A stretch of DNA of 64,000 nucleotides from a virus (Duplodnaviria; Caudoviricetes), in IMG/VR virus record IMGVR_UViG_3300021430_000864, positions 1 to 64,000 of that record, one strand, 5' to 3'. Positions 1 through 64,000 of the stretch are shown here, in pieces. The position numbers were made by a program, and so were the translations under genes. Under the pieces are notes generated by a model. The model saw only the letters and a list, made by a program, of their open reading frames with translations. It searched no databases and had not been told where the DNA came from. Numbering within the stretch: position 1 is the first letter of the stretch; every line of letters starts with the position of its first letter.

Positions 1-2
1 TA

Positions 3-2099
3 AATGCGAAAAGTATATCCACAGATATCTTATCGGTAACTAATTTAATTAAATTTACCTTAGCAAACCCTAAAGAGATTGAACCTTTCTCTTTATATGG
101 TTTAGCAAAAGTAAATTCGTTATCTACTTACAATCCCGAACCATTTAGTATTACTGACGTTAATTCAACTAATTTAAATTTCATTAAATTATATATCGGT
201 GAAGATATTGATAACTACTATATAGATTTCTTTAATGTAAATAATATTAGATTAACAGAAGAGAATATTAAAACACATCGTCCCTTAGTATTAATATACG
301 GTGGTTATAGAAAAACTGGTGGTGTTAATACAAAATTAGCGTTTGGTCAATATCTAACAAGTGAAATCATTTTAAAAAATGATGATGGGGTATTAGTTGC
401 TAATGGTATGGATGCTAGGTTTGTATTTTTTATGAGAATATTATTACCTCAGTTTGCAAGTTTAGATTCATCAAAATCAAAAAACACTTTTGCAAAGATT
501 AAATCATTCAAGGGTTATAATACTGACAATACAAAAATAGAATTATATAATACATTCAAATCATTTAATGATAAATGGACTGCTGGTAACTCAATTGGTC
601 AAAGATTATTATTGGAGGAATTTCTTTTTTTAGATAAAGCAAATAGAGATATTGGTGATAAGTTATATTTGAATATTGATAAAATCAAACCATTACTCGC
701 ACCAGAAAATTCTTCAGTAAACCTTTATAGTGCAATCTCAATGATGATTCAAGGTACAGGATTAGATATGAGGGCATTACCTGCGTATGTAAATTTCTAT
801 GGAAATAATTTAACCACTAAAAATAAAATAACACCATCTAAAAAAGTTGCATCTACTTTATTTGGGACATTTTTAGAAGTTGACTATGAAGAGGCATCAC
901 CAAAAATTATTATTCAATTGGTTGGACAAAGTTCAAAAAGATTGGATATGATAAATAGTAAACCATACAAATTCAATGATGATAGTTTCTACATTGGTAG
1001 TCAAAATAATAATCCATTGTTAATAACATCGTTAGAAGGTTTTTCGAGAAATGATTTATCAAAATCAAATAGAGTTGTTGCATTTGAAGTGAGTTTTGGT
1101 GACCAAAATCAAGGAATATTTAAAGGGGTATCTTTAGACCAATCAACAATAAAAAACACATCCGAATCTTTTCAAGTGTTAGAAAATTTATCAAGGTCAG
1201 CTTCAGGTGCTGGTGTTTATAATGTTGATGTTAGTTTATTCGATTATTACAAACAAGCATCGTATAAGTGTGAAGTATCGTCGATGGGTAATGTTATGAT
1301 TCAACCGACAATGTTCTTTTATTTAAAAAACATACCAATGTTTAAAGGTTCATATTGGATTACTGAAGTAAATCATAGTATTAAATCTAATACAATATCA
1401 ACAACGTTTACTGGAACAAGATTACCATACTCATCACTACCCGACCCTAAAGATTCGTTTGTTGCTAGTTACAGGGTATTGTTCGACAAAATTCAAGCAA
1501 AAGCAATTGCAATATTCAGACAGAGAGCATTAAATGATACCGAAACAGATGAGGTTGTTGAATTTAATAACGTAAGTTATGTTACCGATAGATATGGTGT
1601 ATCAGGTGGTGTTGCGGAAATAATAATTCAAAGAGTCGGTATAAATAGATTTGGTGTACCATATAACGGATTCAATGAAGTTAGGTCAATTCAATTAGTT
1701 CAAAACAATGGAGAATGGTTAAGAGGTCTTGTTGTACAAATAGGTGGTCCTAATTATAAATTAGAACCAACCGTGAATATGAACATTGCAAACGGTATTG
1801 ATTATTCTAAAATTAGCACATCAAATTACAAATATTTTATGACAAGATTCCAATTATCCAAATCAATAACAGATGATGTAATCAGAACCGCAAAAACCAC
1901 ATTTAAAAATCCAAAGAATAATAAAGAAGTTGTTGTTAATCCAAATTATCAATTAGATTCGAATTTAGGAACAATTGTGGCTGAAGGTCCTGTTGCAGTG
2001 GGACCAATTGGTGAAAAGTATGGATTGGCGTTATCTCCAAAACTAATGTCTGAATTAGGTCTGTATGATGGTGATGTAGTTTATTTCAGAATGGATTAA
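3..2099 (+). CDS. Baseplate hub / late-control-D (gp27-like) protein, 5'-truncated by the window edge
   Basis: Frame is open from base 3 (no stop before the ORF-track ATG at 408). Contains FKGSYWITEVNHSI...TTFTGTR, resembling the C-terminal motif of gp27/GPD hub proteins; followed by a late-type motif. Confidence 0.55.
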   Translation, partial: NAKSISTDILSVTNLIKFTLANPKEIEPFSLYGLAKVNSLSTYNPEPFSITDVNSTNLNFIKLYIGEDIDNYYIDFFNVNNIRLTEENIKTHRPLVLIYGGYRKTGGVNTKLAFGQYLTSEIILKNDDGVLVANGMDARFVFFMRILLPQFASLDSSKSKNTFAKIKSFKGYNTDNTKIELYNTFKSFNDKWTAGNSIGQRLLLEEFLFLDKANRDIGDKLYLNIDKIKPLLAPENSSVNLYSAISMMIQGTGLDMRALPAYVNFYGNNLTTKNKITPSKKVASTLFGTFLEVDYEEASPKIIIQLVGQSSKRLDMINSKPYKFNDDSFYIGSQNNNPLLITSLEGFSRNDLSKSNRVVAFEVSFGDQNQGIFKGVSLDQSTIKNTSESFQVLENLSRSASGAGVYNVDVSLFDYYKQASYKCEVSSMGNVMIQPTMFFYLKNIPMFKGSYWITEVNHSIKSNTISTTFTGTRLPYSSLPDPKDSFVASYRVLFDKIQAKAIAIFRQRALNDTETDEVVEFNNVSYVTDRYGVSGGVAEIIIQRVGINRFGVPYNGFNEVRSIQLVQNNGEWLRGLVVQIGGPNYKLEPTVNMNIANGIDYSKISTSNYKYFMTRFQLSKSITDDVIRTAKTTFKNPKNNKEVVVNPNYQLDSNLGTIVAEGPVAVGPIGEKYGLALSPKLMSELGLYDGDVVYFRMD

Positions 2100-2123
2100 T
2101 TTTCAGTTTTCCATTTTTCGTGA

Positions 2124-2131
2124 TATTTATA
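2124..2131 (+). promoter_or_regulatory. Putative late promoter motif TATTTATA
   Basis: Motif recurs 3-43 nt upstream of 13 structural/envelope/head genes; here ATG at 2146. Confidence 0.6.
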
Positions 2132-2145
2132 AAAGAAAAAGAGTT

Positions 2146-2352
2146 ATGAATAACGAAAAATTAAACAACAGTTTAGATAACTTCATGAGTAATCCTAAAC
2201 AAGTAAGAACCGTTTCAAAAGATGGGATGGAAAGAGAAGAGTGTGATTTACAGACCGGTGAATGTTATGTTATCAGGTCTAAGGATGGTATAGTTGAAAG
2301 AATAAATAAAAAATTTATAACCGAAGACGGTAGACAACTTTTACAAGATTAA
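2146..2352 (+). CDS. Small hypothetical late protein (ECDLQTGEC motif)
   Basis: 68-aa ORF directly after a TATTTATA motif, A-rich leader, abuts next gene. Confidence 0.7.
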   Translation: MNNEKLNNSLDNFMSNPKQVRTVSKDGMEREECDLQTGECYVIRSKDGIVERINKKFITEDGRQLLQD

Positions 2353-2355
2353 ACT

Positions 2356-2994
2356 ATGAAAAAATTGGAAAAATCATTATTGGAAGAAGTCGCAAGATTT
2401 AAAGCGATTAATAAGTATGCTACCACATTGATGGAGCAAGGTGACGTTCCACCTCCAGCCGGTGACGTTCCACCTCCAATGGACGCACCTGTTGGTGACG
2501 TTCCACCCCCAACAGACACAGAATTACCTGAACCACCTATGGATGCGCCTATGGATGCTCCTACGGATGATGTGGAAGAAATCGATATAACTGATTTGGT
2601 TAATATGACTAAATCGATTAAAAAAGATTTAGATGACAGTAAAACTGAAACATCAGACGTTACGGGTAAAATGGATACTGTATTCTCTAAACTATCTGAT
2701 TTAGAGGACAAATTAACCCAAATGGATGCGGTTATGAATAAGATTGATGAATTGGGTTCAAAAATTGAAACAATGAGAGAAAAAACTCCTGAAGAAAAAT
2801 TAGAGTTACGTTCTTTGGATTCATACCCTTTCAATCAAAACCCTCAACAGTTTTTTGCACAGAAACAACCGGAAATGCGTCAAACAGGTAAAAATGAATA
2901 CGTTTTAACAAAACAAGAAATTGATAATTACTCGAATGACATAATCAGAAACAGTTTTAACCCAGAAGAAGAACAAGATGAATTTAGCTACTAA
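2356..2994 (+). CDS. Acidic, Pro-rich hypothetical virion/head-associated protein (GDVPPP x3, MDAP repeats, coiled coil)
   Basis: 212-aa ORF; N-terminal LLEEVARFK helix resembles the motif at the end of ORF 59223; low-complexity acidic middle. Confidence 0.7.
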   Translation: MKKLEKSLLEEVARFKAINKYATTLMEQGDVPPPAGDVPPPMDAPVGDVPPPTDTELPEPPMDAPMDAPTDDVEEIDITDLVNMTKSIKKDLDDSKTETSDVTGKMDTVFSKLSDLEDKLTQMDAVMNKIDELGSKIETMREKTPEEKLELRSLDSYPFNQNPQQFFAQKQPEMRQTGKNEYVLTKQEIDNYSNDIIRNSFNPEEEQDEFSY

Positions 2995-3352
2995 GGTAAA
3001 TTTTCTATTAGGTTTACATGTTCAGTTAAAAATAAATCATTGGCAAACAAAAGGTATTGCTAGACACAAAGCGTTTGGAAAAGCGTATGACGAATTGGGT
3101 AAATTAATGGATGATTTTGTTGAAATCTCAATGGGTAAGTATGGTAGATTTGTTTTGGATGACGAAACTAAAAATATCACACTTATAAATTTATCTGACA
3201 TGAATCCTTCAGACATGATAAAAACATGTGCAAACGCTTTAATCGAGTTTTCGAGTGATTTAGATGACACCCGAGATACTGACCTTTTAAATTTAAGAGA
3301 TGAGATACTTGGTTTAATGAATAAATTACTGTATCTTTTAACTCTTGAGTAA
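2978..3352 (+). CDS. Ferritin/Dps-like four-helix protein (DUF5856-like)
   Basis: HWQT...RHKAFGKAYDEL...DDFVE pattern matches Dps/ferritin-like helix 1-2 metal-ligand spacing; 124 aa. Confidence 0.65.
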   Translation: MNLATKVNFLLGLHVQLKINHWQTKGIARHKAFGKAYDELGKLMDDFVEISMGKYGRFVLDDETKNITLINLSDMNPSDMIKTCANALIEFSSDLDDTRDTDLLNLRDEILGLMNKLLYLLTLE

Positions 3353-3381
3353 CGAACCACAAAAAATTTTCGAAAAAAACG

Positions 3382-3410
3382 AAGTCAGATTTTGAAGTCT
3401 GACTTTTTTT
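3382..3410 (+). terminator. Intrinsic terminator
   Basis: AAGTCAGA (3382-3389) / TCTGACTT (3398-3405) stem followed by T run; A tracts upstream. Confidence 0.7.
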
Positions 3411-3421
3411 ATCTATATTTT
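3391..3421 (+). promoter_or_regulatory. Host-type (Bacteroidota sigma70-like) promoter TTTG-N19-TATATTTT
   Basis: TTTG 3391-3394, TATATTTT 3414-3421, 19-nt spacer; matches -33 TTTG / -7 TAnnTTTG consensus except last base. Confidence 0.6.
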
Positions 3422-3454
3422 AAAAACAAGTTTAACAATTTAAATTCAATTATT

Positions 3455-4321
3455 ATGTCAACATTAGAAGCAGTACTGTCACAGTACGAGAAAAACAAAC
3501 AAGCCGCAAGCGGCAACAGTAACAAAGTGTCTCAAGAAGACAGAATGAAAAAGTATTTCACAACAGTCCTACCGAAAGGTGCTCGTAGTGGTGAGAAACG
3601 AATCAGAATCCTACCCGCTTCAAACGGTGGTAGTCCATTCGTTGAGGTTTATTTCCACGAAGTACAAGTAGATGGAAATTGGGTAAAACTTTATGACCCT
3701 AAACAAGAAGGTAAACGTTCACCACTTAATGAAGTTTACGAAGGATTAATGATGACCGGTGTAGAATCAGACAAAGTTTTGGCTCGCCAATACCGTTCTC
3801 GTAAATTCTACATTGTAAAGGTTATTGACAGAGAAAACGAACAGGATGGTGTAAAATTCTGGCGTTTCAAACACAACACTAAGAATGAGGGTGTGTTGGA
3901 CAAAATTTTCCCTCTTTTCAAAAACAAGGGTGACATCACTGACCCTGAAAAAGGTAGAGACCTTATTATTAACTTGAATCTTACAAAAGCACCTAACGGG
4001 AGAGAATACACTACAATTTCATCAATTATTCCGGAAGACCAAAGTCCATTACACGTTGAAAGCGGTATTGCTGATACTTGGTTAAAAGATGAATTGACTT
4101 GGTCAGATGTTTATTCTAAAAAACCCGAAGAATATCTTGAAATGATTGCTAAAGGTGAAGTACCAAAATGGGATTCTGCGACAAATAAATGGGTATCAAA
4201 TTCTTCAGAAGAATCTGAATTCATGTCAGCACCATCTACTCCACCATCAACACAATCAACGTCAGTTCCTGATTATCATCCACAAGAAGACGCTGAAGGA
4301 GACGATGATTTACCGTTTTAA
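3455..4321 (+). CDS. Single-stranded DNA-binding protein, T4 gp32-like
   Basis: KRIRILP...PFVEVYFH, IVKVIDRE...VKFW, DITDPEKGRDL motifs of gp32-like phage SSBs; acidic tail ending DDDLPF. Start moved to ATG 3455 (the 3392 TTG lies within the terminator/promoter). Confidence 0.8.
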   Translation: MSTLEAVLSQYEKNKQAASGNSNKVSQEDRMKKYFTTVLPKGARSGEKRIRILPASNGGSPFVEVYFHEVQVDGNWVKLYDPKQEGKRSPLNEVYEGLMMTGVESDKVLARQYRSRKFYIVKVIDRENEQDGVKFWRFKHNTKNEGVLDKIFPLFKNKGDITDPEKGRDLIINLNLTKAPNGREYTTISSIIPEDQSPLHVESGIADTWLKDELTWSDVYSKKPEEYLEMIAKGEVPKWDSATNKWVSNSSEESEFMSAPSTPPSTQSTSVPDYHPQEDAEGDDDLPF

Positions 4322-4328
4322 TTAATAA

Positions 4329-4366
4329 GTCCGGGTTTGTGAAAATAATACGAACCCGGGCTTTTT
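4329..4366 (+). terminator. Intrinsic terminator
   Basis: GTCCGGGTTTGT (4329-4340) pairs with ACGAACCCGGGC (4350-4361), followed by TTTTT. Confidence 0.8.
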
Positions 4367-4384
4367 ATTTTCAATAAAAATCAC

Positions 4385-4392
4385 TATATTTT
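4385..4392 (+). promoter_or_regulatory. Host-type -7 box TATATTTT
   Basis: Same octamer as 3414, 46352 and 49589; ATG only 4 nt downstream; -33 box is T-rich but not TTTG. Confidence 0.45.
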
Positions 4393-4396
4393 AAAC

Positions 4397-5395
4397 ATGG
4401 CAATCAAGAAAAAAGAATTCGACTATATCTCGAAGTTTTCTACTAAAACCAAGTATAAAGATGAAAATTTTTACTACTGTGGTGAAGCGTTTAATGACGC
4501 ATGTGGATTACCGGGACCTGTGATGGGTAACATTAATATGTTTTTAGGACATACCAACTCATCAAAAACAACAGCAATGATTTTAGCTGCGGTTGATGCA
4601 CAAAGAAAGGGTCATTTACCCGTTCTTATCATCACTGAAAGAAAATGGAAATGGGAACACGCTCTTGAATTAGGATTCCAAGCGGAGAAAAACTCTGATG
4701 GAGAATGGGTTGGAGATTTTATCTTCAACGACTCATTTGACTACATTGAACAAGCAACCGATTTTATTAACGAAATTATAGACGCTCACGAAAAAGGTGA
4801 GATTCCAAGACACGTTTTATTCTGTTGGGACTCTGTAGGTTCAATACCTTGTAAGATGACTTTTGATGGTAAAGGTGGTAAACAACACAACGCAAGTGTG
4901 TTATCGGACAAAATTGGTATGGGTATTCACGCTAGAATTACAAAATCTAAAAAAGAAGATTACCCAACTAAAGAGAACCCATATTACCTTACAATGGTAG
5001 TTGTTAATCAACCATGGGTGGAATTACCTGACAATCCATTTGGTCAACCTGAAATTAAAGCAAAAGGTGGTGAAGCACTATGGTTAGCATCAGCATTGGT
5101 ATTCCTATTCGGAAATCAGAAAAAATCAGGTATCAACCACATTGATGCGGTTAAGGATGGTAGAAAAATCGCATATGCGGTTAGAACCAAGATATCTATA
5201 TTGAAAAACCACGTAAATGGTTTAGGATACAAAGACGGTAAAGTTATCGTTGTCCACAACGGATATATTGCCGATACTAAAGAGTCTTTAGAATCCTACA
5301 AGAAAGAATATTCTAATTTTTGGAAAGAAAAATTGGGTGGTGCAGATTTTGAATTATCAGAATCAACAACACTTGATTACGATGACGAAGATTAA
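4397..5395 (+). CDS. recA: RecA/UvsX-like recombinase
   Basis: Walker A variant GHTNSSKTT, WDSVGS (Walker B region), VVVNQ, GGEAL, KNHV motifs of the RecA family. Confidence 0.85.
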   Translation: MAIKKKEFDYISKFSTKTKYKDENFYYCGEAFNDACGLPGPVMGNINMFLGHTNSSKTTAMILAAVDAQRKGHLPVLIITERKWKWEHALELGFQAEKNSDGEWVGDFIFNDSFDYIEQATDFINEIIDAHEKGEIPRHVLFCWDSVGSIPCKMTFDGKGGKQHNASVLSDKIGMGIHARITKSKKEDYPTKENPYYLTMVVVNQPWVELPDNPFGQPEIKAKGGEALWLASALVFLFGNQKKSGINHIDAVKDGRKIAYAVRTKISILKNHVNGLGYKDGKVIVVHNGYIADTKESLESYKKEYSNFWKEKLGGADFELSESTTLDYDDED

Positions 5396-5425
5396 ATTTT
5401 GTTTAACCTGTAATAACAATGATTA

Positions 5426-6448
5426 ATGTCTAACGTACTATTAGTAGATGGTGACAATTTATTAACTATTGGGTTTTTTGGTTTAAAAAACCATTTCTAT
5501 AAAGGTGAACACATTGGTGCGATATACCATTTTGTGAATACCCTTCGTAGAACTATTGAAATTCATCATTTAGACAAAATCGTTGTATTTTGGGACGGTC
5601 AGGATGGTTCTTTAACAAGAAAAAGATATTACCACCAATACAAAGAAAATCGAAAATCAAGGATTAGGAGCGAAGAAGAGGTACACTCTTACGGCAGACA
5701 ACGCAATCGCGTCAAACAGTACTTAGAAGAACTATTCGTCAGACAAGGTGAATATGAATTCTGTGAAACAGACGATGCGATTGCGTTTTATAGTCAAAAC
5801 TCACCAAAAGAAAATAAAATCATATTTTCCTCTGACGGTGATTTAACTCAATTAGTATCTGAAAATACAAAACTTTTTAATCCATCACACAGTAAAATAT
5901 ATCAACCAAATGATATGTTCATTTATGACCATGAACAAATCTTAATTCAAAACATAAAGTTAGTTAAGATGATTTGTGGTGATAAGTCTGATAACATCGC
6001 CGGAATTAAAAACTTAGGTGTTAAAAGACTAATCAATATGGTTCCTGAAATCAAAACTCAGGAAATATCTGTAGATTTTATAAAAGATAGGTTCAACACT
6101 TTATTTGAGGAAGACAATGATAATAACATAATTAAAAACCTATTAACAGGTGTAACCAAGTATGGTGTACTTGGTGAGGAGTTTTTTGATGTTAATAGTA
6201 GAATTGTTAGTTTGGATGAACCATTCTTAACTGATGAGGCGAAAGATTCAATTAACTCACTAATAAACGATTTGATTGACCCTGAAGGTCGGTCATACAA
6301 AAACACGATGAAAATGATGATGGAAGATGGTATTTTTCTACTATTACCTAAATCAGATGATGCGTGGATAAAATTCCTAAATCCTTTTTTGAGATTAACC
6401 AGAAAAGAAAAAAATAAAAAAATCATAAAAATAAAAACCAATGAGTAA
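5426..6448 (+). CDS. 5'-3' exonuclease / RNase H (FEN/PolI 5'-nuclease family)
   Basis: LLVDGDN, VVFWDG, YKENR, ETDDAI, SSDGDLTQL, GDKSDNIAGIKNLG (H3TH) motifs. Confidence 0.9.
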   Translation: MSNVLLVDGDNLLTIGFFGLKNHFYKGEHIGAIYHFVNTLRRTIEIHHLDKIVVFWDGQDGSLTRKRYYHQYKENRKSRIRSEEEVHSYGRQRNRVKQYLEELFVRQGEYEFCETDDAIAFYSQNSPKENKIIFSSDGDLTQLVSENTKLFNPSHSKIYQPNDMFIYDHEQILIQNIKLVKMICGDKSDNIAGIKNLGVKRLINMVPEIKTQEISVDFIKDRFNTLFEEDNDNNIIKNLLTGVTKYGVLGEEFFDVNSRIVSLDEPFLTDEAKDSINSLINDLIDPEGRSYKNTMKMMMEDGIFLLLPKSDDAWIKFLNPFLRLTRKEKNKKIIKIKTNE

Positions 6449-6884
6449 TCAAGATGCAACAAAATTTGAGTTTCTTTTAACTCTTGAAAAAAACATTATC
6501 TGCCAACGTTTCTTTAATGTAAGGGAACATAACCCTAAAGCTCGTCGCTCGATGGACCTACACGACTATGTGAAAAATATTTGTGACGAAATCAGCTATG
6601 ATTTGAAATCAAAAACTTTGGATTATCTACATGAAAATCGTGATTATTTTTACGGTTTAGAGAGTGCAGAATCTACCGATGAAAATGAAAAGGAACACTT
6701 TTTATTAGAAATTAAGATGGGTGACGATGTATTTATTCAAAGAACGTTTCCCGCAAATATCTTCCACCCAAAGGTAAGATACACGGTAGACATTCGTCCG
6801 GATTTAAAGAGATATTTATCTGATTTAACTGATATTTTATCTTCTAGAAATTTGGAAACAACTTATTTAAATTATCAACTATAA
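6441..6884 (+). CDS. Hypothetical protein in replication operon
   Basis: 147-aa ORF overlapping upstream stop by 8 nt, same strand, typical codon usage. Confidence 0.75.
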   Translation: MSNQDATKFEFLLTLEKNIICQRFFNVREHNPKARRSMDLHDYVKNICDEISYDLKSKTLDYLHENRDYFYGLESAESTDENEKEHFLLEIKMGDDVFIQRTFPANIFHPKVRYTVDIRPDLKRYLSDLTDILSSRNLETTYLNYQL

Positions 6885-6897
6885 TAAAAAATTAACA

Positions 6898-8274
6898 ATG
6901 GCAGAAAAGAACTTTGGAACACTCGGAACATCATTTCAACAGGCATTAATTAAATCAATTATTGAGGACAAAAAATACGGAGAACAAATTATTGATGTAA
7001 TCGAGAGCAAGTACTTTGATAACGTTTCTTTTAGATTTATCTCTGAACATATTAAAGAGTACTATAAGAAGTATTCTAAGATTCCAAATTACGAAAGTTT
7101 GGCACTTAAAATTACTTCTGAATTGGGTTCTCAAGAAAATGCAAGAATTCACTTGGATACACTTGAGTCAATTAAAGAAAATACCCAAGACAGTTCTTTA
7201 GTAAAGGATGAGGCATTAAACTTCTGTAAACAGCAGAATCTTAGAAAAGAATTAAAGAAAATTAATTCTATTATCGAAAATGGTGCGTTTCATGAGTACC
7301 CAACTATCGAAGGAATCATTCAGAAGGCTCTTCAAGTAGGTTTACCACCCGAAGAGTCTATGGACGTTTTCCATGATATTGACTCCGCATTAGAAAAAGA
7401 CAACCGTCAAGCAATTCCTACAGGAATTAACGGTGTCGATTCAGCATTGAAGGGTGGTTTAGGTAGAGGTGAATTAGGTGTCGTATTAGCACCAACCGGT
7501 ACCGGTAAAACAACTTTACTTACCTTATTTTCAAATACCGCATATAACTACGATTTCAATGTACTTCAAATATTCTTTGAAGACAACCCAGCAAATATTA
7601 AAAAGAAACACTTCACAATTTGGTCGGGTATTGAACCTGATGAACAACCTAACAGAAAAGAAGAGGTTAAACAAATTGTTGAGGAAGTTAAAGAAAGAAG
7701 TAAAGGTTCATTAAGTATTATTAAGTTACCTAGTGATTCTGTTACGATTTCTGAAATTAAATCGAGAATAAGAAAACATTTATCTGACGGTAAAAAACTT
7801 GACCTTTTAGTAATCGACTATGTTGATTGTATTTCACCCGAAAGAAGTTCTTTTGGTGAAGAATGGAAAGGTGAAGGTTCAGTTATGAGAAGTCTCGAAT
7901 CAATGACAGGTGAATTCGATATTGCAATTTGGACAGCAACCCAAGGTAATAGAGAATCAATTTCATCTGAAGTTGTAACCACAGACCAAATGGGTGGTTC
8001 AATTAAGAAAGCTCAGATTGGTCACGTTGTTTTATCTGTTGGTAAAACACTTGAACAAAAAGAACACAATTTGGCAACAATGACCCTACTTAAATCACGT
8101 ATTGGTCAAGATGGTATCATTTGGAACAACTGTAAATTTGATAACAGATTTTTACAAATCGATACCGAAACTCAAACAACTCTTCTTGGACACAAAGAAG
8201 ACAAAGAAAAGTCTAATCAAAATAGGGCGAGAGAAGCCTTTATCAAAAGACAAGAAGTATTAAACCGTAATTAA
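6898..8274 (+). CDS. dnaB: Replicative DNA helicase, DnaB/gp41-like
   Basis: [16 protein letters not shown] Walker A, LVIDYVD Walker [14 protein letters not shown] motifs. Confidence 0.9.
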
Positions 8275-8291
8275 AAAAAAATTTTATTAAT

Positions 8292-9269
8292 ATGACCGAA
8301 AAGATTTTGAAAGAAAATCCCGGACGTTTTGTCCTCTTTCCTATTGAACACCACGATATTTGGAAGTTGTACAAACAACAAGAAGCTTGTTTTTGGACAG
8401 CAGAAGAAATAGACTTAGTACAAGACATTTATGATTGGGAAAACAAGTTAAATCACGATGAAAAACATTTCATCAAGAACGTTTTGGCATTTTTTGCAGC
8501 ATCTGATGGTATTGTAAATGAAAACTTAGCGATGAATTTCGTTAATGAAGTACAGTATACTGAAGCTAAGATGTTTTATGGGTTTCAAATAATGATGGAA
8601 AATATCCACAGTGAAACCTATTCTTTATTAATTGATACATACATTAAAGATAAAGAAGAACAAAACAGACTTTTTAATGCTATTGAGACCATACCAGCAA
8701 TTAAAAAGAAAGCCGAATGGGCAATCAAATGGATTAACTCTGATTCGTTTGTAGAACGACTAATCGCATTTGCTGCGGTTGAGGGTATTTTCTTTTCGGG
8801 CTCATTTTGTTCCATTTTTTGGCTCAAAAAACGTGGTTTAATGCCAGGATTGACGTTCTCAAATGAGCTGATTTCTCGTGATGAGGGAATGCACTGTGAT
8901 TTTGCGTGTCATTTACACAATAACCATATCACTAAAAAATTGAGTGAAAAGAAGATTAAAGAAATTATCTGTGGAGCACTTGAGATTGAGAAAGAATTTA
9001 TCCTTGAATCATTACCTGTCAGATTAATTGGTATGAATTCGGATTTAATGTCTCAATACCTTGAGTTTGTTGCGGACAGATTGTTAGTTTCACTGAATTG
9101 TTCAAAAGTATATAACTCCGAAAATCCGTTTGATTTTATGCAAAACATCGCGTTACAAGGAAAAACAAATTTCTTTGAAAAGAGAGTTGCTGAGTATCAA
9201 AAAGCGGGAGTAAGTAATAACACCTCTATTGAGGAATTAGGTACGTCATTTGATGACATTGATTTTTAA
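8292..9269 (+). CDS. nrdB: Ribonucleotide reductase class Ia beta subunit
   Basis: [44 protein letters not shown] di-iron/tyrosyl motifs. Confidence 0.97.
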
Positions 9270-9281
9270 TATTTAGAAAAG

Positions 9282-11702
9282 ATGAAAGTAAAAAAAAGAG
9301 ATGGCTCATTGGAAGAAATGAGGTATGACAAAATCACGAGAAGAATACAAAATTTCTGTGATGATTTAAATATTGAATATGTTGACCCAACATTAATAAC
9401 ATTAAAAGTAACCCAAGGTATCTATGATGGTATTTCAACCACCGAATTAGATGTATTGGCAGCAGAAACCGCAGCATCATTGGTTACAAGTCATTCTGAT
9501 TATGCAAAGTTAGCAGGTAGATTAGCGGTTTCTAATTTACACAAAACAACACCTAAGAAGTTCTCACAAGCAATCAAAGAACTTCATTCTTTTATTGAAC
9601 CAAAGACAGGTAAAGAATCATCATTAATTTCTGATGAAGTTTATCAATTTGTTCACCAAAATAAAGAAGTTTTAGATGGTGCTATTGTACAAGAAAGAGA
9701 CTTTGATTTTGATTATTTTGGATTCAAAACACTTGAACGTTCTTATCTATTAAGAATAGGTAAACGAATTATTGAAAGACCTCAATATATGTACATGAGA
9801 GTTGCTGTTGGTATATGTAATGGTGACTTGGACATGGCTTTAAGAATTTATGATGATTTGTCATCACATTTTTATACACATGCAACACCAACATTATTCA
9901 ATGCCGGTACACGTAGACCACAAATGTCATCTTGTTTCTTAATCGGAAATAAAGGTGATGATATTGATGGTTTATTCGACACTATTAAGGATGTTGCTAA
10001 GATTTCAAAATGGGCTGGTGGTATTGGATTACACGTTCATGATGTAAGGTCAAAAGGTTCATACATTAAAGGAACAGGAGGTGAATCTGACGGTTTACTA
10101 CCAATGATGAAGACATATAATGAGGTTGCTCGTTGGATTAATCAAGGTGGTAAAAGAAAAGGGTCATTTGCGGTATATCTTGAACCGTGGCACTCAGATG
10201 TTTTTGAATTCATTGATTTGAGAAAAAATCACGGTAAAGAGGAATTAAGGGCGAGAGATTTATTCTTAGCAATGTGGGTTCCGGATTTATTCATGGAAAG
10301 AGTTGAAAAAGATTTGGAATGGTCACTATTTTCTCCTGATGAAGCGCCGGGTCTTTCCGATGTGTACGACACACCTGAAGAAAAGAACTTTACCAAACTT
10401 TACGAACAATACGAACAAGAAGGTAGGGCACGTAAAGTTGTGAAAGCAAGAAAATTAATGGATGCGATTTTAACATCACAAATCGAAACGGGTACTCCTT
10501 ACATGTTATATAAGGATGCTGCAAACTATAAATCAAACCAAAAGAACTTAGGTACAATCAAATCATCAAACTTATGTACTGAGATTATTGAATACTCAAG
10601 TCCCGAAGAACAAGCGGTTTGTAACTTAGCATCGATTGCATTACCAAAATACATTATAAGTGAAGAATTTAATCATGAATTGTTATATGAGTACACTTAT
10701 CAAGTGGTTAAAAACTTAAATAATGTTATTGATTTAAATTTTTACCCAACACCTGAAACTGAACTTTCAAACTTTAAACACAGACCAATAGGTTTAGGTG
10801 TTCAAGGTTTGGCCGACATTTTCTGTATGTTAAAGTTACCATTTGAAAGTGACAATGCGGATAAATTACAAACTGAGATTTTTGAAACGATTTATTTTGC
10901 AGCATTAACATCATCAAAGGATTTGGCAAAAGAACACGGTTCATATTCAACATTTGATGGTTCACCATTATCAAAAGGTATTTTCCAATATGAATTATGG
11001 GGTAAAACCGACGAAGATACGAGTGGTAGATGGGATTGGAAAAACCTAAGACAAGAGATTTTAAAATACGGTGTAAGAAATTCATTATTAGTTGCACCTA
11101 TGCCGACAGCATCTACCGCACAAATATTGGGTAATAACGAAGCGTTTGAACCATTTACCTCAAACCTTTACTCAAGAAGAACATTAGGTGGTGAATTTAT
11201 TGTCATCAATAAACACTTAGTTAATGAATTACTTGAAAGAGGGTTGTGGTCAGATGAGTTAAGAAAAAAATTAATCATGGAGAACGGTTCAGTTCAGAAC
11301 ATCCCTGAAATTCCTGTTGATGTGAAAGAAATTTACAAAACAGTTTGGGAAATGTCTCAGAAGAGAATCCTATCAATGGCGGCAAATAGGTCTGTTTATA
11401 TCGACCAATCACAATCGTTAAATTTATTTATTGATAATGCTAACAAAACAAAAGTTTTAGCAGCACATTTATACGGTTGGAAACTCGGTTTAAAAACAGG
11501 TATGTATTATCTAAGAACAAGAGCAGCGGTTGACCCATTGAAAGGTTTGGGTATCGATACAAGTACCACTAAACCGGTTGCTGAAGTACAAGAAACTAAC
11601 ATTCACGTTGTAAATAATAATAGTGAGGAAAAAATAATTGAAATGGTATTATCATCTAGACCAAGTGACTCACCATTTGAATGTGAAGGGTGTGGTTCAT
11701 AA
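9282..11702 (+). CDS. nrdA: Ribonucleotide reductase class Ia alpha subunit with N-terminal ATP cone
   Basis: VKKRDG ATP cone, ATPTLFNAG, SSCF, SNLCTEI, VCNLAS, APMPTAST, KTGMYYLR, C-terminal CEGCGS; no intron/intein. Confidence 0.97.
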   Translation: MKVKKRDGSLEEMRYDKITRRIQNFCDDLNIEYVDPTLITLKVTQGIYDGISTTELDVLAAETAASLVTSHSDYAKLAGRLAVSNLHKTTPKKFSQAIKELHSFIEPKTGKESSLISDEVYQFVHQNKEVLDGAIVQERDFDFDYFGFKTLERSYLLRIGKRIIERPQYMYMRVAVGICNGDLDMALRIYDDLSSHFYTHATPTLFNAGTRRPQMSSCFLIGNKGDDIDGLFDTIKDVAKISKWAGGIGLHVHDVRSKGSYIKGTGGESDGLLPMMKTYNEVARWINQGGKRKGSFAVYLEPWHSDVFEFIDLRKNHGKEELRARDLFLAMWVPDLFMERVEKDLEWSLFSPDEAPGLSDVYDTPEEKNFTKLYEQYEQEGRARKVVKARKLMDAILTSQIETGTPYMLYKDAANYKSNQKNLGTIKSSNLCTEIIEYSSPEEQAVCNLASIALPKYIISEEFNHELLYEYTYQVVKNLNNVIDLNFYPTPETELSNFKHRPIGLGVQGLADIFCMLKLPFESDNADKLQTEIFETIYFAALTSSKDLAKEHGSYSTFDGSPLSKGIFQYELWGKTDEDTSGRWDWKNLRQEILKYGVRNSLLVAPMPTASTAQILGNNEAFEPFTSNLYSRRTLGGEFIVINKHLVNELLERGLWSDELRKKLIMENGSVQNIPEIPVDVKEIYKTVWEMSQKRILSMAANRSVYIDQSQSLNLFIDNANKTKVLAAHLYGWKLGLKTGMYYLRTRAAVDPLKGLGIDTSTTKPVAEVQETNIHVVNNNSEEKIIEMVLSSRPSDSPFECEGCGS

Positions 11703-11704
11703 AA

Positions 11705-11782
11705 AATAGGTGACTCCCTTAATGGTTCGCGGCCGACCGCAAGCATCTATTATTTGATTATACAGGGGGTGAAAATCAAATA
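11705..11782 (+). ncRNA. Candidate structured RNA (GC-rich, possible pseudoknot) in nrdA 3' region
   Basis: Hand-found pairings: AATAGGTG/CATCTATT, inner hairpin around TTCGCGG, ACTCCCT/AGGGGGT, TATTTGATT/AATCAAATA; no ORF; family not recognised. Confidence 0.45.
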
Positions 11783-11789
11783 CTAATAG

Positions 11790-11816
11790 TCCCGACCTAA
11801 TAAGTCGGGATTTTTT
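11790..11816 (+). terminator. Intrinsic terminator ending the nrd operon
   Basis: TCCCGAC (11790-11796) / GTCGGGA (11804-11810), 7-nt loop, then TTTTTT. Confidence 0.85.
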
Positions 11817-11842
11817 ATTTATTAGTATTTATTGTTTCATTA

Positions 11843-11850
11843 TATTTATA
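11843..11850 (+). promoter_or_regulatory. Putative late promoter motif TATTTATA
   Basis: 3 nt before ATG 11854; a second copy TATTTATT at 11826. Confidence 0.6.
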
Positions 11851-11853
11851 AGT

Positions 11854-12306
11854 ATGGCAGTAACATATGGTATAGATTTCCCGTTTAGAGTTAGTCAAAA
11901 AGGTGATTTTTTGGTTATGACCGAAACACCCGAAAGAGAGATTAGGGCTAACTTAATTCACCTTCTTTTAACAAGAAAAGGTTCAAGATATTATCTACCT
12001 GATTTTGGTACTAGATTGTATGAGTTCATTTTTGAACCAAATGACGCAGTTACTTGGGGACAAATCGAAGATGAAATAAGAACATCTGTTAGGACATATA
12101 TACCAAATTTAGAAATAAAAAGTATTACCGTTACAAGTGCGGAAGATGACCCTGAAGAACCAACAAGTCCACAAGAAGATGAAGATTCAAGACTATTTAG
12201 GGTTTCCGATTATTCAACCAAACCATATACCGCGAAGGTTAGGATTGATTATGATATAAACAACGAACCGTTTGTTTCTTCAGATTTTATAATTATTAAC
12301 ATATAA
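11854..12306 (+). CDS. Baseplate wedge subunit, gp25/GPW-like
   Basis: IRANLIHLLLTRKGSRYYLPDFGTRL...FEP: gp25 signature (L.T..GER...P.FG). Confidence 0.9.
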   Translation: MAVTYGIDFPFRVSQKGDFLVMTETPEREIRANLIHLLLTRKGSRYYLPDFGTRLYEFIFEPNDAVTWGQIEDEIRTSVRTYIPNLEIKSITVTSAEDDPEEPTSPQEDEDSRLFRVSDYSTKPYTAKVRIDYDINNEPFVSSDFIIINI

Positions 12307-12307
12307 C

Positions 12308-14140
12308 ATGGCTAAAAAAATATCATACGCAGTTAGGGATTTTGCAAGTTTAAGACAAGAACTTGTTAATTTAACAAGAGAGTATTATCCCGATTTAATT
12401 AAAAACACCAACGATGCCTCGATTTATTCGGTATTATTGGATTTAAACGCTGCAGTGGCGGATAATTTACATTTCCACATTGATAGAGTTTGGCAGGAGA
12501 CGATGTTGGATTTTGCACAACAAAGACAGTCTCTTTATCATATCGCAAAAACATACGGTTTTAAAATACCGGGTAATAGACCTTCAGTTGCATTATGTGA
12601 TTTTACAATTCAGGTACCGGTAAGAGGTGATAAAGAAGATGAACGTTACTTAGGTACAATCAAATCGGGTGCTCAAGTATCGGGTGGAGGTCAAGTTTTT
12701 GAAACTATTGAGGATATTGACTTCTCAAACCCATTCAACAGTAGAGGTGAACCAAACAGATTAAAGATACCAAATTTTGACGGTAATAACAGGTTGATTT
12801 CATATTCTATTGTAAAAAGGGAAGCAATTGTTAATGGTGTCACAAGAATCTATAGAAGAGTAATTACAGAAACCGACCAAAAACCTTTTTTAAAATTATA
12901 CCTACCCGAACAAAACGTTTTGGGTGTTACGTCAATAATTCACAAGGAAGGAACTAGTTTTGCTGCTAACCCATCAAATTCAGAGTTTTTAAATTCACCA
13001 AATAAATGGTATGAAGTAAAAACATTAATACAAGACAAAGTATTCATTCCTGACCCAACAACCGCATCTGATTCTGAAAATTTCATTGCGGGAAATTATC
13101 TTTCAGTTTCAAATAAATTTGTTACCGAATATACACCCGAGAATTACTTCTCAATAACTTTTGGTTCAGGTAATGTAAATCCATTAGACAATTTGGATAA
13201 TTTCAATACCGGTAATTTAAGAGTTAGTTTAGGTACGTATTTAAATAATTTATCATTAGGTGCGTTACCTAAATCAAATACCACCATTTTCGTAAAATAT
13301 AGAGTTGGTGGTGGTAGGGATAGTAATTTAGGTATTAACGTAATAACAAGTGTAGACGATGTTGATTTTGTAATTACAGGTCCCAATGCATCAACTAACG
13401 TACAGGTTCAAAATTCATTAACCGTAACCAATGTAACACCAGCTGTTGGTGGTTCTGACCAACCAACAATTGAAGAGGTTAGAAATATGATAGCATATAA
13501 CTTCGCAGCACAAAATAGGGCAGTTACGTTAAATGATTACAAGTCATTAATTGAAACGATGCCATCAACATACGGAGCTCCGGCTAAAGTCAATGTCATG
13601 GAAGAAGACAATAAGATAAAAATTAAATTATTGTCATATGATGAAAATGGTAATCTAATTGATACAGTATCAAATACATTAAAGAATAACATTATTACAT
13701 ATCTGTCAGAGTACAGAATGGTTAATGATTTCTTAGAGATTGAAAGCGGCGAGGTTATTGATTTAACACTAGAAATGGATGTTGTAATTGATAAGAACGG
13801 CAACCAAACTGATATAATTAGAACGATTATTGAAAATACCGTAGATTACTTCTCTATTGAAAAAAGAAAAATGGGTGACCCTCTTTTTGTTGGTGACCTA
13901 TATAGAATAATCGGTGATGTTAATGGTGTGGTAAACGCTGTTGATGTTAGAGTTTTCAACAATATTGGTGGTGAATATTCTTCAGCTGAAGTTGCTCAAT
14001 CGTATGTAAATGATTCAACTAAAGAAATATCACAATCAGATATGACCATTTACATGAAATCCAATCAAATATATCAAATAAGATTTCCTGAAAAAGATAT
14101 TAAAGTTAGGGTTAAAACTTTAGGAACAACTACATTCTAA
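12308..14140 (+). CDS. Baseplate wedge subunit, gp6/J-like
   Basis: RDFASLRQEL, YRVGGG, AVGGSD, AQNRAVTLNDY motifs typical of T4 gp6; follows gp25. Confidence 0.88.
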   Translation: MAKKISYAVRDFASLRQELVNLTREYYPDLIKNTNDASIYSVLLDLNAAVADNLHFHIDRVWQETMLDFAQQRQSLYHIAKTYGFKIPGNRPSVALCDFTIQVPVRGDKEDERYLGTIKSGAQVSGGGQVFETIEDIDFSNPFNSRGEPNRLKIPNFDGNNRLISYSIVKREAIVNGVTRIYRRVITETDQKPFLKLYLPEQNVLGVTSIIHKEGTSFAANPSNSEFLNSPNKWYEVKTLIQDKVFIPDPTTASDSENFIAGNYLSVSNKFVTEYTPENYFSITFGSGNVNPLDNLDNFNTGNLRVSLGTYLNNLSLGALPKSNTTIFVKYRVGGGRDSNLGINVITSVDDVDFVITGPNASTNVQVQNSLTVTNVTPAVGGSDQPTIEEVRNMIAYNFAAQNRAVTLNDYKSLIETMPSTYGAPAKVNVMEEDNKIKIKLLSYDENGNLIDTVSNTLKNNIITYLSEYRMVNDFLEIESGEVIDLTLEMDVVIDKNGNQTDIIRTIIENTVDYFSIEKRKMGDPLFVGDLYRIIGDVNGVVNAVDVRVFNNIGGEYSSAEVAQSYVNDSTKEISQSDMTIYMKSNQIYQIRFPEKDIKVRVKTLGTTTF

Positions 14141-14179
14141 TTTTATTTTTATTTATTATTCTGGAAATCTATAATTTTC

Positions 14180-14187
14180 TATTTATA
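14180..14187 (+). promoter_or_regulatory. Putative late promoter motif TATTTATA
   Basis: 7 nt before ATG 14195. Confidence 0.6.
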
Positions 14188-14194
14188 TAGAACG

Positions 14195-17100
14195 ATGCAG
14201 AAACATAGAATTTCCACAAATATTGGTTTAGACCAAAAAGTCGTTGTTGAGTTAAAAAATGATTTCGACCTTTTGGAGATATTGTCTTTAAAGTTTACAC
14301 AAACTGAGGCATATTCTTCAATGTGTGCCGATTATGGTGTTGTTTGCGGTAGAATTTTTGTTAATAGTGGTTTTGGAATACCTAACGCTAGAGTATCCAT
14401 TTTCATACCAATAACAGAAGAAGACTCAAATGACCCGGTTATTTCTTCACTATACCCATTTACAAGTGTTGATGATAGAAATGAAGAAGGATATAGGTAC
14501 AATTTATTACCCTCAAGAAAACAACACGGTGGTCACGAACCCACCGGTACATTTCCCGACCAAAAAGATGTCTTAACAAGAGAAGAAGTCTTAGAGGTCT
14601 ATGAAAAATATTATAAGTACACTGTAAAAACTAACGAAGCTGGTGACTTTATGATTTGGGGTGTACCTGTTGGTACACAAACTATCCATGTTGATGTTGA
14701 TTTATCAGACATCGGATGTTTTTCTCTTAGACCTGATGATTTTATCAGACAAGGTTTGGGTGTTGATAAATTCAAAAATACATACTCATTTAATTCATCT
14801 ACTGATTTAGATAGTTTACCTCAAATAGTTTCATTTAATCAAACAATCGAGGTTTATCCTTTTTGGGGTAATGAAGACCTATGTGAAATAGGAATCACAA
14901 GAACGGATTTTGATTTATCAAGTAGAGGTGTAAAAGTACAACCGAAGGCATATCTATTAGGTTCAATATATTCAGACCAAGGTAAAAACACAGTCAATAA
15001 GAACTGTAGACCTCGTTCTGCTATGGGTAGAAAATGTGACCTTACCACATTTGCTGCCGATGTTGAAATATTAAGATTTACAAGTAAAAAAGATTCTGAT
15101 GGGAGACCAATTCTAGAAAGATATGAATTCCAAGAGGATATTGATGAAGATGGTTCATTTGTCATCCCCTTACCAATGAATATGGATTATGTTTTTACTA
15201 ATGAATTTGGTGAAAATGAAATTACAAATGATTCAAATAAGGGTATACCAACATCAGCTTGTTACAGATTTAGAATCTCAGGAAAAAATCAAACATTAGG
15301 AAGGGTTAGATATGTTGGTAGTTATTTAGTACCAAATATCAGAGAATATAGTAGTGATGTCGATGCATCATATGCATTCTCATTAAATTGGGACGATTAC
15401 CCAACACAAGCCACTACTAATTCTGTAATATTTAATCAAGTTTACGGAAGTTATTTCCCTGAAGATTATTTTTATAGATTCACATATAATAAAGTTTATA
15501 CATTATCATCATATATGGGTAGCCACTTTAAAGGTGGTAAAGACAATTATGTGGGTATAAAAGACATATCCCCTAAAGAGGAAGAAGATTGTGAATCAAC
15601 AGTACTCACCCCACCCATAAATTACGGTTGGAGAAGATTCAGTTTTGGTATTTTACTTGCAATCATTATAAATGCATTCGAAAGAGTAATTTATAGTGCG
15701 TTTGTTGGTGCGGTACAAGTAATAATTTTCCCATTTCAAAAACTATGGGAATTTAGAATTTATATACCAGCTTTTGGGGTAACACTTATAAATTGGAGAC
15801 CATTTTATTTTTTTGATTCAATAATTGAAGGTTTACAATCGTTAGGTTCAGTGCATTTAAGTACAGTTGTTTATCCTGAATGTGAATCATGTGATGAAAT
15901 AACAGTTCAAAATGAAAATACGACAGTTACTGATGACCCGGAGTTATTGTATAATAAAGTTGGTGAGGGTCGAGCGATTAGAGATACAATAACATTAGAA
16001 GTGAGTTGTGAAACTTATAATTTTGCAACACCACCAGCATCAGGAACAACGGTTTATCGATATAGAGATTGTACAACCAATTCTTTAAATACATTAACAA
16101 TACCTTGGAGCGGTACACCCGTTAGTGGTGTTTGTGTAAGAAGTGGAACATTATCATTAAGTGGTGGAACAAATACCGCAACGAATGTTGGTACTTGTAA
16201 CACTACAATAACAGAAACATATGTTTGTAATCCCGATTCTGCTGGTAGGGAATATATTTTAAGTGAAAACCCGTCATCGGGTTATACTTTTTATAACTAC
16301 ACAGGATTTACAGGACAAACACTAACCACAGGACAAACACTAACCGAAATTTACAATAATATATTGGCTTACTCATATAGTGGAAGAACATATCATATAA
16401 AATTAAAATCATATTTACCACATGGAGATGCCACACCATCTGATGTTTTATTATTAAGTGGTTTGACAACTGGTTTAACTTCAAACGTATTAATGAAAAC
16501 ATATTCATGTAATGCGGGAGCAACTACAGGATATTATGGTGATGATAATACAAATACAAATGGATGGTTAAGATGGGACGACCCACTAATACCAAAAGAT
16601 TTTGTTTGGACAGGTTTTACATATGAAATATACGATTCTGATTATCCATTAACCGGCTCATCAATAGGTGGGTTTAATTCTACATCATTACCTGAAGGTT
16701 GTTTATCACAAAATACCATATACGATGATAGTGGTATTGTTAAAATGACATATTGTGCAACGGGAGTTACCGCAAATTATGATAATCCCGCAGAAGTTAT
16801 CGGTGTAATGGGTCCTAGTTGCACATCCTCAAGTTTAATATCTGTGGGTCAAGCCGCTTGGATTGAAAATATTAATCCATGCACAAGAAAATGTGACACA
16901 AGGAGCGGATTTTCTGAATTTAGATTTGGTGTTTATACTGTGATACCTGCAGCATCTACAAAAAATTGGGATGTTCAGTTTAAACTAATAAAAGAATATG
17001 CTAGAAGAAAATTAGTAAATAAACTTTTCTGTGAAGGGGTTGCTAATTATTCATTTATCGACAATTGGTTGGGTGGTTCTTTATATATGTTCCCATTCAA

Positions 17101-18331
17101 AGCAAAAGTTAGATGGAATAATGAAGAAGAATTAGATTTAAACGAAAGAGGAACTGCATATTGTAATAATTTAGTTTACTATAAAATAAAAGAAAAAACA
17201 TCAGAAACTGCGGTTAAAAGGTTTTATTATAGGTCAACGAAATTTAATGGTTCTAATTTTGAAAAAGTTACAATTGGTGATAGTACCAACGTATTAAGAC
17301 ATCCAACAACAATTATGGATTTAGGACCGAGAGATGAGTTCATCAAAGAAATTTGTGTTGACCCATCATTAGACCCTAACTGTTCAGTTGTTAGAAATAT
17401 TGGACAAACATCGTTCCAAAGTTTTAAAGAAATGTTAGGTCTATATATAAATTATAGATTAGATACTGACAATAGTTATACATATAAAAAGTTTTTCCAA
17501 AACACTGGTTTTAACACTCCGGGGGATGTTTTAAATGGTGACCTATTACAACTAATTTCAATTAATAGTGAAGTTGGTATTGAAGAATTTGATTTACAAA
17601 ATAGATATTACGGTCAATACAACCCAACAATACTTGACCCCGATGAATATACCGAATTATTTAAATCACAAAACGGTACACCAAATGGACCGATGCCAAT
17701 TAATTTTGTTTTGGATGATGAAGGATATAGAGTTAGAGTTTGTTTAAATGAACCGGGTAGATTAACCGAATCGTCTCAATTAGTACCATTCTTTTATTGG
17801 GACAAAAAGGGGCCGGGTTTTGGTGAAGGGTATGAACAATCATGGGATTATGCAACTGTCGTTTCTCAGAGATTACAAGGTATGACCTATAATTATGCAT
17901 TTACCGGCGATTCAAGTTACAATTACGTACTGTTCCCTATGACAAAAGACTATTCAGGTAACACATTTACAATTGGTGGTGTCGATGTTAATGACGGTTC
18001 ATTTGATGTAGAAGACACAACTGATGTTCATTTGAATTATGATAATCAAGAAGAAGGGTTTACTGTTCTACACATCACATCTGGAGATACTGAAACCCCA
18101 TTAGGTGGAACATTATGGATTAGAGTTGGTGATGCAGGAAATTGGGATTCACAGAGTTGGAATTCTGACATTGATTTTATTTTAAAACCAACAGAAACCA
18201 ACTATACAGGTGATAAACAAATATTATCCACACCATTCTTATTTTATTTTGGATTGAGACCGGGTAACACTGCGGTTGATAAATTTATAAAATTATTTGG
18301 ACCGAAAGGTGCTTTCACTTCTGCTGAGTAA
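14195..18331 (+). CDS. Large baseplate/tail structural protein (1378 aa)
   Basis: Follows gp6; N-terminal prealbumin-like GIPNARVSIF...TNEAGDFMIWGVPVG segment; internal hydrophobic stretch and Cys module; late motif upstream. Confidence 0.65.
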   Translation: MQKHRISTNIGLDQKVVVELKNDFDLLEILSLKFTQTEAYSSMCADYGVVCGRIFVNSGFGIPNARVSIFIPITEEDSNDPVISSLYPFTSVDDRNEEGYRYNLLPSRKQHGGHEPTGTFPDQKDVLTREEVLEVYEKYYKYTVKTNEAGDFMIWGVPVGTQTIHVDVDLSDIGCFSLRPDDFIRQGLGVDKFKNTYSFNSSTDLDSLPQIVSFNQTIEVYPFWGNEDLCEIGITRTDFDLSSRGVKVQPKAYLLGSIYSDQGKNTVNKNCRPRSAMGRKCDLTTFAADVEILRFTSKKDSDGRPILERYEFQEDIDEDGSFVIPLPMNMDYVFTNEFGENEITNDSNKGIPTSACYRFRISGKNQTLGRVRYVGSYLVPNIREYSSDVDASYAFSLNWDDYPTQATTNSVIFNQVYGSYFPEDYFYRFTYNKVYTLSSYMGSHFKGGKDNYVGIKDISPKEEEDCESTVLTPPINYGWRRFSFGILLAIIINAFERVIYSAFVGAVQVIIFPFQKLWEFRIYIPAFGVTLINWRPFYFFDSIIEGLQSLGSVHLSTVVYPECESCDEITVQNENTTVTDDPELLYNKVGEGRAIRDTITLEVSCETYNFATPPASGTTVYRYRDCTTNSLNTLTIPWSGTPVSGVCVRSGTLSLSGGTNTATNVGTCNTTITETYVCNPDSAGREYILSENPSSGYTFYNYTGFTGQTLTTGQTLTEIYNNILAYSYSGRTYHIKLKSYLPHGDATPSDVLLLSGLTTGLTSNVLMKTYSCNAGATTGYYGDDNTNTNGWLRWDDPLIPKDFVWTGFTYEIYDSDYPLTGSSIGGFNSTSLPEGCLSQNTIYDDSGIVKMTYCATGVTANYDNPAEVIGVMGPSCTSSSLISVGQAAWIENINPCTRKCDTRSGFSEFRFGVYTVIPAASTKNWDVQFKLIKEYARRKLVNKLFCEGVANYSFIDNWLGGSLYMFPFKAKVRWNNEEELDLNERGTAYCNNLVYYKIKEKTSETAVKRFYYRSTKFNGSNFEKVTIGDSTNVLRHPTTIMDLGPRDEFIKEICVDPSLDPNCSVVRNIGQTSFQSFKEMLGLYINYRLDTDNSYTYKKFFQNTGFNTPGDVLNGDLLQLISINSEVGIEEFDLQNRYYGQYNPTILDPDEYTELFKSQNGTPNGPMPINFVLDDEGYRVRVCLNEPGRLTESSQLVPFFYWDKKGPGFGEGYEQSWDYATVVSQRLQGMTYNYAFTGDSSYNYVLFPMTKDYSGNTFTIGGVDVNDGSFDVEDTTDVHLNYDNQEEGFTVLHITSGDTETPLGGTLWIRVGDAGNWDSQSWNSDIDFILKPTETNYTGDKQILSTPFLFYFGLRPGNTAVDKFIKLFGPKGAFTSAE

Positions 18332-20091
18332 TGGATAAAAAAAGAATTATATTACCATCTAAAAAATTTTTTGGTTCGATTAATCAAGACCAAAATATTA
18401 GAATTGGTTTAGAAGAGACCGAAAACTTATTAAGGGAGGGTGACAGAACCATCATATTGAATAATGCGGAATTGTTCAATAAAGAAAGAAATGAAAGTAA
18501 CAATTATAAGATACATGGGAAACTTAGAATGGTTTTCAGAAATCTATATAGTGGAACATCCGAATACGAACCTTTACTTGAAAAACTTTATTTGGTTGGT
18601 GATGGTGGAAATAATGATTTTACTGGATTTTTACCTTATAGTGAGTTTGCGTTTTTAAGAAAAGATGTTGTAAGACAAACTAATCCAATACAAACAGTGT
18701 CATCACTAAGTTTATATTCGCCGAATATCACATATAGTGGTGAATCTTCACATATTCCAATTTCACCAATCGATGCACCATATCACAATTGGAACATTTA
18801 TCTATCATACGTTTACGGTCATGATGAAAACTTCCCAATGAAATATACATTAAGTGGTGGAACTGTTTTTGATTTTGTATCGGGTGATGGAATTCCATTC
18901 AGAGTTGAGGATAATGGTTCATCTTATAAATTAACAAGTCCCGTTGAACATGGAATTTCTGCTGGTGAATACATCACATTAAGTGGTGGAACATTAGATA
19001 ATAGTGTTAATATTTCAGGTAGAACGTTTTCAGTTATAAGTGTTGGTGATGCGATTTACAGGTCTGAAAAATTTGTTTTAGATATTAATAAATCTGAATT
19101 ACCATCAGGAACAACATTATCAACTGTTGTTTTTGGTAAAAGATGTATCGACATTAATAACATTACGGGTACCTCATCAACATATTATGTTCACAAACAC
19201 AAAACACTAACATCAAAAGAAGATTACATTCTTGACAAGATAGGATTTGAATCTTCAATATGGGAAAATGAAAGAAAACTACTTCTTGAAAATAGTGCAG
19301 GTGTTAACGATTTTTTAGTTGAAAGAAATATGATGGAAACAATGGTTTACGATTTTAAAGAACCATTTGTTTTAACCGGTTTAACAAATAATTTAGGTTA
19401 TCTACCGACGGAAGTTTACGTTAGTGTTATTCTAATGAACAAAAACGGATTTTTTGAATATCCACCGAAAGTTGGTTGGAAATTTAATTTCCACGATAGA
19501 TGGGTTGATGAACAATTTGATGGAGTAACAAGTATTGAAACTTCAATACCAACAACTGCATTTACAAAAACAGTAAATTTAACTTCATATTCATTCACCG
19601 GCGGAACTGAATTACCTTTAGGTACGGAATTAACAGGTGGATTTATTGAATACAATCATTCTGAATTAAAAGAAAGAACAATAAGTGATGCGTATCATAG
19701 ATTTTCAAATCCATTGTATGTTTTTGATTATGGTCAAACGGGTAGTACCGCATCATTCTCAGGTGGTTCGTCAACAAATATGTTTGGATTGTATTATCAA
19801 CCACATCACAAAGTTAAATTAAGAGAATTATCACCGTATGTGGAAACTTCAGTCACAAATCAAGTTTACGGTTTACCACAAAACGCAAGATATTTTGAAG
19901 ACGAATTATTATGGAAATGGAGAGACCTTTATGACCATGGTTATATAGACCCCGATGGGTTTGGGACAAACTATCCTTTTATTAACAATATTCATTATGT
20001 AAAAAGTGACATAAACTTCTATTTACGTAATGAGAACCTATATAACAATAAACAAGATTTAATTGCTGCGGTGAATAGATTTAAATGTTAA
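18331..20091 (+). CDS. Structural (baseplate region) protein, 586 aa
   Basis: TAATG stop/start overlap; rich in [ST]GxT motifs like neighbours. Confidence 0.7.
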   Translation: MDKKRIILPSKKFFGSINQDQNIRIGLEETENLLREGDRTIILNNAELFNKERNESNNYKIHGKLRMVFRNLYSGTSEYEPLLEKLYLVGDGGNNDFTGFLPYSEFAFLRKDVVRQTNPIQTVSSLSLYSPNITYSGESSHIPISPIDAPYHNWNIYLSYVYGHDENFPMKYTLSGGTVFDFVSGDGIPFRVEDNGSSYKLTSPVEHGISAGEYITLSGGTLDNSVNISGRTFSVISVGDAIYRSEKFVLDINKSELPSGTTLSTVVFGKRCIDINNITGTSSTYYVHKHKTLTSKEDYILDKIGFESSIWENERKLLLENSAGVNDFLVERNMMETMVYDFKEPFVLTGLTNNLGYLPTEVYVSVILMNKNGFFEYPPKVGWKFNFHDRWVDEQFDGVTSIETSIPTTAFTKTVNLTSYSFTGGTELPLGTELTGGFIEYNHSELKERTISDAYHRFSNPLYVFDYGQTGSTASFSGGSSTNMFGLYYQPHHKVKLRELSPYVETSVTNQVYGLPQNARYFEDELLWKWRDLYDHGYIDPDGFGTNYPFINNIHYVKSDINFYLRNENLYNNKQDLIAAVNRFKC

Positions 20092-20092
20092 T

Positions 20093-20917
20093 ATGAAAAT
20101 TTTAGTAAAAGATAACGACCAAAGTATCATTGTTTCATCAAATCAACATTTTAAGACGGATTTGGGGTGGTCAGACAGTGCTCAACAAATGGAGCAAGAA
20201 ATCCTTTATGACATTATAAATCCCACTGAAAATTATGAAACAGTAAGGTACATACATTCACCATATTCAGTAACTTCAACTTCAGGTACAACATTTAATC
20301 AGACAGATATTTGGTATAGTTTCTATTTTTTAAATGATACAGGAAACTATGTTCAAAATTATGAGGCGGTCGGTATAACACTTGAAGAAAATTCTAAAAT
20401 GTTGAGACAATCAACAGAAAGTTTTTTTAGGTTGGAATTCTATAAAACAAGTAATGATGAATCACCCAATCAAACAAATAGGAGATTGGTTTTTTCAAAA
20501 AATTTAATTTTACCATTAGGTGAAAAAGTTTATTTCACGGGAACTCCAAGTGGTTCAACATATCCATTAAATGATTTCGTTTATGTTCCGGTGTACAATG
20601 GTTCTAATTATAGAAATACCGAGAATATGTACCTATTTTGGTTTGCGGATGACTCACCTTTTAGTGAGACAAACATCACGGGTAACACGTTTTACATGAC
20701 CGCAAAATATTATAATGCTAAGGATGGTACTGTTTTGGATTTTGTAAATAAATCATTGACGTTAGCTGAAGATATTGTAGAAGAAGAAGATGTTTATTAC
20801 AAAGTAATTATAGATAGGACAGATTATTCATATATTATTTATGAATATGATGGAACATTAGGTTCAAGAAGAGGACAAGTTGTGAATCCGATAAACTTTT
20901 ATGAAAGGAAAAAATAA
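20093..20917 (+). CDS. Structural (baseplate region) protein, 274 aa
   Basis: Tightly packed in the late operon. Confidence 0.7.
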   Translation: MKILVKDNDQSIIVSSNQHFKTDLGWSDSAQQMEQEILYDIINPTENYETVRYIHSPYSVTSTSGTTFNQTDIWYSFYFLNDTGNYVQNYEAVGITLEENSKMLRQSTESFFRLEFYKTSNDESPNQTNRRLVFSKNLILPLGEKVYFTGTPSGSTYPLNDFVYVPVYNGSNYRNTENMYLFWFADDSPFSETNITGNTFYMTAKYYNAKDGTVLDFVNKSLTLAEDIVEEEDVYYKVIIDRTDYSYIIYEYDGTLGSRRGQVVNPINFYERKK

Positions 20918-22083
20918 TGGATATTAAACCACCATTAAAATATGAAATACGTAGGAAAAACATTCCTAACCTGAAGTTATATTCTTCTGATGGACCATAT
21001 TGGTACAACAGTTTTGGTAGTTTAATTAAGTGGTCAACATCTCAATATTTAGACCCCTTAGATGGATTCATTGTTTATAATGTTACCGGTAGTACTTTAC
21101 CTTCGGGATATTATATTTGGACAGGAACAACCATTCCAACAAATTCATATGGTGATGAGGGTTGTGATTTAACACTAGAACTGTTTGGGTGGGAAAGTAT
21201 CACCAAAGCAGATGCATACGACGATAATCAACTACCTGTTTATTTAGAAACTTCGATTGATGAAATGGGTGTTATGGTTGGTTTTGATGGTGAATTAGAA
21301 CAAGTTGAACAAATTTGTAATTTTTCATACACACAAACAGGTAACACAGTTCAAGTTTATAATACTGTTGACACTTCGAAAGTTTCTGAATTACATTCAG
21401 TAGATTTTGTGGTTGATTGGGGTGACGGAACAACTTCTATTTTAAGTACAACAGGTATTACTGCAACCAAAGTATATTCAACAACAGGTGAGACAACAAT
21501 TTCGATATCAATCGACACACCGTGGACTCAATTTGAAACTAAAAAAATTGTACAAGTTCCCGCTGATGTTACGGTATTAAACCCACTTGGAACATTCTCA
21601 GGATTCACCATACCATACACAACAATAACAGGACAATCACAAAACTACCTAAACGATTACGATTACAACGGAACATATACCGGTTATACCACATTCACAT
21701 ATGCCGCACTTGGTAAGAGTAGAATTAGTGAAAAGAAACTTTACGGTTCAAACACATATACCGGTGTCACAACAGGTACACTAAATGGGGTATCTTATAG
21801 TGCATATACTATAGATGATTTATACTATCAAGATTTCCAAGACGGTGTAACAACAATAACCGGAACAACTTCAGGCTTTACAAAAGAAGAAGTTATTAAT
21901 ACATTAATAACAAGAAATGAACATTTCTTAGGATTTATAGATGAACCTGTAATCTATTCTGATATTTTCGTTGAGAGAGGAAAACAAGGTGTACTTGAAA
22001 AAACACTGAGATTATCTGAAATAGACAATACGGGTGAACTATCATTTTATGGAAATGGATATTTCAATATAAGAAAACAATAA
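20917..22083 (+). CDS. Structural protein with PKD-like domain
   Basis: FVVDWGDGTT is the PKD-domain signature; TAATG overlap. Confidence 0.65.
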   Translation: MDIKPPLKYEIRRKNIPNLKLYSSDGPYWYNSFGSLIKWSTSQYLDPLDGFIVYNVTGSTLPSGYYIWTGTTIPTNSYGDEGCDLTLELFGWESITKADAYDDNQLPVYLETSIDEMGVMVGFDGELEQVEQICNFSYTQTGNTVQVYNTVDTSKVSELHSVDFVVDWGDGTTSILSTTGITATKVYSTTGETTISISIDTPWTQFETKKIVQVPADVTVLNPLGTFSGFTIPYTTITGQSQNYLNDYDYNGTYTGYTTFTYAALGKSRISEKKLYGSNTYTGVTTGTLNGVSYSAYTIDDLYYQDFQDGVTTITGTTSGFTKEEVINTLITRNEHFLGFIDEPVIYSDIFVERGKQGVLEKTLRLSEIDNTGELSFYGNGYFNIRKQ

Positions 22084-22089
22084 TTTTCA

Positions 22090-22097
22090 TATTTATA
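22090..22097 (+). promoter_or_regulatory. Putative late promoter motif TATTTATA
   Basis: 10 nt before ATG 22108. Confidence 0.6.
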
Positions 22098-22107
22098 TTA
22101 AAAAAAC

Positions 22108-23028
22108 ATGGCAGTAGGAAGTTACGGTATAATTAGACCATCAGATGTTTCTCCAGAGGACGTTGAAATTTATTTTCACTACGTTCCTGATAGAAATGCA
22201 ACATCTACGGTAACACTGAAAAGACTCAATTCCTTAGATGTCTTAACACCTGTGTATCATAATTCTGATACTACGGATGATGTTAGTGCACCTAATGTTG
22301 AGATTTTAGGCGGTTTATATAATTTAAAATTAGGTTCAGATGATTTTTCTGATTTAGGTGTATACACATTACACATTAGACCAAAACAAATAAGAACCAC
22401 AATTACCGATTGTGGTATTTTAGCATCTTTACCTTCTGTTAGAGGTTTAGTAATCGACCTTTCAAATGTCCCTGCGGATGATAGAAATAAATTCACACCA
22501 CAAGGATTGGTTGGATATAGAATTGAATATATAAACTCATCTGATAATAAAAAAATACCTAATTTCTATAGAATCGTAACATCATCTTTCTATTGTACAC
22601 CTATAGTTTCGAATTTAACAAGCACATCACAAAAGGCAATAAGATATCAATATAGTGAACAAGCAACTAACTTGATGTTTTTAACCGTAACACCGTCGTC
22701 AGCACCAACAAACAAACCTAACACAGTACCGTTTATTGGTGTTCCGTCTCAAAAAATTATACTTACAAACACATTTTTAAACCCAACCACACTTGAAATC
22801 GAGATGGTTGAACATGACGCATCTACGTTAGCATACGCATTGTATGGTAATCAAAGTAAAGCGGTTTCACAAGGTATTTACACCATTTACGACAATAACA
22901 ACAATATCTATAGACAGTATAATCTTTATGAGGTTAAAGACGAATTTAATGAAACACTATATGAAATTCGTGAAGAAAGAGGTGATATTGATGAAACCCT
23001 AAATTTTGATACTATTACAGAAGTATAA
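22108..23028 (+). CDS. Structural (baseplate region) protein, 306 aa
   Basis: Late motif upstream; TAATG coupling to next gene. Confidence 0.7.
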   Translation: MAVGSYGIIRPSDVSPEDVEIYFHYVPDRNATSTVTLKRLNSLDVLTPVYHNSDTTDDVSAPNVEILGGLYNLKLGSDDFSDLGVYTLHIRPKQIRTTITDCGILASLPSVRGLVIDLSNVPADDRNKFTPQGLVGYRIEYINSSDNKKIPNFYRIVTSSFYCTPIVSNLTSTSQKAIRYQYSEQATNLMFLTVTPSSAPTNKPNTVPFIGVPSQKIILTNTFLNPTTLEIEMVEHDASTLAYALYGNQSKAVSQGIYTIYDNNNNIYRQYNLYEVKDEFNETLYEIREERGDIDETLNFDTITEV

Positions 23029-26000
23029 TGGCAAGAAGGAAAGTACCAAGTCAAGCGGCTAGTGGAGCAGAAACATTTAATGATTTTTTAGTTGGTAGAC
23101 AAATCACTGACGGAACATCCGCGCTTACCAACACTGTTTTTGCACTTGATAAAGTAATTCCACAAAAAGATTCAAAAACATTTAGAACAAATCCATTTTC
23201 TGAGTTTCTAACATTAGAAACTTTAAAAGAAAACGAAAGTGTTCAAACTACAACGACAACATCAAAAAAAAGAAGTGATGAAGTAAGATTTAGAGGTAAT
23301 AAAAAATATGCCGATAAATCTTTATTTGGTTCATTAAAAAGTAGAATCTTAGTTTCAATAACAAGAATTATTGAAAAATTCCCTGCAGCACTTTCGGTTG
23401 TTGCAAATACACCTATTGGTAATTCACCATATAGTGCAAAAGATATTATTTATGACGATAGTTCAAATATCACCACATTCTTTATAGAAAGAAGTAAAAT
23501 TTTTAACCCATTCGACATATCTTTAATTGAACCGGTTTCATTAATAAAACCGGAAACGGAAAATGAGTTAAGAAATTTTTATTCTTCATTCACAAAATAT
23601 GTGTTAGAGGTTAATAAAACACCCTATCCTATTTTAGAATATAGTGAACCAAACACGTTAAATTTAATTCAACTTAGAGTATTTGGTAAACCATTTACCG
23701 GTTCAACCTATTCAGAAAATATTTTAATTAGACCAAATGACGGTTTAGTTGAAGAATTTTTCTTAGGATTAGATGATTTAGAAGAATCGGTTTTAAACAG
23801 AGAAACCGACCCAATATATACATCAACATTTAAAGTACCAAAAGATAGTTTAGATGGTTCTAAAACATCGTTAGTGGATGTTAGTTATTCGTGGCCAATT
23901 GCTAGTGATGGTTACAACATACAAATCATAGGTATCGACTTTGATGACTATGTGACAAAATTAAAAGACATTGCGGATGAAATTGACAATTATAAATCTA
24001 ATTTAACTGTTAGATTTTTAGCAGCACCTCAATTATTTGAATTTGACACCGAAGATAAAAGAGCTGAGAGTGTTTTCCAATTATATGGACAAAGTTTCGA
24101 TAGTGTAAAAAAGTACATCGATAACATTGCTTATATGAGGAATGTTAGTTATGACAAAATTAATAACATTCCCGATGTTTTATTAAAAAACTTAGCAGAA
24201 AACCTTGGTTTATCAACAATCAATTTATTTGACGAAAAGAGTTTAGATGAGGTACTATATTCAAGGATTGAATCGAACTACGGTGGTGTCCCAACAGGAA
24301 CAAACTTAGTTGAGGCGGAATATGAATTCTACAGAAGATTATTAGTTAATTTAGCGTACATATATAAATCAAAAGGTACAAGAGCATCTATTGATTTCTT
24401 TTTAAGATTCTTGGGGGCACCTGAACCTTTAATTAAAATTGATGAATACATTTATCGTGTAACATCAATGCCGGCTAGTTTTAATTTACAACAAGACATC
24501 TATGATGTAATCCAAGGTAATAAGGTCTATTATTATGCAACTTTTGACCCTACAGGGTTCACATATACACAAGTTTCATATACTGCAACAACAACATACA
24601 ATAGAGATGGTTATCCTGTTGATGAAATTACAGGACTACCAAGAAGAGCATACAACGAAACTGAGGGTATTTTCTACCAAAAAGGTTCGGGTTGGTATGA
24701 TATAACCTTAAATCATCGTTCACCATTGGTTTTAGATGATAGTAATTCGGATTTAACAGGTAGAACAAAAACAATTATCACCAAAAACAAATCGTATAGT
24801 TATGGTGAGGAATATTTTGACCAATTTAGGACTTTACCAGGTTTAGATACGGGTTATAATCTTGTATTAGATATTGACAACAAAAAAGGTGGACAAATTG
24901 AAGATGATTCAATTTTAATCCTAAATAGAAAAAACATAGGTATCTATATTTCACCGGCAAAAGGTGTTGATTATGATATTTTCAGACAATCAAGAGAACT
25001 TGAAATTTCTTTTGGTAGTAACACCCTATATCCACAAACAGGTAAAACTTTCGCAGAGTTCTTAAATACGTTTATACATACTCTTGTAACAAATTCAAAT
25101 AAGATTCGTTACAAGAAAAATTATATACAACTTGAGGATGTTTATAGAGATTACCTTTCTCAAACAACAGGATTCACCCCTTATCATCAAATAGATGTTA
25201 CAGAATTCGTTAACAGAGTTTCACCATATTGGCCACAACTTGTGGAACAATTAGTTCCGTCAACAACACTTTGGACAGGAGGTAATTTAATTGAGAATAA
25301 TGTCTTTGGTAGACCAAAATATCAGTACAAATTCGATTGTCAACCACTCGAATTTATTGAATCATTATATCCTAATTTTGAATCGGTAATTGAAGAAGAC
25401 CTAGAAAACATTTTGGGGGAGGAAGTGAACTTTAGAGCACTATTAAATTTAACAGGAATGACTTATTATCCTGTTATTGAAATTGATGGTGTTATTTATG
25501 GAGGTGCAGACTATTCAGGATTAACACCTTCAATGTATGTTGTGGTGAGTGGTACTTCAAACACATCAACAACCGCAAAATTGTTTGACCCACAACCATT
25601 TACAGGATGTACAAGTGGTGTTACAAGTGGTGACACAACAAACTTATCATTAATCTGTGATTATAAAAATTATTTATCACCTGATTCTACTAAAATTAAA
25701 GAATTGTGGTTAAGTGCAATAAATGAATTAATTTCAGATATTACAATTACACGAAATAGTGCCGGCTATGAACCATATGGACCATTTACAGGAACAACCG
25801 GTCAAACGTACTACTCGGAAACTATCCCATTAATAAAATATGGGACATTTACCGACGAAAATGGTGTTGAAAAAATTAAATTTTCATCAGTAAAGTTAGG
25901 ACCAAATGAATGTTCAGTATCCGATTATTTTGATTATCGTTTTGAGGTTGACTATGATATTACAAAAAGTAGTAATGGTATAAGTGTACATGTTTATAGT

Positions 26001-27266
26001 GATAATCAGGCATATTGTGATACTCCTAGTGGTTGTACAATGATTACTGATTTATTTATTGAGGTAATCGGATACAAAACAGGGGTACAACAGGGTTCTG
26101 ATTGGTCATTCTATATTTACGCAAACTGTGTTAGTGGTAATAACCAAAATGCGGATGTTTATATTGAAAAAGTTAGTGATTGTATTTTTAAACTAACAGG
26201 TGTTAGTGAAAATGATATAATAGATTTTAATGTCATAGATGCAGCAAATAAAGAAGTTAAATTTAGAATTGAAGGTTTACAAGCAAAAGTTGAACACGAC
26301 CCATGTCCCGAACCAAATGGTAAAAGTCACGTTGAATTATTCAATATTGCCTCATATCAAGGTAGTATTAGTAACCCAATTTCAATAATATCAGGTGCAA
26401 CGTATTGTGACAACTATACCGGTTACACAATACAACCTAAAGTTGAATATAAATCTAATTTTAATTATGGTTTAAAATGTGAATCAACTGTTTTAGTTGT
26501 TGATAGTGGTTTAACAATAGACAATACCACCACGTACCAAGATATCCAAAATTATATTTCAGGTGGAACTATAACAGAAAAAAATGTTTGTGATTTAACA
26601 GTTGGTGAATTTGTTTTATCGGCAAATTACTTACCATGTACAAGTTATAGCCACCAACAAATTTTAGATGGTTCATCCTCGGGTTATTCGTTCACGTTTG
26701 AATATGTAAAACTTGAAATAAGTGATATTGAGTGTTTAGGTTCGGTTAAGAAAAGTATTATTACGGGACAAACATCAAGTGGTGATTATGAAATTTTTGA
26801 AGTATTACCAACAACACAACTTAGAGTTTATACAAATAAAATTGTTGAAAATTTTGGTGTACCTACGAACAGTATTTATTTCTTTGATGATAGATTCCCT
26901 GAAGAATTACAAACAAAACCTTTAGATTTTATTGAACCATGCTGTGACCACCCAAAAGAACTATACAATCATGGTGATTATTTAATAAATCAATACGGTA
27001 ATCTTATTGAGGTAATAGGTGTTGATTTAAATTATTGTGAATCAAATTTATATTTTAATTTAAATTTCGAATTAGATGATAACCCAATTAATGAAGAATA
27101 TGTTGTTGTTTTCAATGGAAACGATGAACACCAAATATTGATGAGACATAAGTATGAAACTCATCCTAATATGAGTTTTAATTTAGGTCAATATTATATT
27201 GATGAAAACTGGTGTCCTGAAGAACCAACCAATGAAGAACTATCTAACTCAGTTTTTGGTTGCTAA
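23028..27266 (+). CDS. Large baseplate wedge protein (gp7/P2-I-like motif), 1412 aa
   Basis: IYKSKGTRASIDFFLRFLG matches the Y..KGT...I..L motif of gp7/tail-protein-I-like wedge subunits; ends in Cys. Confidence 0.6.
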   Translation: MARRKVPSQAASGAETFNDFLVGRQITDGTSALTNTVFALDKVIPQKDSKTFRTNPFSEFLTLETLKENESVQTTTTTSKKRSDEVRFRGNKKYADKSLFGSLKSRILVSITRIIEKFPAALSVVANTPIGNSPYSAKDIIYDDSSNITTFFIERSKIFNPFDISLIEPVSLIKPETENELRNFYSSFTKYVLEVNKTPYPILEYSEPNTLNLIQLRVFGKPFTGSTYSENILIRPNDGLVEEFFLGLDDLEESVLNRETDPIYTSTFKVPKDSLDGSKTSLVDVSYSWPIASDGYNIQIIGIDFDDYVTKLKDIADEIDNYKSNLTVRFLAAPQLFEFDTEDKRAESVFQLYGQSFDSVKKYIDNIAYMRNVSYDKINNIPDVLLKNLAENLGLSTINLFDEKSLDEVLYSRIESNYGGVPTGTNLVEAEYEFYRRLLVNLAYIYKSKGTRASIDFFLRFLGAPEPLIKIDEYIYRVTSMPASFNLQQDIYDVIQGNKVYYYATFDPTGFTYTQVSYTATTTYNRDGYPVDEITGLPRRAYNETEGIFYQKGSGWYDITLNHRSPLVLDDSNSDLTGRTKTIITKNKSYSYGEEYFDQFRTLPGLDTGYNLVLDIDNKKGGQIEDDSILILNRKNIGIYISPAKGVDYDIFRQSRELEISFGSNTLYPQTGKTFAEFLNTFIHTLVTNSNKIRYKKNYIQLEDVYRDYLSQTTGFTPYHQIDVTEFVNRVSPYWPQLVEQLVPSTTLWTGGNLIENNVFGRPKYQYKFDCQPLEFIESLYPNFESVIEEDLENILGEEVNFRALLNLTGMTYYPVIEIDGVIYGGADYSGLTPSMYVVVSGTSNTSTTAKLFDPQPFTGCTSGVTSGDTTNLSLICDYKNYLSPDSTKIKELWLSAINELISDITITRNSAGYEPYGPFTGTTGQTYYSETIPLIKYGTFTDENGVEKIKFSSVKLGPNECSVSDYFDYRFEVDYDITKSSNGISVHVYSDNQAYCDTPSGCTMITDLFIEVIGYKTGVQQGSDWSFYIYANCVSGNNQNADVYIEKVSDCIFKLTGVSENDIIDFNVIDAANKEVKFRIEGLQAKVEHDPCPEPNGKSHVELFNIASYQGSISNPISIISGATYCDNYTGYTIQPKVEYKSNFNYGLKCESTVLVVDSGLTIDNTTTYQDIQNYISGGTITEKNVCDLTVGEFVLSANYLPCTSYSHQQILDGSSSGYSFTFEYVKLEISDIECLGSVKKSIITGQTSSGDYEIFEVLPTTQLRVYTNKIVENFGVPTNSIYFFDDRFPEELQTKPLDFIEPCCDHPKELYNHGDYLINQYGNLIEVIGVDLNYCESNLYFNLNFELDDNPINEEYVVVFNGNDEHQILMRHKYETHPNMSFNLGQYYIDENWCPEEPTNEELSNSVFGC

Positions 27267-27289
27267 AAATGGTCAATAAAAAAAATTAC

Positions 27290-27321
27290 ATTGATTTTAT
27301 GACATTAACTGAGTATATTTT
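27290..27321 (+). promoter_or_regulatory. Host-type promoter ATTG-N20-TATATTTT upstream of the giant PTS gene
   Basis: ATTG 27290-27293, TATATTTT 27314-27321; no TATTTAT motif in this intergenic region. Confidence 0.45.
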
Positions 27322-27359
27322 TAAAATAAAAATACATATAGAGAACAGCATATTTTTAA

Positions 27360-30300
27360 ATGGCATTAATAAAGATAAACACAGGTAATTTTGATGGTGA
27401 GACCGGAATTATAACATTTTATCCTTGCACGGGTGGTACAATAAGTTTAGGTACTGTCGTGATGCCATATTATTATGAAACAAATTATTACTTAGGTACA
27501 TATTCTGTTTTCTTTCCGGCATTAGATAAAACGTGTGTTGCTGAGATACCATGTCCGACACCTTCTTCAACCCCAACTCCTACAACAACACCGACTGCCA
27601 CTCCAACACCTTCAATTACTCCGACACTTACTCCGACACCTACAAGAACCCCTACAAGAACTCCGTCACCTACAAGAACTCCATCGGTAACGACAACACC
27701 ATCCCCGTCAGTTACTCCATCAATCACACCTTCAGCATCACCTGAAGTAACACCTACTATTACCCCAACTGTAACTCCAAGTACGAGTGTTACACCGACC
27801 GAGACTCCAACGGTAACACCGACTGTTACCCCATCGACATCGGTAACGCCAACTGTTACCCCAAGTGAGACACCATCTTTAACGCCAACTGTTACCCCAT
27901 CGACATCGGTAACCCCTACAGTCACACCAAGTGAAACACCAACTGTTACACCAACTGTGACATCTACAGTCACACCGACCATAACACCAAGTGAGAGTGT
28001 CACTCCTACGGTTACTCCGAGTGAAACACCAACAGTTACACCCACAATTACTCCTAGTGTGTCAGTTACCCCAACATTAACACCTACTGAAACACCAACA
28101 AATACACCAACTGTAACCCCAAGCACTAGTGTGACCCCTACAGTCACACCAAGTGAAACGCCAACTATTACTCCTACTATTACTCCATCAACATCGATAA
28201 CTCCAACGGTTACACCGACTGAGACTCCTACTATAACACCAACTGTAACGCCTTCAACAAGTGTTACGCCGACCGTTACTGCTACTGTCACACCAACCAT
28301 AACACCAACTATCACACCTAGTACTTCTATAACACCAACGGTAACCCCAAGTGAGACACCCGCTATTACACCGAGTTTAACTCCAACTACATCTGTAACA
28401 CCAACAATCACCCCTACAGTTACCGAAACGGTAACACCAACAGTTACACCATCAACAAGTGTTACACCGACCGTTACTGCAACAGTAACACCTACTGTTA
28501 CACCTTCAACTAGTGTAACCCCGACCGTTACATCAACCGTTACCCCAACTATAACACCGACAATCACTCCAAGCACATCAGTAACACCAACTGTTACTGC
28601 GACTGTTAGTGCAACAGTAACACCAACCATTACACCCACAACGAGTATTACCCCTACGGTAACCCCAACCGAGACACCAACCATTACTCCTACTATTACT
28701 CCATCAACATCGATAACTCCAACGGTTACACCGACTGAGACCCCCACTATAACGCCGACAATCACTCCATCAACAAGTGTTACCCCTACGGTAACACCAA
28801 CTGTTACTTCAACTGTAACACCAACCGTGACTCCAAGCACATCAGTAACACCAACTGTTACACCCACTGAAACACCGACAATCACACCAACTGTTACTCC
28901 AAGTAGTTCTGTTACACCGACAATCACACCAACTGTTACTTCAACTGTAACACCGACAATCACTCCAAGCACATCAGTAACACCCACAACTTCAGTAACT
29001 CCAACGGTGACATCGACTATTACCCCTACAGTAACACCTAGTGTTTCTGTTACCCCAACTATTACACCTACTATCACACCCACGGTAACACCATCCACTT
29101 CTGTTACACCAAGTACCTCAGTTACCCCAAGTTTCACACCGACTGTAACCGCGACCGTTACTCCTACGGTAACACCAACACCCGCACCATCATGTGATAT
29201 TGATTATACAAGATTACCGTCACCAACTCCAACCACAACACCAACACCATCTTTAACACCTACAGTGACACCAACAATTACTGCCACTATAACACCAACC
29301 ATTACACCAAGTACATCAATTACTCCTACCGTAACCTCAACCATCACTCCAACTGTAACACCAAGTACTTCTGTAACACCAACGATTACCACTACAGTTA
29401 CCCCTACGGTAACACCATCAGTATCGGTAACTCCAACTATTACCCCAACCGTAACCGCAACAGTAACACCTACAGTAACCCCAAGTACTTCAATTACACC
29501 AACATTGACATCAACTGTTACTCCGACAGTAACACCAACTATAACACCATCAACAAGTGTTACACCAAGTGTAACTCCAACAATTAGTGCAACAGTTACA
29601 CCAACCATCACACCTACAACGAGTATTACTCCAACAGTAACCCCAACAATTAGTGCAACAGTTACACCAACTGTAACTCCAAGCACTTCTATTACCCCTA
29701 CAGTAACTCCAACATTGACGGCAACTGTAACACCCACTGTTACCCCATCAGTATCAGTAACTCCAACAGTAACTCCGAGTACATCAGTAACACCAACTAT
29801 AACATCTACTGTAACTGCGACAATAACACCTACTGTCACTCCAAGTGTATCAGTAACACCTACTATTACTCCAACAAGAACAGCATCGGTTACGCCAACT
29901 ATAACTCCAACTATAACACCATCAACAAGTGTTACCCCAACCATTACACCAACAGTAACTCCAACTATAACTCCAACTATAACACCAAGTACTTCTGTAA
30001 CACCTACAGTAACCCCAACAGTAACACCGTCAAGTTCGGTGACACCTACCATAACACCTACTATTAGTGCTACTATAACACCTACAGTAACACCTTCAAC
30101 AAGTGTCACCCCATCAACTTCAGTTACTGCAACAGTTACACCAACAATTACTCCAACAGTAACACCTAGTGTATCTGTTACACCAACTATTACAACAACT
30201 CAAACGCCAACAGTAACTCCTTCAACTTCAGTTACCCCAACTATAACCCCTACGATAACACCAACTATCACCCCAAGTACTTCAGTTACCCCAACGGTGA

Positions 30301-33300
30301 CTGCAACTATTACTCCCACAATCACACCAACCGTTACCCCGAGTAGTTCGGTAACACCAACTATAACGCCAACAATTACACCAACAGTAACCTCAACAGT
30401 AACACCGACAGTTACTCCATCGGTATCAGTAACACCAACAATTACTCCTACGGTTAGTGCTACAGTTACACCAACGATAACCCCAAGCACAAGTGTGACC
30501 CCTTCAACGAGTGTAACACCAACAGTAACCCCTACCATTACACCAACGGTAACCCCTACGGTAACCCCAAGTACATCTATAACTCCAACTATAACACCAA
30601 CTATAACCCCTACTCAAACACCATCAACATCGGTAACTCCAACTATTACCGCAACAATTACACCCACAATTACCCCAACTATAACACCATCAACATCGGT
30701 AACTCCCACTATAACACCAACATTAACAGCAACTGTTACACCTACGGTAACCCCAACAGTAACTCCAAGTACTTCGGTTACACCATCAACATCAGTAACA
30801 CCTTCAACAAGTGTTACCCCAACCATAACCCCAACAGTTACACCAACCGTAACTGCAACTGTGACTCCAACAAGAACACCAAGTACTACAGTAACCCCAA
30901 CAGTAACTCCAAGTACGAGTGTTACACCATCTATAACTCCAACAATTACACCAACAATCACCGCAACAGTAACACCTACAGTAACACCATCAACTAGTGT
31001 AACACCATCAACATCAGTTACACCAACTGTTACTGCAACCATTACTCCAACCATTACTCCAACAGTAACACCATCAACATCGGTTACTCCGACTGTTACT
31101 CCAACTATTACTCCTACGATAACACCTACAGTAACACCATCAACAAGTATTACCCCAACCATTACACCAACAATTACTCCTACTGTAACATCAACTGTAA
31201 CTCCCTCAACTTCTGTTACACCAACTATTACCCCTACAGTAACACCTACGGTTACACCGTCAACATCTATTACACCAACCATCACACCGACAAGAACGGC
31301 ATCAGTAACACCTACTATAACCCCTACGGTCACACCAAGTACATCGGTAACTCCATCAACAAGTGTTACTCCAAGTACTTCTATTACACCAACAGTTACA
31401 CCTACAAGAACAGCATCAGTAACTCCAACAATTACACCAACGGTTACACCTTCAACTTCAGTAACTCCAACAATTACACCTACAATTACTCCTACGGTAA
31501 CCCCAAGTACTTCGGTAACACCGACAGTGACACCAACGGTGACTCCGACAGTTACATCTAGTACATCAGTTACTCCTACAATAACACCTACAAGAACCGC
31601 AACAGTTACACCTAGTACATCGGTAACACCTACAATAACACCAACAATTACTTCAACTATAACGCCTACAGTGACCCCAACGGTGACTCCATCGACTAGT
31701 GTTACACCATCAACAAGTATTACCCCAACTGTAACACCATCAGTTACTCCAACAATAACCCCAACAATAACCCCAACAAGAACCCCAAGTACATCGGTAA
31801 CACCGACAGTAACTCCAAGTACATCGGTAACACCTACAAGAACAGCATCAGTAACACCTACTATAACCCCTACGGTCACACCAAGTACATCAGTTACACC
31901 AACAATTACACCTACCGTTACACCATCAACATCAGTAACTCCTACTATCACTCCAACGGTTACGCCAACCATTACCCCTACAAGAACACCAAGTACATCG
32001 GTAACTCCTAGTACATCTATAACTCCCACTGTTACGCCAACCATTACCCCTACAAGAACACCAAGTACATCAGTTACCCCATCAGTTACCTCATCGGTTA
32101 CACCTACGGTTACACCATCAACTAGTGTTACACCAACTATTACTCCAACAAGAACACCAAGTGTATCCGTTACACCAACCATTACACCTACCATAACACC
32201 TACTGTAACCCCAACTATTACACCATCAACAAGTGTTACACCATCAACAAGTATAACACCTACTATTACTCCAACAAGAACGGCATCAGTAACTCCGACG
32301 GTTACGCCAAGTACGTCAGTAACTCCATCAACTAGTATTACTCCAACCATTACACCAACCATCACACCAACAAGAACCGCATCGTTAACACCAACAGTTA
32401 CTCCAAGTACATCTATTACACCGAGTACATCAGTAACTCCATCAACTAGCGTTACTCCAACTATTACACCAAGTGTTACACCAACCATTACCCCTACAAG
32501 AACACCTAGTACATCGGTTACACCAAGTGTGACCCCAACCATCACACCAACAAGAACACCATCAACAAGTGTTACACCAAGTGTAACTCCAACAAGAACA
32601 GCATCAGTTACTCCAAGTACTTCTATTACACCATCAATTACACCAAGTAGAACACCATCTATCACCCCAACAGTTACCCCAAGTACTTCTATTACACCAT
32701 CAATTACACCAAGTAGAACACCATCTATCACCCCAACAATCACTCCAACTATCACACCTTCAACAAGTATAACACCTACTATTACTCCAACAAGAACGGC
32801 ATCAGTAACTCCGACGATTACACCAACGGTTACTCCATCAACTTCAATAACACCGAGTGTTACACCATCTGTCACACCAAGTAGAACACCATCTATCACC
32901 CCAACAGTTACACCTTCAACAAGTGTAACACCATCCATCACACCAACAGTAACCCCTAGTACATCAGTAACACCTTCGATTACACCATCTAGAACGCCAA
33001 GTATAACACCTACGGTTACACCATCAACATCAATTACTCCAACAGTAACACCTTCAACAAGTGTAACACCTTCGATTACTCCATCGAGAACACCAACCAT
33101 TACCCCTACAAGAACACCATCAACTTCAATAACACCAAGTGTTACTCCATCGAGAACACCATCAATCACACCAACGGTTACACCAAGTACGTCAATAACA
33201 CCATCTATTACCCCATCTATTACCCCAACCATCACACCTAGCACATCAGTTACACCAAGTGTAACCCCATCAAGAACACCATCTATAACACCAACCATAA

Positions 33301-35573
33301 CACCAACACGTTCAGTAACACCATCAACAAGTATAACACCCACAATCACACCTACACGTTCAGTAACACCAACATCATCTATTACCCCAACCATAACACC
33401 AACACGTTCAGTAACCCCAACACGTTCAGTAACACCCACACGTTCAGTAACTCCGACACCAACAAGAACACCATCAATAACACCTACACGTTCAGTAACA
33501 CCAACGATTACACCATCACCAAGTCCACAGTATATAAACGCAATATTCCAATCATGTTGTCCGGGTGACACCACACTTTATTACGGTAGAGTTCCAATTG
33601 ACGCAATGTCGGGTGACATATTTTATTTACCGGATGCTATGATATGTGGTACATTTATTGTTACGGGAGGTCCCGGTGGTGTGATTGCTCAACAATATTT
33701 TGGTACATGTGAAGATTGTATTGCAGAATCTTTAGTATTTTGTCCTTCACCTACACCAACCCCAACATCAACTGTTACTCGTACACCAACAAGAACACCA
33801 TCTATCACCCCAACTATTACACCAACACGTTCCGTAACACCTACACGTTCAGTAACACCAACATCATCTATTACCCCAACCATAACACCTACACGTTCAG
33901 TAACTCCGACACCATCTATCACACCCACAATAACCCCAACACGTTCTGTAACACCAACACCATCGGTAACTGCGACTCGTTCAGTAACTCCTACACGTTC
34001 AGTAACCCCAACACGTTCAGTAACACCTACACGTTCAGTAACTCCGACACCAACAAGAACACCATCAATAACACCTTCACCATCAATGGCGATTGGTTAT
34101 GTTTATTTATTACCATGTTGTGATGGTGGTGGTTTCACGGCAAATTCACAATTTTTAAGTGTTACCACTTCATTGGTGTGGTTACAAGCAACAAATAGAC
34201 AAGGATATACAATTGTAATAAATGGGTGTTGTTATGTGATTGAGGGTTATTCACCAACATTTAGTGCACCAAATTTCACAGGTGTTGATGGGTATTTTGA
34301 TTCTTCATCATTTGTTGCAGAATCATGTCAACAATGTATTGCGGTTAACCCATGTCAATCACATCAATACCAATTGGAACCATGTGCCGCTTGTTGTGGA
34401 ATATCTGGACCCCAAACAATTCAGTTTGGTTGTGAAATCGATGACCCAAATACTTTAGTGGGTAGTATAATTTCAATAAATGGTTGTTGTTATGTTGTAC
34501 AAACATATCTTGGACCGGGAGCACCGAATGCGGGTACTATTGCATATGGACCGTTTGACTTATGTAACGATTGTCAGGTATATTACCCATGTCCGACACC
34601 AACACCAACCCCAACACGTTCAGTAACACCAACACCATCAAGAACACCGTCAGTTACACCATCAAGAACACCATCTATCACCCCAACTAGGACAATAACA
34701 CCAACTAGGACAATAACACCAACTCGTTCTATAACACCTACATCATCTATTACCCCAACAAGAACTCCTTCACCAACTCCTTCACCACTCCCTTGTTATT
34801 GTCACACAATTATAATTGACCAAGATGACATTGACCCAGTTTTTGGGGGACCGATTATTGAAGTAATTGAATGTGATGGTCAACCAAATAATGAACAATT
34901 TAACACTGCAGGAACATATGCTCGTTGTTACATAGAAGTTCAAAATTTCTACGCATTTGATTCATTAGGTCTTACTTATGAACCTACATTATCATCATGG
35001 ACAAACACATTTACACCATGTACAGGTCACGGAGATTGTGTTGTACCTACACCTACTCCAACACCTACTCCAACACCAACACCGTCAGTTACACCGGCTT
35101 GTAATTGTATAGATTATTCACTTAGTGGATTAGAGGAAGCGACATATATAGAGTACATTGATTGTAACGGAAACTCTCAAGTTATAAACGACCCAAGTTT
35201 TTGGACACTTAGTAGCTCTTCAATCAACTTATGTGCGTGTGAGGATTCAATACAAACAGATACACGTGATATTAGAATAGGTTCTAATGGTTCGTGTCCT
35301 GAATGTACATGTTATGAAATATTTATTGACCCACAAGACATAGCAATTGCGGATGATAATACGGTTTACTTCTACTACCAATGTTGTGATGGTTCATGGT
35401 ACATACAACCATACTATTCACCGGGAATGCAACCAAGTCTTTGTATTACTCGACCAATACATTTCGGTATAGTTTTACAAGGAACTTTAGTGACAGCATT
35501 TAACTCATATTCCGGAGCGGGTTCACCATGTTGTGGAGGACTTAGAAACTGTAACTGTTTTGAAACATGCTAA
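27360..35573 (+). CDS. Giant mucin-like Thr/Pro/Ser-rich protein with Cys-rich modules (2737 aa), probable virion appendage
   Basis: ~65-aa N-terminal domain, ~1990-aa PTS tract, then six Cys-rich modules separated by PTS linkers; no signal peptide; lies between baseplate and tail-collar genes. Confidence 0.8.
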   Translation: MALIKINTGNFDGETGIITFYPCTGGTISLGTVVMPYYYETNYYLGTYSVFFPALDKTCVAEIPCPTPSSTPTPTTTPTATPTPSITPTLTPTPTRTPTRTPSPTRTPSVTTTPSPSVTPSITPSASPEVTPTITPTVTPSTSVTPTETPTVTPTVTPSTSVTPTVTPSETPSLTPTVTPSTSVTPTVTPSETPTVTPTVTSTVTPTITPSESVTPTVTPSETPTVTPTITPSVSVTPTLTPTETPTNTPTVTPSTSVTPTVTPSETPTITPTITPSTSITPTVTPTETPTITPTVTPSTSVTPTVTATVTPTITPTITPSTSITPTVTPSETPAITPSLTPTTSVTPTITPTVTETVTPTVTPSTSVTPTVTATVTPTVTPSTSVTPTVTSTVTPTITPTITPSTSVTPTVTATVSATVTPTITPTTSITPTVTPTETPTITPTITPSTSITPTVTPTETPTITPTITPSTSVTPTVTPTVTSTVTPTVTPSTSVTPTVTPTETPTITPTVTPSSSVTPTITPTVTSTVTPTITPSTSVTPTTSVTPTVTSTITPTVTPSVSVTPTITPTITPTVTPSTSVTPSTSVTPSFTPTVTATVTPTVTPTPAPSCDIDYTRLPSPTPTTTPTPSLTPTVTPTITATITPTITPSTSITPTVTSTITPTVTPSTSVTPTITTTVTPTVTPSVSVTPTITPTVTATVTPTVTPSTSITPTLTSTVTPTVTPTITPSTSVTPSVTPTISATVTPTITPTTSITPTVTPTISATVTPTVTPSTSITPTVTPTLTATVTPTVTPSVSVTPTVTPSTSVTPTITSTVTATITPTVTPSVSVTPTITPTRTASVTPTITPTITPSTSVTPTITPTVTPTITPTITPSTSVTPTVTPTVTPSSSVTPTITPTISATITPTVTPSTSVTPSTSVTATVTPTITPTVTPSVSVTPTITTTQTPTVTPSTSVTPTITPTITPTITPSTSVTPTVTATITPTITPTVTPSSSVTPTITPTITPTVTSTVTPTVTPSVSVTPTITPTVSATVTPTITPSTSVTPSTSVTPTVTPTITPTVTPTVTPSTSITPTITPTITPTQTPSTSVTPTITATITPTITPTITPSTSVTPTITPTLTATVTPTVTPTVTPSTSVTPSTSVTPSTSVTPTITPTVTPTVTATVTPTRTPSTTVTPTVTPSTSVTPSITPTITPTITATVTPTVTPSTSVTPSTSVTPTVTATITPTITPTVTPSTSVTPTVTPTITPTITPTVTPSTSITPTITPTITPTVTSTVTPSTSVTPTITPTVTPTVTPSTSITPTITPTRTASVTPTITPTVTPSTSVTPSTSVTPSTSITPTVTPTRTASVTPTITPTVTPSTSVTPTITPTITPTVTPSTSVTPTVTPTVTPTVTSSTSVTPTITPTRTATVTPSTSVTPTITPTITSTITPTVTPTVTPSTSVTPSTSITPTVTPSVTPTITPTITPTRTPSTSVTPTVTPSTSVTPTRTASVTPTITPTVTPSTSVTPTITPTVTPSTSVTPTITPTVTPTITPTRTPSTSVTPSTSITPTVTPTITPTRTPSTSVTPSVTSSVTPTVTPSTSVTPTITPTRTPSVSVTPTITPTITPTVTPTITPSTSVTPSTSITPTITPTRTASVTPTVTPSTSVTPSTSITPTITPTITPTRTASLTPTVTPSTSITPSTSVTPSTSVTPTITPSVTPTITPTRTPSTSVTPSVTPTITPTRTPSTSVTPSVTPTRTASVTPSTSITPSITPSRTPSITPTVTPSTSITPSITPSRTPSITPTITPTITPSTSITPTITPTRTASVTPTITPTVTPSTSITPSVTPSVTPSRTPSITPTVTPSTSVTPSITPTVTPSTSVTPSITPSRTPSITPTVTPSTSITPTVTPSTSVTPSITPSRTPTITPTRTPSTSITPSVTPSRTPSITPTVTPSTSITPSITPSITPTITPSTSVTPSVTPSRTPSITPTITPTRSVTPSTSITPTITPTRSVTPTSSITPTITPTRSVTPTRSVTPTRSVTPTPTRTPSITPTRSVTPTITPSPSPQYINAIFQSCCPGDTTLYYGRVPIDAMSGDIFYLPDAMICGTFIVTGGPGGVIAQQYFGTCEDCIAESLVFCPSPTPTPTSTVTRTPTRTPSITPTITPTRSVTPTRSVTPTSSITPTITPTRSVTPTPSITPTITPTRSVTPTPSVTATRSVTPTRSVTPTRSVTPTRSVTPTPTRTPSITPSPSMAIGYVYLLPCCDGGGFTANSQFLSVTTSLVWLQATNRQGYTIVINGCCYVIEGYSPTFSAPNFTGVDGYFDSSSFVAESCQQCIAVNPCQSHQYQLEPCAACCGISGPQTIQFGCEIDDPNTLVGSIISINGCCYVVQTYLGPGAPNAGTIAYGPFDLCNDCQVYYPCPTPTPTPTRSVTPTPSRTPSVTPSRTPSITPTRTITPTRTITPTRSITPTSSITPTRTPSPTPSPLPCYCHTIIIDQDDIDPVFGGPIIEVIECDGQPNNEQFNTAGTYARCYIEVQNFYAFDSLGLTYEPTLSSWTNTFTPCTGHGDCVVPTPTPTPTPTPTPSVTPACNCIDYSLSGLEEATYIEYIDCNGNSQVINDPSFWTLSSSSINLCACEDSIQTDTRDIRIGSNGSCPECTCYEIFIDPQDIAIADDNTVYFYYQCCDGSWYIQPYYSPGMQPSLCITRPIHFGIVLQGTLVTAFNSYSGAGSPCCGGLRNCNCFETC
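27555..33527 (+). repeat. Degenerate coding repeat: [VI]TP[TS] and STS[VI]TP units
   Basis: About 6 kb of ACN/CCN/TCN-rich codons; exact 59-bp duplication at 28167-28225 and 28683-28741. Confidence 0.95.
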
Positions 35574-35590
35574 TAAAATGATGATTTAAC

Positions 35591-35598
35591 TATTTATA
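35591..35598 (+). promoter_or_regulatory. Putative late promoter motif TATTTATA
   Basis: 13 nt before ATG 35612. Confidence 0.6.
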
Positions 35599-35611
35599 AA
35601 GAGATAATAAA

Positions 35612-37021
35612 ATGCCAACACCAACTCCAACACCTTCAGTTAGTCCGGGATGTAGTAATTACTTATTCAAACTACAAGACGTGTATTATGCAACACAAGC
35701 TGGTCCCTTTAATTTATCAGGAACAACCGATTTAGGTTCAACTATATTAATAGAATCTGGTGTTACATTAAGTCAACTACAATCAGGATTTACCGCGACG
35801 ATATGTACAACAATAACCGGAGGTACAATACAAAGTATTGGGAGTTGTGACACATTATTCAATTACGTAATATTCATACCATCACCAACACCTACCCCAT
35901 CTATTACGCCAACCCCAACACCATCAGTTTCAATAACACCTACAATCACCCCAACTATAACACCATCAAGCTCAAGTGTTCAACAAGTTTCAGTAACACC
36001 AACACCAACACGAACTGTTACACCAACCCCAACGCGCTCAGTGACCCCAACACCATCTAGTAGTTTACCACCTGTAGGTGAATATTATTACCGACCAAAC
36101 AGTTGGGCCCCACCATATATTAATCAAGGTAGTGGGGATAATTACTTAGTAACATCGAATAGTTTATCGACAGAGATTAGTACGTCTGTTATTGATTACA
36201 CAACAACCGATTGGTCATTTTCATTATGGGGTTACCCTCAATTTGATACCACCGTACCACCTTTTGACAATTATGGTAAAACCTATGTTTCAACCTTAGT
36301 TTCAATTTGTGTACCGGGAGCAACACCTCCTTTCCCTGACACAACATTAACCAATCTTACAATTGCAGTTGAATATACTTCAGGGGCAACGTTGGTTAAC
36401 GATTTAGTTGTTTATATGTTGGATGATTTGAATAGAAGTGCGAAATGGACATGGGCGATTAATTCTGACCCAAATGCAACCATAACGGGTGTTAGTCCTT
36501 TAGAAATGTGGGATAATATTAATTTCGGTAGTACTTTAAATTCGGATAGATTCTCAAATATTGTGATTACACATGATAATTCTTTAGTTATTAGTTCACC
36601 ATCAGGTAGTACAATGGCATATTGGAATGGAGAATTACTTGAATTAAAATCGTACACCGAAAGTGGTCCTGTATATCCTCATATTAGTAATTACAATTCA
36701 TTAAATGATTCTAAATTCTATATAGCACAAGGTAGTTTAATGGGTAATAATGGTGCTTTTCATCCATTGAGCACAAATATTGATAACCCAATATATTTCC
36801 CATCAATAATTTTATCTCCATCCGAATCACTTACAATTTATAATGGTGGTGTTGTACAAACATCAATAACCACAGGTTTGGGTCAAGCATATATTTGGAA
36901 TTTTGATAACTTATCGGCATCTCATTTGGAGTGTTTAGACCAAACAAATGTAACAGTTCCACAATTTCTGTTAGAACAAAAAAGTGGTGGTGGGGGAATA
37001 CAAACCTATATTCTTGTATAA
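35612..37021 (+). CDS. PTS-linker protein with C-terminal LamG/concanavalin-like domain
   Basis: TPTPTPS linkers; WSFSLW...NIVITHD...YWNGE...LTIYNGG pattern resembles LamG jellyroll. Confidence 0.55.
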   Translation: MPTPTPTPSVSPGCSNYLFKLQDVYYATQAGPFNLSGTTDLGSTILIESGVTLSQLQSGFTATICTTITGGTIQSIGSCDTLFNYVIFIPSPTPTPSITPTPTPSVSITPTITPTITPSSSSVQQVSVTPTPTRTVTPTPTRSVTPTPSSSLPPVGEYYYRPNSWAPPYINQGSGDNYLVTSNSLSTEISTSVIDYTTTDWSFSLWGYPQFDTTVPPFDNYGKTYVSTLVSICVPGATPPFPDTTLTNLTIAVEYTSGATLVNDLVVYMLDDLNRSAKWTWAINSDPNATITGVSPLEMWDNINFGSTLNSDRFSNIVITHDNSLVISSPSGSTMAYWNGELLELKSYTESGPVYPHISNYNSLNDSKFYIAQGSLMGNNGAFHPLSTNIDNPIYFPSIILSPSESLTIYNGGVVQTSITTGLGQAYIWNFDNLSASHLECLDQTNVTVPQFLLEQKSGGGGIQTYILV

Positions 37022-37032
37022 CAATTGAATAG

Positions 37033-37040
37033 TATTTATA
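37033..37040 (+). promoter_or_regulatory. Putative late promoter motif TATTTATA
   Basis: 11 nt before ATG 37052. Confidence 0.6.
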
Positions 37041-37051
37041 AGTAAAAAACA

Positions 37052-38689
37052 ATGGGATTAAACATAAAATTATATAATATTATTACCGATGGTAGTTATA
37101 GTTTAAGATATAAAACCGGTGATTATCCGTATCCTGAAACTGTGGATTCAACATTTACATTTTATGGTAGTGGGCTAACCGATTCAAGCATTGTGATTAC
37201 AGGTTTGACATTTGATACTCAATATTGGGTAAAAATGACCGACGAGACTACCGGAAGATATATAATTAAAAATATATATACAAACGACAGCAAGGCGTTT
37301 CCATGTTATGATACAATATGTTTTGATGTTGAGGTTTTATGTTTATCTCAAACCCCAACTCCAACACCATCATCAATTCCCGTACAAACTCAAACTCCAA
37401 CCCCAACACCTACTCTAACTCCAACACCATCATATATTTGTAGTGATAGTGTTAGAAATACTTTAAGTGCAACAAATGGATATAGTGCGGTGGGTAGACA
37501 AGGTATGGTTTACTCTTCAGTAACCAATAAAGCATATGTTTTAGATTCAGATAGTGTTACCGTAAAATCTTTTGTTCCAAATTCAACAACATTAACTACT
37601 GAATTCACATGGTCAGGAACTTCATTATTATTGGGTTATAACCCAACTGAAAATAAATTATACAGTTGGCGTTCAACAATTAGTCCAATTAACATTTTAA
37701 TCAGAGATTTAGACACTAACACATCAACTTCAGTTTCAATTAGTGGAATAACAGGACAGGGGTTAGGTAAAATTTTATTCAATTCAACATTAAATAAGAT
37801 TTATGCATTCTCACAAAGTGTAAATTTCACAACCGCACAGATTAGTGTTATTGATGGTACAACTAATACATTTACAAACCAATACACGGGTATAACGTTA
37901 ACAAATCCAAATGCTGTTGTACATAACCCAAACAATAATAAGTTATACATAGCACAAGGTGGTAGAATCTATTCTTGTTCAGGTAATGACCTTACTTTAG
38001 ATGTTGCAACATTACCGGTAACATCGGGTTTAATTGCATTAGATGAGATAAATAATATAATTTATATGGTTGATTCAACAACTGTTTATAAAATAGATGC
38101 GTCAACTAATACCACAATTTCAAACACATCTATAACAGGTAGTTGGGATTCCTCATCTTTAAGGTCAATGACTTATAACCCTGACAATGGAAAACTTTAC
38201 ATTAGTAGATATGTAACAGGTTCAGACGGATTTTTAGGTTCTTTAAACCCAACATCCGGTGCGTTTACAGAAATTATTGGTGATGGTATATCAGAACCAC
38301 TTTACGCACCAACAAATACAATTTATGGTATTAACGGCGATGCACTGTACGAAATATGTGGTTCAGAATCAATACTACCTCAAACAACTCCTACCCCAAC
38401 ACCAACAAAAACCCCCACCCCAACACCATCAATTTCATATAAAACATGGATAATACAAGAATGTACATCACCATGTGTTGGGGGACAATGTGGATGTGGT
38501 GAACAAATATCAACAACAGTTTATACGGCACCAAATGTTACTGATTTAACAGACCCATCTACCGTTATTTGTATCAATACAACATTAACATTGGCATTTA
38601 CAGGATTTTTCGCACAAAGTGGTGAGATATATGATGTGAACTCAGGTACACCAACACAATATTGTACGATTGGTCTTGACCCATGTTAA
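37052..38689 (+). CDS. PTS-linker protein with YVTN/YncE-like beta-propeller
   Basis: Repeats YSSVTNKAYV, GYNPTENKLYS, FNSTLNKIYA, HNPNNNKLYIA, LDEINNIIY, YNPDNGKLYIS at propeller-blade spacing; ends in Cys. Confidence 0.7.
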   Translation: MGLNIKLYNIITDGSYSLRYKTGDYPYPETVDSTFTFYGSGLTDSSIVITGLTFDTQYWVKMTDETTGRYIIKNIYTNDSKAFPCYDTICFDVEVLCLSQTPTPTPSSIPVQTQTPTPTPTLTPTPSYICSDSVRNTLSATNGYSAVGRQGMVYSSVTNKAYVLDSDSVTVKSFVPNSTTLTTEFTWSGTSLLLGYNPTENKLYSWRSTISPINILIRDLDTNTSTSVSISGITGQGLGKILFNSTLNKIYAFSQSVNFTTAQISVIDGTTNTFTNQYTGITLTNPNAVVHNPNNNKLYIAQGGRIYSCSGNDLTLDVATLPVTSGLIALDEINNIIYMVDSTTVYKIDASTNTTISNTSITGSWDSSSLRSMTYNPDNGKLYISRYVTGSDGFLGSLNPTSGAFTEIIGDGISEPLYAPTNTIYGINGDALYEICGSESILPQTTPTPTPTKTPTPTPSISYKTWIIQECTSPCVGGQCGCGEQISTTVYTAPNVTDLTDPSTVICINTTLTLAFTGFFAQSGEIYDVNSGTPTQYCTIGLDPC

Positions 38690-38718
38690 AAACGGTTTAC
38701 AATAAACAACATTTTCCA

Positions 38719-38726
38719 TATTTATG
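38719..38726 (+). promoter_or_regulatory. Putative late promoter motif TATTTATG
   Basis: 4 nt before ATG 38731. Confidence 0.5.
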
Positions 38727-38730
38727 ATAT

Positions 38731-39081
38731 ATGCCATCAATAAATCAGTATCAAATAACAATATCAAACTTTTCAGGTAACACACCGTGTGAAGGTTATT
38801 ATATCTACACAGGTCTTACCCATAATATTGATGATGCGGATTATATAAATGGTTCAGCCACATTAATACCAATATCCACAGGATATACATTTAATGTGAA
38901 TGTATTAGACACATATCCACAAATATTTTTATTTGTTGAACATTGTGATGGACACATAAACCCCATACCGGGTTCAACACCGAAATTACAAGGTGGATAT
39001 CAAATGGCGTTACTCGATTTAAGATGTGACGATTGTTTTGTTCCTTGTACGTTTGGTGTGAATGTTATAAAATTAATTTAA
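38731..39081 (+). CDS. Small Cys-containing structural protein of the PTS cluster
   Basis: 116 aa, late motif upstream, C-terminal CDDCFVPCTFGVNV. Confidence 0.65.
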   Translation: MPSINQYQITISNFSGNTPCEGYYIYTGLTHNIDDADYINGSATLIPISTGYTFNVNVLDTYPQIFLFVEHCDGHINPIPGSTPKLQGGYQMALLDLRCDDCFVPCTFGVNVIKLI

Positions 39082-39098
39082 GTAATAGATAATAGTAA

Positions 39099-42000
39099 AT
39101 GGCGATATATGTTTTTCAACAATGTAGTAATCCAGCAAATACTGCTGAATTTGACATAGACACCGGAATCTACTCCGTTGGTGATGTTCTTTTTTCTTTC
39201 ACTAATGGTGCTACATGTTGGGAAATGACCGCAACTCCAGGTTCGGGACCGGCTAGTGCACCTGACTTTGGTCCTTATGATAATTGTACCGAATGTACAA
39301 CAGATACAAATGCATGGGAATTTCAAAGTTGTTGTAACCCATCATCAACCGTATATTTTGGAATAACAAATGGTGATTTAAGTAGTTTCGCACCAAGTTC
39401 TATTATTGAATATAGTGGTGAATGTTGGCAATTTACTGGTAATTTTTACTCAGGAACAACCGGCACGGTTGGTACACTCATACCGGATGATATTACGGGA
39501 ACTGATTGTATTGATTGTGAGTTAACTTGTCCAACTCCAACTCCAGCACCTAGCATTACCCCAACTCCAAGTATTGCGGTAAAGACAAAGAATTTTTATA
39601 ATTGTTGTGATATTGGTGGTGAAATCTATACAACACTAAGTGATAATGAATATAACGCCGGTGATACCTATTATAACGGTACAGGATGTTACATCGCAAC
39701 TGCAGATGGTCCGGGTGGTGGGTCAAATGTTGATGATACGGGTACATGGACAAAAATAACGGGTTGTTCAAATGGAGAATGTCCGACATGTCCAACTCCA
39801 ACTCCAACTCCAACCCCAACACCACCACCAGCATCTTTAACTCCAACCCCAACTCCAACCCCAACTGCGGATGATAATTGTGGTTGTTGGACAATAACAA
39901 TATTACAAATAGATTTAGATGCGGCGACGGGAAATACCGACATTAGTTTGAATGGTAAGGTATTTTTTCCGTACACACCTTGTGGTGTTGCTACAACAGA
40001 AATAACAGGGTCAACAACCGTTGCAGGAGATTATAGTTTTTGTTTGAATGATGACCAAATACCACCTTCCGGTGCGTATTATTTTGTTAGTGATTTTCAA
40101 GTAAGTGCTAGTAGTTATTGGACTGATAATGAAACCTCTTGTACCACCAATGGTGAATGTACTCCTGAACCTTCAGTAACACCAACACGTTCAGTAACCC
40201 CAACTATAACACCAACACGAACACCAACACCTACCGTTACAGCATCGGCATCGGTAACACCTCAACCATCACCATCATTTAATGATTTTCCATCACCAAC
40301 ACCAACAATTTCGGTAACACCATCAATAACTCCTACACCATCTATTACACCATCTATCACCCCAACACCATCTGAAACACCACCGCTAGAACTTTATACG
40401 TGGACTTTCATTGATTGTTGTAGTACTGAACCTGAACCACTTAATTTAGTAAAATTTAATATATTAGGGACACCAACAACAATAAGTCTTAGTTCACCAA
40501 ACACCTATCTTTTTGATGGTAAGTGTTATACCGCACATTCAGGACCTGAATATCCTGCGGGACCATTTCCGGTACAAACAGTAGGACCTATTTATCCTGA
40601 TTGTGAAGAGTGTTCTATTGAAAACCCGTGTCCAACCCCAACCCCGACACCTTCAGAATCGGTAACACCGACACCAACCGAAACACCGACACCAACCGAA
40701 ACACCAACAGTTACCCCAACAGTTACCCCAACAGTTACCCCAACCTTTACACCATCAATATCAATAAGTACAACACCCAAACCCACCTCAAGTGTAACAC
40801 CTACTATTACACCCGAACCCACCTCAAGTGTAACACCTACTATTACACCCGAACCCACTTCAAGTACAACTCCGACCGTAACCCCAACAGTAACTTCAAG
40901 TACAACTCCATCAATTACATCAAGTGTAACACCAACAACAACACCATCGACTTCACCAACACCAACTATTGGCACATCACCTTCAAATACACCAAGTATA
41001 ACACCTTCTGAAACTCCCAGTAACACCCCAACACAAACATCGAGTGTAACTCCAACTGAAACACCAACATTAACTCCAACTGAAACACCAACAAATTCAG
41101 TTACCCCATCGGTTTCATCAACACCAACACCAACTTTAGGTGCATCACCATCAATTACTCCAAGTACCACACCTTCTGAAACACCTTCTGAAACACCGTC
41201 AACAACACCAAGTGAAACACCATCTGTAACACCATCCGAAACTCCAAGTGTTACACCATCATCCACTTTGGGTGTGTCACCATCTGTAACACCATCAACA
41301 ACACCAAGTGAAACACCTTCTGAAACACCAAGTGTTACACCAACAAACAGTTTAACACCAACACCAACAACAACTCCATCGATTTCTATTACACCAAGTG
41401 TAAGTTTAACACCAACATTAACACCAACACCCTCTTCAAGTCCTTTTTCACCATGTGTAAATGATACTGTTACACCAAAAGGTGTGAAAATAACATTTAA
41501 TTCTGGCTCAATTTATACAAATTGTTCGGTTTATACGGGATTAACTTCAACAACCATAACAGGTTCAACTTATTGTACGTCAATGTCAACAGGTGACATC
41601 TGTGATTTAACAGGGATTACTGCAACGTTGATGGAAATGTATGTTAAGATTGTGTGTGAAGGGTGTTGTGAACAAGTATTTAGAGTTAACTTAGATGAAT
41701 GTTGTGGGAACACGGGTGTTACACCAACACCAACCCCTACTTTGGGTGTGTCACCATCAATTACCCCAAGTATAACACCATCCACAACTCCGAGTGTATC
41801 GGTTACACCATCAGCATCTATAACTCCTTCGATTAGTTTAAGTGCAACACCAACAGCAACTCCAAGTTTAACACCACCACCATCAGGATTGGCGTGTTAT
41901 TGTTATGTTTTTGATATTGACCCGAGTGAATTTGGAATATATGGTGGACCAATTGTTGAATATTTAGATTGTACGTCAACCCCACAAAGCAATTCATTTA

Positions 42001-43010
42001 GTGGTGCGGGAACATATTCAGGTTTCTGTATTTCAGAAATAACAAATTTCTATTGGTTTGATAATGACGGAAATCCTGTCGAGGTATCGGCATCCACATA
42101 TACTAATACATTAAACCCATGTACCGTTGATGGTGATTGTATACCACCATCCGAACCAAGTTCAACCCCAACACCTACTCCAAGTTTAACACCAACATCT
42201 AGTATTATGGTGTCACCGTCAATCACCCCTACGCCAACACCAACAACATCTTTGGCTCCTTGTTATGAAAATATAAGTATTAACGTAATTAGTAGTGGTT
42301 TAATAGTATATACCGATTGTTGTGATGTTGTAAAAGAAGTTTATTCTGATTCGGGTGAATATATATTAACCGATTGTGTTAAAACAAATACAATATCAGG
42401 TCTAAATGCCACAATAGGTACTGTCGATTATACAACAGGTACACCTTGTGTTTGTTCAACACCCACACCTACACCAACTGAAACATTAACACCTACACCA
42501 ACAAACACACCAACCCCAACACCGTCAACATCAACACAAAATGAATTTTGTGAATGTAACACCTATTCAATAGAATTTACCCAAAATTGTAATGAAGCAA
42601 TTAGTTGGATTGATTGTAATGATGGTACACCAATGAGTGAACAAGGATTATACTTTGGTTTACCTACAGAGGAGTTTACCGACGGAACAATAATTAATGT
42701 TTGTTCTTGTTCTACACCTATTGTTGGTTGTCCGGGAGTAACTATAACGTTAATTTCAGCTGGATGTAATCCTTACTATTATTACACAGTTAAAGAAGTT
42801 ATAGATTGCAACACAGGTGACGATTTTGGTGAAACATATGTTGTTAGAAGTACAACACCACTTTCAATTGGTGAGTTTATAAATGCAACAATAACACCTA
42901 TACCTGCAACTTGTGCGTGGAAGGTTATTAGTTCAACATCAGGACCATCATATGATGGTACGGTGTCTAGTTCATGTGGAACAGGAATACCTGTAACATG
43001 TTGTTGTTAA
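39099..43010 (+). CDS. Mucin-like PTS/Cys-module protein (1303 aa)
   Basis: Multiple F..CC...C[YW]...C..C modules alternating with TPTPS linkers and a ~270-aa Glu-containing PTS stalk; ends VTCC. Confidence 0.8.
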   Translation: MAIYVFQQCSNPANTAEFDIDTGIYSVGDVLFSFTNGATCWEMTATPGSGPASAPDFGPYDNCTECTTDTNAWEFQSCCNPSSTVYFGITNGDLSSFAPSSIIEYSGECWQFTGNFYSGTTGTVGTLIPDDITGTDCIDCELTCPTPTPAPSITPTPSIAVKTKNFYNCCDIGGEIYTTLSDNEYNAGDTYYNGTGCYIATADGPGGGSNVDDTGTWTKITGCSNGECPTCPTPTPTPTPTPPPASLTPTPTPTPTADDNCGCWTITILQIDLDAATGNTDISLNGKVFFPYTPCGVATTEITGSTTVAGDYSFCLNDDQIPPSGAYYFVSDFQVSASSYWTDNETSCTTNGECTPEPSVTPTRSVTPTITPTRTPTPTVTASASVTPQPSPSFNDFPSPTPTISVTPSITPTPSITPSITPTPSETPPLELYTWTFIDCCSTEPEPLNLVKFNILGTPTTISLSSPNTYLFDGKCYTAHSGPEYPAGPFPVQTVGPIYPDCEECSIENPCPTPTPTPSESVTPTPTETPTPTETPTVTPTVTPTVTPTFTPSISISTTPKPTSSVTPTITPEPTSSVTPTITPEPTSSTTPTVTPTVTSSTTPSITSSVTPTTTPSTSPTPTIGTSPSNTPSITPSETPSNTPTQTSSVTPTETPTLTPTETPTNSVTPSVSSTPTPTLGASPSITPSTTPSETPSETPSTTPSETPSVTPSETPSVTPSSTLGVSPSVTPSTTPSETPSETPSVTPTNSLTPTPTTTPSISITPSVSLTPTLTPTPSSSPFSPCVNDTVTPKGVKITFNSGSIYTNCSVYTGLTSTTITGSTYCTSMSTGDICDLTGITATLMEMYVKIVCEGCCEQVFRVNLDECCGNTGVTPTPTPTLGVSPSITPSITPSTTPSVSVTPSASITPSISLSATPTATPSLTPPPSGLACYCYVFDIDPSEFGIYGGPIVEYLDCTSTPQSNSFSGAGTYSGFCISEITNFYWFDNDGNPVEVSASTYTNTLNPCTVDGDCIPPSEPSSTPTPTPSLTPTSSIMVSPSITPTPTPTTSLAPCYENISINVISSGLIVYTDCCDVVKEVYSDSGEYILTDCVKTNTISGLNATIGTVDYTTGTPCVCSTPTPTPTETLTPTPTNTPTPTPSTSTQNEFCECNTYSIEFTQNCNEAISWIDCNDGTPMSEQGLYFGLPTEEFTDGTIINVCSCSTPIVGCPGVTITLISAGCNPYYYYTVKEVIDCNTGDDFGETYVVRSTTPLSIGEFINATITPIPATCAWKVISSTSGPSYDGTVSSSCGTGIPVTCCC

Positions 43011-43044
43011 TTTTCTAAACTTATATTGATAATGTATAATAAAG

Positions 43045-43052
43045 TATTTATA
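43045..43052 (+). promoter_or_regulatory. Putative late promoter motif TATTTATA
   Basis: 8 nt before ATG 43061. Confidence 0.6.
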
Positions 43053-43060
43053 ATATAACC

Positions 43061-45208
43061 ATGAGTTTTTTAAGTAATAATAATTCGGAATTTTTGTCTG
43101 TAAGAATCACCCAAAAGGGTAGAAATTCTATTGCGAAAGGTAATTTCGTTATTTCATATTTTCAAATCGGAGATTCTGAATTTGACTACACATCACCATT
43201 TGATAATTTAACAGGTTTAAATTCTGCACCGTTCCAATCGGTATTTGCACCTTTAGATAAAGAAGGTGGTGTCAAATATCCATATAAATTGGATAGTTCA
43301 TCTAATTCAACCGTTTATGGTATTCCGGTACAATCATCGACAACAGATACATTAAGAAACATAATGGGTCCGGCAGGTTTTGTTGGTCAGTATGTTGAAT
43401 ATGATAGTGATGATTGTACAGGCACAAATATTAAATGTGAAACTCAACAAATATCATTGTCAGCAATGACAGGAACTAATACCGTTGTCGTACCAACAGG
43501 TTCGAGCTTTAATGATTGTGATTTTATTACAATAGTTTTTGGTGGATTTTGTGGTAACGACCCAAATAATCCGGTCATCACAGGGGAAACAAATAGTTTA
43601 ATATATAGAATCACCGGTGTTACGGGAAATACACTTTACTTAGACAGAACAACTCCGAATTTCTCAGGTTGTACAGGGCCGGCACAAGTGGTTTGTAATT
43701 CATGTGAAAATGAATACCCTGTTTCGGTTGAATTCAATCCAAATTGTAGACCCGCAGAAATTGACCCATCACAACAACTTAATGCATGGACAATGAATGT
43801 TGTTTGGGACATGAAACCAATTGGTTTCGATGTAAACGGTATTGATGAGAATTTAACAGGATTCACATCAAATAAACACGTATCAACAAAACAATTTTTA
43901 GGTTACACAACTTCAAGTGGTCAAACATTTACAAATATGACAGGAGGAACTATCAGTAACCCAACTTCATATTATAATTCATATGATGAACAAATTGAAG
44001 TAACACCTGAAGAACAAAGATGTATTGCGGTTATTCATTATTCGGAATTGGGTGATTTAAAAAATGACCCCGAAAGATTTTTCAAATATGATGATTACAT
44101 CAGTACAAACAACACAGAAGCAGATGCATTGTTAGAAGATTCTATTGGTAATGCGATTACTGATTTAGAATACTTTGAGGTATATATTCCTTTTATTCAA
44201 TATCATAGAAATACAGGAACAACAATAGGTGGTTTATTCACTATGGATACAACTGATTATTATGTTAGTTCTAGTATTAATTCGTTTCAGAAAATTAAGT
44301 TTAGATATCTTTTAGATGAAACGGGTGCTAAGGTTGGTAAAATTTTTGTAAACAATAAAATAATTGTTATTGACGACCAAGAATTGGTTGCGGTAATGGA
44401 CTATAAATCAAATAGAAAATACACATTACCTTCACCAAAAATCAATTTATTACCAAGTGATTTACCGGCATCGCAATCATTCTATTCAGGTTCAACCGAA
44501 CAGACAATATGGTTAACATATATGTTTAATTACACAGGTGATACACAGTTAAACTCATTACCTTGTAATTACTATACTAAATTTGAAACAACCACAGGTA
44601 GTACATATTACAACACACCATGTCAGTTATATGTGAAATTCAATGACGGTTATTTCTCTAAAATGTTAACCGGTACAACGTGTGATGCTGCCAATGGTTT
44701 TATTGCAAATCAATTTCAATTATTAATACAAGTGACCGATTTAGGTGATTTACCTTCACCAAGTCAATGGAAATTACTTGATATGACATCTTATATACCT
44801 AATCATACAGTTGGTAACACAATTAACCCAAGTAATTTAGTTAACTATTCTTTCCAAGTAACATTTGACATGTTTGAAGATGATACGTCAATTTTTGATT
44901 TGGAAACGTACATTGGTGAAATACCAAATGAACCATCATCTGACCCACAATTTGGTGATGAACAACCATTTCCTGGAAGTGTTAAATTAATAAGAGCAAC
45001 TGACATTGAAAAAATGAATTTCTTGGTTAATTTACCTGCAAGTCAATTCAACACTTCTCAAAACCCGACATACACAACAGGACAAGACAAGAGAATAACC
45101 GAAGTTGCGTTACTGAATGAAAATAAGGAAGTTATGGTTATTGGTAAAACCGCGAATCCAATTAAGAGAACAGGTACTCAAGTTTTTGCCATAAAAATAG
45201 ATTTCTAA
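43061..45208 (+). CDS. Tail-collar/tail-fibre attachment protein (DUF3751-like termini), 715 aa
   Basis: N-terminal ITQKGRNSIAKG..ISYFQIGD and C-terminal ITEVALLNENKEVMVIGK match the two ends of tail-collar fibre domains. Confidence 0.55.
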   Translation: MSFLSNNNSEFLSVRITQKGRNSIAKGNFVISYFQIGDSEFDYTSPFDNLTGLNSAPFQSVFAPLDKEGGVKYPYKLDSSSNSTVYGIPVQSSTTDTLRNIMGPAGFVGQYVEYDSDDCTGTNIKCETQQISLSAMTGTNTVVVPTGSSFNDCDFITIVFGGFCGNDPNNPVITGETNSLIYRITGVTGNTLYLDRTTPNFSGCTGPAQVVCNSCENEYPVSVEFNPNCRPAEIDPSQQLNAWTMNVVWDMKPIGFDVNGIDENLTGFTSNKHVSTKQFLGYTTSSGQTFTNMTGGTISNPTSYYNSYDEQIEVTPEEQRCIAVIHYSELGDLKNDPERFFKYDDYISTNNTEADALLEDSIGNAITDLEYFEVYIPFIQYHRNTGTTIGGLFTMDTTDYYVSSSINSFQKIKFRYLLDETGAKVGKIFVNNKIIVIDDQELVAVMDYKSNRKYTLPSPKINLLPSDLPASQSFYSGSTEQTIWLTYMFNYTGDTQLNSLPCNYYTKFETTTGSTYYNTPCQLYVKFNDGYFSKMLTGTTCDAANGFIANQFQLLIQVTDLGDLPSPSQWKLLDMTSYIPNHTVGNTINPSNLVNYSFQVTFDMFEDDTSIFDLETYIGEIPNEPSSDPQFGDEQPFPGSVKLIRATDIEKMNFLVNLPASQFNTSQNPTYTTGQDKRITEVALLNENKEVMVIGKTANPIKRTGTQVFAIKIDF

Positions 45209-45212
45209 ATCA

Positions 45213-45245
45213 TTTACATTTTACAAAATATGTCTTATATATTTT
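45213..45245 (+). promoter_or_regulatory. Host-type promoter TTTA-N21-TATATTTT
   Basis: TATATTTT 45238-45245, 3 nt before ATG 45249. Confidence 0.45.
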
Positions 45246-45248
45246 TAT

Positions 45249-45857
45249 ATGAGCACAAAATTTAAAAACGCCCCAAAAATTCTGGGTTTGGACATATCAA
45301 CTAAAACCATTGGATGGGCACTCTTTGATGTTAATTCTTCAAAATTATTGGAGTTAACTCACTTCTCACCTAAGATAAAACCTCAACCTGAAGATAAGAT
45401 TGAGGAACTTTTGTTGAAGGCGGCAGCATTCAAGAAACACATCGAGAATTATAAAGATATCGGGATTACAAGAATTGTAATCGAAGAACCTTTATTAAAT
45501 TCTAATAATATCTACACCGTTGGTACACTACTTCGATACAATACGATGATTTTAAAATCGTGTTATGAAATCTTAGGAATTGTACCTACCTTTATCAGCA
45601 CATACAATGCCAGAAAATATGCGTTTCCCGGATTAGTAGGTAAGAATGATAAGGGTAAAAATGTTTTATTTGGTGGATTACCAAAAGACATTGACAAAAA
45701 ACATATCATTTGGGAAAACGTAAATTCAGTTTGTCCTGAAGTTAAGTGGTTGTATGGTAAAAATGGTAATCTTAAAAAAGAAAATTACGATATGAGTGAC
45801 GCAGCCACCGCTGTGATTGGTTTTGTTAATATGCAAAAATTGGGAATTAAAGAATAA
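45249..45857 (+). CDS. ruvC: RuvC-like Holliday junction resolvase
   Basis: ILGLDISTKTIGWA (RuvC-I), IVIEEP (RuvC-II), DMSDAATAVIG (RuvC-III). Confidence 0.8.
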   Translation: MSTKFKNAPKILGLDISTKTIGWALFDVNSSKLLELTHFSPKIKPQPEDKIEELLLKAAAFKKHIENYKDIGITRIVIEEPLLNSNNIYTVGTLLRYNTMILKSCYEILGIVPTFISTYNARKYAFPGLVGKNDKGKNVLFGGLPKDIDKKHIIWENVNSVCPEVKWLYGKNGNLKKENYDMSDAATAVIGFVNMQKLGIKE

Positions 45858-46327
45858 TGGGAGAGTTTAAATTTTTAAGAGGTTTTATTGAGGAATTTCA
45901 AAATGTTCAAAATCAGAACAGACTAAACATGCCTGTTCAATATGAACCAATGAGAGTAAATAGATTTTTAGTTACTTTTCCCGAATCTTTTAATATTTCA
46001 CCATATTTCGTTAGAATGGTTAATAGACCATCAATGAGAGTACATCCACACGGTTTACATGAATGGGATGATATTGAGATAACATTGTACGACCCAATAT
46101 CACCATCAATGTCACAAAATGTATTTGAATTGATAAATTCTGATTTAATTATTCAACCAATGACCTTTCTAATACAGATGTTAGACCCAGTTGGTTCTAT
46201 TGTGTCTGAATGGTCAATTTGGGGTAGAGTATCGTCAATTGACTATGGGATGTTAGATTATAGTGATGACTCAACATCTGAAATCAAAATGACAATTTCG
46301 GTTAACAACGCAATTTTGAACTTTTGA
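45857..46327 (+). CDS. Tail tube protein paralog (T4 gp19-like)
   Basis: YEPMRVNRF, NRP, WDDIEITLYDPISPS, MLDPVG, W...G, DYGMLDYS match gp19-like tube fold. Confidence 0.7.
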   Translation: MGEFKFLRGFIEEFQNVQNQNRLNMPVQYEPMRVNRFLVTFPESFNISPYFVRMVNRPSMRVHPHGLHEWDDIEITLYDPISPSMSQNVFELINSDLIIQPMTFLIQMLDPVGSIVSEWSIWGRVSSIDYGMLDYSDDSTSEIKMTISVNNAILNF

Positions 46328-46328
46328 T

Positions 46329-46359
46329 TTTGTTTTTTAAAAATTATTTCCTATATTTT
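46329..46359 (+). promoter_or_regulatory. Host-type promoter TTTG-N19-TATATTTT
   Basis: TTTG 46329-46332, TATATTTT 46352-46359; drives no protein-length ORF before the terminator at 46418. Confidence 0.6.
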
Positions 46360-46360
46360 A

Positions 46361-46455
46361 AACGAGGACTGAATTAACATAAAATAACATGTCAAAATAG
46401 CACTTGTATTTTGACATAAGGTGGGTGATTTTGGTGTAAACACCCACCTTTTTTT
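46361..46455 (+). ncRNA. Candidate ~95-nt small RNA (two hairpins)
   Basis: Own promoter, perfect 11-bp hairpin 46389-46417, and 10-bp terminator hairpin 46418-46450 with T7. Confidence 0.5.
46418..46455 (+). terminator. Intrinsic terminator
   Basis: AAGGTGGGTG / CACCCACCTT perfect stem followed by T run. Confidence 0.85.
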
Positions 46456-46498
46456 ATGCCCGTTTGTTTTTGTTATTTTTTTTTCTTATAATTTAACC

Positions 46499-47437
46499 AT
46501 GTTGTCTATTTCCGCAGAATATAAACCAGTAATTGAGATACTCGAAGATATTTTCGGAGATTGTCGTATGCACAACAGTTATAAAGGTCAGATTGCGTTC
46601 GATTGTCCCGTTTGTTCATACGATATTAAAGAGTTAGACCATGGTGATGGTAAGGGTAATTTGGAAATCAACTACAAAAGGTATGTGTTTAAATGTTGGT
46701 CATGTGCTGAAAGTCATGACACCCATGGTTCAGTTTATAAACTGATTAAAAAGTATGGTAACGAAAAACACTTAAAGAGATATGAATTACTAAAACCTGA
46801 CGAAGTAGAATTTGCGGTTAAACCCAAACAACAAATTGAACTTCCAAAGGAGTTTGTTCCCCTTAATTTAGTTAGTGATGGATTTAAAATGACACATCAC
46901 TATAGACAGGTAATGTCTTACCTAAAAAAAAGAAATGTCACCGACAAAATCATAAGAAAATATAATATTGGATTCGCATATGACGGTCCATTTGCAAATA
47001 GGGTTATTATTCCGTCATATGATGAGAAAAGGCAGATAAATTATTTCATTGCTCGTTCTTATTTATCAAAACCAAAGATTAAATACAAAAATCCCGAGGT
47101 ACAAAAAGAAACAATAATTTTCAACGAAAGTCTAATTGATTGGACAAAGAAAATTTACTTGGTTGAGGGGGCGTTTGACTCGATTTTCTTGGATAATGCC
47201 ATCCCAATGTTAGGGAAATACATAAGTGACTTACTGTTCAATAAGATTTACGATTTGAAATGTGAGGTCACAATTGTTTTGGACGGAGATGCGTGGAATG
47301 ATGCAGAAAACTTATACCATAAGATGAATTGTGGTAAATTAATGGGTAAAATTAATATTGTTAAATTACCAAAAGATAAAGATATTGCAGATTTGTGTGG
47401 TGATTTAACAGGATACGAAGAATTTAAATTAGATTAA
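46499..47437 (+). CDS. dnaG: DNA primase (gp61/DnaG-like, CxxC zinc finger + Toprim)
   Basis: CPVC and CWSC Zn ligands, YLKKR, RVIIP, LVEGAFD and LDGDA Toprim motifs. Start moved to ATG 46499 (46421 lies in the terminator). Confidence 0.88.
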   Translation: MLSISAEYKPVIEILEDIFGDCRMHNSYKGQIAFDCPVCSYDIKELDHGDGKGNLEINYKRYVFKCWSCAESHDTHGSVYKLIKKYGNEKHLKRYELLKPDEVEFAVKPKQQIELPKEFVPLNLVSDGFKMTHHYRQVMSYLKKRNVTDKIIRKYNIGFAYDGPFANRVIIPSYDEKRQINYFIARSYLSKPKIKYKNPEVQKETIIFNESLIDWTKKIYLVEGAFDSIFLDNAIPMLGKYISDLLFNKIYDLKCEVTIVLDGDAWNDAENLYHKMNCGKLMGKINIVKLPKDKDIADLCGDLTGYEEFKLD

Positions 47438-48289
47438 ATGGATTTATTAGGAATTTCACAAGAAATAAGAGAAACCCTTGAAGTAAAGAAAAAAGAACTC
47501 GAATTGACGTTCTTTGAAGATGAACACATATACTTCATGAGAGATATTGATGGAAAATATAGAAACGATTTCCCTTCAGTATCGAAAGTTATTAAAAAAT
47601 TTTATGTTCCGTTTGATGCAGAATCGAAAGCTCTTCAAATGACTGACGGTGATGAAGAAGAAACAAAAATACTACTTGAAAAATGGAAAAAATCGGGTGA
47701 TTATTCCACCAATTTAGGTAGTAGGGTTCACTACATGTTAGAATCGGATTTAGTTGGTCGTTACAATAACTATAAAGAGGTTAGACAACCAATATTTGAG
47801 TGTGATTCACAACAATTGGTTAAGAGTAACAACATGATTACTGCCGGTAAAGAATTTTTGGATTTGATGCACGAAAGAGGTGCGGTGTTATTAGACACTG
47901 AGATGGTTTTGGGTGACCCTGAACTTGGTTATGTTGGTCAACCTGACAAGGCTTGGTTAATGATGAACAGACAAAGGGATAATTTTGGTATTGTAATTAC
48001 CGATTGGAAAACGAATCAAGAGAAAAACTTTCAGATTCAACCATATACGGGTAAAATGTTACATCCTTTTCAAAATTATCACGACACCGCTTTGACACAT
48101 TACTTTATTCAATTACCTTTGTACGGTAAATTACTATTGAAAATGTTATCGGGAACTAAATTCGGTGATGTAAAATTACTTGGATGTGTAATCACACATC
48201 TAAAAGATAACTCCACATTTACCGAGTATAAAGTACCTGCAGACATCACAAATTCAATATTACAAATGGACGTAAAAAAATACTTATAA
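47438..48289 (+). CDS. PD-(D/E)XK (RecB/Cas4-like) exonuclease
   Basis: PSVSKVI, LGSRVH, TEMVL, GQPD, ITDWKT, QLPLY motifs. Confidence 0.75.
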   Translation: MDLLGISQEIRETLEVKKKELELTFFEDEHIYFMRDIDGKYRNDFPSVSKVIKKFYVPFDAESKALQMTDGDEEETKILLEKWKKSGDYSTNLGSRVHYMLESDLVGRYNNYKEVRQPIFECDSQQLVKSNNMITAGKEFLDLMHERGAVLLDTEMVLGDPELGYVGQPDKAWLMMNRQRDNFGIVITDWKTNQEKNFQIQPYTGKMLHPFQNYHDTALTHYFIQLPLYGKLLLKMLSGTKFGDVKLLGCVITHLKDNSTFTEYKVPADITNSILQMDVKKYL

Positions 48290-49095
48290 TGATAAAGAAA
48301 ATTATACACATCTCTGATTTACATATCAGAACCTTCCAACTACATGATATGTACAGAAGACAATTTAGGTTGTTGTTAGAAAAACTAAAAACCCAAATTT
48401 CTGATTGCAATTATGATGAGGTTAGAGTAGTAATTACCGGTGATATTGCTCACCAAAAAATTAACATTTCAAACGAACAGATGATGTTAACCTCTTGGTT
48501 AATAACTCAGTTGTATGAAAATATTGGTAGTGTTATTATCATCCCCGGTAATCACGATTTCTTGGAAAACAACACAAATCGTTTAGATAGTATTACACCC
48601 ATCGTTGAATTACTCAACAGTGATAAAGTAAAATACTTCAGAGATTCAGGTGTATATGAGGATGACAATATAAATTGGATTGTCTACTCGTTATATCAAC
48701 ATAACCAAAAACCTGATTTCCTTAGAGAGGAAGGTAAACTACATGTTGGTCTATTCCACGGACCTATTCAAGGTTTATCAACGGATTTGGGTTTTGAATT
48801 TGAAAACGCATACTCACCATTAAACTTTGTTGGTTTGGATTTATTACTGTGTGGTGATATCCATAAAAGACAGATGTTCGCATTACCAAACGGTGGTAAA
48901 GCGATTATGATTGGTTCACTAATACAACAAAATTTTGGTGAAACGGTTAATCATCACGGATATGGTATTTATGATGTTGAGACAAATGAGTATCAAACAT
49001 ATGATATTGAAAACGAACAACCATTCTTACATTTCTCAATATCAGATATATCAGACATAGAAAATGAGTCAGAAAAATTACTTAATATTAGATGA
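48289..49095 (+). CDS. sbcD: SbcD/Mre11/gp47-like metallophosphoesterase (nuclease domain only)
   Basis: HISDLH, TGDIAH, PGNHD, LFHG, GDIH motifs. Confidence 0.88.
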   Translation: MIKKIIHISDLHIRTFQLHDMYRRQFRLLLEKLKTQISDCNYDEVRVVITGDIAHQKINISNEQMMLTSWLITQLYENIGSVIIIPGNHDFLENNTNRLDSITPIVELLNSDKVKYFRDSGVYEDDNINWIVYSLYQHNQKPDFLREEGKLHVGLFHGPIQGLSTDLGFEFENAYSPLNFVGLDLLLCGDIHKRQMFALPNGGKAIMIGSLIQQNFGETVNHHGYGIYDVETNEYQTYDIENEQPFLHFSISDISDIENESEKLLNIR

Positions 49096-49564
49096 TGAAT
49101 TTTTAAAATATTGTGAATTAAATGAAATTCATGATACTGAAAAATTAGCGAAGGAGATTTTCAGAAAGGGTTTCAACATTACAAAATATGGTGAGACCCC
49201 CACAACTCTTTATACGCAAAAAATCATCGAAAAAGAAGTGATTAAAGAGGTGCCGGTGGAAAAGATTGTTGAAGTAATTAAAGAAGTTCCTGTTGAAAAG
49301 ATTGTTGAGGTGGTTAAGGAAGTTCCGGTCGAAATAAAAGGAGACACCCAAGTTGTAGTAAAAGAGGTAATTAAGGAAGTTCCTGTTGAAAAAGTCGTTG
49401 AGGTTATAAAAGAAGTTGTTAATAACGATGAAATCGTTAAATTGCAACAGGAAAACCAACAACTAAAATCTGAATTAGAAACCATAACAAAATCATTAGA
49501 ATCTCTTGGTAAAAAGGGTAGGTTTATGAAGGATAGTAATCTTTCATCATTATATGGTGAATGA
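49064..49564 (+). CDS. Hypothetical protein with EKIVEVIKEVPV repeats and C-terminal coiled coil
   Basis: 12-aa charged/Val repeats at about 49229-49420. Confidence 0.7.
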   Translation: MSQKNYLILDDEFLKYCELNEIHDTEKLAKEIFRKGFNITKYGETPTTLYTQKIIEKEVIKEVPVEKIVEVIKEVPVEKIVEVVKEVPVEIKGDTQVVVKEVIKEVPVEKVVEVIKEVVNNDEIVKLQQENQQLKSELETITKSLESLGKKGRFMKDSNLSSLYGE

Positions 49565-49565
49565 T

Positions 49566-49596
49566 TTTGTTTATTCGGAATTTTTAGTTATATTTT
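49566..49596 (+). promoter_or_regulatory. Host-type promoter TTTG-N19-TATATTTT
   Basis: TTTG 49566-49569, TATATTTT 49589-49596; ATG 49609. Confidence 0.6.
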
Positions 49597-49608
49597 AAAG
49601 AAAAAAAC

Positions 49609-49956
49609 ATGGCACATATTTTTATTTGGATGATTGCTGCTTATGGTATGAGTACCATATTAGTTTACGGTTCAATATTCGAATCGGTAAGAAATTTTAT
49701 CCATGATTGGGGGAATAACCAACACACACCATTTCAAGGAATCGGTAAGTTTATTTCAGGATTAATAAGTTGCATGTTGTGTACATCAACGTGGGTTGGA
49801 TTCTTTTTTTCACTTACAATTGGTGGTTTATCATCAACACACTTTGATATGCATTGGTTACCATCAATATTTTTCGATGGTATGTTTACAGCTGGCTCGG
49901 TATGGGCAATTAACGCGATAGTTGAATTTTTTGAAGAGAATAGATTCACAAAATAA
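49609..49956 (+). CDS. Small membrane protein, DUF1360-like
   Basis: Three hydrophobic segments and CMLCTSTWVG (C..C.S.W) motif. Confidence 0.6.
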   Translation: MAHIFIWMIAAYGMSTILVYGSIFESVRNFIHDWGNNQHTPFQGIGKFISGLISCMLCTSTWVGFFFSLTIGGLSSTHFDMHWLPSIFFDGMFTAGSVWAINAIVEFFEENRFTK

Positions 49957-49983
49957 TCGCATGAATAACACACAATTTTTTGA

Positions 49984-50490
49984 ATGGGCTATATTAAAAG
50001 ATTCTATGATGACACTGAAGTTAGAGAATTTGCAAAAAAATTTTTAAAAGACGTTTTTAATCTTAACTTTGAATCTCACAAAAATCTCAGAGGGATAGAT
50101 TTAATAAATGTTGAAGATAATACCTTTGGGGTTGAACTTGAGAGGGGTGGTTGGATTGGAGACTTTTGGGGGAATGAATATTCACTCATTAGTGGTTTGG
50201 GGTACAGAACCGTAAACATACCGATAAGGAAAACAAAATATTGGTATGATAAAAAAGAAGGTTCGTTATCACCAAATAAGAACAAACATTGGTTTGTTCG
50301 AACTAACAAGACATTCACTCAGGTAATTGTGATAAAACCGGCAACCATTAAACACAAGGACAAAATATTGTTTACGGAATTTAAACCGAACAATAGTGAT
50401 GAAGTTGAAAAATGGATGTCATTTAGAAAAGAACACGTAAAAACATACAACCTCAAAAAAGAAAAATGGAGACTACAAACAATAAAATGA
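49984..50490 (+). CDS. Hypothetical protein, possible PD-(D/E)XK-type nuclease
   Basis: 168-aa ORF; GIDLI...GVELE spacing weakly nuclease-like. Confidence 0.5.
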   Translation: MGYIKRFYDDTEVREFAKKFLKDVFNLNFESHKNLRGIDLINVEDNTFGVELERGGWIGDFWGNEYSLISGLGYRTVNIPIRKTKYWYDKKEGSLSPNKNKHWFVRTNKTFTQVIVIKPATIKHKDKILFTEFKPNNSDEVEKWMSFRKEHVKTYNLKKEKWRLQTIK

Positions 50491-52832
50491 GTACGTATAA
50501 AAATCCTTACATTAAAGTAACGTGGCAAGATACACACGAAAACTTCACATCAGAGAAGATTAGTCGTGTTAAGTCATATTTCCAAAAGAAGTACAACACG
50601 AAGTATGTTCAAATCGTCACCAAAGTAATCTCTAACGAGGACAACACTAAACTAGCATCATTAGATATTTCGGAAAATATCTCCGACTTTCAATACCAAA
50701 AAATCTTAATGAAAGACTTTGTTGAAGAGAACAAAATAGATGTCTCTCTTGACAGGTTGAATAATTTGGATAATAAGGTAAACGAGGAGTTCCTTAAAAA
50801 CAATGGTGATAAAATAAAATACAGTAAGTGGTTTGTTAAAAAAGTTGAGTTCTCAAACTTCTTATCTTATGGTAGGAACAATGAGATTGATTTTACTGAA
50901 TTACCGGGTATTACTGTTGTTGAATCAACACCGAAAAACTTTGGTGGTAAATCAACTGCAACAGTTGACCTATTGTTATTCCTATTTTTTAACAAAACAA
51001 CTAAAACTAAAACAAACTCTGAAATCTTCAACAGATTCAGTAGTGATGATGAGGTTAGGGTTAAAGGTTACATAACCATCGATAATGAAGATTACATTAT
51101 CGAAAGGGTTAGTAATAGAAAAAAAAGTAAGAGTGGTGATTACACAGTAACCAATAAACTTGAATTTTATAAAATCAATCCTGACGGTACAACCGAAAAT
51201 CTAACCGGAGAACAACGTAGAGAAACCGAGGAGTTTATCACACGAGCAATCGGTACGGAAGAGGATTTCTTATCTACCATCCTAACTACGGGTTATAATT
51301 TAGAGGAGATGATTGAATCTAAACCAACCGCTAGAGGTCTTATCTTGACCAAATTTTTAGGTTTGGAAATCCTAAAAGAAAAAGAGGAAATTTGTAAAGG
51401 AATCCAAAGTGAATGGAGTAAAAAACTTATCTCCAATAATCATAATATTAACGATTTAGAAACTGAAATCGAATCGTTCAAAGATGCTATTAAAACCAAT
51501 CAAGAAGAAATTTTAAGATTGGAAAATGAATCACTCAAACAACAAAATTCCTTAGAGAATAACGAGTCTAAGCGTGATAATCTTCTTTCTAGAAGAAACA
51601 ATGACATCGACCAAGAATTAATTAGAACAAATGTTGACCAAATCAAAATGGATATCAATGTTCTAAAAAAACAAAAAGAGTCCGCATCAACTAATGCTAA
51701 GTTGGTTGATGTGAAAGAACCTTCACAATATTATTTGGAAGATGAACACCAAGTAATCAAAGATGAAATTAACGGATTAATTGTTGAGGGTCGAGTTAAT
51801 GCGGATACCATAACAAGAAACGAAACGTTAATTAAACAACTTGAAGATGGTCAGATATGTCCAACTTGTAATAGAGCTTTGGATACTGTTGACCATAGTG
51901 GTGAAATAAATAAGTTAAAAGAACTTGTTGAATCAACCAAAAAGATACAGGTTGAAAACCGAAAAAAATACGATGAACTTAGTGAGAAAGAAAAGACCTA
52001 TTCTAATCTGAAAAAAGAATTCGATGAGTATGAGAAGAATAAGTTAAGAAAAACTAAGTATGAATTGGAATCCGACCAAAAACAAATGGAGATTGATAAG
52101 TTACAGATTAAACTTGATAACTACGACCGTAACAAACAAAAATTAGAAGAGAACCAAAAGATTGACGCTGAACTTATCGGATTGAAGACACAAATTGAAT
52201 CTGCAAATTCATACATCAGACAGTGCACCACCAATATTGAGAAATTAAAATCTCAGAACGGTACATTAAATGAAAAGATTGAAACCAATAAAGAGTTGGT
52301 TCGGAAGATTAAAGTTGAGAACGAAACCCAATCAATTTTTAAAGTTTACTTAACCGTGTTTGGTAAAAATGGTATTTCTAAAGTAATTTTGAAAAATATG
52401 GTACCGTTGATTAACCAAGAACTTTATCGTCTATTGGTGGACAGTTGTCACTTTATCCTTGAGTTGAACATAAACGACAAAAATGAGGTAGAATTTATTA
52501 TGATTGATACTGAGACAAGAATTGTTAAACCTCTAAGTTCTGGCTCGGGTTATGAAAGAACAATATCATCATTAGCGTTGAGAAGTGTTTTAACAAAAAT
52601 CTCATCTTTACCTAAACCAAACATTGTGGTTATGGATGAGGTCTTCGGTAAAATTGCGGACGAGAACTTGGAAATGGTGGGAGAGTTCTTCAAAAAGATT
52701 AAAGATTACTTTGAACATATATTTGTAATTTCACATAACCCATTGATTAGAAATTGGTCAGACAATTTAGTAATGGTTAAAAAGGAAGATAACATAAGTT
52801 CAATTGATTTTATTACACCAAAAATTTCGTAA
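50466..52832 (+). CDS. sbcC: SbcC/Rad50/gp46-like ATPase with 120-aa N-terminal extension (start may be 50487)
   Basis: KVEFSNFLSYG, NFGGKST Walker A, CPTC zinc hook, LSSGSGYE signature, VVMDEVFG Walker B, VISH. Confidence 0.9.
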   Translation: METTNNKMSTYKNPYIKVTWQDTHENFTSEKISRVKSYFQKKYNTKYVQIVTKVISNEDNTKLASLDISENISDFQYQKILMKDFVEENKIDVSLDRLNNLDNKVNEEFLKNNGDKIKYSKWFVKKVEFSNFLSYGRNNEIDFTELPGITVVESTPKNFGGKSTATVDLLLFLFFNKTTKTKTNSEIFNRFSSDDEVRVKGYITIDNEDYIIERVSNRKKSKSGDYTVTNKLEFYKINPDGTTENLTGEQRRETEEFITRAIGTEEDFLSTILTTGYNLEEMIESKPTARGLILTKFLGLEILKEKEEICKGIQSEWSKKLISNNHNINDLETEIESFKDAIKTNQEEILRLENESLKQQNSLENNESKRDNLLSRRNNDIDQELIRTNVDQIKMDINVLKKQKESASTNAKLVDVKEPSQYYLEDEHQVIKDEINGLIVEGRVNADTITRNETLIKQLEDGQICPTCNRALDTVDHSGEINKLKELVESTKKIQVENRKKYDELSEKEKTYSNLKKEFDEYEKNKLRKTKYELESDQKQMEIDKLQIKLDNYDRNKQKLEENQKIDAELIGLKTQIESANSYIRQCTTNIEKLKSQNGTLNEKIETNKELVRKIKVENETQSIFKVYLTVFGKNGISKVILKNMVPLINQELYRLLVDSCHFILELNINDKNEVEFIMIDTETRIVKPLSSGSGYERTISSLALRSVLTKISSLPKPNIVVMDEVFGKIADENLEMVGEFFKKIKDYFEHIFVISHNPLIRNWSDNLVMVKKEDNISSIDFITPKIS

Positions 52833-52868
52833 ATTCACTTTTTTTTCTTACATTATATAAAAATTATC

Positions 52869-53540
52869 ATGAATCCAAAGGACTACAAAGATTTCGGACT
52901 ATTCGCTAAAGACAAAGGTGTTAGCGGATTAAACTTACACTATTACAACAAACAGGTTGAGGATAGTTTAACCCCGTACATTCTCGAAGAGAGACAGATG
53001 AATGTTACGGTAATGGATGTTTTCTCCCGACTTATGATGGAGAGAATTATATGGGTGGCAGGTGTTGTTAATGACAACATGTCCACAATTGTACAAGCAC
53101 AGTTAATGTTCTTGGATAGTTTGGATAGTACTGATATTACCATGCACATTGACAGTCCGGGTGGTTCTGTTAAATCAGGTTTATCCATGGTTGATGTTAT
53201 GGAATATATCAAATCTGATATTAGGACCGTAAACACGGGTATGGCAGCATCAATGGGTTCAATATTACTCGGTGCTGGTACTAAGGGTAAAAGATGTTCA
53301 TTGAGATTCTCAAGAACAATGTTACACCAATCATCAGGTGGGTTTCATGGAAATATCCAAGATGCAAGAATCAACATGGAAGAATGGGATAAATTGAATA
53401 AAACATTATTCCAATTATTAGGTGAGTACTGTAACAAACCAGCCGAACAAGTTATGACAGACGCTACGAGAGATTTGTGGTTGTCATCTGAAGAGGCGTT
53501 AGAGTATGGTATCATCGATGAAATTATCAGAAAAAAATAA
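52869..53540 (+). CDS. clpP: ATP-dependent Clp protease proteolytic subunit
   Basis: DSPGGSV, GMAASMG (Ser), MLHQ (His), RDLWL (Asp); LTPYILEERQMNV..MDVFSRLMM N-region is Bacteroidota-like. Confidence 0.95.
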   Translation: MNPKDYKDFGLFAKDKGVSGLNLHYYNKQVEDSLTPYILEERQMNVTVMDVFSRLMMERIIWVAGVVNDNMSTIVQAQLMFLDSLDSTDITMHIDSPGGSVKSGLSMVDVMEYIKSDIRTVNTGMAASMGSILLGAGTKGKRCSLRFSRTMLHQSSGGFHGNIQDARINMEEWDKLNKTLFQLLGEYCNKPAEQVMTDATRDLWLSSEEALEYGIIDEIIRKK

Positions 53541-53551
53541 AATTCTGTTAA

Positions 53552-53559
53552 TATTTATT
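53552..53559 (+). promoter_or_regulatory. Putative late promoter motif TATTTATT
   Basis: 29 nt before ATG 53589. Confidence 0.45.
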
Positions 53560-53588
53560 GGAAATCATAAACAATATAGATAAATCAA

Positions 53589-53930
53589 ATGACTAAAAAT
53601 CAAATATCTTATTTACTGAACATTGTTTTAATCGGTGTTATTTTGTATCTGTTATTCTTCAATAATTCGGGGGAAAATAGTAACATTAAAATGTACAATC
53701 AAAAGATTGATTCATTGAATAGTATCATTATTTCAAATAATAAAAAACTTGACTCATTATCCATTGTTGAAGGTAAACAAATGGAAAACGTTCAGAAATT
53801 AAAAGATGAGTTATCACAAGTTTCCAATAAAAATAAAGAATTAAAAAGAAAGTATGAAAAAGAATCTGCTCGTTACAATAGTATGTCTAATGATGACATT
53901 ACCGACCTTTTCTCAGAGTCGTTCAAATGA
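53589..53930 (+). CDS. N-terminally anchored coiled-coil envelope protein (i-spanin-like)
   Basis: Single N-terminal TM then coiled coil; overlaps the next ORF by 77 nt. Confidence 0.55.
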   Translation: MTKNQISYLLNIVLIGVILYLLFFNNSGENSNIKMYNQKIDSLNSIIISNNKKLDSLSIVEGKQMENVQKLKDELSQVSNKNKELKRKYEKESARYNSMSNDDITDLFSESFK

Positions 53931-54255
53931 TTCAATTAGATGTGTTCCTGTGTCACAACTAAGGAATGCATTGAAGATGAAAAACGACTTTGAATTATGT
54001 AAAATTGCATTAAGTGAATCGAGAGACTCGGTTAACACTTTAACCAAAATTGTCACCACACAAGATAGTGTGATTGTAACAAAGACGGAGACCAATAAGA
54101 TACTATCTGAAAACAACAATAATCTCAATCAAACCCTTATCTTAAAAGACAAAATTCTCGGAGAGAAAGATAAGGAGATTAAAAAAGCAAAGTCTACAAG
54201 TAAAAAAATTGCGGGTGGTGGAATCCTCCTAGTTTTGTTAGCGTTATTGATATAA
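53854..54255 (+). CDS. Signal-peptide, coiled-coil, C-terminal TM envelope protein (spanin-like partner)
   Basis: Signal peptide ending TFS-Q, coiled coil, C-terminal GGGILLVLLALLI. Confidence 0.55.
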   Translation: MKKNLLVTIVCLMMTLPTFSQSRSNDSIRCVPVSQLRNALKMKNDFELCKIALSESRDSVNTLTKIVTTQDSVIVTKTETNKILSENNNNLNQTLILKDKILGEKDKEIKKAKSTSKKIAGGGILLVLLALLI

Positions 54256-54264
54256 TAGTATAAT

Positions 54265-54726
54265 ATGAAAACATACTTATTGTTTTTATTTTCAGATTTC
54301 CAAGACCATGAAGATGTTGAATTCTTCTGTTTAGATATATTGGGTGCAAGTCCGGTAGTATCTAAGGTTAGATTTGTAATTGAGGATACGTCTAAAAGTA
54401 TCATTGTGATATTTGAATCCGAATCATCAAGAAAAGAACTATCAGAAGAATTACATAACATTATATCCATGGAAGACGTAAAGTTCTATTTCCTTTTTGA
54501 AAGGGAAAGTATCTACAGTGCCAATTTACCTGTACAGATGAAAGATTTTATGTTCAAACCTTCGGAGGAACACACCTCTCTTAGATTGGATTACAATAAG
54601 AACAAAAAGACAGAAGAATCTGATGTACCAATGGATTTAGATATTATACTAGACAAAATCGAACAACACGGAATTGAGAGCTTAACACCTGATGAAAAAA
54701 AATTTTTGGACGACTTTAAAAATTGA
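54265..54726 (+). CDS. Hypothetical protein with C-terminal DUF6576-like motif
   Basis: LDIILDKIEQHGIESLTPDEKKFL matches the LD.ILDKI...G..SLT.EEK.FL motif known from Bacteroidota rhomboid C-termini. Confidence 0.6.
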   Translation: MKTYLLFLFSDFQDHEDVEFFCLDILGASPVVSKVRFVIEDTSKSIIVIFESESSRKELSEELHNIISMEDVKFYFLFERESIYSANLPVQMKDFMFKPSEEHTSLRLDYNKNKKTEESDVPMDLDIILDKIEQHGIESLTPDEKKFLDDFKN

Positions 54727-54771
54727 GAAATTTCATTTATTTTTACAAACGAACCACAAATCAATTTTTTC

Positions 54772-55584
54772 ATGAGTAAAACCATATTAATTAACACCGA
54801 AGAGATTCAGAATTACATTAAAGACATCCGTAAAATCAAGGTAATCACACATGACCGACAGGATGTAATCTTTGAAAAACTCAAAGACCCAACATTACCA
54901 AAATCCGAAAGACAAGAATATTTGAATGAACTCGTACTCGGTAATCTTCGTTTCGTAATCACAGTTGCAAAATCTTATCAAAACAATGGAATGGATTTAA
55001 TTGACTTAATATCCGAAGGGAATATTGGGTTAATTCGTGCAGCTGAAAGATTCGACCCGAATAGTGGTAACAAATTCATATCGTATGCAGTTTGGTGGGT
55101 TAAACAATCGATTATGGCATCGTTAAATGATAATGCCAGAACAATCAGACTTCCCTCAAACATCATTCAGGAAAATCAAAAGAAGAAAAAGAACGAAAAC
55201 TTAAATATTGACGACCAACACTACTTTAAAAGTGAAGATACCGATGTTGATGTTACGTTACCACATTGTGTAAATTTATTCGATGAAATAAATGAAGATG
55301 GTGACCAATTATTCGACACAATTATCAATGTCGATGCTGACAACCCTGAAGATATTCTAAACACAAAAGATGAAATTAAAAGGAGAGTATCGGCGATGTT
55401 ATCAATTTTAGATGACAGGGAAAAGGTAATCATTGAGAAATCATACGGATTAAATGGTGTTGAAATGAATTTAGAGGACTTAGGTGAAGAATTCGGATGT
55501 ACCAAGGAAAGAATAAGACAGCTAAGAGATAAAGCATTAAAGAAACTCCGTAACGATAGTTATGGTTTATTAAACTATTTATAA
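54772..55584 (+). CDS. rpoD: RpoD-like sigma-70 factor
   Basis: NLRFVITVAKSY, DLISEGNIGLIRAAERFD, KFISYAVWW, RTIRLP (region 2-3) and LEDLGEEFGCTKERIRQL (region 4 HTH). Confidence 0.92.
   Translation: MSKTILINTEEIQNYIKDIRKIKVITHDRQDVIFEKLKDPTLPKSERQEYLNELVLGNLRFVITVAKSYQNNGMDLIDLISEGNIGLIRAAERFDPNSGNKFISYAVWWVKQSIMASLNDNARTIRLPSNIIQENQKKKKNENLNIDDQHYFKSEDTDVDVTLPHCVNLFDEINEDGDQLFDTIINVDADNPEDILNTKDEIKRRVSAMLSILDDREKVIIEKSYGLNGVEMNLEDLGEEFGCTKERIRQLRDKALKKLRNDSYGLLNYL
55576..55583 (+). promoter_or_regulatory. Putative late promoter motif TATTTATA (within palindrome TATTTATAAATA)
   Basis: 11 nt before ATG 55595; overlaps the sigma stop codon. Confidence 0.6.
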
Positions 55585-55594
55585 ATAAAAAATT

Positions 55595-55882
55595 ATGAAA
55601 AATTTCATTCAAAAAAATTTCACAATCATTGTTTTGGTAATCGCAATTTTGGGGTTATTTAAAAGTTGTGGTGATGGTAGGGAACTATCTAAAATGAGAA
55701 AAGAAATCGAATCAATTAAAGATTCAACCTACACTAAATCTGAACTTGACGTAAGATTAAAAATTGAAGGTTTGAGGTCAGAAAAAAGAATGATTCAGGC
55801 AACTGATAGAAAAATTTTAGATGTTAACCGTCAAACACAAATTGATGAAGAAATAAATAAATTAGAAAATAGTATTAAATGA
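55595..55882 (+). CDS. Membrane-anchored/lipoprotein-like coiled-coil protein
   Basis: N-terminal hydrophobic segment ending LFKSCG, then coiled coil; ATGA overlap with next gene. Confidence 0.6.
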   Translation: MKNFIQKNFTIIVLVIAILGLFKSCGDGRELSKMRKEIESIKDSTYTKSELDVRLKIEGLRSEKRMIQATDRKILDVNRQTQIDEEINKLENSIK

Positions 55883-57018
55883 AAAATTGGTTCAACAGGA
55901 ATTATAAGACAGTAATAATTTTATCGTTTTTAATCCCAATCATTACTGTTGCATTAGTATCAATTTCTCACGTAACAAAATGGTATGGGATATCGAATCC
56001 ATTAACTTGGGCAATATATCTCTCAATTGGTATTGAAATTGCTGCGTTATCTGCGTTAGCTGCAATATCTGCGGACATGGGAAAAAAAGTTTACTTCCCA
56101 TTTGGTATTGTTACCTTGATTCAATTCATTGGTAACATTTATTTCGCATATTCATATATTGACATAAACAGTCAATCATTTATATCTTGGGTTGAATTGG
56201 TTGCACCTTTATTGGAATTTATGGGTGTTGACCCAACAGACTATGTTGGACATAAACGATTCTTAGCATTCTTTGCTGGGGGTATGTTACCAATCATCTC
56301 ACTTTCCTTCCTACATATGTTGGTGAAATTTACACAAGATAATAAGTCACAAACAAAAGAAGAAACAAGTGTAGAGAAAGAGACACCGGTTGTTGAAGCG
56401 AAAGACATTGTTGGTGAAGTTTCAAGAGTTAGATTGAATGATGAACAATTAGTTGCGTTAGAAAAAATATTAACTAAAAAAACATCCGAAGAACCGATAA
56501 TTGAGGAAAAAAAAACCTTAATTAAACCCGAACCTGAGACTCAACCACAGATTGTTGAAGAAACTCCAACCAATGACGAGGAAATGGTTAACAAGTGGGA
56601 GAATAACGAGTCTCTTGAAGGTCTTACACCAATGAATGAAGAGTCTCCTGTTATTGATTTAATACAACCAAACGAAATCCAAATAATTGAAGAACCAACA
56701 CCTATTGTTGAGCCCGTTGTGGAAGAACCTGAACCTGTTGTTGAAGATATGGTATCGGTACAACCTGAACCTACTATTGTTGAACCAATAGTACCATATG
56801 AAGAACCTACACAAGAAATTCAAGAAACTATTATTGAAGAGTCTCCACAAACGGATATTATAGAAGAACCAACATCTATTATTGAGCCCGTTGCGGAAGA
56901 ACCAATTCAAGAGGTAGAAGAAACCCAACCAATGGTTGAAGAACAACCCACCCCACAAGTAGAAGAAACCCCAATAGTTGAACTTCCCACAGTTAGTGAG
57001 GAAGAAAAAAAAAATTAG
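55879..57018 (+). CDS. Four-TM membrane protein with long acidic Glu/Pro-rich tail (379 aa; 433 aa if -1 frameshifted)
   Basis: Four hydrophobic segments in the first 150 aa; EEP/VEE-rich C-terminal region; ends at A10-TTAG. Confidence 0.75.
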   Translation: MKNWFNRNYKTVIILSFLIPIITVALVSISHVTKWYGISNPLTWAIYLSIGIEIAALSALAAISADMGKKVYFPFGIVTLIQFIGNIYFAYSYIDINSQSFISWVELVAPLLEFMGVDPTDYVGHKRFLAFFAGGMLPIISLSFLHMLVKFTQDNKSQTKEETSVEKETPVVEAKDIVGEVSRVRLNDEQLVALEKILTKKTSEEPIIEEKKTLIKPEPETQPQIVEETPTNDEEMVNKWENNESLEGLTPMNEESPVIDLIQPNEIQIIEEPTPIVEPVVEEPEPVVEDMVSVQPEPTIVEPIVPYEEPTQEIQETIIEESPQTDIIEEPTSIIEPVAEEPIQEVEETQPMVEEQPTPQVEETPIVELPTVSEEEKKN

Positions 57019-57179
57019 AAGAGGTAGAGTCCCCGGAGGAGCAGGAATCGTCGGAAAACTTTGGTTTGGAGATTGGGGAAGACACAGATAATACCACAGA
57101 AGATAGTAGCATTTCTTCTGTTATACGTAAAAAATTAACAAGGAATGTTGGAAATACACAACGTAGAAGGTTTAGATAA
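57005..57179 (+). other. Putative -1 ribosomal frameshift site (A10) and 54-codon extension
   Basis: A run 57005-57014 directly before TAG; -1 frame open to TAA 57177-57179 encoding LEEVESPEEQESSE...RRRFR. Confidence 0.6.
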
Positions 57180-57765
57180 TAAAACCCTTAACATTGTTCG
57201 AAGAAAGACAAAAAAACATCAAATCTTATTGTATGATACGGGTAGAAGAACTGACGATTTTATCAATAAATTAAAATACAGAAAGTGTGGTAAATATGAT
57301 GAAATACCACACTTTGTTGTTACTAAATTAGGGACAATTTATCAGTTATATAGTACTGACTATTACTCAAATACATTTGATGAACCTCTAATTGATAAAC
57401 AATTTATAAAGATTGCAATTGAGAACCTCGGGTGGTTAAATAAAAATACCATTACGGGGTTTTTAAATAATTGGATTGGTGACCCTTATAGGTCAGAACC
57501 ATTCGTTAGAAATTGGAGAAACTACTACTTTTGGGATAGATATAATGATGAACAAATACAGTCAGTTGTAAACTTATGTTACTCTTTGTGTGAAAAACAC
57601 GACATACCCCCAAAAATCGTACCGTCACAAGGTTATTTAGAAAAAGTAATCAACTTCAAGGGAATTACGTGTAAATCCAATTTTTCAAATATTTATACAG
57701 ATATAAACCCATCATTTAATTTTAGATTATTTTTCAAAAATGAAGAACAAGGTAACAGAATATGA
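57145..57765 (+). CDS. N-acetylmuramoyl-L-alanine amidase (Amidase_2/PGRP) fold protein, Zn-ligand His residues apparently lost
   Basis: PHFVVTKLGTIYQL, IAIENLG, YNDEQIQSV..L, DINP motifs; LLYDT and GITCKSN replace the usual HHT and GH. Confidence 0.7.
   Translation: MLEIHNVEGLDNKTLNIVRRKTKKHQILLYDTGRRTDDFINKLKYRKCGKYDEIPHFVVTKLGTIYQLYSTDYYSNTFDEPLIDKQFIKIAIENLGWLNKNTITGFLNNWIGDPYRSEPFVRNWRNYYFWDRYNDEQIQSVVNLCYSLCEKHDIPPKIVPSQGYLEKVINFKGITCKSNFSNIYTDINPSFNFRLFFKNEEQGNRI
57690..57697 (+). promoter_or_regulatory. Putative late promoter motif TATTTATA (inside the amidase gene)
   Basis: About 43 nt before ATG 57740. Confidence 0.45.
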
Positions 57766-58270
57766 CCAAATCAAAGGTATGTTGAACAAAATGAGAAATC
57801 TCAATGAAAGTAAACATATCAATAAAATGCAGATTAACGAGAACGAAGAAATTGAGAAGACTCAACCATCATCGTCCGACTTCGATAAGGAACAATATGA
57901 CAATGTTGAAGTAATCAACGATGTTGAAGTAAAACTATTATCAACAGATAAAGAAGATATTTCACTTAAACCTGATGAAAAAGAATCTATCACACAACTA
58001 ATCGATTCATTCAGACAACAAGTTTCTCAAATTGCGGAATTAGACCCGGGTTTTACCATTTCTGAAAGACAAATAAGACTTGATGGTACAATAACTGATT
58101 TGGAGATAAACTTTGTTCTAATTGCGGGTGAAGATGCTGGTTTATATATCAATAGTGACATGTTGTCTATTGAAAACGAAACAATTCAAATGTTAGAGAA
58201 AATTTCTAAGTTTTACCCAACATTTGTTACGGCTATGGAGCCATTAATTAGAGATAGAATGAGTTCATAA
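57740..58270 (+). CDS. Hypothetical late/head-associated protein
   Basis: 176 aa; LNES and INENEE candidate prohead-protease sites. Confidence 0.7.
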   Translation: MKNKVTEYDQIKGMLNKMRNLNESKHINKMQINENEEIEKTQPSSSDFDKEQYDNVEVINDVEVKLLSTDKEDISLKPDEKESITQLIDSFRQQVSQIAELDPGFTISERQIRLDGTITDLEINFVLIAGEDAGLYINSDMLSIENETIQMLEKISKFYPTFVTAMEPLIRDRMSS

Positions 58271-58509
58271 TGGCACTTACAAATTCGGACATTAAAGAGA
58301 TTGAGAAAATTGCAAGAAAAGAAATGAAAGATTTCTTAGAGACGACTCAAGCTCATAATATAGTAATGAAAATAATTCAAAAAGAGATTGGTGCGAGGTC
58401 TGTGGATGAAAGAATAGTTGATTTATCATCTAAGGTAGTCGTTGAACTATTCAAAACCCTTTGGCAACGCAAATCTTTTTGGGAAACATCCTTAAAGAGT
58501 GTTAGGTAA
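58270..58509 (+). CDS. Hypothetical protein, 79 aa
   Basis: TAATG coupling on both sides. Confidence 0.7.
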   Translation: MALTNSDIKEIEKIARKEMKDFLETTQAHNIVMKIIQKEIGARSVDERIVDLSSKVVVELFKTLWQRKSFWETSLKSVR

Positions 58510-59222
58510 TGAATAAATTAAAAGGAGGTCTATCGGACAATAAAACTTTGTCTGATATTGCAATTAAACACACATACGACGATAGTAGAGACTCTCTCGA
58601 TAAAGGGAAATATAATTCCATGTTAAAACATTTAAACAAACAACTTGACATGGGGTTAAATATTGAATCAGAACACACCAAAGATAAGTCTAAAGCAAAA
58701 GAAATTGCTATGGACCACTTATGGGAAGACCCTAATTACTACACAAAACTAAAAAAGATTGAAGCGACCGAATCTACCGGTGCGGATTCAGCTGGTGCAT
58801 TTGAACCGGCATTTGGTTCAACACCAATCAAGAGAAAAATCAACGTAATTCATAACCTAAAAGAAGAGGAGGAACTTGGTGAGGTAACCACAGCGAGCTC
58901 TTCAGGTGCATATGATGTTCCTTTTGGTGATGGAGGTAAAAATCCATTAAAAATAGGTGGTCCTGATAGTATAAAAAATAGTAGAGCGGTAAAAGATAAA
59001 AACTTCCCTAAATGGGGTGGTCCTAAAGGTGTTTTTATTAAAATAAAGGAAAAATGTAAGAAATACCCATACTGTAATCAAGGCGACATCAAAGCCATTG
59101 AGATGTTAGAGATAGATGAATTAACAGAAGCGGTTAAAAACGTCTCTAAAAAAACAGGAATACCATACTCTCAAGTGGAAAAAATAGTAATAAAAGAAAT
59201 AAATAAGATATTTATTAAGTAA
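58509..59222 (+). CDS. DUF5661-like N-terminal domain protein, probable head-internal protein
   Basis: QLDMGLNIESEHT...AKEIAMDHLWEDPNYYTKL matches the DUF5661 pattern; C-terminal KCKKYPYCNQG. Confidence 0.7.
   Translation: MNKLKGGLSDNKTLSDIAIKHTYDDSRDSLDKGKYNSMLKHLNKQLDMGLNIESEHTKDKSKAKEIAMDHLWEDPNYYTKLKKIEATESTGADSAGAFEPAFGSTPIKRKINVIHNLKEEEELGEVTTASSSGAYDVPFGDGGKNPLKIGGPDSIKNSRAVKDKNFPKWGGPKGVFIKIKEKCKKYPYCNQGDIKAIEMLEIDELTEAVKNVSKKTGIPYSQVEKIVIKEINKIFIK
59209..59216 (+). promoter_or_regulatory. Putative late promoter motif TATTTATT
   Basis: 6 nt before ATG 59223. Confidence 0.5.
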
Positions 59223-60542
59223 ATGGAAAACCAAATATCAAATATCATTGAAGAATCTCTTTTTAATGAGGTAAAAAAGACTATTCTTAACGAAAATAAA
59301 GAAGGTAAAGAAGTTTATCACATTACATGTGAAGGCGAACCTGTAGACTCTTTTGAATCGGAAGAGATTGCAATGAAACATTTAGATATTTATAAAAAGA
59401 AACATCCCGAAAAGGAGTTCATAATCGAAAAGAAAAAGTACGAATCACCGTCTGAAATGATTGACAAATTAGACCAGATGGGTGAAGAACTTGAAGAAAA
59501 TAAAGAAACGAAAAAAATGAAAAAAGTTACAGTATCCGGTTTAGCTGAAGCTGCAATGTTAGCTAAGACTAAAGGTCTTAAAGAATTTAAATTTAATGGT
59601 GAGTCATATAACCTTGACGAATATTGGAAATCACTTGAGGAAGAAGAAATGTGTTCAGAGTGTGGACAAGGATATATGGAAGAAGAATCTGACGTTGAGG
59701 AGTCAAACGCATTCATATTAGCGGCAGATGCTGCAAAAGATGCTGGTAAAGAAGAATTTGAATTCCCTAAAGGTAGTGGAAAAATGCATAAAGTAACTTT
59801 GAGTAAAGACATTGACGTTAACGAAGAAAAAATGTGTTCAGAATGTGGGGGCATGATGAACGAAGAAGGTATGTGCAATGAGTGTGGAAAGTCAGGTATG
59901 TACGAATCAAAGAAAGTAAAACTTAAATTAACCGAAAGTGAATTGGTTTCTTTGATTAAGAAAATGGTTGAAAAATCAAAAGGAAAAGTTAACGAATCTA
60001 TACCGGGATTAGCAATGACTAAAAAAGTTCAGTCAGTTTCTAAAAAAGACGGAGATGACCACATGAAAGAAGTTGAAAAAAAATTAAAAGACATCTCAAC
60101 CTTTGATGGTAACGATAACCCTGAATTCCCTAAACAAATTGGTAAAGGTGAAAAAATGGCGATAAATCCTACAGAAGAACAGGATGAAATTATTGCTGAT
60201 ACTAGAGGTGGTGGAATGGAAGATTTAAATTACGATTATGAACCATCTGAAAACTTCAAAAAAAGATTAAAAATGGCATTAGAGGGTGACCCTAAAATGG
60301 GTAACTCACAAGATGCTGGTAATGTTATAAAAACCGACACAGGAAAAAATTTAAGTAAGAAAGCTGAGAGAAAAAAAGAAAAAGACTCTAAAAACTTTGA
60401 AGTTAGTTGGGGTCACAGCTGGAAATCACCTGAAAAAGTTGTTGTTGTAAAAGAATCTGAAAAACCTAAAATGACTTCAATTCTCGAAGAGGAAGTAAAG
60501 AGAATGAAGAAAATTATAGGTTACGATGATGCAACCCAGTAA
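59223..60542 (+). CDS. Acidic probable head-internal protein with three CxxCG motifs
   Basis: MCSECG x2, MCNECG; KLTESELVSLIKKMVE and ILEEEVKRMKKIIG helices. Confidence 0.7.
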   Translation: MENQISNIIEESLFNEVKKTILNENKEGKEVYHITCEGEPVDSFESEEIAMKHLDIYKKKHPEKEFIIEKKKYESPSEMIDKLDQMGEELEENKETKKMKKVTVSGLAEAAMLAKTKGLKEFKFNGESYNLDEYWKSLEEEEMCSECGQGYMEEESDVEESNAFILAADAAKDAGKEEFEFPKGSGKMHKVTLSKDIDVNEEKMCSECGGMMNEEGMCNECGKSGMYESKKVKLKLTESELVSLIKKMVEKSKGKVNESIPGLAMTKKVQSVSKKDGDDHMKEVEKKLKDISTFDGNDNPEFPKQIGKGEKMAINPTEEQDEIIADTRGGGMEDLNYDYEPSENFKKRLKMALEGDPKMGNSQDAGNVIKTDTGKNLSKKAERKKEKDSKNFEVSWGHSWKSPEKVVVVKESEKPKMTSILEEEVKRMKKIIGYDDATQ

Positions 60543-60593
60543 TCATTCTTTTTCTCCTTTTCTTTCTTTATATTTTATTATGTTTGAAAATAT

Positions 60594-61049
60594 ATGGAAA
60601 AGAGAAATGATTATACTGAGTTTGATATATCTGAAAAATACAAACATCAAATAGATATTTGGTACAGAACCTACAATATAAGTCGTGATAAAATTTTATT
60701 ATTTTACGACTTCCTTTCCTCTTTATATAATTTAATTGATAACACCTTTTTGGGTGAGGATGTTTTATTTAACGAATCCGACCAAAGAGGTCATTTTGAT
60801 TGGTGCTGGAATAAAATAGTTGATGATTTCAGTAAAGAACGTATTTTCTTTAAAGAAAAAGGTAATCACTACGAATATTTTTGGAACTTCTTCTATGAAG
60901 CATATTATCTAAGTAAGATGGATAATAGAGAACACCGCATAAATGAATACTTCTACAAATTGTTTGATTTTAGATATATTAAATCGAGGTCAGAACTTGA
61001 TATCCTTACTGAGGTCTATAAATTATTTGACCAAAACTTGAAAAAGTGA
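60594..61049 (+). CDS. Hypothetical protein, 151 aa
   Basis: TATATTTT box at 60569-60576 upstream; aromatic-rich ORF. Confidence 0.7.
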   Translation: MEKRNDYTEFDISEKYKHQIDIWYRTYNISRDKILLFYDFLSSLYNLIDNTFLGEDVLFNESDQRGHFDWCWNKIVDDFSKERIFFKEKGNHYEYFWNFFYEAYYLSKMDNREHRINEYFYKLFDFRYIKSRSELDILTEVYKLFDQNLKK

Positions 61050-61085
61050 TTTTTTTTCCGTATACTATGTATAAAAACGGAAAAA

Positions 61086-61268
61086 ATGGAAACTCTAAAG
61101 AAAATTAAAGACCTAGTAGAAAAGATGTCAGTTGACACTACTAAGGTATTCGAAAAGGGTAATAGAAGTGCTTCAATTCGTGCAAGAAAATATGCACAAG
61201 AAGTAAAAGAGTTGATTCCCCAATTTAGAAAAGAATTGTTACAAGAAATAAAGAAACATGATAGTTAA
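61086..61268 (+). CDS. Histone H1-like nucleoid protein (Bacteroidota Hc1 family)
   Basis: KGNRSASIRARK...EVKEL...FRKE matches the KGN.AA..RARK...E...FRK signature. Confidence 0.75.
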   Translation: METLKKIKDLVEKMSVDTTKVFEKGNRSASIRARKYAQEVKELIPQFRKELLQEIKKHDS

Positions 61269-61449
61269 CATAGTAATATTTTTTACTGTACTGAGTATAG
61301 TATATTTAGCTAAATTTTTAATTTCATTTTTAGTTAATTTTTTTTCGGAAGAACCGAAACCAATGACCCTATCAAAAATAGATACAGTGTTAATATACCT
61401 TGCGGTATCATACCTAATAACGTTTATAATCAGGTTACCAAATGTTTGA
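61258..61449 (+). CDS. Small two-TM membrane protein
   Basis: Two hydrophobic segments, 63 aa, overlaps neighbours. Confidence 0.6.
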   Translation: MIVNIVIFFTVLSIVYLAKFLISFLVNFFSEEPKPMTLSKIDTVLIYLAVSYLITFIIRLPNV

Positions 61450-61921
61450 TAATATAAGAATTTTAAGACCATATTTTTTCTCATTAAGAGAAATTGAAAA
61501 TAATGTTAGTTTAGACATCAAATTACCGGTTACTTGGAAATTTGAAAATATAGTTTCCCCATATAAATCTATTAAGGTTAAGGTACAAGACAAGAACGAG
61601 AAGTTTACTCTAATATCTTTAGTTAGTAGTGCAACTGCTGATGGGTATGAGGTTGTCTTTAGATGTGCTAGAGAAGTTATTAGTGTTAACAAGGAATACG
61701 AAGAGAAACAAAGACTATTACAGTCCAAAATTAAGGAACTTGAAATATTGTTTCAACATGAATCTTTAGATAAACTAAGAGAAATATCATTTATCGAAAA
61801 TGCAAAACAACAAGAGGATACAACAAGCATTAGAATGGTTGAACAGGGAGACAGTGAAGGACTCGAAGGAAGTGGAGAACCACAAGAACCAGATGATTCA
61901 GGAAATCAAAAAATTGGATAA
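61442..61921 (+). CDS. Hypothetical protein with coiled coil and acidic tail
   Basis: 159 aa; last 40 codons overlap the next ORF. Confidence 0.7.
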   Translation: MFDNIRILRPYFFSLREIENNVSLDIKLPVTWKFENIVSPYKSIKVKVQDKNEKFTLISLVSSATADGYEVVFRCAREVISVNKEYEEKQRLLQSKIKELEILFQHESLDKLREISFIENAKQQEDTTSIRMVEQGDSEGLEGSGEPQEPDDSGNQKIG

Positions 61922-62009
61922 AACAAAAATGTTTTCACAACCCGAAAAGAAAAAAATAACCTTTTTAAAAAGATTGGCAATTATATTTGGATATGCAAAA
62001 AAAGGGTGA
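61800..62009 (+). CDS. Small basic helical protein
   Basis: 69 aa amphipathic ORF, 122-nt overlap with upstream ORF. Confidence 0.55.
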   Translation: MQNNKRIQQALEWLNRETVKDSKEVENHKNQMIQEIKKLDKTKMFSQPEKKKITFLKRLAIIFGYAKKG

Positions 62010-62226
62010 TTTAATAAATCAAATAGCGATTATATCTGATTTAATTGAAAAAATGAATTTGGATAAAGAATCAAGTACAATGGTATTTGATTTAAAAGAA
62101 GATGTGTTTTTATCCACATTTGAATATGTTAATAAAAAACACAATAACCGAATGTCAAAACCCGATAAAACATTCACAATTAAAATTGGTGAGGTTGATG
62201 TAATTTTTAATAAGAGTAGTGTCTAA
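61993..62226 (+). CDS. Hypothetical protein
   Basis: ATG at 61993 (track start 61987 is TTG); converges on the minus-strand gene. Confidence 0.65.
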   Translation: MQKKGDLINQIAIISDLIEKMNLDKESSTMVFDLKEDVFLSTFEYVNKKHNNRMSKPDKTFTIKIGEVDVIFNKSSV

Positions 62227-62845
62227 ATAACTCCGATTTTTTAAATCCTTTAGACTCTAATAATGTGTATAGTATTTTTCTTTGTGCCGTAGATACATCT
62301 TTCACAAAGATAAAATTACCCCTCTTTTTCTTGAGAACATCTTCTCTAATTAACTCAAATAGTCTCTCAGCGTCTCGTATGTTCTTATTACCAAAAAGAA
62401 GTATATTATCTTCGTTTTGTACAAATAATTTATTGTTCAATGTGAATATCTGACCAACATCGGTAATTGTTAGTATCTGTTCCAACACTTCATGATAACG
62501 AATTCTTTCTTTTTTCTGAAAGTCATATATCAACTCCTCTTTCCAATACGGAATTATTTCCTTAATTCTGAACTTATCATTTTCATACTTGGCCTCTATT
62601 AATCTACCTAAACTATCTTTTACAAATGTTTTTGTAGACCATCTTGTATTAGGGAAAATTAATGCCAATTCATAAACTACTTCATTACTTCTTCTTCTGT
62701 TTTGTATTTTAACAAAACGAGGTTTTTTCTGAGTCTTATACTCATGCCAATAATCGTACACGGTGTTCTTTTTTTGACACCTGTACAATATCTTAACTCT
62801 TTTCTTGTTACAAAAGAGAACTATAAAGTATTTTCCATTTTTCAT
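62207..62845 (-). CDS. Hypothetical basic protein, 212 aa
   Basis: Long minus-strand ORF where the plus strand has no comparable ORF; coupled by ATGA to the upstream minus gene. Confidence 0.75.
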   Translation of the reverse strand: MKNGKYFIVLFCNKKRVKILYRCQKKNTVYDYWHEYKTQKKPRFVKIQNRRRSNEVVYELALIFPNTRWSTKTFVKDSLGRLIEAKYENDKFRIKEIIPYWKEELIYDFQKKERIRYHEVLEQILTITDVGQIFTLNNKLFVQNEDNILLFGNKNIRDAERLFELIREDVLKKKRGNFIFVKDVSTAQRKILYTLLESKGFKKSELFRHYSY

Positions 62846-63006
62846 AGGAAGTTTTTAATGAATGAGTAAATACCGTATATTGAGAATGCACCCATTATGA
62901 TGAAAAATATGGTAATATACTTCTGAATCTTTTCCACCATTTTTTCCGCGTCCTCTTTAGTGATAGCGGATTTTTCCTGTCCTTGTCTACAACTTTTACA
63001 TGCCAT
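62842..63006 (-). CDS. Small CxxC/TM protein (MACKSC...), 54 aa, not in the ORF track
   Basis: Translated by hand: MACKSCRQGQEKSAITKEDAEKMVEKIQKYITIFFIIMGAFSIYGIYSFIKNFL; TGA overlaps next ATG; consensus promoter upstream. Confidence 0.7.
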   Translation of the reverse strand: MACKSCRQGQEKSAITKEDAEKMVEKIQKYITIFFIIMGAFSIYGIYSFIKNFL

Positions 63007-63013
63007 AATACAT

Positions 63014-63045
63014 CAAATTTACGTATTTCATAAGTATTTATCAAT
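63014..63045 (-). promoter_or_regulatory. Bacteroidota-consensus promoter ATTG-N20-TAAATTTG
   Basis: Reverse complement of 63014-63021 is TAAATTTG (exact TAnnTTTG); of 63042-63045 is ATTG. Confidence 0.6.
63035..63042 (+). promoter_or_regulatory. Putative late promoter motif TATTTATC
   Basis: 3 nt before ATG 63046. Confidence 0.5.
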
Positions 63046-63213
63046 ATGAAATTAATGGAAATTTTAGAGGACACCATTATTGAGAAGTGGTCGATGAAAT
63101 ACAAAAAGACAATAGACTGCACCAACCCAAAAGGGTTCTCCCAAAAAGCACATTGTGCAGCAAGAAGAAAAAGACGTGCAGGTGGACACACCAAATCGAA
63201 ACCCGTAAAATAA
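63046..63213 (+). CDS. Small basic probable head-internal protein (KWS.KYKK.IDC.NPKGFSQKAHC motif), 55 aa, not in the ORF track
   Basis: Translated by hand: MKLMEILEDTIIEKWSMKYKKTIDCTNPKGFSQKAHCAARRKRRAGGHTKSKPVK; motif recognised from small T4-like phage proteins; late motif upstream. Confidence 0.7.
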   Translation: MKLMEILEDTIIEKWSMKYKKTIDCTNPKGFSQKAHCAARRKRRAGGHTKSKPVK

Positions 63214-63297
63214 ATCTTTCGTTGAGATTTCCATTTTCGACTTTTTTTATTTATATTTTTAGAAGTCTAATCAATAACACAGGAATTTTTATAAAGA

Positions 63298-64000
63298 ATG
63301 ATATCATACATCGGAGGAAAAGCCAGAATCGGTAAATGGATTGTACCATTTATCCCAACAGACATAGAAACCTACGTTGAGGGGTTTTCAGGTATGTTCT
63401 GGGTATTCTTTAACATGGATTTAAAGAAGTACCCGAACTTAAAAACAGTTGTTTATAACGACTTTAACAGACTAAACGCGAATTTATTTAAATGTGCTAA
63501 ACACTATGACAGATTATGGGAGGAATTATCTAAATACCCTTGTCAACAACTTGGTGTGGAAAATACACCTCCTGAGTATGAACAAATGTTTCGTCAGTAT
63601 CAAAAAGAGGTTTTCAGTAATGATTTGGTCATTGGTGACGAACCCAACTTTGAGGTGGCTGCAAAATATGTTTATGTCTTAACTCAAGTATTCTCAGGTT
63701 CAAAACCTGAAACGTCTAATTATACCGATTATAAAGGAAAGTATAGATGTAAAGTTTTAATATTCATGGATAAATTAAAACATCCCGAATATAGAGCACA
63801 TCTTGACAGGATTACTTTCGTTGAAAATATGGATTTTCAAAAGGTGATTGAGAAATACGATTCACCCACAACCTATTTTTATATGGACCCACCATATTGG
63901 AAAACGGAAAATTATTATTCAAACCATGATTTTGACAGAGATGACCATGAAAGATTGGCCAACTCTTTAAAAAATATTCAGGGTAAATTTAGTCTTTCAT
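63298..64000 (+). CDS. dam: DNA adenine methyltransferase, Dam/D12 class, 3'-truncated
   Basis: MISYIGGK, EGFSG (motif I), VYNDFN, MDPPY at 63883-63897 (motif IV); frame open to the window end. Confidence 0.85.
   Translation, partial: MISYIGGKARIGKWIVPFIPTDIETYVEGFSGMFWVFFNMDLKKYPNLKTVVYNDFNRLNANLFKCAKHYDRLWEELSKYPCQQLGVENTPPEYEQMFRQYQKEVFSNDLVIGDEPNFEVAAKYVYVLTQVFSGSKPETSNYTDYKGKYRCKVLIFMDKLKHPEYRAHLDRITFVENMDFQKVIEKYDSPTTYFYMDPPYWKTENYYSNHDFDRDDHERLANSLKNIQGKFSLS

Follow-up and report, generated by a model that had tools for sequence, protein, structure and literature searches.

Proteins with strictly alternating (Thr/Ser-X)n stalks and Cys-rich modules are encoded at the end of the baseplate gene block of a large freshwater myophage

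The window analyzed in this work, a 64,000-nucleotide stretch covering positions 1 to 64,000 of IMG/VR record IMGVR_UViG_3300021430_000864, belongs to a large uncultured freshwater myophage with a genome of roughly 300 kb. Positions 27360-43010 of the window were filled by five plus-strand open reading frames (ORFs) of 2737, 469, 545, 116 and 1303 aa, so that the original prediction of about 15.6 kb of genes for Pro/Thr/Ser (PTS) stalks and Cys-rich modules proved real. Stalks with small Cys-rich modules were found in four of the five products; the 116-aa protein, which had been counted as the fifth, had no PT stalk. As stated before, no signal peptide was apparent when the N-termini of the locus proteins were read directly. 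The search of the locus proteins against Pfam and PHROGs returned no tail-fibre match, only low-complexity matches to phrog_15511, and their comparison with known fibre families, for which one domain pair was modelled, turned up nothing in Pfam, PHROGs or PDB. The shared upstream motif TATTTATA was no more frequent than expected by chance in this AT-rich DNA.

The giant 2737-aa protein (27360-35573, + strand) starts with a conserved 61-aa domain, a putative anchor (27360..27542, +), which heads a PT ORF in related loci and showed 80-95% identity in 24 of them and 48% in one more (25 loci in total). It is followed by a stalk of 1997 residues (residues 62-2058; 27543..33533, +), consisting of 40.8% Thr, 20.4% Pro, 14.2% Ser, 11.7% Val and 7.7% Ile. 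The length of about 1990 aa claimed earlier was thus confirmed, but the description as PTS-rich understated the order of the tract. Thr or Ser occupied 99% of alternate positions, the X positions were filled with Pro (41%), Val (23%), Ile (15%) and Thr (9%), and zero phase flips occurred across 407 prolines; the new observation here is that the stalks are strict (Thr/Ser-X)n dipeptide polymers, not merely PTS-rich chains. The alternation was also found in short linkers of 15-60 aa joining modules throughout the locus and, with zero phase flips, in two relatives, X being P/V/I versus P/N/V. Since X differs between relatives while the alternation stays, the alternation itself is the conserved feature. 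The C-terminal part of the giant protein (33534..35570, +) contains three 'CC...C...CxxC...C' modules, one 'CxC' module and a two-domain tip, joined by alternating linkers of 22-119 aa. The tip (residues 2582-2737) was predicted to form two small beta-sandwiches (pLDDT about 96), for which no relative was found in PDB (Foldseek best E 0.13, VIA best Z 3.7); a search of 1.84 billion representatives retrieved no more than 50 clusters at E<=1e-3.

The 469-aa protein (35612..37021, +) begins with a short PT head, followed by a 71-aa domain; PT linkers then lead on to a C-terminal domain that is ConA/LamG-like (residues about 157-469; 36080-37018, +). The assignment of this domain was based on Atlas features, with a score of 0.97 to Laminin_G_3 clusters, and on structure, with TM 0.58-0.66 to mostly viral ConA-like (Laminin_G_3) clusters; a search for PF13385 or ConA-like relatives gave no direct Pfam match and no PDB sequence match. 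In the closest relative, L082, the ConA/LamG-like domain, located as a domain rather than as part of a delimited ORF, lies directly after modules of the type seen in the 1303-aa protein, just upstream of the 715-aa flanking gene, and not in the position of the 469-aa gene. The 545-aa protein (37052..38689, +) carries a 96-aa N-terminal domain, which was detected in 11 loci at 38-86% identity, then a linker, a beta-propeller, a second linker and an 80-aa Cys module. Pfam gave no direct match for this protein, and residues 130-439 (37439-38368, +) were assigned by transitive homology as a YVTN/YncE-type propeller: JGI annotates a close homologue as YncE-type, and PF10282, PF21783 and PF02239 occur in distant homologues (E 5.7e-10 to 7e-6). 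The lectin-like and propeller domains named by the original prediction therefore hold as leads or better.

The 116-aa protein (38731..39081, +), a putative free-standing adaptor domain, is conserved and has no stalk. The four copies that were delimited are all 116 aa long, related copies were present in eight loci, and in P0026, P0063, L035 and L040 the same domain forms the N-terminus of PT-linker/module proteins. The last ORF encodes the 1303-aa protein (39099..43010, +), with 63 Cys, about 11 small Cys-rich modules of at least three families and eight alternating linkers. The longest of these linkers is a 280-aa stalk (residues 508-787; 40620-41459, +) and the other seven are all shorter, close to the stalk of about 270 aa plus many modules described before. 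No known fold relative was found for the Cys modules as modelled. Cys-rich domains are unusual for proteins folding in the reducing cytoplasm, which counts against adhesion fibres, and these modules may bind metal rather than form disulfides.

The locus forms the end of a 33-kb baseplate gene block. Upstream, 11854..23028 (+) encodes a 150-aa protein that is gp25/W-like, the gp6/J-like wedge at 12308-14140 and five large proteins of no assigned family. In this region, matches were obtained with phrog_6 and phrog_219 (baseplate wedge, E about 1e-22), and the nearest cultured relatives of the wedge were found in one Flavobacterium phage and one Microcystis phage at 27-28% identity; the Bacteroidota host of the original prediction is at most putative. 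By blastp, this part of the block matched baseplate assembly and wedge proteins of Flavobacterium phage immuto, the nearest cultured relative, in which the place equivalent to the locus, downstream of the wedge gene, is taken by genes for tail fibre and tail spike. Gene starts in the block overlap or abut the stop of the gene before, and its last translationally coupled gene, whose start overlaps the preceding stop, encodes a conserved 1412-aa protein (23028..27266, +) with 98 relatives in IMG/VR. Hhalign of this protein against a 1265-aa protein near the immuto wedge gene gave E 1.3e-4 and a probability of 53%. PF09684 (Tail_P2_I) weakly matched two of 28 family members (best E 0.077) and the G005 homologue (E 0.067), and did not match the window's own copy. 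The top hhalign alignment with P2 gpI lay on a shared KGT motif and was not significant, T4 gp7 gave E 0.18, and the AlphaFold model was of low confidence (pLDDT 47). These weak sequence signals make the 1412-aa protein a candidate for the gp7/gpI class, a weaker label than the original prediction gave to the upstream side of the locus, and it would probably also be the docking partner of the stalk proteins.

On the other side, a conserved 715-aa gene (43061..45208, +) always closes the variable locus. Its 13 relatives in IMG/VR and its clusters in the protein collection, which number at least 1445, are all hypothetical, and it matched nothing in Pfam, PHROGs or PDB. The tail-collar/DUF3751 label given to it earlier was not recovered, as neither PF12571 (Phage_tail_fib, DUF3751) nor PF07484 (Collar) matched anywhere in the contig at E<=10, and hhalign against P2 gpH, T4 gp12 and T4 gp10 gave nothing significant. 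Weak local matches were obtained with two immuto proteins upstream of the immuto tail-fibre gene. A resemblance of the N-terminal motif to DUF3751/Collar by eye is what remains of the label.

The interval between the two conserved flanks was 25 nt, 13.2, 15.8, 23.1 or 27.3 kb among loci; the contig with abutting flanks (25 nt), a fragment of 22% completeness, does not extend far enough to reveal whether a sugar island is present. Other metagenomes yielded at least four different versions of the same giant gene, whose tracts range from 2179 to more than 4100 residues, and the length polymorphism suggested as a check was thereby found. Modules were shuffled among the genes of relatives. Where relatives share 46-60% identity, their full-length homologue of the 1412-aa protein runs on C-terminally into a PT stalk of 300-600 aa and terminal modules. 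With respect to lineage, a Lys-tRNA ligase is near-core in the 'Moraphage' group of large aquatic phages (24 occurrences in Table 2 of PMC12619734). No tRNA-synt_2 match was found in five relatives, including 93% and 100% complete ones, and this marker does not place them in that group. Other listed core genes (sigma factor, primase, gp6 and prohead protease) were present, so the lineage is possibly related to 'Moraphage' without being equated with it.

A scan for glycosyltransferases, proposed along with the original prediction, revealed a sugar-synthesis and glycosyltransferase island on the same contig, 21 kb downstream of the locus. It comprises genes for a two-domain glycosyltransferase (GT), DegT, WbqC, an acetyltransferase, a GH130-like protein, PhyH, a GT2 and a methyltransferase; no GtfA/GtfB-type transferase was seen in the contig. 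The two-domain GT was syntenic in the stalk-bearing relatives G001, G002 and G010 with different companions, including UDP-GlcNAc 2-epimerase, an FkbM methyltransferase, other GT2s and, in G002, a GT-D-like match below the Pfam cut-off. WbqC was absent from relatives that keep giant stalks.

The locus is probably a host-adhesion cassette in the tail-fibre position; four of its products would be modular fibre proteins and the 116-aa one a small free adaptor. It lies in the tail/baseplate module, as genes for tail fibres or receptor-binding proteins do, and its products combine a conserved N-terminal part with a variable, recombining distal part, which is the typical signature of a receptor-binding cassette. 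The fusions of stalk to 1412-aa protein and of 116-aa domain to modules are of the Rosetta-stone type and were counted for the same reading. On balance, we favor tail-borne adhesion fibres on stalks like those of serine-rich-repeat (SRR) adhesins, which would be carried on the virion and may be O-glycosylated. We could not find a description of phage genes with such a build in the literature.

In the proposed mechanism, the small conserved N-terminal domains of the giant and 545-aa proteins and the free 116-aa domain would dock on the baseplate, with the 1412-aa protein or its vicinity as the probable site. The stalk, with Thr or Ser at every second residue and mostly Pro, Val and Ile at the rest, has almost no turn-forming residues, so the chain must stay extended. 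It would bear exchangeable modules for a putative ligand, namely Cys-rich beta-sandwiches, the YVTN propeller and the ConA/LamG lectin-like domain. With 1997 residues of about 0.3 nm each, the tether formed by the giant protein would reach a contour of about 0.6 micron, and the conserved two-domain tip would lie at its end. The stalks would probably be O-glycosylated in the cytoplasm of the infected cell by the phage's own island, as serine-rich-repeat adhesins are, and glycosylation would stiffen and protect them. Such threads could give a large virion that diffuses slowly a wider capture radius before baseplate engagement, or alternatively reach through or hold capsule, sheath or mucilage at that stage. 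A new class of virion appendage is proposed only tentatively, in which (Thr/Ser-X)n threads encoded by the virus and O-glycosylated in the cytoplasm would measure 0.6 to more than 1 micron and share the construction of bacterial serine-rich-repeat adhesins. Small adaptor domains would anchor them to the baseplate, their tips would bear a private repertoire of Cys-rich mini-domains, and a co-evolving glycosylation island would set their sugar coat. If this is true, these common freshwater jumbo phages would be 'anglers' with a reach several-fold beyond their own body length.

The same fibres may be unglycosylated, with stalks acting as bare stiff spacers like the Pro/Thr linkers of cellulases and the island serving DNA or another target, which its transferases could modify instead. 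Beta-branched residues and Pro already favor an extended chain, the 15-60-aa versions join modules across the locus like ordinary interdomain linkers, and the island is 21 kb away, its WbqC missing in giant-stalk relatives. Virus glycosyltransferases often act on DNA, according to a passage of PMC12619734 citing Pyle 2024. However, a hydroxyl at every second position over 2000-4100 residues with drifting X is what would be expected of a modification-site periodicity, and the two-domain GT stays syntenic in stalk-bearing relatives; we consider bare spacers rather unlikely.

A place other than the baseplate was also considered, with the filaments attached to head, neck or sheath as in a 'hairy' phage or phiCbK. 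The phiCbK filament candidate is likewise a giant low-complexity protein that contains a ConA-like domain (PMC3556154), jumbo phages with whisker-like structures along their tails are known (PMC5259590), and the stalk genes of L077 lie upstream of the baseplate block, which indicates that their position is not fixed. In the window and closer relatives, however, the genes are inside the block, and more distant relatives carry the stalk and modules as fusions to its conserved protein, which makes such an attachment improbable. Distinctly improbable are non-virion proteins acting in the infected cell or after lysis, as a scaffold or condensate, a decoy, or a matrix gluing lysed material or particles. 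Long low-complexity tracts can drive condensation, and the proteins have neither signal peptides nor matches to structural families; but the genomic position, the fusions with the baseplate-block protein, the conserved N-termini with shuffled distal modules typical of receptor-binding proteins, and lectin-like and propeller domains of an extracellular binding type argue for the adhesion fibres.

Thr arrays bind ice in insect antifreeze proteins, and all hydroxyl residues of the stalk are of one parity and would line one face of an extended strand, so a flat hydroxyl array binding ice or polysaccharide, the alternative named in the original prediction, could be the working surface with the modules secondary. 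This is very improbable: known Thr-x-Thr ice-binding faces sit on rigid beta-solenoids, for which turn residues are absent here, Pro takes 41% of X positions or about every fourth chain residue, and a surface for binding would have little purpose in the interdomain linkers of 15-60 aa, which show the same alternation. An artefact in which a much shorter repeat was expanded or mis-joined during assembly, as the original prediction had allowed for, is hardly credible even though assemblers struggle here (many related contigs end in the tract, one relative has an N-gap and another a frameshift there), because the tract DNA is a degenerate repeat with 60-80% matches (TRF) and a longest exact repeat of 60 nt, the 8.2-kb frame is open versus 180 and 41 stops in the other plus frames, and in independent metagenomes the same gene encodes 2940, at least 4267 and at least 4688 aa; the tract did not arise by expansion during assembly.

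The tail fibres known from myophages are rigid trimeric rods with beta structure, about 50-150 nm in length. Like the genes of T4 gp34-37/gp12 and P2 gpH, those of the locus follow the baseplate wedge and combine conserved N-terminal attachment with a variable, recombining receptor-binding end. In contrast, no similarity to these fibres was detected, and the shaft of the locus proteins consists of a low-complexity chain of alternating residues, as much as 10 times longer. A flexible head filament of ~200 nm serves phiCbK for first host contact, and its candidate gp76 is a low-complexity protein of 2799 aa with a ConA-like lectin domain that was not detected by virion proteomics (PMC3556154). 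Differently from the giant protein, gp76 is Gly/Ala-rich, encoded near head genes, and has no Cys-rich modules or sugar island. Virion O-glycosylation by phage transferases has been reported for mycobacteriophages, on the C-termini of capsid and tail tube (Freeman et al. 2023, cited in PMC12619734). As summarized in that source, the glycans are on short C-terminal tails of major structural proteins, not on giant stalk proteins, and the hosts are Gram-positive actinobacteria.

The earlier term mucin-like is an analogy of composition only: PTS-rich tracts alternate with Cys-rich domains in gel-forming mucins too and would form an extended bottle-brush if glycosylated. Membership in the gel-forming mucins was ruled out, as Pfam detected no VWD, CysD or CK (cystine-knot) domain at E<=0.1 and there is no secretion signal. 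The PTS tracts of mucins are not known to be built as strict dipeptide polymers.

The SRR regions of serine-rich-repeat adhesins have a (Ser-X) dipeptide rhythm. The SRR2 regions are extended stalks that project the binding region and are glycosylated in the cytoplasm (PMC7661464), sequentially and by a variable set of dedicated transferases (PMC7661464, PMC6973325). Like Fap1, GspB, PsrP and Srr1/2 (970 to over 5000 aa), the phage proteins combine giant size, a hydroxy-amino-acid repeat stalk of polymorphic length and globular binding regions on it. The long repeat stalk extends over 1997 residues, Thr-rich rather than Ser-rich, with X being Pro/Val/Ile instead of Ala/Glu/Val, and GT2-type and sugar-synthesis genes, for whose products the stalk is a putative substrate, lie 21 kb off on the same contig. 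Neither signal peptide, accessory Sec genes nor LPXTG anchor accompany the stalks, the contig has no GtfA/GtfB, the binding modules are unrelated and the gene is viral. SRR glycoprotein membership was ruled out by the missing signal peptide and the Cys-rich modules at the C-termini; given no sequence homology, the phage stalk is an analogue, not a member. Staphylococcal Ser-Asp-repeat (SDR) adhesins (ClfA, SdrC-G) likewise use a strict dipeptide repeat as stalk, whose Ser residues are glycosylated by SdgA/SdgB and protease-shielded (PMC3794999, PMC8561734), but these bacterial stalks are acidic, cell-wall anchored and hundreds, not thousands, of residues long. In its design, the phage stalk is closer to serine-rich-repeat and Ser-Asp-repeat adhesins than to the PTS domains of mucins.

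The source contig was a 72,775-bp virus record, of which the window was the first 64 kb; its relatives measured 310-335 kb at 93-100% estimated completeness, so the contig represented roughly one fifth to one quarter of the genome of a jumbo phage. T4-type replication genes (SSB, UvsX-like, DnaB-like, NrdAB, primase and gp46/47-like) were encoded in the window, together with a prohead protease and a sigma factor. The structural block extended from 11854 to 45208 and contained a 150-aa protein resembling one that Flavobacterium phage immuto encodes as its "baseplate assembly protein", a gp6/J-like wedge matched by phrog_6 and phrog_219 (E ~1e-22) and five large proteins without assignment, whose starts overlapped or abutted the preceding stops. 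It was closed by a conserved 1412-aa protein (23028-27266), the PT locus (27360-43010) and a conserved 715-aa protein (43061-45208), in this order. The nearest cultured relative was immuto, with 28% identity in the wedge protein, and tail-fibre and tail-spike genes were located downstream of its wedge gene. A 156-aa ORF with a tail-tube match (45857-46327; phrog_4542, E 4e-8) stood apart from the main structural block, with a RuvC-like resolvase gene on one side and the primase gene on the other.

The two flanking proteins were compared with known phage proteins. Within residues ~430-470 of the 1412-aa protein, a KSKGT...FFL.FLGAP motif was invariant in 28 homologues and aligned with the KGT motif of an immuto 1265-aa protein and of P2 gpI. 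The 1412-aa family matched this 1265-aa protein, which is encoded near the immuto wedge gene (hhalign E 1.3e-4, probability 53%), and its weak Tail_P2_I signals were located on the shared KGT motif; these alignments hinted at a gpI/gp7-type core. As the gene order in P2 is J, I and then the fibre gene H, the arrangement suggested that the 1412-aa protein may be of the gp7/gpI class with fibre genes after it. The profiles of both flank families gave no match to PDB sequences at E<=1 and none significant to T4 gp7, gp10 and gp12 or P2 gpI and gpH by hhalign, and neither flank matched 50,697 cultured-phage records (megablast, tblastn). No usable match to the 1412-aa protein was found in Atlas, and AlphaFold2 with the 28 homologues modelled its first 1000 residues at pLDDT 47. 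The "tail-collar" label of the original prediction was not supported, since the 715-aa protein matched neither Phage_tail_fib nor Collar. Public data held at least 1445 clusters of its family at 90% identity, all annotated as hypothetical. The 715-aa protein would serve well as a marker of this uncultured lineage.

Upstream of six structural-block genes, TATTTATA was located 11-21 nt before the ATG (11843, 14180, 22090, 35591, 37033 and 43045), with TATTTATG at 38719; these sites preceded three PT-locus genes and the 715-aa gene. A late-promoter reading was rejected, as the window count was 13 against a shuffled expectation of 9.8 +/- 2.9, and the placement alone was suggestive. Sigma-70 promoter and terminator scans stayed at chance level.

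The five genes of the PT locus were all encoded on the + strand. The largest product, a giant of 2737 aa, consisted of a 61-aa N-terminal domain, a tract of 1997 residues (62-2058) and ~680 residues of small Cys-rich modules on linkers of 22-119 aa that resemble the tract in kind. The 469-aa and 545-aa proteins carried larger domains flanked by shorter linkers, and the 1303-aa protein (39099-43010) contained 63 Cys, ~11 small modules and 8 linkers, one of them 280 aa long. Between them and this last gene, a 116-aa protein (38731-39081) was encoded without a linker, so that four of the five stalk genes originally predicted stood and the fifth did not. A gap of 17 nt separated the end of the 116-aa gene from the 1303-aa gene, which is read in another frame, and the two looked like a split adaptor-plus-fibre pair. 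A scan of the contig confined such linkers of at least 12 residues to the four locus proteins, plus two short stretches elsewhere. Minus-strand ORFs of up to 986 aa inside the tract were dismissed as by-products of its C-rich codon repeat.

Comparison with related genomes revealed how these genes vary. The same two flanking genes bracketed an interval of 25 nt in relative G005, 13.2 kb in G003, 15.8 kb in the window, 23.1 kb in G002 and 27.3 kb in G004. In a relative at 50% identity (L077), stalk genes were located upstream of the baseplate block, and the empty interval of G005 therefore shows mobility of the cassette and not necessarily its absence. Conservation was seen in three small N-terminal domains, namely the first 61 aa of the giant, the first 96 aa of the 545-aa protein, and the 116-aa protein; the sequence beyond them varied between phages, and modules swapped between genes. 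In L082, the closest relative, for instance, 1303-type modules were directly followed by the ConA-like domain known from the 469-aa protein, just upstream of the 715-aa gene. Receptor-binding proteins are classically marked by this combination of a conserved N-terminus, a variable recombining distal end and a hypervariable cassette length. Relatives at 46-60% identity had a complete 1412-aa homologue fused to 300-600 residues of PT stalk and terminal modules. The 116-aa domain, free-standing in the 4 close relatives examined, formed the N-terminus of PT/module proteins in four further sequences (P0026, P0063, L035 and L040). By these two fusions the stalk proteins are tied physically to conserved proteins of the baseplate block. 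Attachment of the stalk proteins elsewhere on the virion, for which the displaced stalk genes of L077 would speak and against which these fusions count, was considered unlikely. A role outside the virion was given little credence. As had been proposed, none of the N-termini of the five proteins, read directly, resembled a signal peptide.

The domains and modules were then characterized by homology and structure prediction. The 310-residue middle of the 545-aa protein belonged to the YVTN/YncE propeller families by transitive homology. The C-terminal ~300 residues of the 469-aa protein, without a Pfam match, resembled Laminin_G_3/ConA-like clusters that were mostly viral (Atlas features 0.97, structure TM 0.58-0.66), a lead towards a predicted fold of this type. 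At least three families of Cys-rich modules were distinguished: one of ~70 aa with the skeleton CC...C...CxxC...C in seven copies, one of 80-95 aa with CxC...C...C...C in three copies, and a C-terminal pair which terminates many related proteins. The pair was modelled as two small beta-sandwiches (pLDDT ~96), in a di-domain model whose first 100 residues, where the "CxC" module falls, were poor. Nothing significant was found for it in PDB (Foldseek best E 0.13, VIA best Z 3.7), the Foldseek comparison with PDB and the wide VIA-align comparison giving only generic beta-sandwich matches, and in BFVD it matched only uncharacterised proteins of uncultured phages. When 1.84 billion representative proteins were searched, only 50 clusters were detected at E 1e-3, the best not under 1e-27, which makes the modules essentially private to this phage group. 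Most of these clusters had the same composition, and a Cys-poor minority, some with signal peptides, probably matched the PT linker only. The cysteines of the modules may bind metal, or may form disulfides once the cell has lysed. Pfam and PHROGs gave no match to the five locus proteins, scanned along with ten flanking proteins, except phrog_15511, whose matches fell on PT linkers and are therefore low-complexity matches.

The tract of the giant is a strict dipeptide polymer. It was composed of 40.8% T, 20.4% P, 14.2% S, 11.7% V and 7.7% I, all 406 spacings between successive prolines were even, and no phase slip occurred across the 1997 residues. One parity was occupied by 72% Thr and 27% Ser, and the other by P (41%), V (23%), I (15%), T (9%), R (3.5%) and A (3%). 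The same strict Thr/Ser-X alternation was found in every shorter linker within the locus. The tract of G002 (4156 residues, 878 of them Pro) had 97% Thr at one parity with X = P/N/V, and that of G003 (2179 residues) had 99.7% Thr/Ser at one parity with X = P/V/S/I, neither with a slip; thus alternation is the conserved feature and X drifts. Gly, Asn and Asp were nearly absent from the window's tract, which leaves the chain no means of turning back, and we infer that it would be extended, alone or alongside other chains. That its Thr face serves as a binder of ice or glycan was regarded as very improbable. A tape-measure reading of the giant, considered because the "moraphage" paper reports no such protein (PMC12619734), was rejected, as the tract cannot be helical and the gene comes after, not before, the baseplate genes.

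The length of the tract was also evaluated. Its DNA repeat was degenerate, the periods ranging from 12 to 132 nt and the matches from 60 to 80%, and the longest exact repeat measured 60 nt. The frame was open over 8.2 kb, against 180 and 41 stops in the other two + frames, and codon use agreed with the remainder of the phage. In 24 related IMG/VR loci the 61-aa domain, at 80-95% identity, was followed by a PT tract, as it was in 1 more at 48%; used as a query for a census of giant proteins, this domain gave no match at a database-wide E-value, and an exact-sequence look-up of the giant returned no record. The giant ORF was complete at 2737 aa in the window and 2940 aa in G003, and reached at least 4267 aa in G002 and at least 4688 aa, an N-gap included, in G004, in line with the predicted length polymorphism. 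The G002 ORF (L012/L099) contained one frameshift within the tract, a single frame switch ~12.8 kb into the gene after which a 1073-aa ORF starts inside PT sequence; the product would have ~5.3 k residues if read through, and the switch may be a sequencing error, a real mutation or programmed slippage. About ten related contigs terminated inside the PT tract (among them L001, L005, L006, L015, L017, L019, L024, L025 and L043), so that assemblers break here systematically, and metagenomic catalogues consequently contain too few of the host-range genes of this lineage. An assembly artefact, such breakage notwithstanding, is barely credible as the source of the tract length, given the degenerate repeat, the open frame and the same gene in relatives.

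Glycosyltransferases, anticipated elsewhere in the genome, were found past the window end. A tight eight-gene operon for sugar synthesis and glycosyl transfer was located on the minus strand of the contig at 66174-72632 (~66.2-72.6 kb; L094 4174-10632), encoding a methyltransferase, GT2, PhyH dioxygenase, GH130-like protein, hexapeptide acyltransferase, WbqC, DegT aminotransferase and two-domain glycosyltransferase. The DegT-like ORF had 213 aa with an N-terminal family-profile match only (best stretch positions 26-98 of 360), and may be truncated or split. The two-domain glycosyltransferase was syntenic in G001, G002 and G010 at 34% identity, and its N-terminal half was found in the complete relatives G006 and G007 at 43-44%; the contigs of G003, G004 and G005 stopped short of the expected position of the island. 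The companions of the glycosyltransferase differed, however: in G002 it was accompanied by other GT2s, an FkbM methyltransferase, a UDP-GlcNAc 2-epimerase and a GT-D-like match, and WbqC was not found there. This last match, a sub-threshold GT-D fold-like domain (L102 4227-4946, minus strand; E 1.2e-4, 21.9 bits vs cut-off 27), is a possible lead. A transferase in the Fap1 serine-rich-repeat pathway was the first protein for which the GT-D fold was described.

Taken as a whole, we lean towards the products of the locus being virion adhesion fibres. Their small conserved N-terminal domains would dock at the baseplate periphery, the (Thr/Ser-X)n stalks would act as extended spacers, that of the giant as a tether of ~0.6 micron contour length, and the distal modules would bind ligands on the host surface or in the matrix. 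The phage island probably O-glycosylates the stalks in the cytoplasm; if the products are virion adhesion fibres, the chances for and against such glycosylation appeared evenly balanced. If this reading is true, an abundant uncultured freshwater phage lineage possesses a host-capture device unlike the textbook rigid trimeric fibres: a two-residue polymer forming a flexible thread, as much as a micron long, which the phage itself probably coats with sugar. It would bear on how very large, slow-diffusing virions meet hosts in dilute water or mucilage, on whether virion glycosylation extends beyond the mycobacteriophage case, and on why assemblies of these phages so often break at the PT locus. 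A full-text search of the literature found no description of such proteins in phages. The moraphage paper, which deals with large phages of fresh water, names core glycosyltransferases and no such proteins, and the near-core Lys-tRNA ligase of moraphages was absent from all 5 relatives checked (PMC12619734).

The locus was classed, by analogy, as putative phage host-adhesion fibres with a stalk like that of the serine-rich-repeat glycoprotein adhesins (SRRP) of Gram-positive bacteria and with private tip modules. The proposed mechanism resembles how these adhesins are built and function: their SRR2 region is an extended stalk, glycosylated in the cytoplasm, which projects the binding region and has a length presumed to suit the thickness of the capsule (PMC7661464). 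Glycosylation, and protection through it, is also known for Ser-Asp repeats (PMC3794999). The variable island beside the variable stalk is likewise reminiscent of SRRP islands, and its transferases may act on protein, DNA or another substrate. Among phages, the head filament of phiCbK is a precedent for a long flexible filament of first contact; the candidate for its protein is of low complexity, measures 2799 aa and carries a ConA-like domain (PMC3556154). The Thr/Ser-X stalk without turns would be a natural and genetically simple design, with an origin parallel to that of the bacterial SRR and SD-repeat adhesins.
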